From: Candidatus Zixiibacteriota bacterium
GTDB taxonomy: Bacteria > Zixibacteria > MSB-5A5 > WJJR01
Reading direction: 5' to 3'
Assembly: GCA_020058315.1 (NCBI GenBank)
Contig: JAGVEK010000484.1
Coordinates: 1-34,113 of the forward strand
Length of the DNA: 34,113 nt
How positions within the stretch are numbered: position 1 is the first letter of the stretch; each line of letters opens with the position of its first letter. Below are positions 1 to 34,113 of this stretch, piece by piece. The notes beneath the pieces were generated by a model. It was not told the origin of the DNA. It did not search any database and was given only the letters and a program-made list of their open reading frames with translations. The position numbers and the translations under genes were made by a program.

Positions 1-3000
1 AACCAGGCACACCCTGCCGCAGCCCGGCTGATCGCGTCGCTTGTTAAGGCTTCCCCGAAGAACACTGTACTTGTCGATGCCGCCATCTCTTGGGTGCGCC
101 AGTGCCCTGAGGATCCAGGAAGTTCCGCGTTACTGGCGACGCTATGCAAGCACAGTCCGTATTCAACATCGTTTATCACAGCTCTTCATGCCTGGGTTGC
201 TATCCGCGGGACTATGGAGAGCGCCTACTGGGTACTCGCCCCTGCTGTAAGGCGTCGCCCTTTTGATCCGGAACTCGTGCGGGCGGCTCTTGATTGGCTC
301 ACTGCGCACCCTCGACACCCCGAAGCCTATTTTCTCCTAGTTCCCTTGGTTAAGAGCCAGCCGCGCGATGAGGCAGTACTCGGCGCGGCCCTCCAATGGC
401 TTAGTGAATTCCCTGCACATCCGCATGCGTTCTGGCCCCTTCTGTTTCTTATCCGCGCGTGGAAGGATCGTCAGCCAGTCCGAGTGCTCTTAGAAGAATG
501 GATCAACGCCAATTGGAATCGAGGTGAGGTGGCACAGGTTTTGAGTGCCTGGCTGGCATCCGGACCCGACGATCCTAGAGTGATCGATACTACTCTCCGA
601 TGGACGTCGGAGCACCCCACTACACCCACGGCTCATCTCGCGATCACGGCTCTGGCCAGGCTCCGCCCACTCGACGCCATGCCCTTTGATCTTGCCGCGT
701 GCTGGCTATCGGCGAACCCTCACGGTACACGCTATGCGGAGTTCTTACGCAACTTGCTCCTCCTAAGCCACGGCGCGCCGCGGTGGGTTGAGCGGGCCGA
801 GGCCTATCTAGGAGCGCGAGATGCGAAAGGAGCTCATAGAGTGCTGGCAGCTCTCTTACGCACAGAATACTGCAAGCCAGAGTACATAGCATTGGTCATC
901 GACTGGCGCGGAGGCCTACCTAGACGAACGCGAGACTTTTTGCTCTCTGAACTTGCGGGTGCGCTTGTCCATCACCCTGCCAGCACCGCGGAGTACTTCT
1001 GTACTGTTCGCAGCACACATGAGCGGCGCGTGGCAGCTGAAGCTCTCGCCTGTGGCTTTAGCCGATACCCTCACATGATCCATCTTTTCTTCATCGACGG
1101 CATTCCGCTCATGCCGATTTCCGACATTTGCAGAGTGCTCAGATACTTCTCGGCATTCGGGTTCGCGAGCGATCAACTGGATTTTCAACTCATTGCGTGG
1201 CTCCGGAAACACTGCCGGCAAAATGGGTATATCGTGGTTTTGCATATCTTGCACGACGATGTCGAATGGTGGAACCGATTACTGCGCACCGGAGCCGTTC
1301 CACCTATTGTGATCAGAGACTTTCGGCGGTCCGGACGCGAGTCGCCAGTCCAATATGTGAGCAAGCCACCAATTAGGCGCGCAGATCTCTACGCAGAGAA
1401 TCTCAAATGGCTTGAACAAGAGGCGCCCGATCAAGAATCATGGCCATACGTTTGGTATGGCGCTAGTGTGCACCGCCCTAAAGGGATTCCATTTAATCGA
1501 CTGAGTACGCTTGGCCTGCAATGGATTCGCCAAGCATCACCAACTGATGCGGCATGGGGCTATGTGTGGATCTCTCTGTTTGAGCTTGCGCTGGAGCCGC
1601 ACGAGCATATCCTACTCCGACAGTATGGTATGCAATGGCTGCAAGAAGCTCCATCCAAACATCCGGCGTGGGGTCGCATCTGGTGCTTGCTTTGGGACAA
1701 GAGAAGCGATCCGACGATGGCAACGGCGCTGAAGCAAGTTGCTTTATGTTGGTTGAGTGATACATCGAAAGCGCACATGGCGTGGAGCTTCGTATGGGCG
1801 GCCTTATGGGCTGAGGGATCGGGGGACACCGCTCGAGCCGTACTGCAACATCTGGCCATGGCGTGGCTGGAGGGTGTCCGGCCAACTCACCTTGGGTGGG
1901 GCCATGTTTGGCGCCACCTGTGGCAGGGCGTTGCGTGCCTTGATGATTGCAAGCAGCTCACAGCGTGGGGAAAGACATGGCTTTTGAAGACCTTGCTCCG
2001 ACACCCTTCTTGGCCGCACGTGTGGCACGAATTGTGGCTCACTGGGCTTGATGAGACGGAACGGCTGCACCTGGGGAGGCTGGCTGATGAGTGGCTACGT
2101 GGCGAGACGATGGAACACGTCTCGTGGGCTTTTGTGTGGCGAGACAGGTGGCGAAACGCGGAATCAGAGGCGGCGCGCGAGGCACTCGCAGAGACGGGGA
2201 TGAATTGGCTCTCTGGGGATCTGGGTACTGGAACGTCATGGTTTTTGGTGTGGAAAGAACTGCGAGGGAGTACCCACCGCCGCCAAGCCACGTTGTCGCC
2301 CTTCGCGCTCGACTGGCTCGAACGAACGCCGGTCGGCCACCATGATTGGGGCTTGGTGTGGCAGGAACTGTGGAAAGAGGAGCCCGGCGTAGACAAGACC
2401 ACACTTTCAAACATCGGCAGGAAATGGCTCAGGGAGGTCCGCTACGATCACGTCTCGTGGCACTACGTTTGGTCGGTGCTTCAAGCTGTGGAGCAACGTG
2501 AAGGGCAACTGGCAGAGCACATAGCACTGGCAAGAAGATGGATTCAGCGGACACCTGCGGATCATAACTCTTGGGTCTACATGTGGAGAGATTTGTGGGA
2601 TCACACACCGAGCGGTGCGCAAAGAGACGATCTGGTCGCGGCTGGAGTGCGGTGGCTGAAACATGCGCCCGCGGAACATCAGTCCTGGGAGTTTGTTTGG
2701 AAGACACTTTGGGAATTATTCGCGCTGACTCACAAAGAGAGAATGCGATTAGAGGCGATCGCTGTCGGGTGGCTGAAACGGGTACCGGCTGAGCATCATT
2801 CATGGCAGTACGTCTGGAAAAGCCTGCGGATTGCAAGTACGGGACGGAATCGGGAGAAGGAATTGGATTGCCTTGGGATGGAGTGGCTTCGGACGGTATC
2901 ACACAGTCACAAATCCTGGCCGTTTGTTTGGCACGACCTTTCGGCCGATCGACCTAGCGAGGCGCTTCGAGAATTAGGGGAAGGCTGGGTGCTGAGTGAG

Positions 3001-3174
3001 CCTGTTGATCGAACCGGCCTAGGAATGGTGTTGGCTGCGATCATTCGGACAGGTACGGCATCTCACAGTCTATTGGAGCTCGCGGACCGATATCTCGCAA
3101 CGGTAGATCGGCAGCGCGAGTCGTGGAAACTGGTCAGTAACGCGCGCGAGAGTGTAGTTGGACAGATTCGCTGA
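1..3174 (+). CDS. Large alpha-solenoid repeat protein, 5'-truncated by the window; HEAT-like repeats followed by Trp-rich ~38-aa repeats
   Basis: The frame of ORF 94..3174 is open back to base 1 (NQAHPAAARLIASLVKASPKNTVLVDAAISWVRQ...). The N-half has 'ALxWLxxxPxHPxAxxxL' repeats. The C-half has 14 copies of W[LI]x9Wxx[VIM]W. Confidence 0.85.
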   Translation, partial: NQAHPAAARLIASLVKASPKNTVLVDAAISWVRQCPEDPGSSALLATLCKHSPYSTSFITALHAWVAIRGTMESAYWVLAPAVRRRPFDPELVRAALDWLTAHPRHPEAYFLLVPLVKSQPRDEAVLGAALQWLSEFPAHPHAFWPLLFLIRAWKDRQPVRVLLEEWINANWNRGEVAQVLSAWLASGPDDPRVIDTTLRWTSEHPTTPTAHLAITALARLRPLDAMPFDLAACWLSANPHGTRYAEFLRNLLLLSHGAPRWVERAEAYLGARDAKGAHRVLAALLRTEYCKPEYIALVIDWRGGLPRRTRDFLLSELAGALVHHPASTAEYFCTVRSTHERRVAAEALACGFSRYPHMIHLFFIDGIPLMPISDICRVLRYFSAFGFASDQLDFQLIAWLRKHCRQNGYIVVLHILHDDVEWWNRLLRTGAVPPIVIRDFRRSGRESPVQYVSKPPIRRADLYAENLKWLEQEAPDQESWPYVWYGASVHRPKGIPFNRLSTLGLQWIRQASPTDAAWGYVWISLFELALEPHEHILLRQYGMQWLQEAPSKHPAWGRIWCLLWDKRSDPTMATALKQVALCWLSDTSKAHMAWSFVWAALWAEGSGDTARAVLQHLAMAWLEGVRPTHLGWGHVWRHLWQGVACLDDCKQLTAWGKTWLLKTLLRHPSWPHVWHELWLTGLDETERLHLGRLADEWLRGETMEHVSWAFVWRDRWRNAESEAAREALAETGMNWLSGDLGTGTSWFLVWKELRGSTHRRQATLSPFALDWLERTPVGHHDWGLVWQELWKEEPGVDKTTLSNIGRKWLREVRYDHVSWHYVWSVLQAVEQREGQLAEHIALARRWIQRTPADHNSWVYMWRDLWDHTPSGAQRDDLVAAGVRWLKHAPAEHQSWEFVWKTLWELFALTHKERMRLEAIAVGWLKRVPAEHHSWQYVWKSLRIASTGRNREKELDCLGMEWLRTVSHSHKSWPFVWHDLSADRPSEALRELGEGWVLSEPVDRTGLGMVLAAIIRTGTASHSLLELADRYLATVDRQRESWKLVSNARESVVGQIR
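1408..2940 (+). repeat. 14 tandem ~38-aa Trp-rich protein repeats
   Basis: Examples: WLQEAPSKHPAWGRIW, WLKHAPAEHQSWEFVW, WLKRVPAEHHSWQYVW, WLRTVSHSHKSWPFVW. Period counted as 38 aa. Confidence 0.9.
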
Positions 3175-3333
3175 CAATAATCGAACATCTCTCGTTCGTG
3201 TTTGGCGATATTCGCTTACGCCGCGGTCGGCGCGCCGACGTTGGAACTGGAGGTACAGTACATAAGTAGACCTGCGCTGATTCGGGACAAAGGTTGATTC
3301 CACTCGATTGGCCGCCATGAAACGATGTGAGGT

Positions 3334-3365
3334 TGGCGGTTCGCATTTTTTCAAGTGAACCGCCA
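3334..3365 (+). promoter_or_regulatory. Conserved palindrome/hairpin copy 1 (TGGCGGTTCGC-N10-GTGAACCGCCA)
   Basis: Inverted repeat with a T-rich spacer, upstream of an RBS. Same motif at 6250 and 7073. Confidence 0.7.
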
Positions 3366-3506
3366 TCTGAGCGGTCGTCGGAGGACCTGAAGATGACGCA
3401 ACAAGAGATTGAGGAATTAGCGAGGACCGTCGCGAAGCTGATCCGCAACAGCGCCGAGGTGCGGCAGACAATCTGAGGCTGCGCGTGCCAGTGCCCAAAT
3501 CTAACC
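3334..3506 (+). repeat. Direct repeat copy 1 (palindrome + RBS + small ORF), paralogous to 6250-6421
   Basis: Shares TGGCGGTTCGC...GAACCGCCA, GGAGGA, ATGACGCAACAAGA and CGAAGCTGATCCGCAACAGCGCCGAGGTGCGGCAG with the 6250 copy. Confidence 0.92.
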
Positions 3507-3509
3507 TGA
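3393..3509 (+). pseudogene. Disrupted copy of the 41-aa CxCxC peptide gene
   Basis: MTQQEIEELARTVAKLIRNSAEVRQTI*GCACQCPNLT*. TGA at 3474-3476 aligns to TGG (Trp) of the intact copy at 6308. Confidence 0.75.
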
Positions 3510-3553
3510 GGAGGAATCAATCCACGAGGGAGTAAAGCTCGTGGTCGCCTTTC

Positions 3554-4087
3554 TCAAGCGAAGCGATCGATTGCGAAGATCTCGGATCCTGTTTTCCGCT
3601 GGGAATCGGCCACAGGCGAGATCAACTCGCCCGCAGCGGGGTATCCAACCGGCATGAGAGCGACCACCTTTGCCTGCCGTGGAACGCAGAGCAGTTTCTT
3701 GATTTCCAGCTCGTCGAACGCGCCGATCCAACACATCCCTAGGCCCTCAGCCACGGCCGCCAAGGCGAGATGATCGAGCGCGATGGTCACGTCGATGTCC
3801 ACGCTGTTTCCGGAGCCGCCCATGGTCTGGTATGCCTGGTGCGGCAGCCCACACCCCACCACGATCAGCGGCGCGTCGGCGATGAAAAGCTGCTCCTGCG
3901 CCGCCTGAGCAAGCCTCTGTCGAATCTGCGGATCGAAGACGAAGATGAACCGCCAAGGCTGAAGGTTGCAGGCCGACGGAGCAAACCGCAACGCTTGGCG
4001 CAAACGATCCAGGATCTCCGGCGGGATCGCCTTGGACGCATACGCTCGGACGCTTCGCCGCATGCGAATCGCTTCGAGTACGTTCAT
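3554..4087 (-). CDS. Nitroreductase family protein
   Basis: MNVLEAIRMRRSVRAY, APSACNLQPWRF, AVAEGLGMCWIGAF and VGYP motifs. GGAGGAA RBS before the ATG at 4087. Confidence 0.93.
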   Translation of the reverse strand: MNVLEAIRMRRSVRAYASKAIPPEILDRLRQALRFAPSACNLQPWRFIFVFDPQIRQRLAQAAQEQLFIADAPLIVVGCGLPHQAYQTMGGSGNSVDIDVTIALDHLALAAVAEGLGMCWIGAFDELEIKKLLCVPRQAKVVALMPVGYPAAGELISPVADSQRKTGSEIFAIDRFA

Positions 4088-4118
4088 GAGGTTCCTCCAC
4101 GAGAGGGCGACATCCGAC

Positions 4119-4147
4119 AGTATACCCCATTCGGTTTGCGCGTAGAA
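4119..4147 (-). promoter_or_regulatory. Putative sigma70-type promoter for the nitroreductase
   Basis: TTCTAC-N17-TATACT on the minus strand in the divergent intergenic gap. Confidence 0.35.
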
Positions 4148-4246
4148 AACAGCAGCCGCCGAGCAGATGGAAGTTGGCAAGGCGATCGCTGGGTTGGAAC
4201 AACATGGCAGCCAATCCGTACAATAAGCCGCGGAAGGGCAGCTGAC

Positions 4247-5143
4247 GTGAACGTACCCGTCGTCTATCACGCGGATTACTACGCGGACATCGGCGCCCAC
4301 GTTTTTCCCACCAGGAAGTTTTCGCTCGTCCTCGAAGCGATTCAGAGGAACGTTGGCGAAATAATGGGATGTCTTCGCCAGCCCTCGCCCGCAACGCGCG
4401 AGCAACTCCTGCGCATACACGCGCCCGAGTACCTAGCGGATCTGGACGGTTGTCGCTGGACGCCGCGAACCTCGTTCTCGGAATTGCCGCTGACCAAGGA
4501 GATCGTCGACGCCTATTACCTGATGGCTGGTGGAACGTGCCTGGCGGCAAGCCTTGCCTGCCAACATGGCGGTGCGATGAACCTGGGCGGTGGGTTCCAC
4601 CACGCCTTCGCAGACCGGGCAGAGGGGTTCTGTTACGTCAACGACGTTGCCATCGCGGTGCGTGAGATTCAGGCGCAGAGGCTCGTCGAGCGCGTGGCCG
4701 TCATCGACACCGACCTGCACCAGGGCAACGGCACAGCGCGGATCTTTCGGGGCGACCCGCAAGTCTTTACCTTTTCGATTCACCAGGAGGATCTTTATCC
4801 CCTCAAGGAGCAGAGCAGCTTGGACATCGGGCTGGAAGACGGAACGGAGGACGACGAGTACCTCACGAAGCTACGCCAAGGGCTGGATGTTGTCTTTGGG
4901 CAGTTCAAGCCGCAATTCGTGATGTACGTCGGCGGCGTGGATCCCTACAAGGACGATCGGCTCGGCTCATTACAACTCACCAAGGCAGGAATCAAGCAGC
5001 GCGACACGATGGTCTTCCGGAGATGTCGCGATCACGGCGTTCCCGTTGTGGCCGTGCTTGCGGGCGGCTACGCGGCCGATGTCGGGGACACGGTTGAAAT
5101 GCACGCCAACACCTACCTGGCGTTGCGAGGAACTCTCGGCTGA
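4247..5143 (+). CDS. Histone deacetylase family (Zn-dependent amidohydrolase, class IV/HDAC11-like)
   Basis: GGGFHHA, GFCYVND, IDTDLHQGNGT, SIHQ, GVDPYKDDRLG and AGGY motifs. GTG start at 4247 after GGAAGG. Confidence 0.93.
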   Translation: MNVPVVYHADYYADIGAHVFPTRKFSLVLEAIQRNVGEIMGCLRQPSPATREQLLRIHAPEYLADLDGCRWTPRTSFSELPLTKEIVDAYYLMAGGTCLAASLACQHGGAMNLGGGFHHAFADRAEGFCYVNDVAIAVREIQAQRLVERVAVIDTDLHQGNGTARIFRGDPQVFTFSIHQEDLYPLKEQSSLDIGLEDGTEDDEYLTKLRQGLDVVFGQFKPQFVMYVGGVDPYKDDRLGSLQLTKAGIKQRDTMVFRRCRDHGVPVVAVLAGGYAADVGDTVEMHANTYLALRGTLG

Positions 5144-5287
5144 GCCCGCGGCGATTGGATGTTGCCCGACCAAATCCGTTGCGATCAGCGGGCAAATTCG
5201 TTTTCGATACTCAGTACATACCGTTTCTCGCCCGCATCGGCGTCCCATTGCCTGGCAGACCCGCAGTGCAGGCAGTCAGAGCACAGG

Positions 5288-6178
5288 TCAGTTTGGTGTC
5301 AGGGCGAACGCCCAAGCGACCGCAAGAATCGTCAAAGCGGCGCCTCCGAATATGAGCTGTGCTCGCAGTTGAGACCATGCGCGGTCGGCTCTTTCGCCGA
5401 GAGCGCCAACTAGAGCGCCACACAGGAAGCCAAACACGTGGGCGCCGACATCGGTGCGCCCGCCGCCAGTACCTAGGAGGCTGAGCAGGAGGGCGCCCCC
5501 GACGATCGGCGCCCATTTTTCCATTCGTGAGGTGCGCAGCCATCTGTTTTGTCGCCAAGCATGCCCCGCAAGCAACCCCAAGGCAGCGAAGACGGCAGTC
5601 GAAGCGCCGATAGAAGCGTGGCCGGCGGGGTGCAGCCAAGCATTGAGAAGATTGCCCAAGGCGCCTCCGATGAGGATGCCAAACCAGGCGCGGCCCGAAC
5701 CAAACGAACGGCCAGCGAACAGCCCGACGAGACCGCCGATGATGACGTTCCCAATCAAGTGCACAAGGTCGGCGTGCAAGGTCAGAGCGGTTACCGTCAG
5801 CCACCACTGTCCCTGTCGGATGAGGCCTGCCTGTGCCGTGCCTGCTTCAAGCCAATCCACACCAAATGAATGCTGCTGCTGCCACACGGCTACGATCGAT
5901 AGCACCGTGGCATAGCACAACACGCCGGCCCACCCGTTGGCCGGCCTTGGAACCGTAAAACGAGCCGTCGGCCAATCACGATTCTCTGATGCGTAGGCAT
6001 CGAGTTCCGCGCGGCTCCGATCCGCATCCGAAGCAGCAACCAAGATGATGAGCTCACCTGCTTCTGGACGAACCTCGTGCGCGATCCCAGCCGCCCCAAG
6101 CACAAGGGCATGCTCGCGGCAATCCGTTTGATTCGGCGAACGGTAGACGATTCCCCACTCAAAACGCGAGTCGGCCAT
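5288..6178 (-). CDS. Rhomboid family intramembrane serine protease with small soluble N-terminal domain
   Basis: HADLVHLIGN, GAS catalytic motif (IGASTAVF), AHVFGF catalytic His, multiple TM segments. Confidence 0.92.
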   Translation of the reverse strand: MADSRFEWGIVYRSPNQTDCREHALVLGAAGIAHEVRPEAGELIILVAASDADRSRAELDAYASENRDWPTARFTVPRPANGWAGVLCYATVLSIVAVWQQQHSFGVDWLEAGTAQAGLIRQGQWWLTVTALTLHADLVHLIGNVIIGGLVGLFAGRSFGSGRAWFGILIGGALGNLLNAWLHPAGHASIGASTAVFAALGLLAGHAWRQNRWLRTSRMEKWAPIVGGALLLSLLGTGGGRTDVGAHVFGFLCGALVGALGERADRAWSQLRAQLIFGGAALTILAVAWAFALTPN

Positions 6179-6249
6179 ACCCAGCGATTCTATCGACCAT
6201 GCGGAAGGCTACGTAGGGGCTGCGTGGAATCGCGCAGGGTTAGGTACAT

Positions 6250-6282
6250 TGGCGGTTCGCCTTGTTTTTGAGCGAACCGCCA
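6250..6282 (+). promoter_or_regulatory. Conserved palindrome/hairpin copy 2 (TGGCGGTTCGC-N11-GCGAACCGCCA)
   Basis: Perfect 11-bp inverted repeat, T-rich spacer, about 25 nt upstream of ATG 6308. Confidence 0.72.
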
Positions 6283-6421
6283 CAAGTGGTCGCTGGAGGA
6301 ACTGAATATGACGCAACAAGAAAGCGAAGAGTTCGCAAAGCTCATCACGAAGCTGATCCGCAACAGCGCCGAGGTGCGGCAGGCGATCTGGGACTGCGCG
6401 TGCCAATGCCCGAACCTAACC
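6250..6421 (+). repeat. Direct repeat copy 2 (intact)
   Basis: Aligns by eye with 3334-3506. Confidence 0.92.
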
Positions 6422-6433
6422 GTGGAGTACTGA
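6308..6433 (+). CDS. 41-aa peptide with C-terminal CxCxC motif (not in ORF track)
   Basis: MTQQESEEFAKLITKLIRNSAEVRQAIWDCACQCPNLTVEY. GGAGGA RBS. The paralog at 3393 conserves the reading frame. Confidence 0.75.
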   Translation: MTQQESEEFAKLITKLIRNSAEVRQAIWDCACQCPNLTVEY

Positions 6434-6442
6434 GGTGGGAGC

Positions 6443-6682
6443 ATGGATCGAAACGAGGCGGAGCAGCTCGCCTGGAAGATTCTTGGCGAGGTCGAAGAAA
6501 CGATGAGTGGGGATGGCGTTGCCGTTTTTTCAGGCGAAGGCCATCACGGCATCAAGGTGAGGGCCTTCTTCGAGGACCGGGAGTATAGCGCCTTGGAGAA
6601 CACGATTGTCAGGATTCTGCTGGAGGCAATGAAGGTTCAAGCGGTCCTGCAGGCCCAGTCGTTGGACGGGCACGACTTGTAG
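6443..6682 (+). CDS. Small acidic hypothetical protein, one copy of the domain repeated in 7135-7722
   Basis: GAGGTGGGAG RBS. EYSALENTIVRILLE resembles EYYALEDGVVEILME in the 7135 protein. Confidence 0.75.
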   Translation: MDRNEAEQLAWKILGEVEETMSGDGVAVFSGEGHHGIKVRAFFEDREYSALENTIVRILLEAMKVQAVLQAQSLDGHDL

Positions 6683-6775
6683 GGGAGCGAGGATGAGCGG
6701 GGAAACAGCGCGGGATCGAAAGAACTGATCGGGCGAGCTCACGTCGATCGCCTTGACGTGCGGAGGCGATCGAAC

Positions 6776-6991
6776 ATGACGAAAACAGAAGAGAATTCAG
6801 AATCAGCCACACGGTGTGAGAACTGCGGTGGTACGGTCTTTTTGGTTGATGAAACCTGCACGCATGTCGAGATCGACGGCGAGATCGTGAAAACCTACGC
6901 CAGCGACTTGTGCAATCGGAATTGCATGCGGTGTGTCTACCCCGAGGTGTATCGGGACCATTTTGGGGATCCGGAAGCGTGGCCCGACTGA
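6776..6991 (+). CDS. Small Zn-ribbon-like protein (CxxC...CxxC)
   Basis: GGAGG RBS then MTKTEE...RCENCGG...NCMRC. Confidence 0.7.
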   Translation: MTKTEENSESATRCENCGGTVFLVDETCTHVEIDGEIVKTYASDLCNRNCMRCVYPEVYRDHFGDPEAWPD

Positions 6992-7072
6992 TGTCGTGGG
7001 GTACACGTACCCCGCGGACGCCTCTGAAAAGATCATCAGTCGTCATGGTCAGACGATGGAAGATTCAGTTCA

Positions 7073-7104
7073 GGCGGTTCGCCTTTTTTTCGGGCGAACC
7101 GCCA
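7073..7104 (+). promoter_or_regulatory. Conserved palindrome/hairpin copy 3 (GGCGGTTCGC-N11-GCGAACCGCCA)
   Basis: Same arms and T-rich spacer as copies 1 and 2, about 30 nt upstream of ATG 7135. Confidence 0.72.
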
Positions 7105-7134
7105 ATAGGGAGGGGTTTGCCGGAGGATGAAAAC

Positions 7135-7722
7135 ATGGACGAAGAAAGAGCGTATGAAATCGCCCTTCGGATTCGTGACGAGTTCGAGGATTTACTGGAC
7201 GAGAAAAACATCACGATTCCGTCGGCGGATCGGGAAGGCGCGCCGGGCGAGGCACGTCTGTACGGAGAAGAGAACTTGCGGTTGGTTGATTCGATCGTGG
7301 AATTGTTGATCAAGCATGCAGATGAGATCACTTTGCAAGGAGACATTGACGATTCAAGCCATCCCCTGCGCGAACTTGCCATCCTGCTTTGTGACGAATT
7401 TGAGGATTTGCTGGACGACAAAAGCATCATGATCCCCTCTGCGGATCGTGAAGGGCGTGCGGAGGAAGCCTGTCTGTACGGGTCGGAGTATTACGCGCTT
7501 GAGGATGGCGTCGTCGAGATCCTAATGGAGGAACTCGCTGCTGGCGCGAAACGGGAAGACGCCGCGGAAATCTGCGCGGAGGCGCGGGAAACGGTCGAGG
7601 CGATGCAGAAAGCGATGGCGACGGCACCAGAAGGGTTGACGAGGATCGGCTCAGCCGGAGTGGGCGCGCGCATGATGCCGGGGCAACCGGCCTCAGAACA
7701 CGGCAACGAGTCGGTGAGGTGA
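7135..7722 (+). CDS. Highly acidic protein with an internal duplicated ~51-aa domain
   Basis: GGAGG RBS then MDEERAY. Repeats DEFEDLLDEKNITIPSADREG...LYG and DEFEDLLDDKSIMIPSADREG...LYG. Confidence 0.85.
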   Translation: MDEERAYEIALRIRDEFEDLLDEKNITIPSADREGAPGEARLYGEENLRLVDSIVELLIKHADEITLQGDIDDSSHPLRELAILLCDEFEDLLDDKSIMIPSADREGRAEEACLYGSEYYALEDGVVEILMEELAAGAKREDAAEICAEARETVEAMQKAMATAPEGLTRIGSAGVGARMMPGQPASEHGNESVR

Positions 7723-7727
7723 TCGGA

Positions 7728-7994
7728 ATGGCAGACCGTGAACACACTATCACGTTGACTTTGTGCGAAGGCGATTTCGAGATGTCGATGGGGCGCAAGC
7801 CGCGTGGCGATGAGGAGTTCGAAGAGTGGGCCTATCTGTGCGAGAAGGGAATGCTCAACGGGCACATTGATTGGGATGTTTTGTATCAATGTGCGAAAGA
7901 GGCGATGCCCGTGGGTGCGGACCAATCGGTTCTTGGCTCCTCAGCCGACCAGCGAAGGAAACCAAAAACAAATCCTTCGGAGGCAGCACCATGA
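7728..7994 (+). CDS. Small acidic hypothetical protein
   Basis: GAGGTGATC RBS. The stop overlaps the next ATG (ATGA). Confidence 0.75.
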   Translation: MADREHTITLTLCEGDFEMSMGRKPRGDEEFEEWAYLCEKGMLNGHIDWDVLYQCAKEAMPVGADQSVLGSSADQRRKPKTNPSEAAP

Positions 7995-8851
7995 AGAAAA
8001 ACCAAGCTCAGAGGGTCATCGACGAAGCGCTCGAGCAACTCGCAACAGCGCTTGCGAACGGGCAGAGTGAAGCGCTGAAAACTTACCTCTCCGCGATGGC
8101 GCGGTTTTCGGCCTACAGCATCGGGAACCTCCTGTTGATTTTGGCGCAACGGCCTGAGGCGACGAGAATTGCGGGCTACCGCACTTGGCAAGGACTCGGC
8201 CGCAATGTCAAGAAGGGCGAGAAAGGGATACTCATCACTGCGCCGATTGTTTTCAGCAAGAAACACGGCGACAGGCACAGCCGTGCGCCACCAATTCATG
8301 AAGAAGACGACACGATACTGTACTTCAAGGCGGTGCACGTTTTCGACATTTTACAAACTGATGGCAGGCCGCTTCCAAAACCCGCCTGCGTCGGCGGCAA
8401 CCCCGACGGCCAAACGGAAAAACTCAAGGCGTTCGTCGCGTCGAAGGGGATTGCACTCGATTACTCGTCAAGCCTCGGGACAGCCGACGGCCAGTCTCAG
8501 GGCGGAAAAATCACGCTCCGCGAAGGACTTGCGCCGGCAGAGGAATTCTCCGTTCTTGTCCATGAGCTCGCCCACAGTCTCCTTCACTCTCGTAGCGTTG
8601 CAACGACAAAGACCGTTCGCGAGACCGAAGCCGAAGCCGTGGCGTTTGTGGTCTGCCAGGCAATCGGCCTCGAAACAGGAACCTCGTCATCGGATTACAT
8701 TCGGCTTTATCGTGGCGACAAAGAAACGCTCGCGCAGTCGCTGGCACGGATTCAGAGAACGGTGGCGGAAATTCTGGAGGGAATCCAGGCAGATGCAGAA
8801 CAACAATCCGAAGATCTCGGATTAGTGCAGGAATCCCTTGCAAAACAATGA
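7991..8851 (+). CDS. ArdC-like protein: N-terminal ssDNA-binding domain plus zincin (HExxH) metallopeptidase-like domain
   Basis: FSAYSIGNLLLILAQRPEATRIAGYRTWQGLGRNVKKGEKGILITAP, FKAVHVFDILQTDG, HELAH, ETEAEAVAFVVC and SSDYI motifs typical of ArdC/LtrC-like mobile-element proteins. Confidence 0.88.
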   Translation: MKKNQAQRVIDEALEQLATALANGQSEALKTYLSAMARFSAYSIGNLLLILAQRPEATRIAGYRTWQGLGRNVKKGEKGILITAPIVFSKKHGDRHSRAPPIHEEDDTILYFKAVHVFDILQTDGRPLPKPACVGGNPDGQTEKLKAFVASKGIALDYSSSLGTADGQSQGGKITLREGLAPAEEFSVLVHELAHSLLHSRSVATTKTVRETEAEAVAFVVCQAIGLETGTSSSDYIRLYRGDKETLAQSLARIQRTVAEILEGIQADAEQQSEDLGLVQESLAKQ

Positions 8852-9159
8852 AGCCTGGAGAACGGGTTCGATTATCGACCCACAATCGCGGTCGTGCGAT
8901 TCAGCGAATCGCGGCAAAATCGAACACTCCGGTATTCCCCGAGCCTACCGCAACACAGGCCGACGACTTCATTCTGTGTCGTTTCGTTCCACGGCATCAT
9001 CTATCTGCGCAGCGCCGATGAAGTGCCTTCGTACCGTGTCCGCAAAGACCAGCGAACCGGAGCGCTGGACGCATCAGGCGGTGGCAAGGATCAGCAAACG
9101 GATCCTCACTGGTCAACTCCCGCCACCACCAAGCCCCGCCACTGCAAACCGCTGAAGAT

Positions 9160-9834
9160 TCACCAGAAGATTCCCATCGGATCGTCCAGCACGTATTGTG
9201 CCGCTTCCTCCACCGTCTCGAAGATCACGCCGCCCAAGTCTCCAATGGACTCCCACTTGTCGCGATGACTCCACCACAGGACTTCCCACCAGTTGTCGCG
9301 TGGCCGAATGCGGGAGACCGCCTGACCTTCGTGGTAGATGTTGTAGCCCCAACTGACTTTGGCGGGGAAGGCAGGGCATCTGCGTTTCCTGAACACCGCC
9401 TGAATGCGTGACATGGAAACGTCGGCTTTGTCCTTCTCCGCTTTTCGTCGCTCCCGTGTTTTCTCCCGCTTTTTCAGTTTGATCCATCGTTTCCGGCTGA
9501 TCTCGTACAGCCGCTCGCTCTCGCTGTTGAGCCGGTCGTACAGCCGCTGGCAGATCACGCATCGTTCATCGGTGCGCGGAGCGTATTCCAGCTTCCACGG
9601 ATCATACTGGACGCAGGGGTAGCCCTTCGGATCGTGAAGGACGGCATCGAGCACCGCGACCAGCCAATCAAGTTCGTCGCGGGAGATCACAAGTGGCTTC
9701 TGGCCGCTGTACTTCTGTATCCGTCGACCCAGCCCTGGGCATGCGGGTATCTCGTGGGCATGACGCTTGAGTTCGACGAGTCCGGCGCCCGTCACGGATA
9801 TCCTGCACTCTTGTTCGGCGTCGGGCTTGCTCAT
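9160..9834 (-). CDS. Hypothetical protein with DUF3024-like C-terminus
   Basis: Ends WEVLWWSHRDKW...VEEAAQYVLDDPMGIFW, resembling the DUF3024 'DPxxxFW' terminus. Confidence 0.65.
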   Translation of the reverse strand: MSKPDAEQECRISVTGAGLVELKRHAHEIPACPGLGRRIQKYSGQKPLVISRDELDWLVAVLDAVLHDPKGYPCVQYDPWKLEYAPRTDERCVICQRLYDRLNSESERLYEISRKRWIKLKKREKTRERRKAEKDKADVSMSRIQAVFRKRRCPAFPAKVSWGYNIYHEGQAVSRIRPRDNWWEVLWWSHRDKWESIGDLGGVIFETVEEAAQYVLDDPMGIFW

Positions 9835-9954
9835 CCAACTATCACCGCTTCGACTCCTTGACCCAGTAGCTTTTCGCCGTGTGATACGGGCATTGAGTTC
9901 ATGATTCGGGTCCCGTTCACCGTCACCATCGTGTGCCGGGAGCGCTGCACAGAA

Positions 9955-11055
9955 TCACGCGCGTTCGAGGCAGCACTTCTTGTATTTCCGGCCGCTGCCG
10001 CACGGGCACGGGTCGTTGCGGCCGACCTTCTGCGCCAGTGGGAAGAACTCGGGTCGGTCAGTAATTACCTTCGTCGGCGGGGGCAACGCATGCCGGAACG
10101 GCACGTCGACATGCCTACCGCTCCGCGGGTGTTTTCGCTCGAGTTCCCTCCAGTCATCGGACCGTCCCATCTTCTCGAGAAGGTCGATGATACGCTCCGA
10201 GGCGCCGTCCCAGTCGTACGACTCGGCCGCCATGCCCATCGCGTGTATGTAAAAGGCCAAGGCGGCTTCGTTGTCACCAAGCTCGGCATACACATCACCG
10301 GCCTTGATTCGGATCCAGAAGTCCTCCGGGAACCGTTTGAGATTGGCTCGAACCCGATCCAGGGCCTGCTCGCGCCGGCCAGCCATCGCCAAGGCAAATG
10401 CGAGGTCGCCCTGGTAGTTGGCGGCATCGTCGAAGCTGGACATCACATCGGCGACCCGCGTCACTTCGTCCGGGTAGCGCTTACCGTGGTTCAGGACGAA
10501 ACAGAGCAGCCATGAGCTATGATCGTATACGCCGCACTCGTCGACTTCTTGCAACCGCGCCGCCCGCTCCTTGGGCGGGACGCGTTCAAGATAGTCCATG
10601 AGCAATAGGGCCGTCTCGACGTCGCGCTGGCCGTCCTCTGGTGAACGGCTGGGGCGCTCGCTCGAAGCGCGAACGGCCTCTTCAAGGCGATCAGCAATCA
10701 GCTCCGGACACAGAAGATCGGGCATTAAGCGGCGCCACAGCTCCTCCACAGCCAGGAACGGAAAATCGTCCCAGAATGTGCCGGTGTCGGGCGCACCTTC
10801 GCAGCACGTCCTCTGCAGGACCGTCGGGCGCTTCGCCGCCTGCGCCTGCTCGCGGAATCGCTGCTCGTCGGTGTCGACGCCGAGTGCCTGGAGCTTCGCG
10901 AAGATGGCATCCGTGGACCAATCCGAGAGCCCGTCGTACCGCCAGCCGAAACCCTCTTTCCGGTGCCGTTCGACATCCTTCGTTATCGTCTCGTCGTCGC
11001 CTTTCCGCAGCGCCTGCTTGACCATGAGATAAACCTGCCGGTGGTTGATGTTCAT
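9955..11055 (-). CDS. TPR-containing protein with C-terminal SEC-C Zn-binding motif
   Basis: [20 protein letters not shown] at the C-terminus. TPR-like [18 protein letters not shown]. Confidence 0.9.
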
Positions 11056-11248
11056 GATGAAAGCGCTCTGAACAGCGGGCGGCCCGCCGAAGCCGAGCTA
11101 TCGTACCGCGCCGGCAAGGGGTGTGCAGTTTGCCAGCTTCGATGGTGACGGCGTACTTGGACGCAGCAGCAAACAAGCCCATCAATCGCCAACTTGCGGT
11201 CCGGTCGTCGCATCAGCCATGCTGAACCAGCGATGGGGGCTCGCCGTG

Positions 11249-11254
11249 TATAAT
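11249..11254 (+). promoter_or_regulatory. Bacterial -10 box (TATAAT) for a leaderless transcript
   Basis: TATAAT lies 6 nt before ATG 11261 and there is no SD. Confidence 0.5.
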
Positions 11255-11260
11255 CCCCTC

Positions 11261-11491
11261 ATGTCCTCGACGGAGACCACCGCCGAAGCCCTGACCGGCA
11301 GCATCGAACGGGTGACTTTTCACAACCCCGACAACGGCTTTGCCGTTCTGCGCCTCAAGGTCAAGGGACGCACCGAACTCGTCAGCGTCGTCGGCTATCT
11401 TGTCTCCACCGCCGAAGGGGAAAACGTTGAAGCGGGCGGACGCCCGGAAGAGGCACTCCGCTTTGAAGGAGCGGCTTCAGAGGCGCGTTGA
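11261..11491 (+). pseudogene. recD2: N-terminal fragment of RecD2-like helicase
   Basis: EALTGSIERVTFHNPDNGFAVLRLKVKGRTELVSVVG...GENVEAGG matches the RecD2 N-terminal OB fold, then the frame ends after about 76 codons with no helicase motifs. Confidence 0.8.
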
Positions 11492-11542
11492 GAACCTGTA
11501 ACCCTAAACGACAGGCGACTTATCTTGACAAAAGATGAACCG

Positions 11543-11923
11543 ATGAAGCCGTCCAAGTGCTGGATTGAGCAATGCGAAGCCGCCCGAAATATTGAAGATG
11601 AGTTCGGAACCGAGAACGCCCTTGACTACCTGATCGGGGAGAAGTTCCTCAACTTCTTGGAAGTAGCGGAAGACAATCCTGAGTTCCGGGCGGAAATCTC
11701 CGCCTTCGTCGCTGAGATCAAGCGTATCTTCGAGCGGTGGCAACTGGCCGAGTATCTGGAGAAAACCAGGCAAACTGAGCCGTTCGATCCAAGCCTCTAC
11801 GACGAGAACGACGATCCGGAAGAGATGGAGATGGACCGGCAGGACGACATCCGCCGGTCTGCTCGTGACCTCCTGCTGGTAGAGCTGGCGAAGGAGTACT
11901 TACTGGAGAATGGCAACGGTTGA
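11543..11923 (+). CDS. Acidic hypothetical protein
   Basis: WIEQCEAARNIEDEFGTENALDYLIGEKFLNF; coding-like composition; start uncertain (11525 or 11543). Confidence 0.75.
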   Translation: MKPSKCWIEQCEAARNIEDEFGTENALDYLIGEKFLNFLEVAEDNPEFRAEISAFVAEIKRIFERWQLAEYLEKTRQTEPFDPSLYDENDDPEEMEMDRQDDIRRSARDLLLVELAKEYLLENGNG

Positions 11924-11926
11924 TTG

Positions 11927-12248
11927 GCTCGCGGCGGAGGACGCCCGCCGGGGCGGGAATTCGCCGGCGTCAGAAGGAATCCCGCAGCGAGGGCCCGCGA
12001 GCGTTTTGCCTTCCGAAGTTGTCATCCGCTCCCTTTGCTACGAAACAAGCGTGTGGCTATGCGTCTCGGAAGACGGACGCCGGCCGGTGTGGTTTCCGAA
12101 GAACCCATCTGGCTTTGCTAGCTGCGAAAACGCATTAGTTTTCGGGTCACATCACCGCGGCACGCCGATCCGTCACGCCGAGACAATTCGATTCACGTAA
12201 CTGCCCGCCCCTTCGACAGATTGCGAAGAGGCGGTCACAAAGATGACA
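11927..12248 (+). promoter_or_regulatory. Long nested stem-loop leader upstream of the SSB-like gene
   Basis: Complementary pairs 11927-34/11995-12002, 12020-26/12242-48, 12063-69/12178-84, 12072-77/12169-74. Confidence 0.5.
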
Positions 12249-12267
12249 GCTCTCGTGGAGAAGAAAC

Positions 12268-12537
12268 ATGGCAAACAACAAACCCAGCGCAAAGTTCAAA
12301 GCAGGTGCCGTATCCGTGGCACTCTGGCCGACGGAGATTACGGTCAACGGACGAACGATGACCGTGCTCAAGGCGTCGCTGGACAAGAGGTACAAGGACA
12401 ACGCAACCGGCGAATGGAAGAGCTCGTCGAGTCTATCTCGCAACGAAGTCGGCCAGGCGGTTCTTTGCCTCGTCCGAGCCTATGCCGCGATGATGGAAAA
12501 GTCGACCGAGGACGAGGAGGTGGTGACGTCCGAGTAG
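12268..12537 (+). CDS. Small putative ssDNA-binding protein (PC4/Whirly-like fold, inferred)
   Basis: KPSAKFKAGAVSVALW...LDKRYKDNATGEWKSSSSLSRNE + helix + acidic tail EDEEVVTSE. GGAG RBS. Confidence 0.7.
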   Translation: MANNKPSAKFKAGAVSVALWPTEITVNGRTMTVLKASLDKRYKDNATGEWKSSSSLSRNEVGQAVLCLVRAYAAMMEKSTEDEEVVTSE

Positions 12538-12550
12538 GTCGCAACGCCGC

Positions 12551-12575
12551 AGCGGCTCTTTCTTGAGCCGCTTTT
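12551..12575 (+). terminator. Putative intrinsic terminator
   Basis: AGCGGCTC-TTTCTT-GAGCCGCT followed by TTT, 14 nt after the stop. Confidence 0.5.
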
Positions 12576-12596
12576 CCGCGGCGCGAGGTGATCAGA

Positions 12597-12776
12597 ATGG
12601 ACACGTGGTTGGAGGAGTATCGGGAGGAGCGTCGGCGTGCTCTTTGCCGGCGCGAGATTGAAGCTGCGATCAGCGAGGCTAAGGGGTACCGCCCAGATGA
12701 TCCGGTGTGGCGTGAATGGTACCGGGCGCTGGTCTTGCGAAGACCGAGGCGCACCAAGTCGGACGGTGAGAAATGA
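12597..12776 (+). CDS. Small charged hypothetical protein
   Basis: GAGGTGATC RBS before ATG 12597; MDTWLEEYREERRR... Confidence 0.6.
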   Translation: MDTWLEEYREERRRALCRREIEAAISEAKGYRPDDPVWREWYRALVLRRPRRTKSDGEK

Positions 12777-12948
12777 CGCAACGCCCCGGACTGCGCGGTC
12801 ACGCGGCAGGCTGACTCTCGTGGAGTGCTGTGCTAAGGCATGATTCGATTTCGACCGCACGAACGTGGTAACATGTCCGGTCGGCCGTTAGCTCCGATTC
12901 GGACGAGGGCGGACTGGAAACGTCGGTTAATTTGTGGAGGGGACGTCG

Positions 12949-14450
12949 ATGCGCCAGAAGTGCTTGTTGGCCGCTGTGCTCGTGATGCTCTCGGCAACGG
13001 TGGCTGGGGCGGTCACGTTTCCAGTCTCGCGATCGCCCAACGGACGCTACTTGCGGGACGCCACCGGCGCCCCGTTCCCGATCCTCGGCCGGACGGCATG
13101 GTTCATCACCTCGCTGTCACAAACTGACTATCAGACCTTCCTCGACGACACGTCCACCAAGGGCCACACTGCAATCGAGTTCCATGTCATCAACCACGAC
13201 CCGCGCGGTAACAACGAACCCTTCGCGGGCAACGGCGTGTTGCCCTTCCTGAAGCGTCTCGACGGCACCACCTGGTCCGGGGCGCTCTCTTATTCAAATA
13301 TCAACGCACAAGCGCCGGATTTCACGCAACCCAACGAGGCCTACTGGATGCATGTCGACGCGCTTCTCGCCTATGCGGAGTCGAAGGGAGTACTCTGTTT
13401 CATGTTCCCCGCCTATGTCGGCTACGCTGGCGGCGAGCAGGGCTGGATGCAAGAGCTGGTTGCTAACGGCCCGGCTCGGGTGCAGAGCTACGGCGCGTGG
13501 ATTGCCGCCCGGTACGCCTCGCGCGGCAACATCGTCTGGATGATGGGAGGTGACATGGGGTCCTTCGACGCCGCCCAGGAAGCCGTCGAGCAAGCGCTGT
13601 TGACCGGGCTGCAGAGCGTTTCCGGGCAGCAGTCGACGTTCTTCTCCGCCGAGTGGGACTCGGGGTCAATCGGGACTGACCAGCCGACGTTCGGCTCTGT
13701 AATGACGCTGAACGGCGCATACTCGTGGAGCGGAGAGGTGAACTACCACTGCCGCCGAGCCTATGAGTACATGCCGGTGGAGCCGACCTATCTCTTGGAA
13801 GAGCCCTACGACGAAGAGGGGCCGGACGGGAACAGCGTGAATCCCAGCGCAATACAGCCTGTGCGCCGCTTTCAGTGGTGGGGCTGGCTCTCCTCGGTTG
13901 GTGGATACATCTCCGGTAACGGATACATCTGGCCGTTCAACGCGGGGTGGCAGAGCCACCTGAATACACAGGGTGCGCAGGATATGGCGCGGCTCAATGG
14001 GTTCATCAGGTCGATTGCTGGCAGAATCTGGTGCCATCGGGGCTCGGCGGAATGGGAACTATCGTGACCGACGGCGGTTCAACGATCTTCGCGGACGATT
14101 ACGCTTCAGCGGCGGCGACACCGGACGGGAAGCTGCTTGTCGCCTATGTGCCGCCCGACCACACAGGTACGATCACGATTGACATGGCCACGCTCTCGGG
14201 GCCGGCACGGGCGCGGTGGTTCAATCCCACGACCGCAGCCTACACCGTCATCGCAGAGAATCTACCCAACATCGGCACGCATGTTTTCTTGCCGCCGGGT
14301 GACAACGGATCGGGGTTCAGCGACTGGGTATTGGTGATTGATCGTGCTACCTCGATTCCCACGGTGTCGGGTTGGGGCGCGACCTTGTTGGCACTCCTGC
14401 TGCTCTTATCTGGCGGCGCGATAGCTGCACGGTTTCCGCGATCAGGCTGA
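12949..14450 (+). pseudogene. Secreted DUF4038/apiosidase-like TIM-barrel protein + collagen-binding-like domain + IPTL-CTERM tail, with a 1-nt frameshift near 14018
   Basis: Signal peptide, SPNGRYLRDATGAPFPILGRTAW, NIVWMMGGD, EEPYDEE. Continues in the 13947..14450 frame (WQNLVP...ARARWFNPTTA...DWVLVI) and ends IPTVSGWG + TM helix + R. May be a sequencing error. Confidence 0.8.
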
Positions 14451-14695
14451 ACGCGCTCTCGATTGCCGACACTTGGACGATTCGACCCGGTGAGCGTGGC
14501 GGAACCGCAAGCCGAGTTGTGGCGTAACGATGTTCATCCGAAACGCGCTCGGAGCGGAGGATGTTCCAGCCAGGTACGCGTCAAATGTGCAATGCCATCG
14601 ATGTGGGCAGTGGGTATTGGTTCAGCTCTGAGCCGATCCTGATCGGCTGGATCGCCCCTGGCGGGCGAAGGAATCCTCACCACGCAGTCTCGCCA

Positions 14696-14948
14696 ATTTA
14701 AGGCTTTCGGTCGCCTTAGGATTGGATGCCCCGATTGCGCGACCGAAACCCATAAAAGACGAGCCCGCTCAAGGCAAGGATTCGCAATTCCTCGCCGTCG
14801 TCGGGAACCTGGTTGGCGGCGAAGCTTGGATTGCTTGGGTTCTTTTTGTTTGTCTTTTTGCCAACCAGAACCCCGACCCCCTTGCCCACGAACGGTCGTT
14901 TCACGCACCCCGTCTTTGCCAAAGGCTTGTCGAAAGACGGAGGTGCGT
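14696..14948 (+). promoter_or_regulatory. Structured leader with an RBS-sequestering hairpin
   Basis: Inverted repeat 14696-14714/14739-14757 (16 of 19 paired). CTGGTTGGC/GCCAACCAG. ACGCACCCCGTCTTT (14903-17) pairs with AAAGACGGAGGTGCGT (14933-48), which covers the SD. Confidence 0.55.
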
Positions 14949-14951
14949 AAC

Positions 14952-15506
14952 ATGAAACATCAGACGCAAAGAGGTGTGGCCTTGTGGGCGATTTTGGCAG
15001 CCAACAAGCCGAACAAGTACGGGTCGATTCCGGATCTTCCGGATGAGGAGCTGGCCGATCCCGAGGAGCTGGAGCGGCAGGTGTTCCTGCAGGAGTGGGG
15101 GCCGATCCTCGCGTTGCCAGTTCGGGGTGCACCAGCGTTCCGGCCGGAGATCGATGAAGACGGCTTTGTGAAGGGCGCGTTCAGCACCATGGACTTTGAC
15201 CGAATCTCGCCCAAGTTCGACAAGGTTCGTTACAAGATCGACAAGCTCAGGGAAGAGCGTCGCAATGTCCGGATGATGATCGACACGATCAGATTCCACG
15301 TTCGGGATGCGGACAAGTACGTCGTTGTCCGGTACGCATTGCGGGGCGTCATCGACATCGAGGACATCCTGGACGCGGAGCTGAAGGAACTCGTCAGGCT
15401 CTACATGAGGGTGGAGCGGCTCACGAAGGAGATCGAGCAGCTTCGGAAGGCCAGGCAGAAGAGGAGGCAGCGTGAGTTGGCGGCGATGCTGGCGCGGTGG
15501 GAGTAG
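14952..15506 (+). CDS. Hypothetical coiled-coil protein
   Basis: GGAGGTG RBS, strong GC3 bias, followed directly by a terminator. Confidence 0.8.
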   Translation: MKHQTQRGVALWAILAANKPNKYGSIPDLPDEELADPEELERQVFLQEWGPILALPVRGAPAFRPEIDEDGFVKGAFSTMDFDRISPKFDKVRYKIDKLREERRNVRMMIDTIRFHVRDADKYVVVRYALRGVIDIEDILDAELKELVRLYMRVERLTKEIEQLRKARQKRRQRELAAMLARWE

Positions 15507-15526
15507 CTCTCCCATCGTCTTTTTTT
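15495..15526 (+). terminator. Intrinsic terminator
   Basis: CGGTGGGAG-TAGCT-CTCCCATCG hairpin followed by TCTTTTTTT. Confidence 0.7.
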
Positions 15527-15537
15527 GTGCTATCGCA

Positions 15538-15596
15538 TGGTGGACGCTCGGCTGCGCCGAGGTCCCCCGCCCGCCGACCGTTCCGGTCGGCGGGGC
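15538..15596 (+). repeat. GC-rich double-hairpin repeat, copy A
   Basis: TGGTGGACGCTCGGCTGCGCCGAGGTCC...CCGCCGACCG..CGGTCGGCGG, similar to 16235-16293. Confidence 0.65.
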
Positions 15597-15712
15597 GTAA
15601 CGGCGCGTCGTGCGACTCTCCTGTCGATATCCGATTGGTGCGTTGGTAGTCTGCGCAGGTGGGCGATACGGAGCACCGTCCGCGCTGCAAGCGGTGTTAA
15701 TAGGGAGAGCCG

Positions 15713-16165
15713 ATGGACTTCAGCGCCTGGTTCAACGCTCACAAGCCTGCCGCATCGGCCAGAAGTCATGCGTTTCTGGCTGCGTCCATGTGGACCGTTG
15801 TGGGGACTGTGTTGACACTCGTCGGCGTGCGTTGGGTAATCAGCAGCAGCCTTCCCCATGCGTGGCTCTTCGTGCTCGTCGCGGTCGTGGCGGGGGTACT
15901 CAAGTCGCGATTCGTCCTCGAGCGATCGGCAGGCCGCGCAATGGAGCGCATTCGGGGGCGTGGGGACGGGCGCTGTGTCGGTGGGTTCTTTTCGTTCAGG
16001 GCGTGGGTTTTTGTGGTGGCGATGGCGTGCCTGGGAAGGATCCTGCGCGGGGGCCTGCTTCCACCTTACCTCGTTGGCCTGCTTTACATCGCGGTCGGAA
16101 TTGCGCTGGTGCTCGCCTGCTGCAAGTTGTGGGCGGGCTGGTACCGACTTGGCTCTGACGCATAG
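15713..16165 (+). CDS. Four-TM membrane protein, hypothetical
   Basis: GGGAGAG RBS; four hydrophobic segments; CVGGFFSFRAW motif. Confidence 0.85.
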   Translation: MDFSAWFNAHKPAASARSHAFLAASMWTVVGTVLTLVGVRWVISSSLPHAWLFVLVAVVAGVLKSRFVLERSAGRAMERIRGRGDGRCVGGFFSFRAWVFVVAMACLGRILRGGLLPPYLVGLLYIAVGIALVLACCKLWAGWYRLGSDA

Positions 16166-16234
16166 AGTTGAATCGCAGGTGAGCGTTGCGCCGAGGTGTG
16201 GGGATGCGACGCAGCAATGGTGAACGCTTCGCGT

Positions 16235-16293
16235 TGGAGGACGCTCGGCTCCGCCTCGGTCCGCCGTCCGCCTCGCTCCGCTCGGCGGGCGGC
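16235..16293 (+). repeat. GC-rich double-hairpin repeat, copy B
   Basis: TGGAGGACGCTCGGCTCCGCCTCGGTCC...CCGCCTCGCTCCGCTCGGCGGGCGGC. Confidence 0.65.
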
Positions 16294-16573
16294 TTTCAGG
16301 ACGGATCGAGTCGTATGAGGCACGGGAATGGAAGCGGAAGAGTTCGCGCCGAGAATGCCATCTGACTGGTTCCTTGAAGGATGCACGGCGGCGGTAATGC
16401 GGCGACACGCGAGATTATCAGATACGGGGACGACCAAACACGACAGGGAGGACTCTAACAGGTGGATGATAGAACGTGCAAACACGCCCTTTTTTCACGG
16501 GTGGAGGGGGCGGAGTGAGATAACAAATGGGAGCACTCGGAGCGTACATGCGACGAGTTCATGCGGGGAGTTG

Positions 16574-16626
16574 ACTCGGGCCGCGGGCCCGAGTTGGGGG
16601 GTCTAACCCTGCGGGGTTGACCCCCC
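16574..16626. other. Two abutting GC-rich hairpins in a non-coding gap
   Basis: ACTCGGGCC-GCG-GGCCCGAGT (16574-94) and GGGGGGTC(T)AACCC-TGCG-GGGTTGACCCCCC (16596-16626). Confidence 0.6.
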
Positions 16627-16871
16627 GGACGGGGCGACGATAACGGGCTGATGCTGATGATTGGATGGACGGAAAAGGGGAAGAAGCGGAAGGCTGAAGC
16701 AGGCGATAATGAACGGACGGAGGACGATGTGGGACTATTGGGGGCCAGAGGCTGACAAGTGGCTTGAAAACAAGGACTTACAGAACTGGAAAAGGTCGGA
16801 CTATGGGAATATTGAGTATTATCCGAGCCGGAGTCCGAGGCCGAAAGTCTACCTAATTTAACGCCGAAGCA

Positions 16872-17090
16872 TCAGAGCAGGTCTTCTTGGCAGCCTTCGA
16901 CGAGCCAGCGCTCGAACTCAATTTCAGCGAGAAGGCGCTCGCGGTCGACGCCCGTTGCCCGCGCGAACTGACCCGCCAATTCCCCCAGTCGCCGGCGCGC
17001 ACGGGCGCCGATTTCGGCCAAGCGCTCACGCGTCGCTAGCTCCAATCGGTCGTCGATTGAACCCGGCCAGATGTTCCTTTCGATGGTCAT
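16872..17090 (-). CDS. Small helical hypothetical protein
   Basis: GAGGT RBS; divergent from the 17250 operon. Confidence 0.7.
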   Translation of the reverse strand: MTIERNIWPGSIDDRLELATRERLAEIGARARRRLGELAGQFARATGVDRERLLAEIEFERWLVEGCQEDLL

Positions 17091-17124
17091 TTCGATACCT
17101 CAGAGCAGTCGAAAGAGGCCCCGA

Positions 17125-17140
17125 TTCTTAAAGGTATCGG
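17125..17140 (-). promoter_or_regulatory. BRE/TATA-like box for 17090(-)
   Basis: CCGATACC-TTTAAGAA; 23 nt from box end to the G of SD GAGGT. Confidence 0.5.
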
Positions 17141-17187
17141 TCGCACGGCGGGTCCCGTGGGGTTCGCTACTGGGGGGTAGCAAAAAG

Positions 17188-17202
17188 CGGAAAGCTTAAA
17201 TA
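17188..17202 (+). promoter_or_regulatory. BRE/TATA-like box for the 17250 operon
   Basis: CGGAAAG-CTTAAATA; SD GAGGTG at 17239. Confidence 0.5.
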
Positions 17203-17249
17203 CACGGCCGCATTTACCACCGCCAAGTGAACACTTTCGAGGTGGCAAA

Positions 17250-17858
17250 ATGTACCCAATCCAATCGTCCAACGGCCCTATCTCCACGGGCAGCTATGTC
17301 CCGTACTTCTATCAGGGCGGCGTCTTCGAGCGCTACGGGCTGCCTGCCGTGCTTCCCGGCCGCACCGGGACGCAAGAAAAAGCGATCCCGTACCGATTCT
17401 CGTCTGATCTCTCGTTAGTAAGAACGCTGGACCACGACCAAACCGTCGAGCAGATCATCGCTCACGGTTACTTCGCGCCGCCACCGGGCGATCCGATCAC
17501 GGCCATCCTATCCGACAAGAAAACCACCTCCTGGCTCGGCCTCGACGACATCATCTCGCAGGTCCGACACCGCTACGAGGTGCACCGCCAGAACATGTAC
17601 GAACTGGAACTGGCCAAATCGGCCGCGACCAACTCGCTCTACGCCCACTGGGCCTACCACGGTCTGCCCGACGCGAAACAATTCTACTCCCGCCACAAGC
17701 GTATCCAGGAGCTCTACCAGGAGCAGCGAGATGAACGGGTGAACCTCTGGCGCGATGTATCCCGACTGCGATTGGCTCTCCCCGAGACGGCCCAGGCATA
17801 CCTCTCTTCGCACCGCAAACTCACCGCCCTCGAAGGCGAACCGGGTGATGCTCCATGA
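17250..17858 (+). CDS. Hypothetical coiled-coil protein, translationally coupled to the ATPase
   Basis: GAGGTGG RBS; ATGA overlap with 17855. Confidence 0.82.
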   Translation: MYPIQSSNGPISTGSYVPYFYQGGVFERYGLPAVLPGRTGTQEKAIPYRFSSDLSLVRTLDHDQTVEQIIAHGYFAPPPGDPITAILSDKKTTSWLGLDDIISQVRHRYEVHRQNMYELELAKSAATNSLYAHWAYHGLPDAKQFYSRHKRIQELYQEQRDERVNLWRDVSRLRLALPETAQAYLSSHRKLTALEGEPGDAP

Positions 17859-19969
17859 TGACCCGCATGCAGGAACTGTGTCGAAAGCTCAAGCCGGTTC
17901 TCGGTTCAAAAGTGGACGGATTGTGGCGGGCGTACGTCGCCGATTCCGACGCCGACGGCAAAGCGGACATCGAACAAACATTGGAACTTCTGGCCGCCAA
18001 GCACCTCGGAATCGACTATCAGCCGGATCGCTCGCCATTCCCGCCGCCGGCCAGGACGTTCGCGGCCTTGGGCGACATTACAACCGGCATGGTCTCGTAC
18101 GGGACTCGCGAGTTGTATCCCTTCGCCCTTCAAAGTGGGCGTCTCAAGGAACACGTCCTGATCGCCGGAAGGAGCGGCTCTGGAAAGACCAATCTCTCCT
18201 TTGTTCTCATGCAAGGCATCATGAACCGTGGCGTCAAGATTCTGGCTTTGGACTGGAAGCGCGCCTACCGGGACCTGCTTTCGCTGCGATCGGACTTGCG
18301 TGTCTACACCATCGGGCGGGAAGTGGCGCCATTCAGATTCAACCCCTTCATTCCTCCGCCCGGCTGCGAAGTCCAAGTTTGGACCAAGCTCATCGTGGAT
18401 GTGATTGCGTCCGCGTACCTCGGCGGCGAGGGAGTCATCAGCCTGCTCATCGCGGGACTCGATCGGCTCTATCCGGAAGCCCGCGACAAGAGACGCTGGC
18501 CGACGGTCATCGATCTTCTGACCTGGCTGCGGACCGTCAAACTCCGAGGCCGTGCGGCGATGTGGCAAGCGTCGGCCGAGAGAATTCTTCTCGCCATGAC
18601 CTACGGCGAGTTCGGTGCCGTCCTCAACACCCAGGACAACAGCCATCTGCAACACCTTCTCGATCACAATGTCATCCTGGAGATGGATGGTCTGTCGAGT
18701 TCCTCCGATCGGGTGATGTTCTCGGAGGCCATCACGCTCTACCTCTATCGCTACCGGCTGTCCCTTGGGCCGCGAGAACAGCTGACCAACGTCATTGTCC
18801 TCGAGGAAGCCCACAACCTACTCCTCGCTAAGCAGACGGGGACGAAGGAATCTGGCCTTGAGACCTCCATTCGAATGATCCGTCAGTACGGGCTCGGCTA
18901 CGTCTTCGTCGATCAATCGGCGTCCCTGTTGAGCCGGGTGGCTTTCGCCAACTCCTACGTGACCTTCGCGCTCAGTCAGAAACTCCGTGCGGACATCAAG
19001 ACCATGTCCGGGGCGATGAATTTGTCCGAAGAACAGGAGGAGGCGTTGAGCACTCTCCCGATAGGATCGGCAGTCGTGCGCCTGGCCGACGAGCATCCTG
19101 AACCATTCCTGATCCGGATCCCGCGCTGCTCGATCCGGGAAGGAAGCGTCTCCGATTCTGCGATTCGAAGTCACATGGCGGCTTATTCCGCTGAGTCCGC
19201 GGTGAATAGTCCGCCGCGCTTTGAACTACCGGCGGTTCCACCGGTTCCGGCCCCAGATAAAAACAACATTGAAATCAACCTAACGACAATTATTCCCCAC
19301 CCACCATCCCCCGAAAGATCACCCGAATGCTCGGATTCATCCGACTCGACCATCCGCGATACGATTCCCGATCCACCCCATTCTAAACTCTCTCGAGAGA
19401 CAATTCGCTTCCTTACTGATATAGCCGCCCGGCCGCTATCGACTACTGTCTCTCGTTATCAACGATTGCATCTGTCCCGTCGAAAAGGTAACGCCATCCG
19501 TCATGATCTACTCGCCGCCGGCATCATCGAAGCCGTCCCCCTCGCCACCCGCACCGGGCAGGTCATGCTCTTTCAGTTGACCGACTTCGGTCGTCAGATC
19601 TGTAACGACATCGGTGTGGATCCCGGTCCTCCGCCCCGCGCCAGCCTCGAACATCAATACTGGGCCCATCGCGTGGCCGAGATGTACGAGAAGCAGGGTT
19701 ATGAAGTCGCGCTTGAGCATGCCGTGGCCGGCAACGGAATCGTCGACGTCGTCGCCGAGCGCGCTAGTGAGCGCCTGGCCATTGAGATCGAGACAGGCAA
19801 GTCAGACATCCAAGCGAACATCGAGAAGCTGCGAGGCATGGGTTTCGATCGAGTCCTCCTCGTGGCCACCTCGCCATCCGCGATTAGCGCCTGCCAGCGG
19901 GCGCTGGATTCCGTCCCGCGGGAAGCCCGGCAGGCAGTTGAACTCTTGACATGGCTGGATGTGCCATAG
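17855..19969 (+). CDS. HerA/VirB4-like (DUF87) ATPase fused to Pro-rich linker, winged helix and PD-(D/E)xK nuclease-like domain
   Basis: HVLIAGRSGSGKTN (Walker A), LDWKRAY, IVLEEAHNL (Walker B), RQYGLGYVFVDQS. wHTH ...LLAAGIIE...FQLTDFG. EH...VDVVAE...LAIEIETGK. Confidence 0.88.
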   Translation: MMTRMQELCRKLKPVLGSKVDGLWRAYVADSDADGKADIEQTLELLAAKHLGIDYQPDRSPFPPPARTFAALGDITTGMVSYGTRELYPFALQSGRLKEHVLIAGRSGSGKTNLSFVLMQGIMNRGVKILALDWKRAYRDLLSLRSDLRVYTIGREVAPFRFNPFIPPPGCEVQVWTKLIVDVIASAYLGGEGVISLLIAGLDRLYPEARDKRRWPTVIDLLTWLRTVKLRGRAAMWQASAERILLAMTYGEFGAVLNTQDNSHLQHLLDHNVILEMDGLSSSSDRVMFSEAITLYLYRYRLSLGPREQLTNVIVLEEAHNLLLAKQTGTKESGLETSIRMIRQYGLGYVFVDQSASLLSRVAFANSYVTFALSQKLRADIKTMSGAMNLSEEQEEALSTLPIGSAVVRLADEHPEPFLIRIPRCSIREGSVSDSAIRSHMAAYSAESAVNSPPRFELPAVPPVPAPDKNNIEINLTTIIPHPPSPERSPECSDSSDSTIRDTIPDPPHSKLSRETIRFLTDIAARPLSTTVSRYQRLHLSRRKGNAIRHDLLAAGIIEAVPLATRTGQVMLFQLTDFGRQICNDIGVDPGPPPRASLEHQYWAHRVAEMYEKQGYEVALEHAVAGNGIVDVVAERASERLAIEIETGKSDIQANIEKLRGMGFDRVLLVATSPSAISACQRALDSVPREARQAVELLTWLDVP

Positions 19970-20082
19970 GCCACGAGACCTACGCGGCGCCTATTCGAAA
20001 TCAGCGCCGACATCGGCGCGGCGAGCGTTACAATGGTGCTTACTGTCGCACGGTGCGGACCGCGACTGAGCTTGGGACCATC

Positions 20083-21045
20083 ATGGAACTTCTGAGCCGC
20101 TTCCAAGGTTGTATTGTCGGGCTTGCCATCGGCGACGCGTTGGGGCGCCCTACGGAATTCCTCCACACTTTGGCGGCCATCCACGCCCGATTCGGGGCTG
20201 ACGGCGTTACGGACCTCGAACCCGACGGTCATCCGGCCGGAACCTACACCGACGACACGCAGATGACGCTTTGCGTGGCCCGGGCCCTGATCCTCGCTGG
20301 GCACGAGTCGCTTGACACGCTCATGTCGGCCATGGTCAAGGAGTTCGTCGAGTGGAGCCGATCGGCGGAGAATGATCGCGCTCCGGGCACTACATGTATG
20401 GCCGGATGCCGGAATCTGAGTAGCGGCATCGAATGGCGGGTGGCCGGGATCGTGGGCTCAAAAGGGTGCGGCAGCGCCATGCGGACGGCGCCGATCGGAC
20501 TGTTCTATCACGACAACGAACGAGAGCTGATCGAGGTGGCGCGGGCCAGTTCGTTGCCAACGCATGGTCACCCGACCGCTCTCGCGTCGGCCGCCGCCAC
20601 CGCGCTGCTCACGGCCTGGGCGCTTCATGGCGATGAGCCGGCGGAATTTCCTTCGCGGCTGGCCACGGTCATGCGGGAAATGGAGGGCGGCGAAGAAGTG
20701 GCTGTCCTTGCGGCACGTATTCCCGAGTTGCTGAGCGCTGCACCGGAGTCGGTGCTGCGAAAGGACGTGCTGGGCGAGGCCTGGGTTGGCGATGAGGCGG
20801 TCGCCTGCGCTTTGTATTGTTTCTGCCGGAGCCCGCGGGATTACCGAACGACAGTGCTTACGGGCGCCAACACGATTGGCGATTCCGATAGCATTGCGTG
20901 CATCGCAGGCGCCATCAGCGGCGCTTACAACGGACTTGATGCGATCCCGAAGAAGTGGCGGCAGCGAATCGAGAAGTCAGACGAGCTGCATCGGGTTGCC
21001 GAAGAATTGTTGCGGTCCGCCGGCGTCTCAACCCCGGGATCATGA
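20083..21045 (+). CDS. ADP-ribosylglycohydrolase (DraG/ARH family)
   Basis: GLAIGDALG, YTDDTQMT, GCGSAMRTAPIG, THGHP, GDSDSIACIAGAISGA. Confidence 0.93.
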   Translation: MELLSRFQGCIVGLAIGDALGRPTEFLHTLAAIHARFGADGVTDLEPDGHPAGTYTDDTQMTLCVARALILAGHESLDTLMSAMVKEFVEWSRSAENDRAPGTTCMAGCRNLSSGIEWRVAGIVGSKGCGSAMRTAPIGLFYHDNERELIEVARASSLPTHGHPTALASAAATALLTAWALHGDEPAEFPSRLATVMREMEGGEEVAVLAARIPELLSAAPESVLRKDVLGEAWVGDEAVACALYCFCRSPRDYRTTVLTGANTIGDSDSIACIAGAISGAYNGLDAIPKKWRQRIEKSDELHRVAEELLRSAGVSTPGS

Positions 21046-21175
21046 TCGTGCGCATCACTACTGGCCCTTCTGACGGCCTTTGCGGGACTGCTATTCCATC
21101 GCGTTGGCGTATCGTGGGCTCCGCGGGCAACAAGTCGGTTTTTCTGTGGCTCGAATTTGATCCTCGGGGACTGAC

Positions 21176-21805
21176 TTAAACATGGGTCTGTACGGCGCTC
21201 GAATCAGCGGGAACGACTTTCTTGAGGGCCTCAAAGAGAAGATGGGTCAGGAACGCGTCGTCCCCCGCTTGATGGAGTTGAGCTGTGGCCGTTTGAATGC
21301 CGAGGAACGTAAGGCAGGTAGCGAGGGAGAACTTAAGTCCGGGCGCGCGGGTCTCAAGCACGCGGTCGGCATACTTCTTGAAAGTCTCATCCGACCTTCG
21401 TTCCATCTTAAGCTTCCAGCCCTTGTAGAGCGCCGCCGTGTCAACGAAATGCCCGAACTCTGGCACGGGCGTGCCCAGGCGCCGACACTCGGCGATTAGG
21501 AACAGGATGTCGAACCGATGGATGTTGTGTCCCACGCACGAGGGAGCCGTGGAAAGTACCCCGAGCAGGCGCGTCAGGCTCTCGTGCGGCGGAATACCGC
21601 GCGCACGAATGTCGGCTGTGGTGATCCCGTGGACCATCCGCGCCTCCGGCGGGACCTCGACGTTCTGGTTCACCAGCCAGCCGGATCGTTCGGTCACGAC
21701 TCCGTCGCACACCTTGCAAAGTCCGACCTGGATGATGCGGTCCGTCCGTGGATTGAGGCCGGTGGTCTCAACATCGAAGACCAGGTAGGAGTCCGTGGGT
21801 GACAT
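21176..21805 (-). CDS. DEDDh 3'-5' exonuclease (DnaQ/PolC-like)
   Basis: ExoI FDVETTG, ExoII VGHNIHRFD, ExoIII HQAGDDA. TATGAT 7 nt before ATG 21805 suggests a leaderless start (alternative 21817). Confidence 0.9.
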   Translation of the reverse strand: MSPTDSYLVFDVETTGLNPRTDRIIQVGLCKVCDGVVTERSGWLVNQNVEVPPEARMVHGITTADIRARGIPPHESLTRLLGVLSTAPSCVGHNIHRFDILFLIAECRRLGTPVPEFGHFVDTAALYKGWKLKMERRSDETFKKYADRVLETRAPGLKFSLATCLTFLGIQTATAQLHQAGDDAFLTHLLFEALKKVVPADSSAVQTHV

Positions 21806-21876
21806 ATGCAAGATCATAGGCGAGGCTGTAGTCGGTCGACCAGGTCCATGATACTGAGTTTACGAGGTGAAATTCA

Positions 21877-22311
21877 TCAACGCGCTCTGCAATCAGGCAA
21901 GCGTGCGTACACGGGACCACTAACCAACGAGTTGCCGATCAGAACAGCAGGCGGCAATCCGAATGGCTGCGGCGTGACCCGGTATGGACTGATCATGACC
22001 GCCGGGATTGGCACCGCGGGGTACCGCAGAGTGGCACGGGTGCCGAATGGCCCGCGCGGAACGGGCCACGTCACAGGGTAGGCAAGGAGACGAGGCTGCA
22101 CTCCAACGCCTGGCGCATACAAAGGTACGGGCGGTCGGGGCCAATTCGGCGAAAGGCAAACATCAGGACCTGCGGCCGACGCAAAACTCACCCCCGGACC
22201 AGGTCCCGAAGCGCCGTACTGCCCAGCCAGGACGGTGGGCAGAAGAATGGCCATAAGGATGAGCCCACCGATCAGCTCTGGCGTTGCATGCGCTGGCGAC
22301 TTGCGGCTCAT
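21877..22311 (-). CDS. Pro-rich protein with N-terminal TM/signal segment
   Basis: LIGGLILMAILLPTVLA then Pro-rich tail. ATGA overlap with the upstream gene. Confidence 0.6.
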   Translation of the reverse strand: MSRKSPAHATPELIGGLILMAILLPTVLAGQYGASGPGPGVSFASAAGPDVCLSPNWPRPPVPLYAPGVGVQPRLLAYPVTWPVPRGPFGTRATLRYPAVPIPAVMISPYRVTPQPFGLPPAVLIGNSLVSGPVYARLPDCRAR

Positions 22312-22739
22312 GGGTGTTCGAGGTCTGGCCGGCGGTAGCCGTGAATCTGCTGGTGCCGATATTCGGCCTGGGCGCGCTGATACTCGGCATGAACGCGCCG
22401 CATCAGGGTTTCGTCCCAGCGGGTGGTACTCAAGTCCTGGTCGCGGGCTACAAGGGCCGCGATTCCGTTGAAACGATAGACGCGCTGACGCTCGGCGTAG
22501 TCGACGCCGCTGTTCGGGTCAGCGTATTCGACCACGAGGCTGTCGTAGGTCGGCAGCGTGAAGGTTGGATGCCAGATGTCATGGTAGCCCTGGTCATAGA
22601 TCAAACGCGGCTGGCGGTAGAAGAACGGAGTGTCGTATCGGTCCATCATCCGGCCAATGCGGGCCTCGACATCGGTCTGATACGGCGGTTCCAGTTTGCC
22701 AAGTTTGGGGTCCGGCGGTTCGTAGGTCTTGGAATTCAT
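22308..22739 (-). CDS. Degenerate PD-(D/E)xK nuclease-fold protein
   Basis: EARIGRMMDRY..PFFY...WHPTFTLP...LVVEY...Y...RVYRFNGI follows the 'YPDFxLP...IEYxG' pattern but has T in place of the catalytic D. GAGGTGA RBS. Confidence 0.65.
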   Translation of the reverse strand: MNSKTYEPPDPKLGKLEPPYQTDVEARIGRMMDRYDTPFFYRQPRLIYDQGYHDIWHPTFTLPTYDSLVVEYADPNSGVDYAERQRVYRFNGIAALVARDQDLSTTRWDETLMRRVHAEYQRAQAEYRHQQIHGYRRPDLEHP

Positions 22740-23809
22740 GGTTGGTTCACCTCGGGTGTTTGTTGGGTAACGTGTTGAGCGACGGCGAGGAGTTTTTTCT
22801 CGGTGCGATCGATGAGCTTGAAAAGGCGCGTGTTGTGAGCTTGGAGTTTCTCGGCGCCCTTGAGCAGGTCGGGCACTCTCCGGTACTCATGTCGCTTGAG
22901 GGCCTCCGCGGCCTCCGCGGTCACATGGTGGATGCGGCGCTCGGCCTCGGCGCAGGCGCGGTCTAGACGTTCGAGGCGTAGATCCAGCTTGAGCTCCTTG
23001 AATCGGGTACTGAGTTCTTCGCCGAGTTTCCGCTTCCCTTCCGCAGGCAGCTTCGAGAGGACGTCGCGGATCTCCTCGATCCGGGCCACCTGTCCCTCGC
23101 GCATGTGGTAGGCCCTCTCGCGAAGGGCCGCGAGGCGCTCGGTCAGATAGCCCTCCGCGGGAAGAATGCGCCGGAGCTGGAGCATGAGGTCGTTTTCCAG
23201 CTCCGGGCGGTCATCAAGGAGATCTGCCTCCCGCCGCGCCCGGCGCAACTGGTTGACGAGCGCACCGGCCAGGTGGCGGTCACGGTAGAGTCGAACGGGG
23301 TCGTTTCGCACGGACGGAACCGCGGCTGGGGTTTGTGGGCGCCAGCGGCGGTTATCTTGGCGGTGGTTGCCCAGGGCGAGAAGTCCTACCAATAGTGCGA
23401 CCGTTGTGATCGTTTGGAGCACCTGCTCGTTGATTGGCCATGGGATGCCGAGGATCCAGCCTATCAGGATGCTCACGCCGAAGGTGAACGACAGACCCGC
23501 AATGGTCCCGCCGATGGCGCGGATCGCCCGGTACATGACGGCGGCAAGAAGTAGAAGGGCGAAGGCCACGGCGATGGGACCGAGGCTTCTGATGGAATAG
23601 CCGTTCTCTGCCTCCCACCACACGAGGCCTGTTGAAAGCGCCACGCCGATCGCCAGAGAGGCTACGGCGGCGGAGCGCTTGTTGAACTTGTCGCTCAACG
23701 CAGCGAAACAGAGGGCGGTGAAGAAGGCCACGGCCAGTACGAAGTCAGGGAAGAATTCATGAAGAAGCGTCCCTCTCGCCAACTCTGCCGCCTCGTCCGC
23801 GCGCGCCAT
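22736..23809 (-). CDS. Multi-pass membrane protein (about 5 TM) with long cytoplasmic coiled coil
   Basis: Hydrophobic N-half, R/E/L-rich heptad C-half. Likely start MARADEAA at 23809 with no SD. Confidence 0.85.
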   Translation of the reverse strand: MARADEAAELARGTLLHEFFPDFVLAVAFFTALCFAALSDKFNKRSAAVASLAIGVALSTGLVWWEAENGYSIRSLGPIAVAFALLLLAAVMYRAIRAIGGTIAGLSFTFGVSILIGWILGIPWPINEQVLQTITTVALLVGLLALGNHRQDNRRWRPQTPAAVPSVRNDPVRLYRDRHLAGALVNQLRRARREADLLDDRPELENDLMLQLRRILPAEGYLTERLAALRERAYHMREGQVARIEEIRDVLSKLPAEGKRKLGEELSTRFKELKLDLRLERLDRACAEAERRIHHVTAEAAEALKRHEYRRVPDLLKGAEKLQAHNTRLFKLIDRTEKKLLAVAQHVTQQTPEVNQP

Positions 23810-23831
23810 GAAGGGAAGTGGGGCTTGGTTG

Positions 23832-23847
23832 TATTTATATCTTACTG
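23832..23847 (-). promoter_or_regulatory. BRE/TATA-like box for the membrane-protein operon (leaderless geometry)
   Basis: CAGTAAGA-TATAAATA then 22 C-rich, SD-free nt then ATG 23809. Confidence 0.6.
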
Positions 23848-23932
23848 TTCTTTGGATCTCGCAGCAGAGCGCGACCGCCATTCCCAGGACTGGACCATCT
23901 TCTCGTTCGTGGTGTCACCCCTCCCAAGGGGT

Positions 23933-23948
23933 GCGATAGCTTTATGTA
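23933..23948 (+). promoter_or_regulatory. BRE/TATA-like box for cdc6
   Basis: GCGATAGC-TTTATGTA; 23 nt later GAGTTGAT (SD-like) begins at 23972. Confidence 0.55.
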
Positions 23949-23977
23949 TTAGTGCGCTTTATACGCCACCAGAGTTG

Positions 23978-25078
23978 ATGAGCACCGTGGATTTCGAATC
24001 CTATTTCAAACACCAGCGCGAACGGATCGAGGAAGAGGCCAAACTAATCAAGGACTTCTCGGTCTTCAGCTTCCACTACGTTCCTGATGAACCGGTGCTT
24101 CGGCCCGAGGCCACCCTGCTGATCGATGAGCTCGCCAACTTCAACCTGTCCGGCATACCCACGCACCTGGCAATCGTTGGTAGCCGAGGCTCGGGTAAGA
24201 CCCTCACGGTCAAGTACCTGGAGCGCGTCGTGCAGCGGGAGTCGGACCTGGAGATCCTCTACGCCAACTGCCGCCATCACGACACGAGCTTCAAGATCTT
24301 CGCCCATCTTCTGGGCATCCACGCCCGTGGGGCTAGTATGAGCGAGGTGTTCGAGCGCTTTTGCGCCCGTTGCCGCAGAAAGACGGTGGTGGTCCTGGAC
24401 GAAGTCGACCTCATGAGTCCCAAGGACCGACGCCGTGAGATTCTGTACCTTCTCAGCCGGGCAGCACAGCCCTTCATGGTCATGATGCTCTCCAACAGCC
24501 CGCAGGTGCTCAAGGAGCTGGATGCCGCCACGCGGAGCAGCCTCCAGCCCGTTCCGGTCCACTTCAAGAACTACAATGCGGATCAGATCCGCGACATTCT
24601 CCGCGACCGCGCGCAGCGCGGGCTGCATCGTTGGGAAGAAGCCGACCTCTCGGAGATTGCCGCCTTGACTACGAAGTTCAGCAATGCCGACGCCCGCTTG
24701 GCGATCAAGACCCTGCAGTACCATGTGACCGGCCGGGCCAAGGACCTTCGCGCCTGCTTCGAACGCGCGCGGCGGGACCTCGTCGTGGACCTGGTCTGCG
24801 ACCTCTCGGACAGCACCCTGGCCATCCTCTGGGCTGCCGCCACCAACGACTCGGACTTTGCCCGAAGCATCTACGAGCGGTATTGTGCCCACTGCCGGCA
24901 GCGCCATGAAAAGCCGTTCAGCTACGTCCACTTTCATTCGAACCTGAGCTACCTGCAGAGCGCCGGCCTAGTTGCGTTGGTCTCGACCAAGCAAGGACGC
25001 ACCTACGCCAACCGGGTACTGTTGACCTTCGACCGGAACATGGCCCGTGAAATCGCCGGGCTGCGCTTCGAAGCCTGA
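23978..25078 (+). CDS. cdc6: Orc1/Cdc6-family replication initiator (AAA+ ATPase + C-terminal winged helix)
   Basis: FSFHYVPDEPVLR, IVGSRGSGKT (Walker A), YANCR, VVVLDEVD (Walker B), LYLLSR, LDAATRSSL, FKNYNADQIRDILRDRA, DARLAI (sensor II), wHTH YERYC..C...PFSYVHFHSNLSYLQSAGLV...GR. Start is ATG 23978 or GTG 23987. Confidence 0.88.
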   Translation: MSTVDFESYFKHQRERIEEEAKLIKDFSVFSFHYVPDEPVLRPEATLLIDELANFNLSGIPTHLAIVGSRGSGKTLTVKYLERVVQRESDLEILYANCRHHDTSFKIFAHLLGIHARGASMSEVFERFCARCRRKTVVVLDEVDLMSPKDRRREILYLLSRAAQPFMVMMLSNSPQVLKELDAATRSSLQPVPVHFKNYNADQIRDILRDRAQRGLHRWEEADLSEIAALTTKFSNADARLAIKTLQYHVTGRAKDLRACFERARRDLVVDLVCDLSDSTLAILWAAATNDSDFARSIYERYCAHCRQRHEKPFSYVHFHSNLSYLQSAGLVALVSTKQGRTYANRVLLTFDRNMAREIAGLRFEA

Positions 25079-25158
25079 CACCGGGCACGGATGGCTCGAC
25101 TTTTCCAGGCTGATTCTCGCCTTGTCTTGCGGAGCAGTGCCCTAATCTGGAAATGCTA

Positions 25159-25448
25159 ACACTGTGCGGAGTGAATACGCGGCCGTCTCCCGATGTGGTG
25201 GCATGCTCGTTCTTCCAATCGCGGATTGGGTGATCTTCCCGCATCATCACCGCGCGCAGTTAACACGTGGCAGCCATTTGTTCTTGGCGGGTGTCCATCA
25301 CTCCGGTGCCCGCCTGCTCCCATCCTGATTCTCGAACACGCTGTGCGTGTTAATGCGTGGCCGCATCCCAGGGCCGTGGTACATTCCTTCCTCAGATCCC
25401 TGGCTTCGCCATCAACCCGGCCTGTCACACTGTGCGCAGTTAACACGT
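25159..25448 (+). repeat. Four ~22-bp direct repeats at 88/90/90-bp spacing (iteron/ORB-like)
   Basis: ACACTGTGCGGAGTGAATACGC (25159), TCACCGCGCGCAGTTAACACGT (25247), ACGCTGTGCG-TGTTAATGCGT (25338), ACACTGTGCGCAGTTAACACGT (25427). Confidence 0.85.
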
Positions 25449-25530
25449 GGGCACCTACCCATGTGTGTGGTGTCCTGCGTCCTTCCCGTCTTTTCTTCCT
25501 GATTCTTCACTCCGTCCGAAGACTGCTTCC

Positions 25531-25573
25531 GACATACCTATATATGACATACCTATATATATTGCTACAATAT
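25531..25573. other. AT-rich tract with a 15-bp tandem duplication (DUE candidate)
   Basis: GACATACCTATATAT x2 (25531-25560) then ATTGCTACAATAT; among the most AT-rich stretches in a GC-rich window. Confidence 0.7.
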
Positions 25574-25615
25574 GGAAAGGAATAGGAAGGAAGGACCCCG
25601 CGGCCGGGGGCGTTG

Positions 25616-25637
25616 GCGTGTTAACTCCGCACAGTTT
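25616..25637 (-). repeat. Inverted fifth copy of the 22-bp repeat
   Basis: Reverse complement reads AAACTGTGCGGAGTTAACACGC. Confidence 0.85.
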
Positions 25638-26265
25638 GCTTTGACCTTCCAAGCCCAACTGGTCGCCGTTTGCCAGGCGCAGGGCGCCTTCGGAGTGCGA
25701 ATCTGCCGCGCACGCGGGAACGCCAGAATGCCGTAATCTCATCTACAGCCAGGGCTGATGCAGGGATCAGCCCTGTTCCGTATCGAGGGTCGTAGCGCTC
25801 GGCGTACAGGGCAGCGAGGCGATACCCGGTGCGAACCGACTCCCAGGGTCGCAGCACGCACTCCATCGCGTACTCCGCCAGCAGACCTTCCTTATAGTGG
25901 ATGATGCGGACATCGGCCCAGCGATGATGCTCAACCTCGCTTTGTGAATCCCGGAGGTCTTCGTACGCGGCCCGCAACGCCTCGCGACATACCGACCCCG
26001 GCCTGCGAAGATGCGATCGGATGACCCTCACCGCGCGATCGATCAGCGGGCGAAACTTCTTCTTGGCCTTGGGTCGGGCCAATTGGGTCAAGTGCAGCCC
26101 GAATGCAACCGTATCCGCCGGATCCGAGCAAAACTCCTTGAGCAGAGTGAGCCGCGTGATCTGGAAATGCTGGCCGTTTCGCAGCTGGGCGGCGATTTCG
26201 ACCAAGCGATTGATCTTCACCGCCGCTTTGTCTGGATCAATCACGTTCAATGGTGCTCCCATCAT
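25621..26265 (-). CDS. Hypothetical protein
   Basis: Protein-like core FQITRLTLLKEFCSD...YAERYDPRYGTGLIP. Start uncertain. The stop lies inside the inverted origin repeat. Confidence 0.75.
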   Translation of the reverse strand: MMGAPLNVIDPDKAAVKINRLVEIAAQLRNGQHFQITRLTLLKEFCSDPADTVAFGLHLTQLARPKAKKKFRPLIDRAVRVIRSHLRRPGSVCREALRAAYEDLRDSQSEVEHHRWADVRIIHYKEGLLAEYAMECVLRPWESVRTGYRLAALYAERYDPRYGTGLIPASALAVDEITAFWRSRVRGRFALRRRPAPGKRRPVGLGRSKQTVRS

Positions 26266-26332
26266 ACCACCGACACCGTGGCCTCAATCGATCCGCGGCT
26301 TGCTGCCGCAATGCGAGTACCGCGCGGGGACA

Positions 26333-26347
26333 GCACAGTTTTATATA
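26333..26347 (+). promoter_or_regulatory. BRE/TATA-like box for the Zn-ribbon operon
   Basis: GCACAGT-TTTATATA; 23 nt later SD GAGGTGATC begins at 26371. Confidence 0.6.
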
Positions 26348-26383
26348 CCAGGGTCCCTCCCATGTCCCGCGAGGTGATCAATC

Positions 26384-26710
26384 ATGGGAAGGCGATACAA
26401 GTGCGTTTGGTGCAGTTCCGGCGAGACGACCGGCAAAGGGGTTCGGCGCACAAAGACGATGGGGAATCGGCGAATTTGCCGCTGTAAGGCCTGCGGCCGA
26501 AAGTTCACGCCGAAATACCAGCCTGAAGTCTCGGTGACTTCGGGCCCTGATCAAACACGATCGTCGGCCATCGATCCGCAGAAGCTTGCGAAGCCTGCGC
26601 AACTCTGCAACTCAGCCCCAAAACAAGATCAGGCCAGCACTCCCATCGGCTATAAACCCGAGCAAGGAGACGCCGAACACGGCCTTTCGGAGAATGGCCC
26701 CAGCGCTTGA
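26384..26710 (+). CDS. Zn-ribbon protein (InsA-like CxxC...CxxC) with disordered tail
   Basis: YKCVWCSSGETTGKGVRRTKTMGNRRICRCKACGRKFTP; GAGGTGATC RBS. Confidence 0.78.
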   Translation: MGRRYKCVWCSSGETTGKGVRRTKTMGNRRICRCKACGRKFTPKYQPEVSVTSGPDQTRSSAIDPQKLAKPAQLCNSAPKQDQASTPIGYKPEQGDAEHGLSENGPSA

Positions 26711-27500
26711 CCGCTCCGGGCTCCTCACCCGCACCTTCCAGATGAGCGAGGCGGTCGAGCGGTTTGTCGGCGCCGCACGGGCGTTCTTCTACGAGGTCGC
26801 GCTGTCGGGTCGGCAATGTCCCGTCTGCGGTGGTCGCCTAGCGATGAGCGGTGAAAGTCGCTGTCGTTGCGAGACCTGCGGGCAGGAGTCGGACCCGACA
26901 TGTGCGTTCCAGCGGTGCCCGGCGTGCGGAGGCAGCCCACGGCTCCGCGTCCGGCGATATGAGTGCGAAATCTGCGGCATGGACATGCCGTCGCGTTTCG
27001 TCTTCGACGGATTGGTGTTCGATGTCGAGTACTTTCGGCAGAAGATGGAGGAGCATCGCCAGAGGACCGCGGGGCGTATGGAGCGTGTCCGTGAGATGCT
27101 TGCGGCGAGCCGATCGCCGGCAATCGCGGCAGGCCCGTTGGACCTGGCCAATCATCCCGGCTTGCTTGATGCACTGGACGCACTGGTAGACGGCTCTCCC
27201 GTCGCCCTCCAAATCGAGCCGCGCTCGAGATTCGATCTCAAGGCCTACCAGGCGCATGTACAGGCTAATCTTGGGACACTCGGGCGCGACTTCGATGAGA
27301 TCCCCGCCCTGCGATCTGATGACCGGTTTGACCGCGTGTGGCGGTTTATCGCGGTCATATTCCTCGCCCACGAGGGTCGCGTGAGGGTCGTTCAGGATGG
27401 CGAGGAGATCATGGTGATGCAACGTGAAACTGACCGAGAAGGACAAGACATTTCTGGAGAACTTGAAGAGGCTGATGGAGTCGAAGGACTTGTGGGTTGA
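26694..27500 (+). CDS. Double Zn-ribbon protein with ScpA/kleisin-like C-terminal winged helix
   Basis: CPVC, CETC, CPAC and CEIC pairs. C-terminal DRVWRFIAVIFLAHEGRVRVVQDGEEIMV resembles the ScpA 'FLALLxLxxxGxIxxxQ...I' motif. Start 26694 or 26742. Confidence 0.75.
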   Translation: MAPALDRSGLLTRTFQMSEAVERFVGAARAFFYEVALSGRQCPVCGGRLAMSGESRCRCETCGQESDPTCAFQRCPACGGSPRLRVRRYECEICGMDMPSRFVFDGLVFDVEYFRQKMEEHRQRTAGRMERVREMLAASRSPAIAAGPLDLANHPGLLDALDALVDGSPVALQIEPRSRFDLKAYQAHVQANLGTLGRDFDEIPALRSDDRFDRVWRFIAVIFLAHEGRVRVVQDGEEIMVMQRETDREGQDISGELEEADGVEGLVG

Positions 27501-27903
27501 ACTCAAGCCCGGCCAACCCAGCCACATGGTCCTTCGCGGTACCTACGGAGAGAAAGTTTATCGGGCCTTTCGCATGACTCGGCAGGGCGTGCGCTGGCGC
27601 TTCTGGCGTATCTATAATGATATCTACATTTCTGCGTTCGAGGCCATTCTCTTCGTGGAAACCACATTCGGCACTCAGCTCCGCGAACATGCGATCCGAA
27701 TCAGCAAGGAGCGGTATGCGCTGCGGCAGGAGGCGTTGGGAAGCGAGTTTGAAAGCGCGAGCGTGGTGCGGGATGGAAGTGACGATTCTCCGAAGGCCCC
27801 AGTCTCGGAGAGTGATCATACCAAGCACCCGGATCACGAACCGCATGACTCCAACGCGGCCGAAGGTGCTCAGCCTCAGGAGCCGCGAGGTGACGGCCGA
27901 TGA
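27424..27903 (+). CDS. Hypothetical protein, possible HTH
   Basis: GGTGA RBS before GTG; FRMTRQGVRWRF resembles an HTH recognition helix; overlaps both neighbours. Confidence 0.75.
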   Translation: MKLTEKDKTFLENLKRLMESKDLWVELKPGQPSHMVLRGTYGEKVYRAFRMTRQGVRWRFWRIYNDIYISAFEAILFVETTFGTQLREHAIRISKERYALRQEALGSEFESASVVRDGSDDSPKAPVSESDHTKHPDHEPHDSNAAEGAQPQEPRGDGR

Positions 27904-28319
27904 GCGAACCGAGCAAGATCGATTTCCGGCATCGGCGCATTCGGGAGATCGAAGATATCACGGACATCGTGGCGATGATCTTCCCAGGCAACACGAATCA
28001 GCAAAACGCGGCGGCACGGATACTTCTCACATTAAAGGCCGCCGCGGAAACGGTCCCATCGTTGCGAGTTCTTGAGGAACAACATGGCATCTCGCGCCGA
28101 ACGCTCGAACGCACGCGGGCCAAGCTGGCTCATGTTGGCCTGATCGAAAACATCGGGCCGCTGAGCAAGCGGGCAAATGGTCACCCAGGCTGGCGGCTCT
28201 CGGGGCGGATGAGCGGCGCGATGCGCCTCCTTGCCGAGAAGATTGATACATGGAAAACCGACACGAGGCCGGAGCGCCAAGAGAAGGATGAGAGGCTGGT
28301 AGGGATGCAGTTATCGTGA
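27900..28319 (+). CDS. Winged-helix DNA-binding protein
   Basis: LRVLEEQHGISRRTLERTRAKLAHVGLIE...GWRLS; GAGGTGA RBS; ATGA overlap. Confidence 0.8.
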   Translation: MSEPSKIDFRHRRIREIEDITDIVAMIFPGNTNQQNAAARILLTLKAAAETVPSLRVLEEQHGISRRTLERTRAKLAHVGLIENIGPLSKRANGHPGWRLSGRMSGAMRLLAEKIDTWKTDTRPERQEKDERLVGMQLS

Positions 28320-28418
28320 ACGACCCTATTGCGAGGGAAGCACGCCGGACGCCGCGCAGCGCAGGCCCGTGACCATAGGTGACTTGTGCCGTAACTGAGG
28401 CCTTCTTACGCTGGGCGT

Positions 28419-29516
28419 ATGAAAAGGCGAGTCTTACGGATCCTTTTCTATTCGATTGTCGGTCTCGCCGTTGTCACGTTAATGTTCTTCCTTTGGTTTT
28501 CGCACAGTCCAACCACGCAACTCATCGACGCTTCTGGAAAGGAACTTACCGCCGGTACCGCCCCCCAGGGAGATGAAGAGGTTCTCGACGGCTCGCTCTT
28601 CGAAGAGGCTCAGGCGCTGATCAAACGCAAGGAATTCGCAGCGGCCAAGGAGCGGCTCCTCCGGGTCATCGAGGAATCCAACCGCGATGGCGAGGCCTGT
28701 ATTCTCCTCTGCGACGTTTCGCGCGAGCTCAAGGACGTGGCGGCAGCCGCGGACTACGGTCTGAAGGCTGTTGAACTTCTGCCGGGCAGCGCCGAAGCGC
28801 ACCTCGCCTACGCGAAAGCACTCGGGGCACAACTCGCCGCCGACATGCAGAGCATCAGCGGCATGCTTGGCGCCATGAAGCGGCTGGGGCTCTTCAAGGC
28901 CGAGCTCAACCGGGTGATCGAACTGAATCCCCAGGACACCGAAGCGCGAACGATGTTGGTGTTTACCAATATGGCCCCCAAGCCCATCGGCGACATCGAT
29001 CGAGCGGTCGAGCTCTGCGGGGAGATCGAGGCGCGCGATCCTATCATGGGAAAGCAACTACTCGCCATGTGCTACCAGAGGAAGAAAGAGACCGAGCGCG
29101 CCATCGCGCTCCTGCTGGCCGGAATCGAAGAGTATCCAGAAGAATGCAGCCTTCACGCCGCTCTCGCGGATATCTACGCCGAGGAGAAACGCTTTGATGC
29201 CGCGGACGCGGAGTACGAGGCGGCGCGTCGTGGTGAGAAAGGTAAGGCCTACTACCGCTCGCTGTATGGCCAGGCACGGATGCGCATCCAGAACCAGTTC
29301 GAGCCCGCGCGGGCGGTCGAGTTGCTCAACGAGTTCATCAGGGGCGAGCCTGAAAGCGACGGCATGCAGACCGTGGCTCACGCCTGTTGGCGCAAAGGCA
29401 ACGCGCTCGAACAACTGGGCCGGAAACAGGATGCCCGCGAAGCGTACGAGGAGAGCCTCCGTCGGGATCCTAGTCTTGAACTAGCCAAGAAGGCGATCGC
29501 CGGTTTTTCTGAGTGA
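28419..29516 (+). CDS. Membrane-anchored TPR protein
   Basis: N-terminal basic + TM segment; TPRs such as AEAHLAYAKAL and ACWRKGNALEQLGRKQDAREAYEESLRRDP. Confidence 0.88.
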   Translation: MKRRVLRILFYSIVGLAVVTLMFFLWFSHSPTTQLIDASGKELTAGTAPQGDEEVLDGSLFEEAQALIKRKEFAAAKERLLRVIEESNRDGEACILLCDVSRELKDVAAAADYGLKAVELLPGSAEAHLAYAKALGAQLAADMQSISGMLGAMKRLGLFKAELNRVIELNPQDTEARTMLVFTNMAPKPIGDIDRAVELCGEIEARDPIMGKQLLAMCYQRKKETERAIALLLAGIEEYPEECSLHAALADIYAEEKRFDAADAEYEAARRGEKGKAYYRSLYGQARMRIQNQFEPARAVELLNEFIRGEPESDGMQTVAHACWRKGNALEQLGRKQDAREAYEESLRRDPSLELAKKAIAGFSE

Positions 29517-29854
29517 CCCACTAGGCACAGCCAAAGCGCCTATAATTGGCATCGGACGCCTGTTTTTCATTTGTCTCGACGGAAAATGCGATCCGAGTCG
29601 CAGCGTTTTTCCGACTGCCAATTGTAAAGGTCATTGCCAGCCGAACTGGTCATGAAGGACACCTGTTGGAAAGGCTTCACCGGAATGTCGCCTAGCGCGG
29701 CATCACCTTCTCGGGACGCAGGTCCGCCGATTTCGCCAGGTTTTTGGTACAATGGCGTTCGCGCACTCGCGGTGCCTGCGAATTTTAACATCGAGGAATT
29801 CGTGAGGTCTCGCGGCGGAGGGCTGATTCCGTGTTCGAGGGACGGACCCACTAT

Positions 29855-29886
29855 GGGATCAGCTGGGCCGGGGAAAGGCTGATCCC
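29855..29886. other. Inverted repeat next to the tRNA-like remnant
   Basis: GGGATCAGC (29855-63) / GCTGATCCC (29878-86). Confidence 0.45.
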
Positions 29887-30058
29887 GCTCGAATTGTCAC
29901 GGCGTGCAGCTTGGGAAGCCGACGCAGTCCGTTTCAAACCCCTTTGATGACAACAACTTAAACATCGATGGCGCAGGCATAGATACTGTTCTTGCGCTGG
30001 TGTGGGAACTGATTTCTGGGCTGTTTTCAGGGTCGTTCTGCCACGAATCTGCCACGAA
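29884..30058 (-). mobile_element. Putative att site / integrative element end: degenerate tRNA-Gly(CCC) 3' fragment plus arm-like repeats
   Basis: Minus strand GCTTCCCAAGCTGCA (29919-29905) matches the tRNA-Gly(CCC) anticodon arm, with TTCGA further on. TCTGCCACGAA x2 in tandem at 30037-30058. Confidence 0.45.
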
Positions 30059-30143
30059 GAAACGACCCCGTATACGCCTTTTGAAATACGGAGCGTATGG
30101 CAGGGAACCAATCCGCTCGTGATGTAGAACCGAATGTTACATG

Positions 30144-33100
30144 TTACGGCAACACGCCCGTGAAAACTCGCTGAAAGACGGCAAAATCCTTCAGGTCAAC
30201 GTCCCCGTCCGATTCGAGATCAGACTCCCTGCAGCTTTCAGGCATTGTGACTCCCGGTCCGGTAAGGCATGCCGAGCCAACAGCGTGGTCTTGCGCATCG
30301 ATGTCTCGGTCTCGGTCTAGGTCGCCAAGGATGAGGGGAACATGGACGACCTGTACATGGACATTGTCAGTCTCGTCCGCTTCATTCACCGAATGATCGA
30401 AGTTTGCAAGCGCGAAAACCTGCACGAAATCGCCTGGACGCAAGTCCCGCGTATCCCAAACGAAAGTGGCGTCGTAACTCCCGCCGGAAGGAACTGGATC
30501 TGTCGTGCCAACGCCGATCTCGGCACCATCGGCTGCATTCAAACGCCAGGAGACGCCAAACGGCCCAGTCGGTACCGACCCCGAGTTCATTAGGCGAGTT
30601 GTGACAGCGACAGCGGTTTCTGAGACCCGGGTGATTGGCCCCGACGCCATTTCGATGTTTGGCAGTACAATCCAAGCACTCACGGTATTGTTCGATCGAT
30701 CTCTGTCGTCTACGTTAAGATCCGGATCTACGACCACAAACAATCTATGGGGGACCTGCAGCGATGGAACATTCCAGGGGAAGAGAAGCTGTTCTGTTCG
30801 GCCAGCCATTAGGGGCGATGGCGATACCGAGACCTTTGCAATGGACGCACCGCCGTTGTTCGGATCGCCGTCGTACAACTCAACCAATGCGCCAACCACC
30901 GGTAAGTCGCCACGATTCTCAATCGTCGCTTTGATCGTCGCAGGTGACCCCGGAACAGGATTGGGCGGTTCGACAACAAGCGATCTCTCGACCACCGCAA
31001 GATCGTTCCCAAGCACGTGACGAAGTAGGCACAAGTCCGTTCGTCCCGGTTGTGGAACGTTGGTAAGATGATGTAGTTGTCCGCTGATTTCGATGTCCAT
31101 GTCGTTTCGTTCGGTCTGCGTTTTCAGGTAGGCAATCAGCAGTTGCGAACCATTGTACGCCAAGGACAACGCGGTCTCGGAGTGCTCATCTTGCGTCAAC
31201 TGGCGCGGAAGTGACCACTGATCTACTTCGACATCATAGAAGGCCGCCACGATGTCCACGCCTTCTGGGCCCTGTACGCCGTAAGCTACCGCCGCCCCGC
31301 CAGGCATAGTCACCCCATCCAACGATGGCGCTTGGTTGGCCAGGGTGTCTTCGGCATAAATGGGTCGTGCGTTCCAAGTGCCCAGAGGCGAGTACATAAC
31401 GGTTCCATCCGACGCCCAAACGCAGATGACTTCACCGTTGGGGGCTACCAACACCGGTAGCGCGTCCTCCACCGTGTCATTCGTCAGGCGTCTGGTTGCC
31501 TGCCATATGCCTCCTGCCGTCTCAAGTGCGTACAACTCGCGATCATCTCTCGTATCGAGGTTGCCGTCCTCGTCCACGGTGAAGACAACGTATCCCGCTC
31601 CGCCACTATCTTCAACAAACGCTAGGCCTAGAACGCCCTTTTGCCCTGACCACACAATTTCTGGGCTCGACCAGTTAGTGCCATTCCAATGGGCAAACAT
31701 GAGCCGGTCGCCAGAGCTAGAGTTGCCAGGACTTGCATCAGCCTCGTTCTGAATCCAGATGACACCTGTCGTGCCGTTATAGACGACTGGGCATGGTGCG
31801 CGATCGACCACATCGTTGTTTGCGACAAGGATTGGAGTGGTCCACTCTCCCGTCGCCCGATCAAAAAAGGAAGTTGCAATCTCCAGGTAAGGCGCGACAT
31901 CGCTGGGACTTTGTGCTCCAGAAACATCGCCATCGATCTGTTCCCAAACCGCAATGTCCTTGTCCACACTGGTTGCTGCGAGTACTGGCCCAAAGTCAGC
32001 CATGGCGTCGTCCGCAACCCGTTCCATGGTCCACGCAGCACCTCCAACCGAACGCACGGAGGCTATGTCGGTCGCTTGGTACCACGGTTTCGATGGATCG
32101 TGGAGAGCGTAGGCAACATGGGTCTGGGTCGAGTCCGAGATAAGAGACGGAGACGCAAGAGGGGAAACATTCGTGACCAGGATCTCCTCAAGCGCCGGAC
32201 CAAGCCCTTCCGCCTGGTTTGTCCCACGCCACAGTAAGATCTGGTCACGCCCAGTCTGGTTGGCTTCGCCCCAGCGTACTAGCTCAAAACCGAGCGGTCG
32301 CCATTTACCGTTCAGCATCGGGTCGCCGAGGGCGACCGAACCGAGCGCGCGCTCCTCGGTGCAATCACCGAAACAGATTTCGGTTCCCACTTCCTCAGTG
32401 AACTGGAACAACCACGCGTGGGCGAATACGCCGACATATGCAGCTAAGGTCAAACTTCTGAAAACCCATTCCGGGCATACCTCAAACTCGGGCGTCCCGG
32501 TTCCGCCGGCGTAGATCCCCACCTTAACGTCTTCGTCAAGTTTAAGAAGTGCCTGCGCTTCGATGCCCATGGTTCCAGACACGTTGATCGTATCCGCGCC
32601 AAGAAAGCATGCGTCGTTCCATGTTCCGAGCTCGTACTCGCCGGAGACCGTTGCGCCACCGATGAGATAGACGCGAACCTTGAGCGCTCCTACTACTTCT
32701 TTGACGACTGGAATTGTCAAAAGGAAATTAACCGCCGGCGCAGCAGGCGGGAATAGAACGCCGACAACGGCCACCGCCTTCGCTCCAACACCGGCCTTGC
32801 CCGAAAACGAAGCCTCCCAGCTTGGCGTAAGTTCCGGCGCGTCGCACCCTGCTAATGCGATATCGAGTTCTCCGGCAAGGCCGAGTTGCGCCTCTCCAAG
32901 TATTTCGACTGGGGTTCCCGGCAGATTCCACTCGATATCGAGGCCGCCAAAGCCGCCAAGAGAGCCACCAAAGGTCGCCCCAAGTAGGTCGTAGCTTAAA
33001 CCGGCGTTGTAGCCCAGCGATGCCTCGAGCTTCAGATCGTTGCTTCCTAGCGGCAGTTTCCAGTCATGCGACTTTTCCAATGAGAAATCCAATTTCAAAC

Positions 33101-34112
33101 TGTCGGGTGTCCACGGGATGTTGTCCTGATACCACGGAACGATAATGCCCGGGACAGGAGAAACGTGTACGCCTGTTTTGAAAAACGTTCTCCGGCCTTC
33201 ACCGTTGACGACCTCCACCATGATCTCACTGCAAGTGTCGACTGCGCTTGGTGCAGAGATGTCCAACGTGGCACGCGCCAGGCCTCCACCGAGGTTTGTG
33301 ATAACGGCTTGGTGCTGTGTCCCGGCAACCGTGCACTGCACCGACCCTGGGGAGCCATTCCAAGCAACGGTGGTTTCAAACGCCAGATTTCCTGGCATTC
33401 CTTCGATCAGGTGATGACCATTCGGTGAGTCGAAATCCAGCGTCGCCGGTGATCCCAGACCGGAGTTTGCTTGCAACTGGAAGGTCTCGTACTTCGCCTC
33501 GCCGGCGGCAATGGTGATTGTTCGTGTTGCAGAGTAGTAGCCCGTCTTGCTGATCGTCACAGTACCGGAGTTTGGTGGGAGACCGGTGAACTCAAACTCT
33601 CCTTGCTGATTGGTCGTGGTCGCAATGCCGGCAAACGACACAGACGCTCCGGCAAGCGGGCCCAGAACTTGGCCAAGAGAATCCGCTTCAACTGCGAGCC
33701 CACGCAAGCTCGCTCGGTCCGCAGCAATAACACAGCCAGTCGAGGGCGGCGAAGAAAGAAAGGGTGTGTATTCAACGAGTGGAAGATTATGGTTGTCGTT
33801 CCAGTCTTGAATCTTGGTGTTAATTGTCGCTGTGCTCGTCGTTCCCCACCAATTGTACTCCATGTGTATGACTGATCCGCTGGTTCCGACGGCAGAAACG
33901 GACGCAGAAGAAAGGTCGTTGTTGTAGAACTCCACGTCGGCATTGCTATGAATCGTGATGTTATGTAGATGAGAACAGCCCACCGACCCTGCGCTGCCGG
34001 TGTTGAAGGTCACCCGCCCCTCCAGCCGGGTGTTGGCGAAGCTCGCCTGCCCGCCGCTGTTGACGATGAGGTTCGTGCTCCCACCCGTGAACGACGCCCC
34101 GTCCGCAACCAA
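30144..34112 (-). CDS. Large secreted/surface protein, 5'-truncated: beta-helix end, carboxypeptidase-regulatory-like domain, beta-rich region, two CARDB domains, dockerin-like C-terminus
   Basis: MEYNWWGT; ATTTNQQGEFEFTGLPP..TVTISKTGY; ATIENRG...VVVDPDLNVDDRDRSNN; VNEADETDN; GDLDRDRDIDAQD...DLESDGDVDLKDFAVFQ. Confidence 0.9.
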   Translation of the reverse strand: MVADGASFTGGSTNLIVNSGGQASFANTRLEGRVTFNTGSAGSVGCSHLHNITIHSNADVEFYNNDLSSASVSAVGTSGSVIHMEYNWWGTTSTATINTKIQDWNDNHNLPLVEYTPFLSSPPSTGCVIAADRASLRGLAVEADSLGQVLGPLAGASVSFAGIATTTNQQGEFEFTGLPPNSGTVTISKTGYYSATRTITIAAGEAKYETFQLQANSGLGSPATLDFDSPNGHHLIEGMPGNLAFETTVAWNGSPGSVQCTVAGTQHQAVITNLGGGLARATLDISAPSAVDTCSEIMVEVVNGEGRRTFFKTGVHVSPVPGIIVPWYQDNIPWTPDSLKLDFSLEKSHDWKLPLGSNDLKLEASLGYNAGLSYDLLGATFGGSLGGFGGLDIEWNLPGTPVEILGEAQLGLAGELDIALAGCDAPELTPSWEASFSGKAGVGAKAVAVVGVLFPPAAPAVNFLLTIPVVKEVVGALKVRVYLIGGATVSGEYELGTWNDACFLGADTINVSGTMGIEAQALLKLDEDVKVGIYAGGTGTPEFEVCPEWVFRSLTLAAYVGVFAHAWLFQFTEEVGTEICFGDCTEERALGSVALGDPMLNGKWRPLGFELVRWGEANQTGRDQILLWRGTNQAEGLGPALEEILVTNVSPLASPSLISDSTQTHVAYALHDPSKPWYQATDIASVRSVGGAAWTMERVADDAMADFGPVLAATSVDKDIAVWEQIDGDVSGAQSPSDVAPYLEIATSFFDRATGEWTTPILVANNDVVDRAPCPVVYNGTTGVIWIQNEADASPGNSSSGDRLMFAHWNGTNWSSPEIVWSGQKGVLGLAFVEDSGGAGYVVFTVDEDGNLDTRDDRELYALETAGGIWQATRRLTNDTVEDALPVLVAPNGEVICVWASDGTVMYSPLGTWNARPIYAEDTLANQAPSLDGVTMPGGAAVAYGVQGPEGVDIVAAFYDVEVDQWSLPRQLTQDEHSETALSLAYNGSQLLIAYLKTQTERNDMDIEISGQLHHLTNVPQPGRTDLCLLRHVLGNDLAVVERSLVVEPPNPVPGSPATIKATIENRGDLPVVGALVELYDGDPNNGGASIAKVSVSPSPLMAGRTEQLLFPWNVPSLQVPHRLFVVVDPDLNVDDRDRSNNTVSAWIVLPNIEMASGPITRVSETAVAVTTRLMNSGSVPTGPFGVSWRLNAADGAEIGVGTTDPVPSGGSYDATFVWDTRDLRPGDFVQVFALANFDHSVNEADETDNVHVQVVHVPLILGDLDRDRDIDAQDHAVGSACLTGPGVTMPESCRESDLESDGDVDLKDFAVFQRVFTGVLP

Positions 34113-34113
34113 C

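Follow-up and report, generated by a model that had tools for sequence, protein, structure and literature searches.

The window, the whole 34,113-nt stretch of DNA analysed here, is a contig of a Candidatus Zixiibacteriota bacterium and carries an element with boxes of archaeal appearance in front of its backbone operons. A preliminary description had listed five archaeal-style BRE-TATA boxes and proposed that they are read either by TBP/TFB-type machinery, obtained by recent cross-domain transfer or encoded elsewhere, or by an element-specific activator. What are these boxes, and which machinery reads them?

The element and its carriers

The backbone of the element encodes an Orc1/Cdc6-type initiator, a HerA-like ATPase, a membrane/coiled-coil protein, zinc-ribbon proteins and a winged-helix protein (Table 1). 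Its Orc1/Cdc6-type initiator and origin-like repeats give the element the appearance of a small archaeal-style replicon. Most related loci carry the label Planctomycetota (bacterial assemblies), and among its carriers the element is accessory, patchily distributed and often multi-copy. The host of the element in the window is bacterial; the tetranucleotide make-up of the contig is typical of its bin, and the assembly contains 5 sigma-70 region-2 matches.

Gene presence was scored in 65 related loci, which mostly end short of the box-1 side of the element; the 72-aa open reading frame 3′ of box 1 has no homologue in them, and the count of 13/65 for the HerA-type ATPase is limited by flank length. 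Against NCBIfam CedD this ATPase scores 1.6e-19, far under the family cut-off. Homologues of p202 (24-44% identity) always lie 5′ of a HerA-like gene; no Pfam, NCBIfam or PADLOC family matched p202 itself. As judged from its consensus sequence rather than by a predictor, p357 looks like a membrane and coiled-coil protein. p143 is possibly a PD-(D/E)xK-type nuclease, a guess from a profile comparison in which T7 endonuclease I matched only weakly (E 0.39). The first 40-60 residues of zn108 are conserved in 25/65 loci. Weak zinc-ribbon Pfam matches were obtained for 8-9 of 11 p252 family members, and the p252 model (pLDDT 60) is too poor to judge the fold. For p139 (model pLDDT 74.5) the top fold matches are MarR-family regulators, although weak ones (E 3e-3, TM ~0.4). 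By sequence, no protein of the element is similar to sigma factors, TBP or TFB. A Pfam search with the 214-aa cargo open reading frame gave no match.

Table 1. Boxes, genes and other features of the element (positions in the window)
Feature	Position	Strand	Remarks
72-aa ORF	16872..17090	-	3′ of box 1; from ORF list
Box 1, CCGATACC-TTTAAGAA	17140..17125	-	motif span 17124..17143; octamer TTTAAGAA 17132..17125; 12.0 bits
Box 2, CGGAAAG-CTTAAATA	17188-17202	+	motif span 17184..17203; octamer 17195-17202; 20.1 bits; heads p202/HerA operon
TTTACCAC element 3′ of box 2	17213..17220	+	conserved in related operons; class consensus
p202, mostly helical	17250..17858	+	first gene of HerA operon
HerA/FtsK-type P-loop ATPase, 704 aa	17855..19969	+	Pfam DUF87 8.3e-8 and HerA_C; PADLOC mad8 8.5e-12
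Cargo ADP-ribosylglycohydrolase	19951-21045	+	Pfam 8.6e-78; 1/65 related loci
Cargo DEDD exonuclease	21176-21817	-	Pfam 3.5e-18; 0/65 related loci
p143, small conserved protein	22308..22739	-	19/65 loci
p357	22736..23809	-	hydrophobic membrane-like N-terminal half, coiled-coil-like C-terminal half
Box 3, CAGTAAGA-TATAAATA	23847..23832	-	motif span 23831..23850; octamer TATAAATA 23839..23832; 21.1 bits; p357 promoter
Palindrome CCCC-N6-GGGG	23918..23931	.	just 5′ of box 4; alignment of 53 loci
Box 4, GCGATAGC-TTTATGTA	23933-23948	+	motif span 23930..23949; octamer TTTATGTA 23941-23948; 20.2 bits; ahead of initiator gene
Two origin-repeat-like half sites, GCTTTATACGC and CAGAGTTGATGAGC	23956..23983	+	box 4 to initiator start
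Orc1/Cdc6-family AAA+ initiator, 366 aa	23978..25078	+	TIGR02928 3.1e-37, 128 bits, under cut-off 181
Candidate replication origin	25160..25638	.	~23-nt repeats around AT-rich stretch 25538-25573
Cargo ORF, 214 aa	25621..26265	-	1/65 related loci
Box 5, GCACAGT-TTTATATA	26333-26347	+	motif span 26329..26348; octamer TTTATATA 26340-26347; 19.5 bits; ahead of zn108
zn108, small protein, N-terminal zinc ribbon and variable tail	26384..26710	+	translation
p252, double zinc ribbon (four CxxC pairs) and C-terminal domain	26742..27500	+	invariant cysteines in alignment A3
p139, winged-helix DNA-binding protein, MarR/Rrf2-like	27900..28319	+	weak Rrf2 match in 8/10 members

A 20-nt motif in front of the backbone operons

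All five box sequences lie at the positions and on the strands that had been reported for them. A/T-richness alone is common, with 89 clusters of octamers of at least 7/8 A/T in the window. The boxes are the core of a 20-nt directional, strand-specific motif with the consensus GGnGCGAAAGnTTTATATAC. A weight matrix was trained on 101 homologous upstream regions, box 2 being outside the training set, and both strands of the whole 2.75-Mb assembly were scanned with it (5.5 million positions). The top five scores belong to a site on contig C524 (21.9 bits), box 3 (21.1), box 4 (20.2), box 2 (20.1) and box 5 (19.5); the sixth-best is 16.7 bits, and no other position reaches 17 bits. Boxes 2-5 are real members of the motif, which is far beyond chance. 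It is conserved and promoter-like, and the scan of the window's own assembly shows that it is confined to the element. Box 1 is a weak match; its 12.0 bits fall within the genome background, which comprises 60 hits of at least 10 bits. The sole comparative support for box 1 is a box of 20.6 bits at the equivalent divergent position of one related locus (L044), 22 nt from GGTGAT.

Clear copies of the motif occur in 100/101 non-identical upstream regions from three gene families and in 51/52 non-identical orc upstream regions. The motif was further found in 8/9 distant p202-HerA loci (p202 identity 24-26%, alignment A6). Across related loci there are 138 non-identical copies, and 341 kb of such loci hold 106 hits of at least 17 bits; these copies share descent and hence are not independent events.

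It is conceivable that the motif is no promoter but is bound by a protein of the element with a role in replication, partition or silencing, and lies between genes by happenstance. Several DNA-binding proteins are encoded by this replicon-like element, and the motif is present four to five times in ~9 kb of the window. However, all classified copies precede a gene, share its direction and keep a fixed distance to its start codon or ribosome site. The motif, asymmetric and not palindromic, is oriented like the gene, and the origin-like repeats, which resemble initiator sites, are a distinct sequence motif. We consider a mere binding site highly unlikely.

Distance between motif and gene start

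The spacings of the preliminary description could likewise be reproduced. Boxes 1, 4 and 5 are separated by 23 nt from GAGG (17101), GAG (23972) and GAGGTGA (26371), respectively. Between box 3 and the ATG at 23809, which has no ribosome site, there are 22 nt, and box 2 is farther away, 37 nt from AGGTGG (17240). Motif and spacing are kept in homologous loci, a point on which the preliminary description had made its reading depend.

In 25/26 non-identical p357 promoters an ATG without ribosome site follows the octamer at a distance of 22-23 nt, and in-frame stops stand upstream of this ATG, often as a TAA within the box. A p357 start at 23881 was rejected for ATG 23809 because of the homologue lengths and the in-frame stops upstream in most loci; of 21 complete homologous open reading frames 20 are longer than 300 aa, 18 of these with 357-361 aa from the equivalent ATG. 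The octamer is 22-23 nt from GAGGTGA in 26/28 non-identical zn108-type copies, orc-type copies have 22-24 nt in 19/23 cases, and the C524 copy has 22 nt to an ATG. HerA operons have a layout of their own, in which the box is followed after ~10 nt by TTACCAC and the ribosome site lies at 36-37 nt (9/9 instances of this type).

The spacer keeps its length although its sequence drifts: for the 17 copies in which it measures exactly 23 nt, pairwise identity amounts to 0.68 within the motif, 0.50 within the spacer and 0.28 further upstream. Some sequence conservation is seen in the spacers, such as GTCCCGY immediately 5′ of the ATG or ribosome site. Four of the five promoter classes have a moderately A/T-rich patch 10-14 nt 3′ of the octamer, a possible weak -10 element or archaeal-type proximal element that favours neither reading. 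A single metatranscriptome contig, of low depth and from one study, starts at ~23970-23972; its edge cannot serve as evidence of a 5′ end.

Comparison with sigma-70 promoters

The contrast drawn earlier between cargo and backbone promoters is borne out. The cargo gene with its ATG at 11261, also in the window, is preceded by an ordinary TGTATAAT at a distance of 6 nt. Across the genome, sequences close to the TATAAT consensus have their peak 6 nt upstream of candidate ATGs (13 versus ~5), and A/T octamers show no peak 22-23 nt before candidate ATGs. A sigma-70 consensus scan which required a -35 element and A2/T6 in the -10 element returned 3 sites versus 3.0 expected, none of them at a box. 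The geometry of the boxes fits an archaeal BRE/TATA and not a sigma-70 -10/-35 promoter.

The octamer might nevertheless be the -10 element of the housekeeping sigma factor, with a start 6-8 nt 3′ of it; CGAAAG and the flanks would then be operators, for example for p139, and the 22-23 nt would be a conserved short leader. A/T hexamers such as TATAAA and TATATA do lie inside the octamer, the element encodes a MarR/Rrf2-like winged-helix protein, and partial conservation of the spacers is what a leader or operator could show. Besides the outcome of the scan, however, the best-conserved octamer positions end in ..ATA without a T at the final -10 position, and the motif is not palindromic as opposed to usual MarR-type operators. 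Such a start also implies for p357-type genes a GC-rich leader of ~15 nt without ribosome site that is kept within 1 nt in 25/26 loci, whereas in the same genome host-type promoters of ATGs without ribosome site place the -10 element 6 nt before the ATG. We regard a -10 element as possible but rather unlikely.

Transcription machinery of the carriers

Neither TBP (PF00352) nor TFIIB (PF00382) had a match in the own assembly, which is 59% complete, or in five other carriers of 3.0-8.6 Mb. TBP was also without match in four further bacterial carriers; in all, 10/10 bacterial carriers searched gave no match to TBP and 6/6 none to TFIIB. The only TBP-positive carrier is a bin which also has 8 sigma-70 matches and is therefore mixed. 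The own assembly, at 59% completeness, has no Rpb5 match and one Rpb1-type RNA polymerase subunit only. As the carriers searched gave no TBP or TFIIB match, the proposal of TBP/TFB-type machinery is left without support.

True promoters of this type would call for divergent, unrecognised analogues of TBP and TFB, from the element or the host, that recruit the polymerase as in archaea. Motif and geometry are indeed close to the published archaeal layout, an archaeal-type initiator with origin-like repeats is part of the element, and several of its conserved proteins, including two zinc-ribbon proteins, have no assigned fold. Apart from the searches, it speaks against such analogues that TFB acts via contacts with the archaeal polymerase which the bacterial enzyme does not have. 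In our view they are most improbable. Nor does the suggested recent cross-domain transfer fit: within bacterial assemblies the family has diverged down to ~43-45% initiator identity, and the motif is retained throughout.

Initiator and candidate origin

The best relatives of the initiator among solved structures are archaeal Orc1/Cdc6 proteins (1.1e-18); the 120 relatives listed show 57-98% identity and in most cases a length of 362-373 aa. In the candidate origin direct repeats are found at 25160-25182, 25248-25270 and 25428-25450 and an inverted repeat at 25616-25638. The strict 13-nt repeat core lies directly 3′ of the initiator gene in 18/65 loci and occurs once in the whole assembly. In the alignment the two half sites behind box 4 have the conserved sequences GGTTTAYGCGT and GGAGTTGATGCGT; they resemble the reverse complement of the repeats 3′ of the initiator gene. 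The GAG at box 4, previously taken as SD-like, belongs to the second half site. In relatives the palindrome near box 4 reads CCAC-N6-GTGG, and both arms covary between loci. We suggest that the initiator binds the origin-like repeats, two of them between box 4 and its own start codon, and that it probably represses its own gene at these two half sites.

A possible mode of transcription

Our best reading is the alternative of an element-specific factor, which the preliminary description had also named. The balance tips slightly towards an element-specific promoter that is read by the host bacterial RNA polymerase together with an element-encoded factor and starts ~23 nt past the box. The spacing alone suggests that transcription probably begins ~23 nt after the octamer. 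The octamer would then span approximately -31 to -24, with the CGAAAG part at approximately -38 to -33, as in the archaeal layout. The host polymerase, not TBP/TFB, would be guided to the motif by a specificity factor, candidates for which are the winged-helix protein p139, the zinc-ribbon proteins zn108 and p252, or the initiator. We know of no bacterial promoter class with a main element at -24 to -31, so a new recruitment mode must be assumed.

Comparison with known systems

The likeness to archaeal BRE/TATA promoters claimed at the outset is close. In the archaeal layout given in PMC5316973, an 8-bp A/T TATA box is centred ~27 nt and the BRE ~33 nt before the start, where a pyrimidine (-1) is followed by a purine (+1); PMC4983044 gives the haloarchaeal BRE as CGAAA. 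The element has an 8-bp A/T octamer of the TTTAWATA type with an A-rich CGAAA-like part directly 5′ of it. This octamer is centred ~27 nt before ATGs without ribosome site, with ~23 nt in between, and mostly a pyrimidine followed by a purine is found at the presumed start, ~10-14 nt behind an A/T patch. Unlike archaea with TFB and TBP, the hosts are bacteria with sigma factors in which TBP, TFIIB and Rpb5 were unmatched where searched, and the motif is confined to one element instead of being genome-wide.

Late promoters of phage T4 carry TATAAATA at about -10 and are read by the sigma-like gp55 with gp33 and the clamp. Their 8-bp A/T main element is identical to box 3, there is no -35 element, and the specificity is private to a mobile element. 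However, the T4 box lies at about -10 whereas the spacing in the element points to about -27, and no gp55-like or sigma-like protein was found among the element's proteins. Middle promoters of T4 have a MotA box near -30, operate by sigma appropriation and keep a good sigma-70 -10 element (TAnnnT). Here too an element-specific motif, presumably near -30, would take the place of the -35 element, and a DNA-binding protein of the element together with the host polymerase is the proposed reader; unlike in T4, no more than a loose A/T patch is seen, and the copies in the window have no -10 element.

Archaeal origin modules differ in that the element resides in bacterial assemblies, is accessory and often multi-copy, and has a candidate origin. 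They are alike in that an orc1/cdc6-type gene is followed by ~23-nt direct and inverted repeats around an A/T-rich stretch, and that repeat-like sites lie in the initiator's own promoter region.

Promoter-like boxes and their motif

The preliminary description had listed five boxes, a BRE-like part followed by a TATA-like part, ahead of the backbone genes, and their positions, strands and spacings are all exact in the sequence. Exactly 23 nt separate box 1 from GAGG (17101), box 4 from GAG (23972) and box 5 from GAGGTGA (26371). From box 3 it is 22 nt to the ATG at 23809, which lacks a ribosome site, and from box 2 it is 37 nt to AGGTGG (17240). The bare boxes are by themselves unconvincing since A/T-rich octamers are so common in the window (89 clusters with at least 7 A/T in 8 positions). 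Comparative data confirm and strengthen the observation as a whole: motif and spacing, whose conservation in homologous loci the description had made the test of its claim, are both kept across the related loci.

Alignments reveal DNA conservation across related loci upstream of the initiator, zn108 and p357 genes. We searched 101 non-identical upstream regions of these three genes for a motif by expectation-maximisation (one site per sequence, width 20); box 2 was outside the training set. The search converged on the consensus GGAGCGAAAGGTTTATATAC, with a clear copy in 100 of the 101 regions. Motif positions 12-19 form the A/T octamer TTTATATA (0.9-1.7 bits per position), and the upstream part reads CGAAAG, its final A being the most conserved of all motif positions (1.9 bits). 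When both strands of the whole 2.75-Mb assembly were scored with the matrix, the five best matches were a copy on another contig, C524 (21.9 bits), and boxes 3, 4, 2 and 5 (21.1, 20.2, 20.1 and 19.5 bits); the sixth-best reached 16.7 bits. Box 1, at 12.0 bits, is by score indistinguishable from background; the related locus L044 has a strong box of 20.6 bits at the equivalent divergent position. In the related loci we found 106 matches of at least 17 bits within 341 kb. The motif also occurs in eight of nine distant p202-HerA operons from other genomes (24-26% p202 identity in the protein alignment), which in addition have TTACCAC about 10 nt past the motif and a ribosome site at 36-37 nt.

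We also considered a host-wide promoter type and rejected it, as the strong matches of the genome scan, apart from the copy on C524, are confined to the element and A/T octamers show no genome-wide peak 22-23 nt before candidate ATGs. The 20-nt motif can serve as a practical marker which flags the operons of the element in metagenomes. The copy on C524 stands 22 nt before an ATG without ribosome site, which opens a 72-aa basic ORF of no known family; this copy might be a stray promoter of this type or the remnant of one. Divergent versions of the element carry a motif copy, GGTGGGAAAAGTTTATAAAG, followed by a conserved stretch, AATAGCC and then GATCGATATAGCC, where a start codon is not obvious. 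In the six loci listed in the table this stretch could encode a small non-coding RNA.

Fixed distances behind the motif

For the spacing we counted the motif copies of at least 15 bits in the window and in the related loci L010-L084, 138 of them non-identical. GAGGTGA follows at 22-23 nt in 26 of 28 copies of the zn108 type, a GGAGTT site at 22-24 nt in 19 of 23 copies of the initiator type (two of the 23 are pattern artefacts), and all nine p202-type copies share one fixed layout. In another 33 copies an ATG follows at 21-23 nt and nothing resembling a ribosome site intervenes; this range is partly built in, because copies entered the class by having an ATG at 20-25 nt. This left 45 copies outside the classes. 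For the 17 copies whose distance is exactly 23 nt, pairwise identity is highest in the motif (0.68), lower in the spacer (0.50) and lowest in the sequence upstream (0.28). A moderately A/T-rich patch lies 10-14 nt past the octamer in four of the five promoter classes, and the start dinucleotide, with the start deduced from the spacing, is in most cases a pyrimidine-purine step.

An alignment of the proteins served to anchor the non-identical p357 promoters. The distance from octamer to ATG is 22-23 nt in 25 of 26; these promoters have no ribosome site, and in-frame stops are found upstream, often as a TAA inside the box. Counted from the ATG behind the octamer, 18 of 21 complete homologous ORFs are 357-361 aa long. 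Since ORF lengths and upstream stops agree, the p357 gene of the window starts at 23809, and we rejected a start at 23881.

Pieces of the backbone genes are present at 95-99% identity in three sediment metatranscriptomes from one study. These are contigs, from which starts, strand and level are not derivable and in which uncovered parts carry no meaning. One 262-nt RNA contig begins at about 23970-23972, that is 22-24 nt past box 4, and gives a weak hint.

Directly upstream of box 4 lies a palindrome, CCCC-N6-GGGG, which in relatives reads CCAC-N6-GTGG, so that the two arms vary in concert. The palindrome could serve as an operator or form a hairpin.

Features of the element and its surroundings (window coordinates unless a contig or locus is named)
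Feature	Position	Strand	Description
p202	17250-17858		Mostly helical protein
HerA-like	17855-19969		HerA/FtsK-type ATPase
p143	22308-22739	minus	Small protein; function a guess
p357	22736-23809	minus	Membrane-like N-terminal and coiled-coil-like C-terminal half, read from consensus
Initiator	23978-25078		Orc1/Cdc6-family
zn108	26384-26710		Zinc-ribbon protein
p252	26742-27500		Double zinc ribbon
p139	27900-28319		Winged helix, MarR/Rrf2-like
TGTATAAT and ATG	11247-11263		Cargo gene start
TATGAT and ATG	21803-21818	minus	Exonuclease gene start
Tract adjoining element	14500-16870		About 2.3 kb
38-nt direct repeat	15538 and 16235		Within the adjoining tract
Palindrome	23918-23931		Upstream of box 4
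Half sites	23956-23983		Between box 4 and initiator ATG
Repeats	25160-25638		Candidate origin
A/T-rich stretch	25538-25573		Amid the repeats
Sigma-70-type match	25544-25571		ATGACA, 16 nt, TACAAT, with TG
Motif copy on C524	C524 543-584	minus	22 nt to ATG
Motif and conserved stretch	L055:4165-4184		No obvious start
Motif and conserved stretch	L056:1424-1443		No obvious start
Motif and conserved stretch	L058:6591-6610		No obvious start
Motif and conserved stretch	L063:6545-6564		No obvious start
Motif and conserved stretch	L065:4209-4228		No obvious start
Motif and conserved stretch	L071:2081-2100		No obvious start

Initiator, candidate origin and other proteins of the element

The initiator matches the Orc1/Cdc6 model TIGR02928 over residues 24-341 at 3.1e-37, below the curated cut-off, and archaeal Orc1/Cdc6 structures at 1e-18 to 5e-10; a weak Cdc6_C match points to the C-terminal winged helix. 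It thereby qualifies as an Orc1/Cdc6-type initiator with an AAA+ module, related to the archaeal proteins. Past its gene a repeat of about 23 nt, with the core GTTAACTCCGCAC, occurs three times in direct and once in inverted orientation, with an A/T-rich stretch amid the copies. The strict 13-nt core occurs once in the whole assembly; in 18 of 65 loci it lies just past the initiator gene, often as two copies in inverted orientation. Judged from its sequence, the region looks like a candidate origin of the archaeal kind with recognition boxes. The boxes of the promoter motif might themselves be taken for binding sites of the initiator; this is unlikely, because the origin-like repeats differ in sequence and fit that role.

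Two half sites resembling the origin repeats lie ahead of the initiator gene and are kept in relatives as GGTTTAYGCGT and GGAGTTGATGCGT. The GAG behind box 4 had been described as SD-like. Its distance of 23 nt holds; the GAG itself belongs to a half site, and so to a putative protein-binding site, which suggests that the initiator may control its own gene by repression.

For p139 the structure model is MarR-like, with weak fold matches, and the fold model of p252 is poor (pLDDT 60). Profile searches with p252, p139 and p143 against solved structures gave nothing significant; in the Protein Atlas p252 falls only into its own unnamed clusters, with a weak lead to ScpA (0.80). A frameshift joining zn108 to the next ORF is unneeded, as p252 has its own ATG at 26742. 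Two minus-strand ORFs were treated as antisense shadows: 27409-27846 lacks its start codon in most related loci, and 26838-27527 is less similar to its relatives than is p252 on the opposite strand.

Host and spread of the element

The assembly (2.75 Mb, 571 contigs, 59% complete) is bacterial. We rejected a mis-binned archaeal contig as explanation: the contig has a central tetranucleotide profile (rank 21 of the 173 contigs of at least 5 kb), its flank genes are of bacterial type, and relatives lie on Phycisphaerales-labelled contigs of up to 721 kb. The tetranucleotide make-up of 17000-27500 is likewise not atypical.

Of the 8000 candidates scored, at least 588 are relatives of the initiator with E <= 0.001. 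Identity is 57-98% for the 120 listed, whose source labels, where given, are Phycisphaerae or Planctomycetota; none of 14 genomes of the same family has the initiator. With one genome per species we obtained 65 loci, most of them labelled Planctomycetota and one on a 721-kb contig, and several assemblies carry two or three copies of the element. Around the initiator we found p357 in 29 of the 65 loci, p252 in 26, zn108 in 25 and p143 in 19, as well as HerA in 13 and p139 in 10, both of these counts being limited by the 3-kb flanks. The cargo genes occur in one locus (ADP-ribosylglycohydrolase), none (exonuclease) and one (214-aa ORF). The division into backbone and cargo made in the preliminary description is therefore real. 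IMG/VR gave a single match only, at 25% identity.

The loci L044, L055, L057, L058 and L065 have the HerA operon behind the initiator gene, the window has it upstream. This is a circular permutation of the gene order, as expected if a circular form had integrated at different points. We found no integrase among the ORFs scanned, no convincing direct repeats marking element ends and no Rfam family in the window. The tract of about 2.3 kb adjoining the element contains only ORFs with non-protein-like translations and no family match, and a 38-nt direct repeat. It may be degraded sequence or the element border.

Who reads the motif

The element motif does not fit a sigma-70 promoter with -35 and -10 boxes. 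We scanned 16500-28500 for pairs of hexamers resembling TTGACA and TATAAT, spaced by 16-18 nt and with A2 and T6 required in the -10 box. None of the sites coincides with the boxes, and their number, three, compares with 3.0 expected from shuffles. The sole good match of this type in the region sits within the A/T-rich stretch of the candidate origin. The cargo genes had been set apart by bacterial -10 boxes near leaderless ATGs, and these are indeed present as ordinary promoters of the host type: TGTATAAT stands 6 nt before the ATG at 11261 and TATGAT 7 nt before an in-frame ATG of the exonuclease gene, both without ribosome site. Across the genome, hexamers close to the TATAAT consensus are most frequent 6 nt before candidate ATGs (13 versus about 5).

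The reading by TBP and TFB proposed earlier found no support. There is no match to TBP (PF00352) in the own assembly, 59% complete, and nine other bacterial carriers, and none to TFIIB (PF00382) in all six genomes searched, the same assembly and five carriers. The own assembly has no match to Rpb5/RpoH of the archaeal-type polymerase, a single Rpb1-type subunit and five sigma-70 region-2 matches. Only one carrier is TBP-positive, the genome of locus L057 (G290), labelled "uncultured archaeon", with two TBP genes and eight sigma-70 matches; as a mixture of archaeal and bacterial contigs, it is no demonstration of an archaeal host.

The description had also offered an element-specific activator. 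Its promoter side stands: that the boxes are element-specific promoters is well supported. Given that the motif is limited to a patchy element, an alternative sigma factor of the host is an unlikely reader, and we favour for the same reason the core polymerase of the host, which would be guided to the motif by a factor encoded on the element. This factor we infer. The element proteins show no likeness to TBP, TFB or sigma by sequence or profile, and Pfam, NCBIfam and PADLOC gave no family match for a sigma-like factor such as a promoter of the T4-late type, with a -10 box alone, would call for; a very divergent factor could escape such searches.

Comparison with archaeal promoters

According to PMC5316973, the archaeal TATA box is an 8-bp A/T element centred about 27 nt before the start, with the BRE about 33 nt before it, an A/T-rich proximal element near -10, and a pyrimidine at -1 and a purine at +1. 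PMC4983044 gives CGAAA as the haloarchaeal BRE. The element motif fits this layout well in its sequence, and the 22-23 nt between octamer and ATG indirectly suggest that the octamer may also be centred about 26-27 nt before the start. It has the 8-bp A/T-rich octamer, and directly upstream CGAAAG as counterpart of the purine/A-rich BRE. Unlike archaeal promoters, however, it occurs in bacterial carriers, with no match to TBP in ten and none to TFIIB in six of them, and no sign of an archaeal-type RNA polymerase in the own assembly.

It is conceivable, though we hold it rather doubtful, that a replicon of archaeal ancestry, with Orc1/Cdc6, origin-like repeats and a HerA-type ATPase, has long resided in Planctomycetota and other bacteria and kept archaeal-type BRE/TATA core promoters, truly used at about -27 with starts at ATGs without ribosome site. 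An element-encoded factor would then have to do for the bacterial polymerase what TBP and TFB do for the archaeal one.

The element, which brings an archaeal-type initiator and origin-like repeats into many bacterial assemblies, bears on how modules of replication and transcription cross between the two domains. It appears undescribed in the searchable literature, as full-text searches, which do not extend to subscription journals, returned neither a description of an Orc1/Cdc6 element from Planctomycetota nor one of archaeal-like promoters in bacteria. A testable question suggests itself: can a TATA-like box at about -27 direct bacterial RNA polymerase, and through what protein? Phages already provide examples of promoters that serve a mobile element alone; a conserved class of bacterial promoters with its main element at the archaeal and eukaryotic TATA position would be new.

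Follow-up and report, generated by a model that had tools for sequence, protein, structure and literature searches.

The 34,113 bp window (the whole stretch of DNA that was analysed) contains a locus that is probably a replication module belonging to a mobile-element family, whose helicase partner is unknown; that replication takes place has not been shown. The observations behind this reading are the fold and motifs of an Orc1/Cdc6 protein, the family-wide link between its gene and a cassette in cis, the homology of both protein and boxes to those of the archaeal plasmid pPO1, and the absence of MCM. The linkage of protein and cassette supports an earlier note on this DNA, which had proposed a cognate initiator-origin pair of a mobile element, with origin firing remaining an inference. 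A more specific proposal is put forward only tentatively, and we would not yet call it probable: that in a widespread family of bacterial mobile elements an archaeal-type Orc1/Cdc6 starts replication at an ORB-style origin, in cells that possess DnaA and lack MCM, with hand-over to DnaB or to a HerA/CedD-like ATPase. The features of the window are collected in Table 1.

Table 1. Features of the window, with their coordinates, strand and supporting evidence.
Feature	Position	Strand	Evidence or remark
ArdC-like anti-restriction protein	7871..8851	+	ArdcN 7.1e-14; PHROG anti-restriction family 6.2e-14
Two-gene unit: 202-aa protein and 704-aa HerA/FtsK-superfamily ATPase	17250..19969	+	DUF87, TraG P-loop, HerA_C
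Conserved small neighbour, 143 aa	22308..22739	-	25 set-1, 27 set-2 loci
Membrane/coiled-coil protein, divergent neighbour	22736..23881	-	beside orc in 32 set-1, 44 set-2 loci
Orc1/Cdc6-family AAA+ initiator gene, 366 aa	23978..25078	+	TIGR02928, PDB, AF2/Foldseek, motifs
Direct box 1 (CACTGTGCGGAGTGAATACGCGG)	25160..25182	+	PWM score 20.6
Direct box 2	25248..25270	+	PWM score 18.9
Degenerate direct box 3, 1-nt deletion	~25338..25360	+	by eye, 18/23 matches; missed by gap-free scans
Direct box 4, best direct copy, left arm of convergent pair	25428..25450	+	PWM score 25.6
Spacer, candidate unwinding region	25451..25615	.	A+T 0.49 overall, 40-nt maximum 0.78
Tandem 15-mer GACATACCTATATAT, two copies, within AT-rich core	25531..25560	+	
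Central near-palindrome CTACAATATGGAAA (family consensus TTTCtATATtGAAA; also given as YTTCNATATNGAAA)	25565..25578	.	motif counts
Inverted box, right arm of convergent pair	25616..25638	-	PWM score 27.1
Small zinc-ribbon protein, first gene of downstream conserved operon	26384..26710	+	7 set-1, 19 set-2 loci
Zinc-ribbon protein, likely start near 26742	26586..27500	+	24 set-1, 31 set-2 loci
Conserved small protein, no function assigned	27424..27903	+	21 set-1, 22 set-2 loci
Conserved putative winged-helix protein	27900..28319	+	14 set-1, 13 set-2 loci

The product of the orc gene matches the orc1/cdc6 family profile TIGR02928 end to end (E 3.1e-37; residues 24-341 on model positions 2-357 of 366). 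Because its score of 128.3 bits lies below the curated cut-off of 181.3, the protein is filed, on sequence grounds, as a divergent subfamily and not as an ordinary member of TIGR02928. The best sequence matches in the PDB are archaeal Orc1/Cdc6 proteins, namely 2v1u (1.1e-18), 2qby_A (1.8e-17) and, also among the best, 1fnn. The AF2 model (pLDDT 84.9) has three domains, and the best 50 matches listed by Foldseek against the PDB, with further chains of listed entries omitted, are all Orc1/Cdc6/ORC proteins, headed by the DNA-bound 2qby_A, 2v1u_A and 2qby_B in full-length alignments of 357-372 columns.

The AAA+ core motifs (Walker A and B, sensor 1, arginine finger and sensor-2 DAR) are present and align with those of 2v1u and 2qby, the assignment of residues to named motifs being a reading of these alignments. 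Across 17 aligned sequences, G71, G73, K74 and T75 of Walker A (GSGKT, 71-75), D141 and E142 of Walker B, N173, and D238 and R240 of the DAR motif are invariant, and R186 is conserved in at least 90%. The initiator-specific motif (ISM) is present in the predicted model, as helices 104-112 and 121-131 between strands 92-97 and 136-141, a region that aligns with 2v1u. The model further predicts a C-terminal winged helix (helices 295-308 and 316-328 and hairpin 332-349); the corresponding Pfam match, Cdc6_C, is weak (E 0.002; 18.5 bits, cut-off 25.1).

Assignment to the AAA+ ATPases of transposition or defence (TniB/TnsC-like AAA_22, STAND) was rejected: the AAA_22 match covers the P-loop core only (E 1.5e-8), and no transposase was detected among the conserved neighbour families. 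A defence reading of the locus was likewise discarded, PADLOC giving no credible match (best E 8e-4). No Rep or DnaA family of Pfam or NCBIfam matched the protein. Thus, the Orc1/Cdc6-like ORF with Walker A and B, sensor motifs and a C-terminal winged helix that the earlier note described is confirmed as a genuine, divergent Orc1/Cdc6 protein by TIGR02928, PDB, Foldseek and motif evidence, and its grouping with other AAA+ families, which that note had held out as a possible refutation, did not materialize in the profile, PDB or Foldseek comparisons. DNA binding and helicase recruitment by this protein are not shown.

The first box begins 82-84 nt past the orc stop codon, close to the ~80 bp originally estimated. 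As to the four direct ~22-bp repeats noticed at that time, three are clear copies and the fourth (box 3 in Table 1) is degenerate; it nevertheless fits the 88-90 nt period of the direct-box array. With up to 4 mismatches allowed, the 18-mer occurs at only 4 sites in the window, 3 direct and 1 inverted. The inverted copy and the AT-rich tract beyond the repeats hold up as well: the richest 40-nt stretch of the last spacer is 78% A+T, compared with 41% for the whole window. The left part of this spacer is rich in pyrimidines and the right part in purines, with an AT-rich core between them; the spacer also includes an imperfect inverted repeat with arms at 25479-25495 and 25580-25596. The tandem 15-mer is polymorphic in copy number, one copy being absent from contigs of the public runs X1 and X2. 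Homology with the closest relative, the contig of locus L127, and with two Logan contigs ends at 25639, the outer edge of the inverted box. A search of Rfam over 24900-26700 identified no known RNA (best match E 0.71).

Related loci were compared in two sets, set 1 from genome contigs (81 loci) and set 2 from metagenome contigs, which were not used for building the box matrix. The independence of the two sets is only partial, because some of the MAG contigs derive from the same metagenomes (contigs with lengths of 18,748 and 215,077, for example, occur in both). In the recurring order, the gene is followed by a box, an AT-rich spacer that has a palindrome at its centre, and an inverted box; an adjacent convergent pair is present in 105 of the 161 loci. 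Box matches are enriched ~50-fold directly 3' of the gene in both sets, with 99 matches in the 32.8 kb directly after the stop codon against 40 in 686 kb elsewhere in set 1, and 159 in 31.2 kb against 65 in 607 kb in set 2. Hence, at most homologous loci the repeats and AT tract do follow the gene, and the box pattern beside orc is confirmed, as a pattern in the DNA letters, to exceed chance. Convergent pairs were found in 28 of the 30 set-1 loci with at least 53% identity and at least 350 bp of downstream sequence, and in 57 of 63 set-2 loci, 55 of these 57 also carrying the central motif.

Among all 81 set-1 loci, the pair lies directly after orc in 40, 9 have a displaced pair only, and the available sequence of the other 32 shows no pair; 10 of these 32 have less than 350 bp of downstream sequence. 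Strict inverted repeats (16-mers, up to 2 mismatches) near orc in pairless loci yielded nothing useful; the displaced pairs came to light in a subsequent matrix scan of entire loci. The clade 2 pair keeps a fixed spacing of ~199 bp at a distance of 1.7-4 kb from orc, behind the HerA-like gene, and its inner part is inverted in L080 and L083 relative to L065, L076 and L079. The spacer is richer in A+T than the locus in 37 of 41 cases (0.60 vs 0.48). The central motif is present in 33 of 41 spacers (33 matches within 6.8 kb of spacer DNA, as against 36 in 385 kb of other sequence) and in 95 of the 105 adjacent cassettes; over these 95, the purine fraction is 0.45 to its left and 0.66 to its right.

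Binding, melting and origin firing are inferred only. In the mechanism that we propose, ATP-bound monomers of the Orc1/Cdc6 type would use their winged helix and ISM to bind asymmetric ~19 bp boxes. Two boxes would face each other across the spacer, ~160 bp from start to start, and the AT-rich, strand-asymmetric near-palindrome at the spacer centre would be distorted and melted upon binding. The melted centre would then allow a replicative helicase to be loaded in both directions, and an extra box near the start codon, found in some loci, might serve autoregulation. We infer that the helicase comes either from the host, as DnaB, or from the element, for instance in the form of the HerA/CedD-like ATPase. 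Counted against replication are the lack of any evidence for it, the failure to detect a circular contig, the residence of many copies on large contigs, the weak GC skew of one such contig, the sub-threshold TIGR02928 score, the pairless set-1 loci (32 of 81) and the lack of replication enzymes nearby; the TATAAT-like centre and the position of the cassette just upstream of a conserved operon are also compatible with an operator or promoter role.

The Orc1-like protein could indeed be a transcription regulator only, the convergent boxes being operators around the AT-rich promoter of the zinc-ribbon operon and the start-codon box controlling orc. The clade 1 cassette is located between orc and this conserved, co-oriented operon, a TATAAT-like stretch (tataaTA) stands just left of the central motif in the anchored cassette consensus, and a box lies within 150 nt upstream of the orc start codon in 20 of 73 loci. 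There is also a precedent in Sulfolobales, where Orc1-2, a non-initiator Orc1 paralogue, regulates the DNA-damage response, at least according to the available portions of the two reports (PMC6061795, PMC9738581). A sigma-70-like site with a TG extension, matching at 10 of 12 positions, was found in the window at 25544-25571, but the promoter scan performed no better than on shuffled sequence (1 site vs a mean of 0.8). The concentration of pairs at a single site (in set 1, 40 after orc and 9 displaced, n=81), with few matches elsewhere, is unlike a regulon, and the clade 2 pair, kilobases from orc and partly inverted in L080 and L083, behaves as a separate module. Furthermore, the full set of ATPase motifs is invariant, and the homologous cassette of pPO1 is the sole candidate origin of an autonomous plasmid. 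We therefore consider a purely regulatory role unlikely, without discarding it.

The neighbouring genes were searched for clues to the type of element. The membrane/coiled-coil protein divergent from orc had no match in Pfam, NCBIfam or PADLOC, and a homologue of the 143-aa neighbour gave only a weak match to Phage_endo_I (E 0.0077). Downstream, a homologue of the first zinc-ribbon protein matches Zn_ribbon_NrdR (3.6e-6); the second belongs to an Atlas cluster that is mostly from Planctomycetota and has a weak ScpA/kleisin lead (0.77-0.80, below the trust level of the tool); and the putative winged-helix protein shows weak matches to HVO_A0261_N, MarR and Rrf2. For the 704-aa ATPase, the best NCBIfam match is CedD, a DNA-translocating ATPase (1.6e-19), followed by TraC, and HerA/CedD-like ATPases are encoded near orc in 25 set-1 and 16 set-2 loci. 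The element appears to reach at least as far as the ArdC-like gene, a suggestion made because ArdC-like homologues occur near orc elsewhere (4 set-2 loci). The search of the conserved neighbours revealed no helicase, primase or polymerase, and neither the window nor the conserved families yielded a match to a relaxase, integrase, ParA/ParB, terminase or capsid family.

The search for element borders identified neither a tRNA gene nor a convincing flanking direct repeat, and evidence of a circular form was sought in vain as terminal overlap in the whole contigs of set 1 (0 of 29) and of set 2 (none). Parts of 23000-27500 are held by 20 public runs (best share 0.32), all at the contig level; the contigs of four such runs over the locus are short pieces from related strains, with no usable depth and no circular junction. 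A single low-depth contig of run X2, with 90% likeness, links 28358 back to 23660 through 9 intervening nucleotides; nothing was concluded from it. A viral identity was also considered and rejected: IMG/VR (2.9 million contigs) contains no true relative, only one weak match (25% over ~100 residues), and no Orc1 relatives were found in 50,697 phage records.

These neighbours bear on a further possibility, namely, that the cassette serves another DNA transaction, as a partition (centromere-like), transfer/packaging or recombination site at which the Orc1-like ATPase acts as a site-specific loader. A CedD/TraC/HerA-like DNA translocase among the conserved neighbours, the kleisin-like lead of the zinc-ribbon protein (weak, and below the trust level), the break in homology with the closest relative exactly at 25639 and the lack of nearby replication enzymes could all be accommodated in this way. 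No family expected of such a transaction (those listed above from relaxase to capsid) was detected, though, in the window or the conserved families, the viral and phage collections were equally devoid of true relatives, and no characterised protein of the Orc1 fold that has two boxes flanking AT-rich DNA is known to be anything but an initiator. We regard this possibility as improbable and retain the replication module as the best explanation.

The family comprises at least 588 proteins. Most of its carriers are MAGs of Planctomycetota (a label borne by 54 of 72 tree rows, including one single-cell genome, L072), and its distribution is patchy, with 1 of 151 genomes of the class and 3 of 285 of the phylum positive and several orc copies per MAG. 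Many copies reside on contigs of 0.36-0.9 Mb; therefore, an integrated origin would need to be either silent or under regulation. GC skew on one carrier contig of 721 kb (G286:C9) is weak, with a minimum at ~250 kb, ~80 kb from orc at 332 kb, and gives no indication that the orc site serves as origin of that replicon. True DnaA is encoded in 4 of the 5 further carriers checked. The profile MCM_OB had no match in any of 5 genomes (the MAG of the window and four carriers) and, as a control, matched exactly the 4 archaea, in agreement with the earlier remark that no MCM is present. The bacterial, mobile-element context and Planctomycete-like host envisaged from the window alone are likewise upheld by DnaA, the ArdC-like protein, the CedD/TraC-like ATPase and the labels of the carriers.

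Contig taxonomy gave a divided answer: the family does occur on many bacterial contigs, including that of a single-cell genome, but the present contig is probably foreign to its MAG. The orc, HerA-like and apiosidase-like genes are each absent from the three same-genus genomes, in which the flanking deacetylase has only a partial match of 35-36%; the deacetylase is 88% identical to that of a Planctomycetota MAG. Judged by this gene content, the contig was probably misbinned; host assignment by means of two flanking genes in five carrier genomes was not decisive. One further carrier MAG (L076, genome G290) is labelled as an archaeon. Since this genome is double the size of those of its DPANN-like relatives and encodes, at another place, an ordinary Orc1 of its own, the carrier contig in G290 has probably strayed in from a bacterium. 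Despite this misfit and this label, an artefact, in the form of an archaeal or chimeric contig or of chance repeats, is largely refuted and hardly tenable given the many bacterial contigs (L072 and those of 0.36-0.9 Mb among them), true DnaA in most further carriers, the probable stray nature of the G290 contig, the deacetylase of Planctomycetota type, the independent assembly of the near-identical L127 contig (91.5% over 9.3 kb) and the replication of box enrichment in set 2.

Orc1/Cdc6 initiators are regarded as a hallmark of archaeal and eukaryotic replication, in which they work with MCM. The module described here, a conserved initiator gene plus predicted origin, resides in bacteria without MCM. 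Should it fire, origin recognition and helicase loading would be recombinable across domains, and a compact two-part system would be available for Orc1 with a non-MCM helicase. If the more specific proposal made at the outset is true, initiation machineries of two domains would be combined in a natural hybrid. As genetic tools for Planctomycetota are few, a native replicon would be a candidate vector backbone. The findings also call for caution in pipelines that treat TIGR02928 as an archaeal marker: a 2026 preprint includes it in the archaeal chromosomal-marker panel of a misassembly screen and, in the portion available, does not mention bacterial Orc1. Nor is bacterial Orc1 mentioned in the accessible part of Raymann et al. 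2014 (PMC3914693). We found no description of an Orc1-plus-cassette module in the literature; public annotation already labels some members of the family orc1/cdc6.

Among known systems, Orc1-2 of Sulfolobales belongs to the same protein family and, within the limits of the source portions noted above, sets the precedent for a purely regulatory Orc1. The bacterial boxes differ in that they are concentrated in a single cassette next to orc or not far from it, whereas Orc1-2 acts at many promoters. Iteron plasmids combine an element-encoded initiator, repeats beside an AT-rich region, an autoregulatory site and a host helicase. The window resembles them in its iteron-like array with a period of 88-90 nt and in its predicted arrangement of an element-encoded initiator and binding-site repeats next to AT-rich DNA, but here the initiator is an AAA+ protein of the Orc1/Cdc6 family instead of a winged-helix Rep.

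With archaeal chromosomal origins (Sulfolobus oriC1, Aeropyrum; 2qby, 2v1u), the locus shares the full-length fold (TM 0.63-0.67 to the DNA-bound structures), an initiator gene adjoining the (here predicted) origin, and asymmetric inverted boxes around AT-rich DNA. Identity is only 23-25%, however, and the TIGR02928 score is below the cut-off. Archaeal Orc1 recruits MCM via the winged helix, whereas the bacterial carrier genomes have DnaA and no MCM.

Of the relatives sampled, the nearest is Cdc6 of pPO1 (7.6 kb), an autonomous archaeal plasmid of Picrophilus (Picrophilus oshimae), the host being an archaeon with MCM. Our tree places pPO1 Cdc6 as the sister of the bacterial clade (SH-aLRT 100), and in it the Orc1 proteins do not track host classes. 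The tree was built by a quick method (LG+G4) with thin sampling of archaea (19 DPANN-like chromosomal and 6 plasmid sequences), without Orc1 of the Sulfolobus or Pyrococcus type; set-1 loci matched over less than 330 residues of the query, and loci of relatives with an ORF of less than 330 aa, were left out, and the long branch of pPO1 warrants a long-branch warning. The two proteins are similar in length (363 vs 366 aa) and layout and are 30% identical over 329 residues (E 4e-49). In pPO1, too, convergent boxes surround AT-rich DNA (~215 bp), and the ATG has a third box; in one box arm, 15 of 19 positions agree with the bacterial matrix, and a match that strong occurred in 8 of 500 composition-matched random sequences.

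As far as the available part of its description goes, pPO1 replicates autonomously at 12-15 copies without a Rep gene and encodes a HerA/FtsK-type ATPase of COG0433, and pTA1 of Thermoplasma acidophilum is, according to the same authors, similar to it (PMC3177234). The lack of Rep and the presence of a HerA/FtsK-type ATPase are shared with the bacterial loci, but the HerA-like proteins of the two show no significant similarity beyond the P-loop. Moreover, pPO1 is a small autonomous circle, in contrast to the bacterial loci, for which no circular form was found in sets 1 and 2; its cassette lies upstream of orc, and that of the bacterial window downstream; and its origin is predicted only, not mapped. 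What pPO1 and the bacterial loci have in common is the replication module, not the element type. If the proposed initiation by an archaeal-type Orc1/Cdc6 in bacteria is true, this kinship with Thermoplasmatales plasmids would imply that the elements come from a replicon that crossed the divide between archaea and bacteria.

The earlier note had read a complete Orc1/Cdc6-like frame with Walker motifs and a C-terminal winged helix, and had proposed profile and structure searches against archaeal Orc1/Cdc6; these searches uphold the reading. The orc product aligns with TIGR02928, the orc1/cdc6 model, from one end to the other (E 3.1e-37), scoring 128 bits, below the curated cut-off of 181. Four ORC1-type NCBIfam models come next in the ranking, and Pfam yields nothing beyond generic AAA domains and a weak match to Cdc6_C. 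The top sequence matches in PDB are archaeal Orc1/Cdc6 proteins (2v1u, 1.1e-18; 2qby_A, 1.8e-17; 2qby_B; 1fnn). When an AlphaFold2 model made from 17 family members (mean pLDDT 84.9, pTM 0.79) was compared with PDB using Foldseek, the best 50 matches listed, counted without further chains of entries already listed, were all Orc1, Cdc6 or ORC subunits; the top three are DNA-bound archaeal structures (357-372 aligned columns, TM 0.63-0.67). Across the 17-sequence alignment there is no variation in Walker A, Walker B, N173 or the DAR motif, and the model contains a two-helix insert at the ISM position and a C-terminal winged helix. Given these matches, motifs and modelled elements, fold and motifs are demonstrated, and the protein is a true but divergent Orc1/Cdc6. 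Antisense to orc lies a 297-aa open frame (24044-24937, minus strand), and 71 loci have similar ones; most likely this frame merely shadows a conserved GC-rich gene and is no gene itself.

The orc family comprises at least 588 proteins by word-indexed search. The best 120 of these share 57-98% identity, and almost all measure 343-420 aa; their named sources are MAGs of Phycisphaerae or Planctomycetota, and some are already annotated as orc1/cdc6 or Cdc6/Cdc18. Against 1.84 billion 50%-identity representatives, a complete HMMER search retrieved 56 with E of at most 1e-30 and 584 with E of at most 1e-10. Two sets of 80 loci each were compared, from species-representative genomes (set 1) and from metagenome contigs (set 2).

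Initiator gene and box repeats of the window
Feature	Position	Strand	Length	Basis
orc, Orc1/Cdc6-family AAA+ initiator gene	23978-25078	+	366 aa	
Direct box	25160-25182	+		repeat scan
Direct box	25248-25270	+		repeat scan
Direct box, fourth copy, 1-nt deletion	~25338-25360	+		read off sequence
Direct box	25428-25450	+		repeat scan
Inverted box	25616-25638	-		repeat scan

Of the four direct repeats, AT-rich tract and single inverted copy previously claimed downstream of the gene, three clear direct boxes, the tract and the inverted box stand as described; the fourth direct copy is an imperfect one. The direct copies recur with a period of 88-90 nt, and no further occurrence of the 18-mer at four or fewer mismatches was found in the window outside the boxes. 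The spacer, which separates the last direct box from the inverted box, has a core of up to 78% A+T over 40 nt, compared with 41% window-wide, and includes a tandem 15-mer (25531-25560). This 15-mer, GACATACCTATATAT, occurs in two copies in the window and in one in contigs of two public runs, a copy-number polymorphism within the AT-rich core.

A position matrix for the box was derived from box-like hits in set 1; set 2 took no part in building it. The matrix produced 99 hits in the 32.8 kb after stop codons of set 1 vs 40 in the remaining 686 kb, and 159 in 31.2 kb vs 65 in 607 kb in set 2. Commonly, one or two direct boxes lie 10-120 nt past the stop codon and an inverted box follows, with a median start-to-start distance of 160 nt between the cassette boxes. 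Such a convergent pair is found directly 3' of the gene in 28 of the 30 set-1 loci with an identity of 53% or more and no less than 350 bp of downstream sequence, in 10 of 37 more distant set-1 loci, in 57 of 63 set-2 loci, and in 105 of 161 loci overall. Several loci of the distant clade keep the pair in a displaced position, 1.7-4 kb away from orc, where its spacing stays at ~199 nt and it has conserved inner motifs of its own; one of nine displaced pairs (locus L072) extends into the orc gene and is doubtful. In 37 of 41 cases the spacer has a higher A+T content than its locus (means of 0.60 and 0.48). The repeats and AT-rich tract accompany the homologs in most loci, a check suggested in the earlier note. 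A second conserved element, the near-palindrome YTTCNATATNGAAA, is located mid-spacer in 33 of 41 set-1 spacers (33 matches in 6.8 kb within them vs 36 in 385 kb outside) and in 95 of the 105 adjacent cassettes overall. The purine fraction of the plus strand is 0.45 to its left and 0.66 to its right. The cassette, that is, the convergent pair with its spacer and central motif, is thus demonstrably conserved. In 20 of 73 loci a box lies no more than 150 nt before the start codon; at the matrix threshold used, the window has none there.

We consider it probable that orc and the cassette constitute a replication module; there is no evidence of replication itself. By analogy with archaeal origins and pPO1, an archaeal plasmid, initiator monomers would bind the asymmetric boxes facing each other, and the bound initiator would distort and open the AT-rich, strand-asymmetric centre of the spacer; a helicase would then be loaded, and replication would proceed in both directions. 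The start-codon box may mediate autoregulation. That the boxes are bound, the centre melted and the origin fired is inferred, and so is the identity of the helicase. Several observations count against replication from this site: circular contigs were sought among the locus contigs and none was found; GC skew, examined on one large contig, gave no signal at orc; and the neighbourhood encodes no replication enzymes as far as Pfam, NCBIfam and PHROGs show. A purely regulatory role for orc and the cassette is unlikely. The only sigma-70-like site in the cassette is no better than expected by chance. Nevertheless, because the cassette centre contains a TATAAT-like stretch and a conserved operon lies downstream, the cassette may be, or also be, an operator-promoter region. 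That it serves some other DNA transaction seems quite improbable, and an artefact is hardly credible.

The surroundings of orc are themselves conserved (locus counts for sets 1 and 2, respectively). The divergent upstream neighbours are a membrane/coiled-coil protein (32 and 44) and a 143-aa protein (25 and 27). Zinc-ribbon proteins lie downstream (7 and 19 loci for one, 24 and 31 for another), as do a small protein (21 and 22) and a putative winged-helix protein (14 and 13). Remoter neighbours include an ArdC-like protein and a 704-aa HerA/FtsK-superfamily ATPase (25 and 16), which has a 202-aa partner; among NCBIfam models this ATPase best matches the DNA-translocating ATPase CedD, with TraC second. 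Among the conserved neighbour families, searches of Pfam, NCBIfam and PHROGs detected no replicative-type helicase, primase, polymerase, integrase, relaxase or partition protein. Several conserved neighbours (26742-27500 and 27900-28319 in the window; 4742-5818 and 8006-9034 in locus L025) have only faint matches, to HVO_A0261_N, DUF7129 and DUF5798 (E 0.01-0.04), all families named from haloarchaea, and CedD, the best named relative of the ATPase, is crenarchaeal. Accordingly, there are sequence-based hints, too weak to support a claim, that more than the initiator alone might be of archaeal descent. In the distant clade, the operon runs f11 (a family with a weak GHKL ATPase match), JAB, ThiF/E1, f9, HTH, orc, f24 and HerA-like. 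Genes for JAB, ThiF/E1-like, weakly GHKL-ATPase-like and small HTH proteins accompany orc in this conserved operon in L065, L072, L076, L078, L079, L080 and L069; they form a ubiquitin-like conjugation set of the conflict-system kind.

The family is patchily distributed: it is present in one of 151 genomes of the class of the source MAG, namely this MAG itself, and in 3 of 285 genomes of its phylum. Several MAGs carry two or three copies, and the tree intermixes Phycisphaerae, Planctomycetia, Brocadiia and a few other phyla. Homology between the window and its closest relative, the independently assembled contig L127, stops at 25639, the exact outer edge of the inverted box, and resumes 1.6 kb on, at 27204, with ~3.9 kb of unrelated sequence in L127 between; two contigs of public runs (Logan) end at 25639 as well. 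Together with the conserved neighbours, these features fit a mobile element whose replication cassette is modular. The variable segment 25639-27203 lies directly outside the inverted box, and a 214-aa frame (25621-26265, minus strand) has homologs in only one set-1 and two set-2 loci. Elsewhere in the window, a 137-nt direct repeat (3370-3506 and 6285-6421, 82% identity) flanks deacetylase and rhomboid genes, and a GC-rich palindrome, GGCGGTTCGCC...GGCGAACCGCC, recurs at 6251 and 7073 (sites 6249 and 7071), with a related 19-nt motif at 3333. One low-depth contig of public run X2 links 28358 back to 23660 with 9 extra letters between; this join, if real, would give a 4.7 kb circle or tandem with orc, the cassette and the downstream operon, but being a single contig of 90% likeness, it is not evidence.

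The window is one entire contig, 34,113 bp long, of the source MAG (2.75 Mb, 571 contigs, 59% complete). This MAG encodes DnaA on a contig other than the window, and of five other carriers, four have a true DnaA. A search for the MCM OB domain detected it in none of five genomes, the source MAG and four carriers, and matched exactly the four archaeal controls; the MCM ATPase model gave only weak AAA cross-matches. Carriers include one Planctomycetota single-cell genome and contigs of 0.36-0.9 Mb. The composition of the window fits the MAG (GC 0.594 vs 0.587 +/- 0.011; tetranucleotide correlation 0.97). Nevertheless, the contig is probably misbinned, because three same-genus genomes lack orc, the HerA-like gene and the apiosidase-like gene, and the flanking deacetylase, which has only a 35-36% partial match in them, is 88% identical to its nearest named relative, from a Planctomycetota MAG. 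The archaeon-labelled carrier G290 has a family member of 45% identity on an 11 kb contig. This bin is probably contaminated and the contig a stray, given that the bin spans 2.0 Mb compared with 0.4-1.0 Mb in 20 relatives and encodes an ordinary Orc1 of its own elsewhere.

No PLSDB record reaches 60% identity to the window protein. The 30 matches listed are 23-30% identical, and all of them, as well as all organisms named in the PLSDB summary, are archaeal. Heading the list (E 2e-36) is pPO1, a 7.6 kb plasmid of Picrophilus oshimae, whose Cdc6 has the same length as the window protein and is 30% identical to it over 329 residues (E 4e-49). A tree was built from 97 rows (72 bacterial sequences, pPO1, 19 chromosomal DPANN-like Orc1 and 5 other archaeal plasmid Orc1); in it, the bacterial sequences form one clade (SH-aLRT 99), and pPO1 is its sister (SH-aLRT 100), apart from the other archaeal Orc1; with thin sampling and long branches, this relation is likely, not settled. 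Upstream of the pPO1 Cdc6 gene, two convergent boxes flank ~215 bp of AT-rich intergenic DNA, and a third box overlaps the ATG. One box arm fits the bacterial matrix at 15 of 19 positions, the sole match in the plasmid; 8 of 500 composition-matched random sequences contain a match as strong. We regard homology of the cassette with this plasmid replicon as demonstrated. The authors of the pPO1 report measured 12-15 copies per genome, found no Rep gene, proposed Cdc6 and this upstream region as initiator and origin, and listed a COG0433 FtsK/HerA-type ATPase on the plasmid (PMC3177234). The full-text literature searched, which leaves most subscription journals and supplements uncovered, describes no Orc1/Cdc6 replicon from bacteria or planctomycetes, which is not proof of absence. 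Archaea are already known to have an Orc1 with inverted boxes flanking an unwinding region; what is new here is a conserved, widespread Orc1 module in bacteria with DnaA and without MCM.
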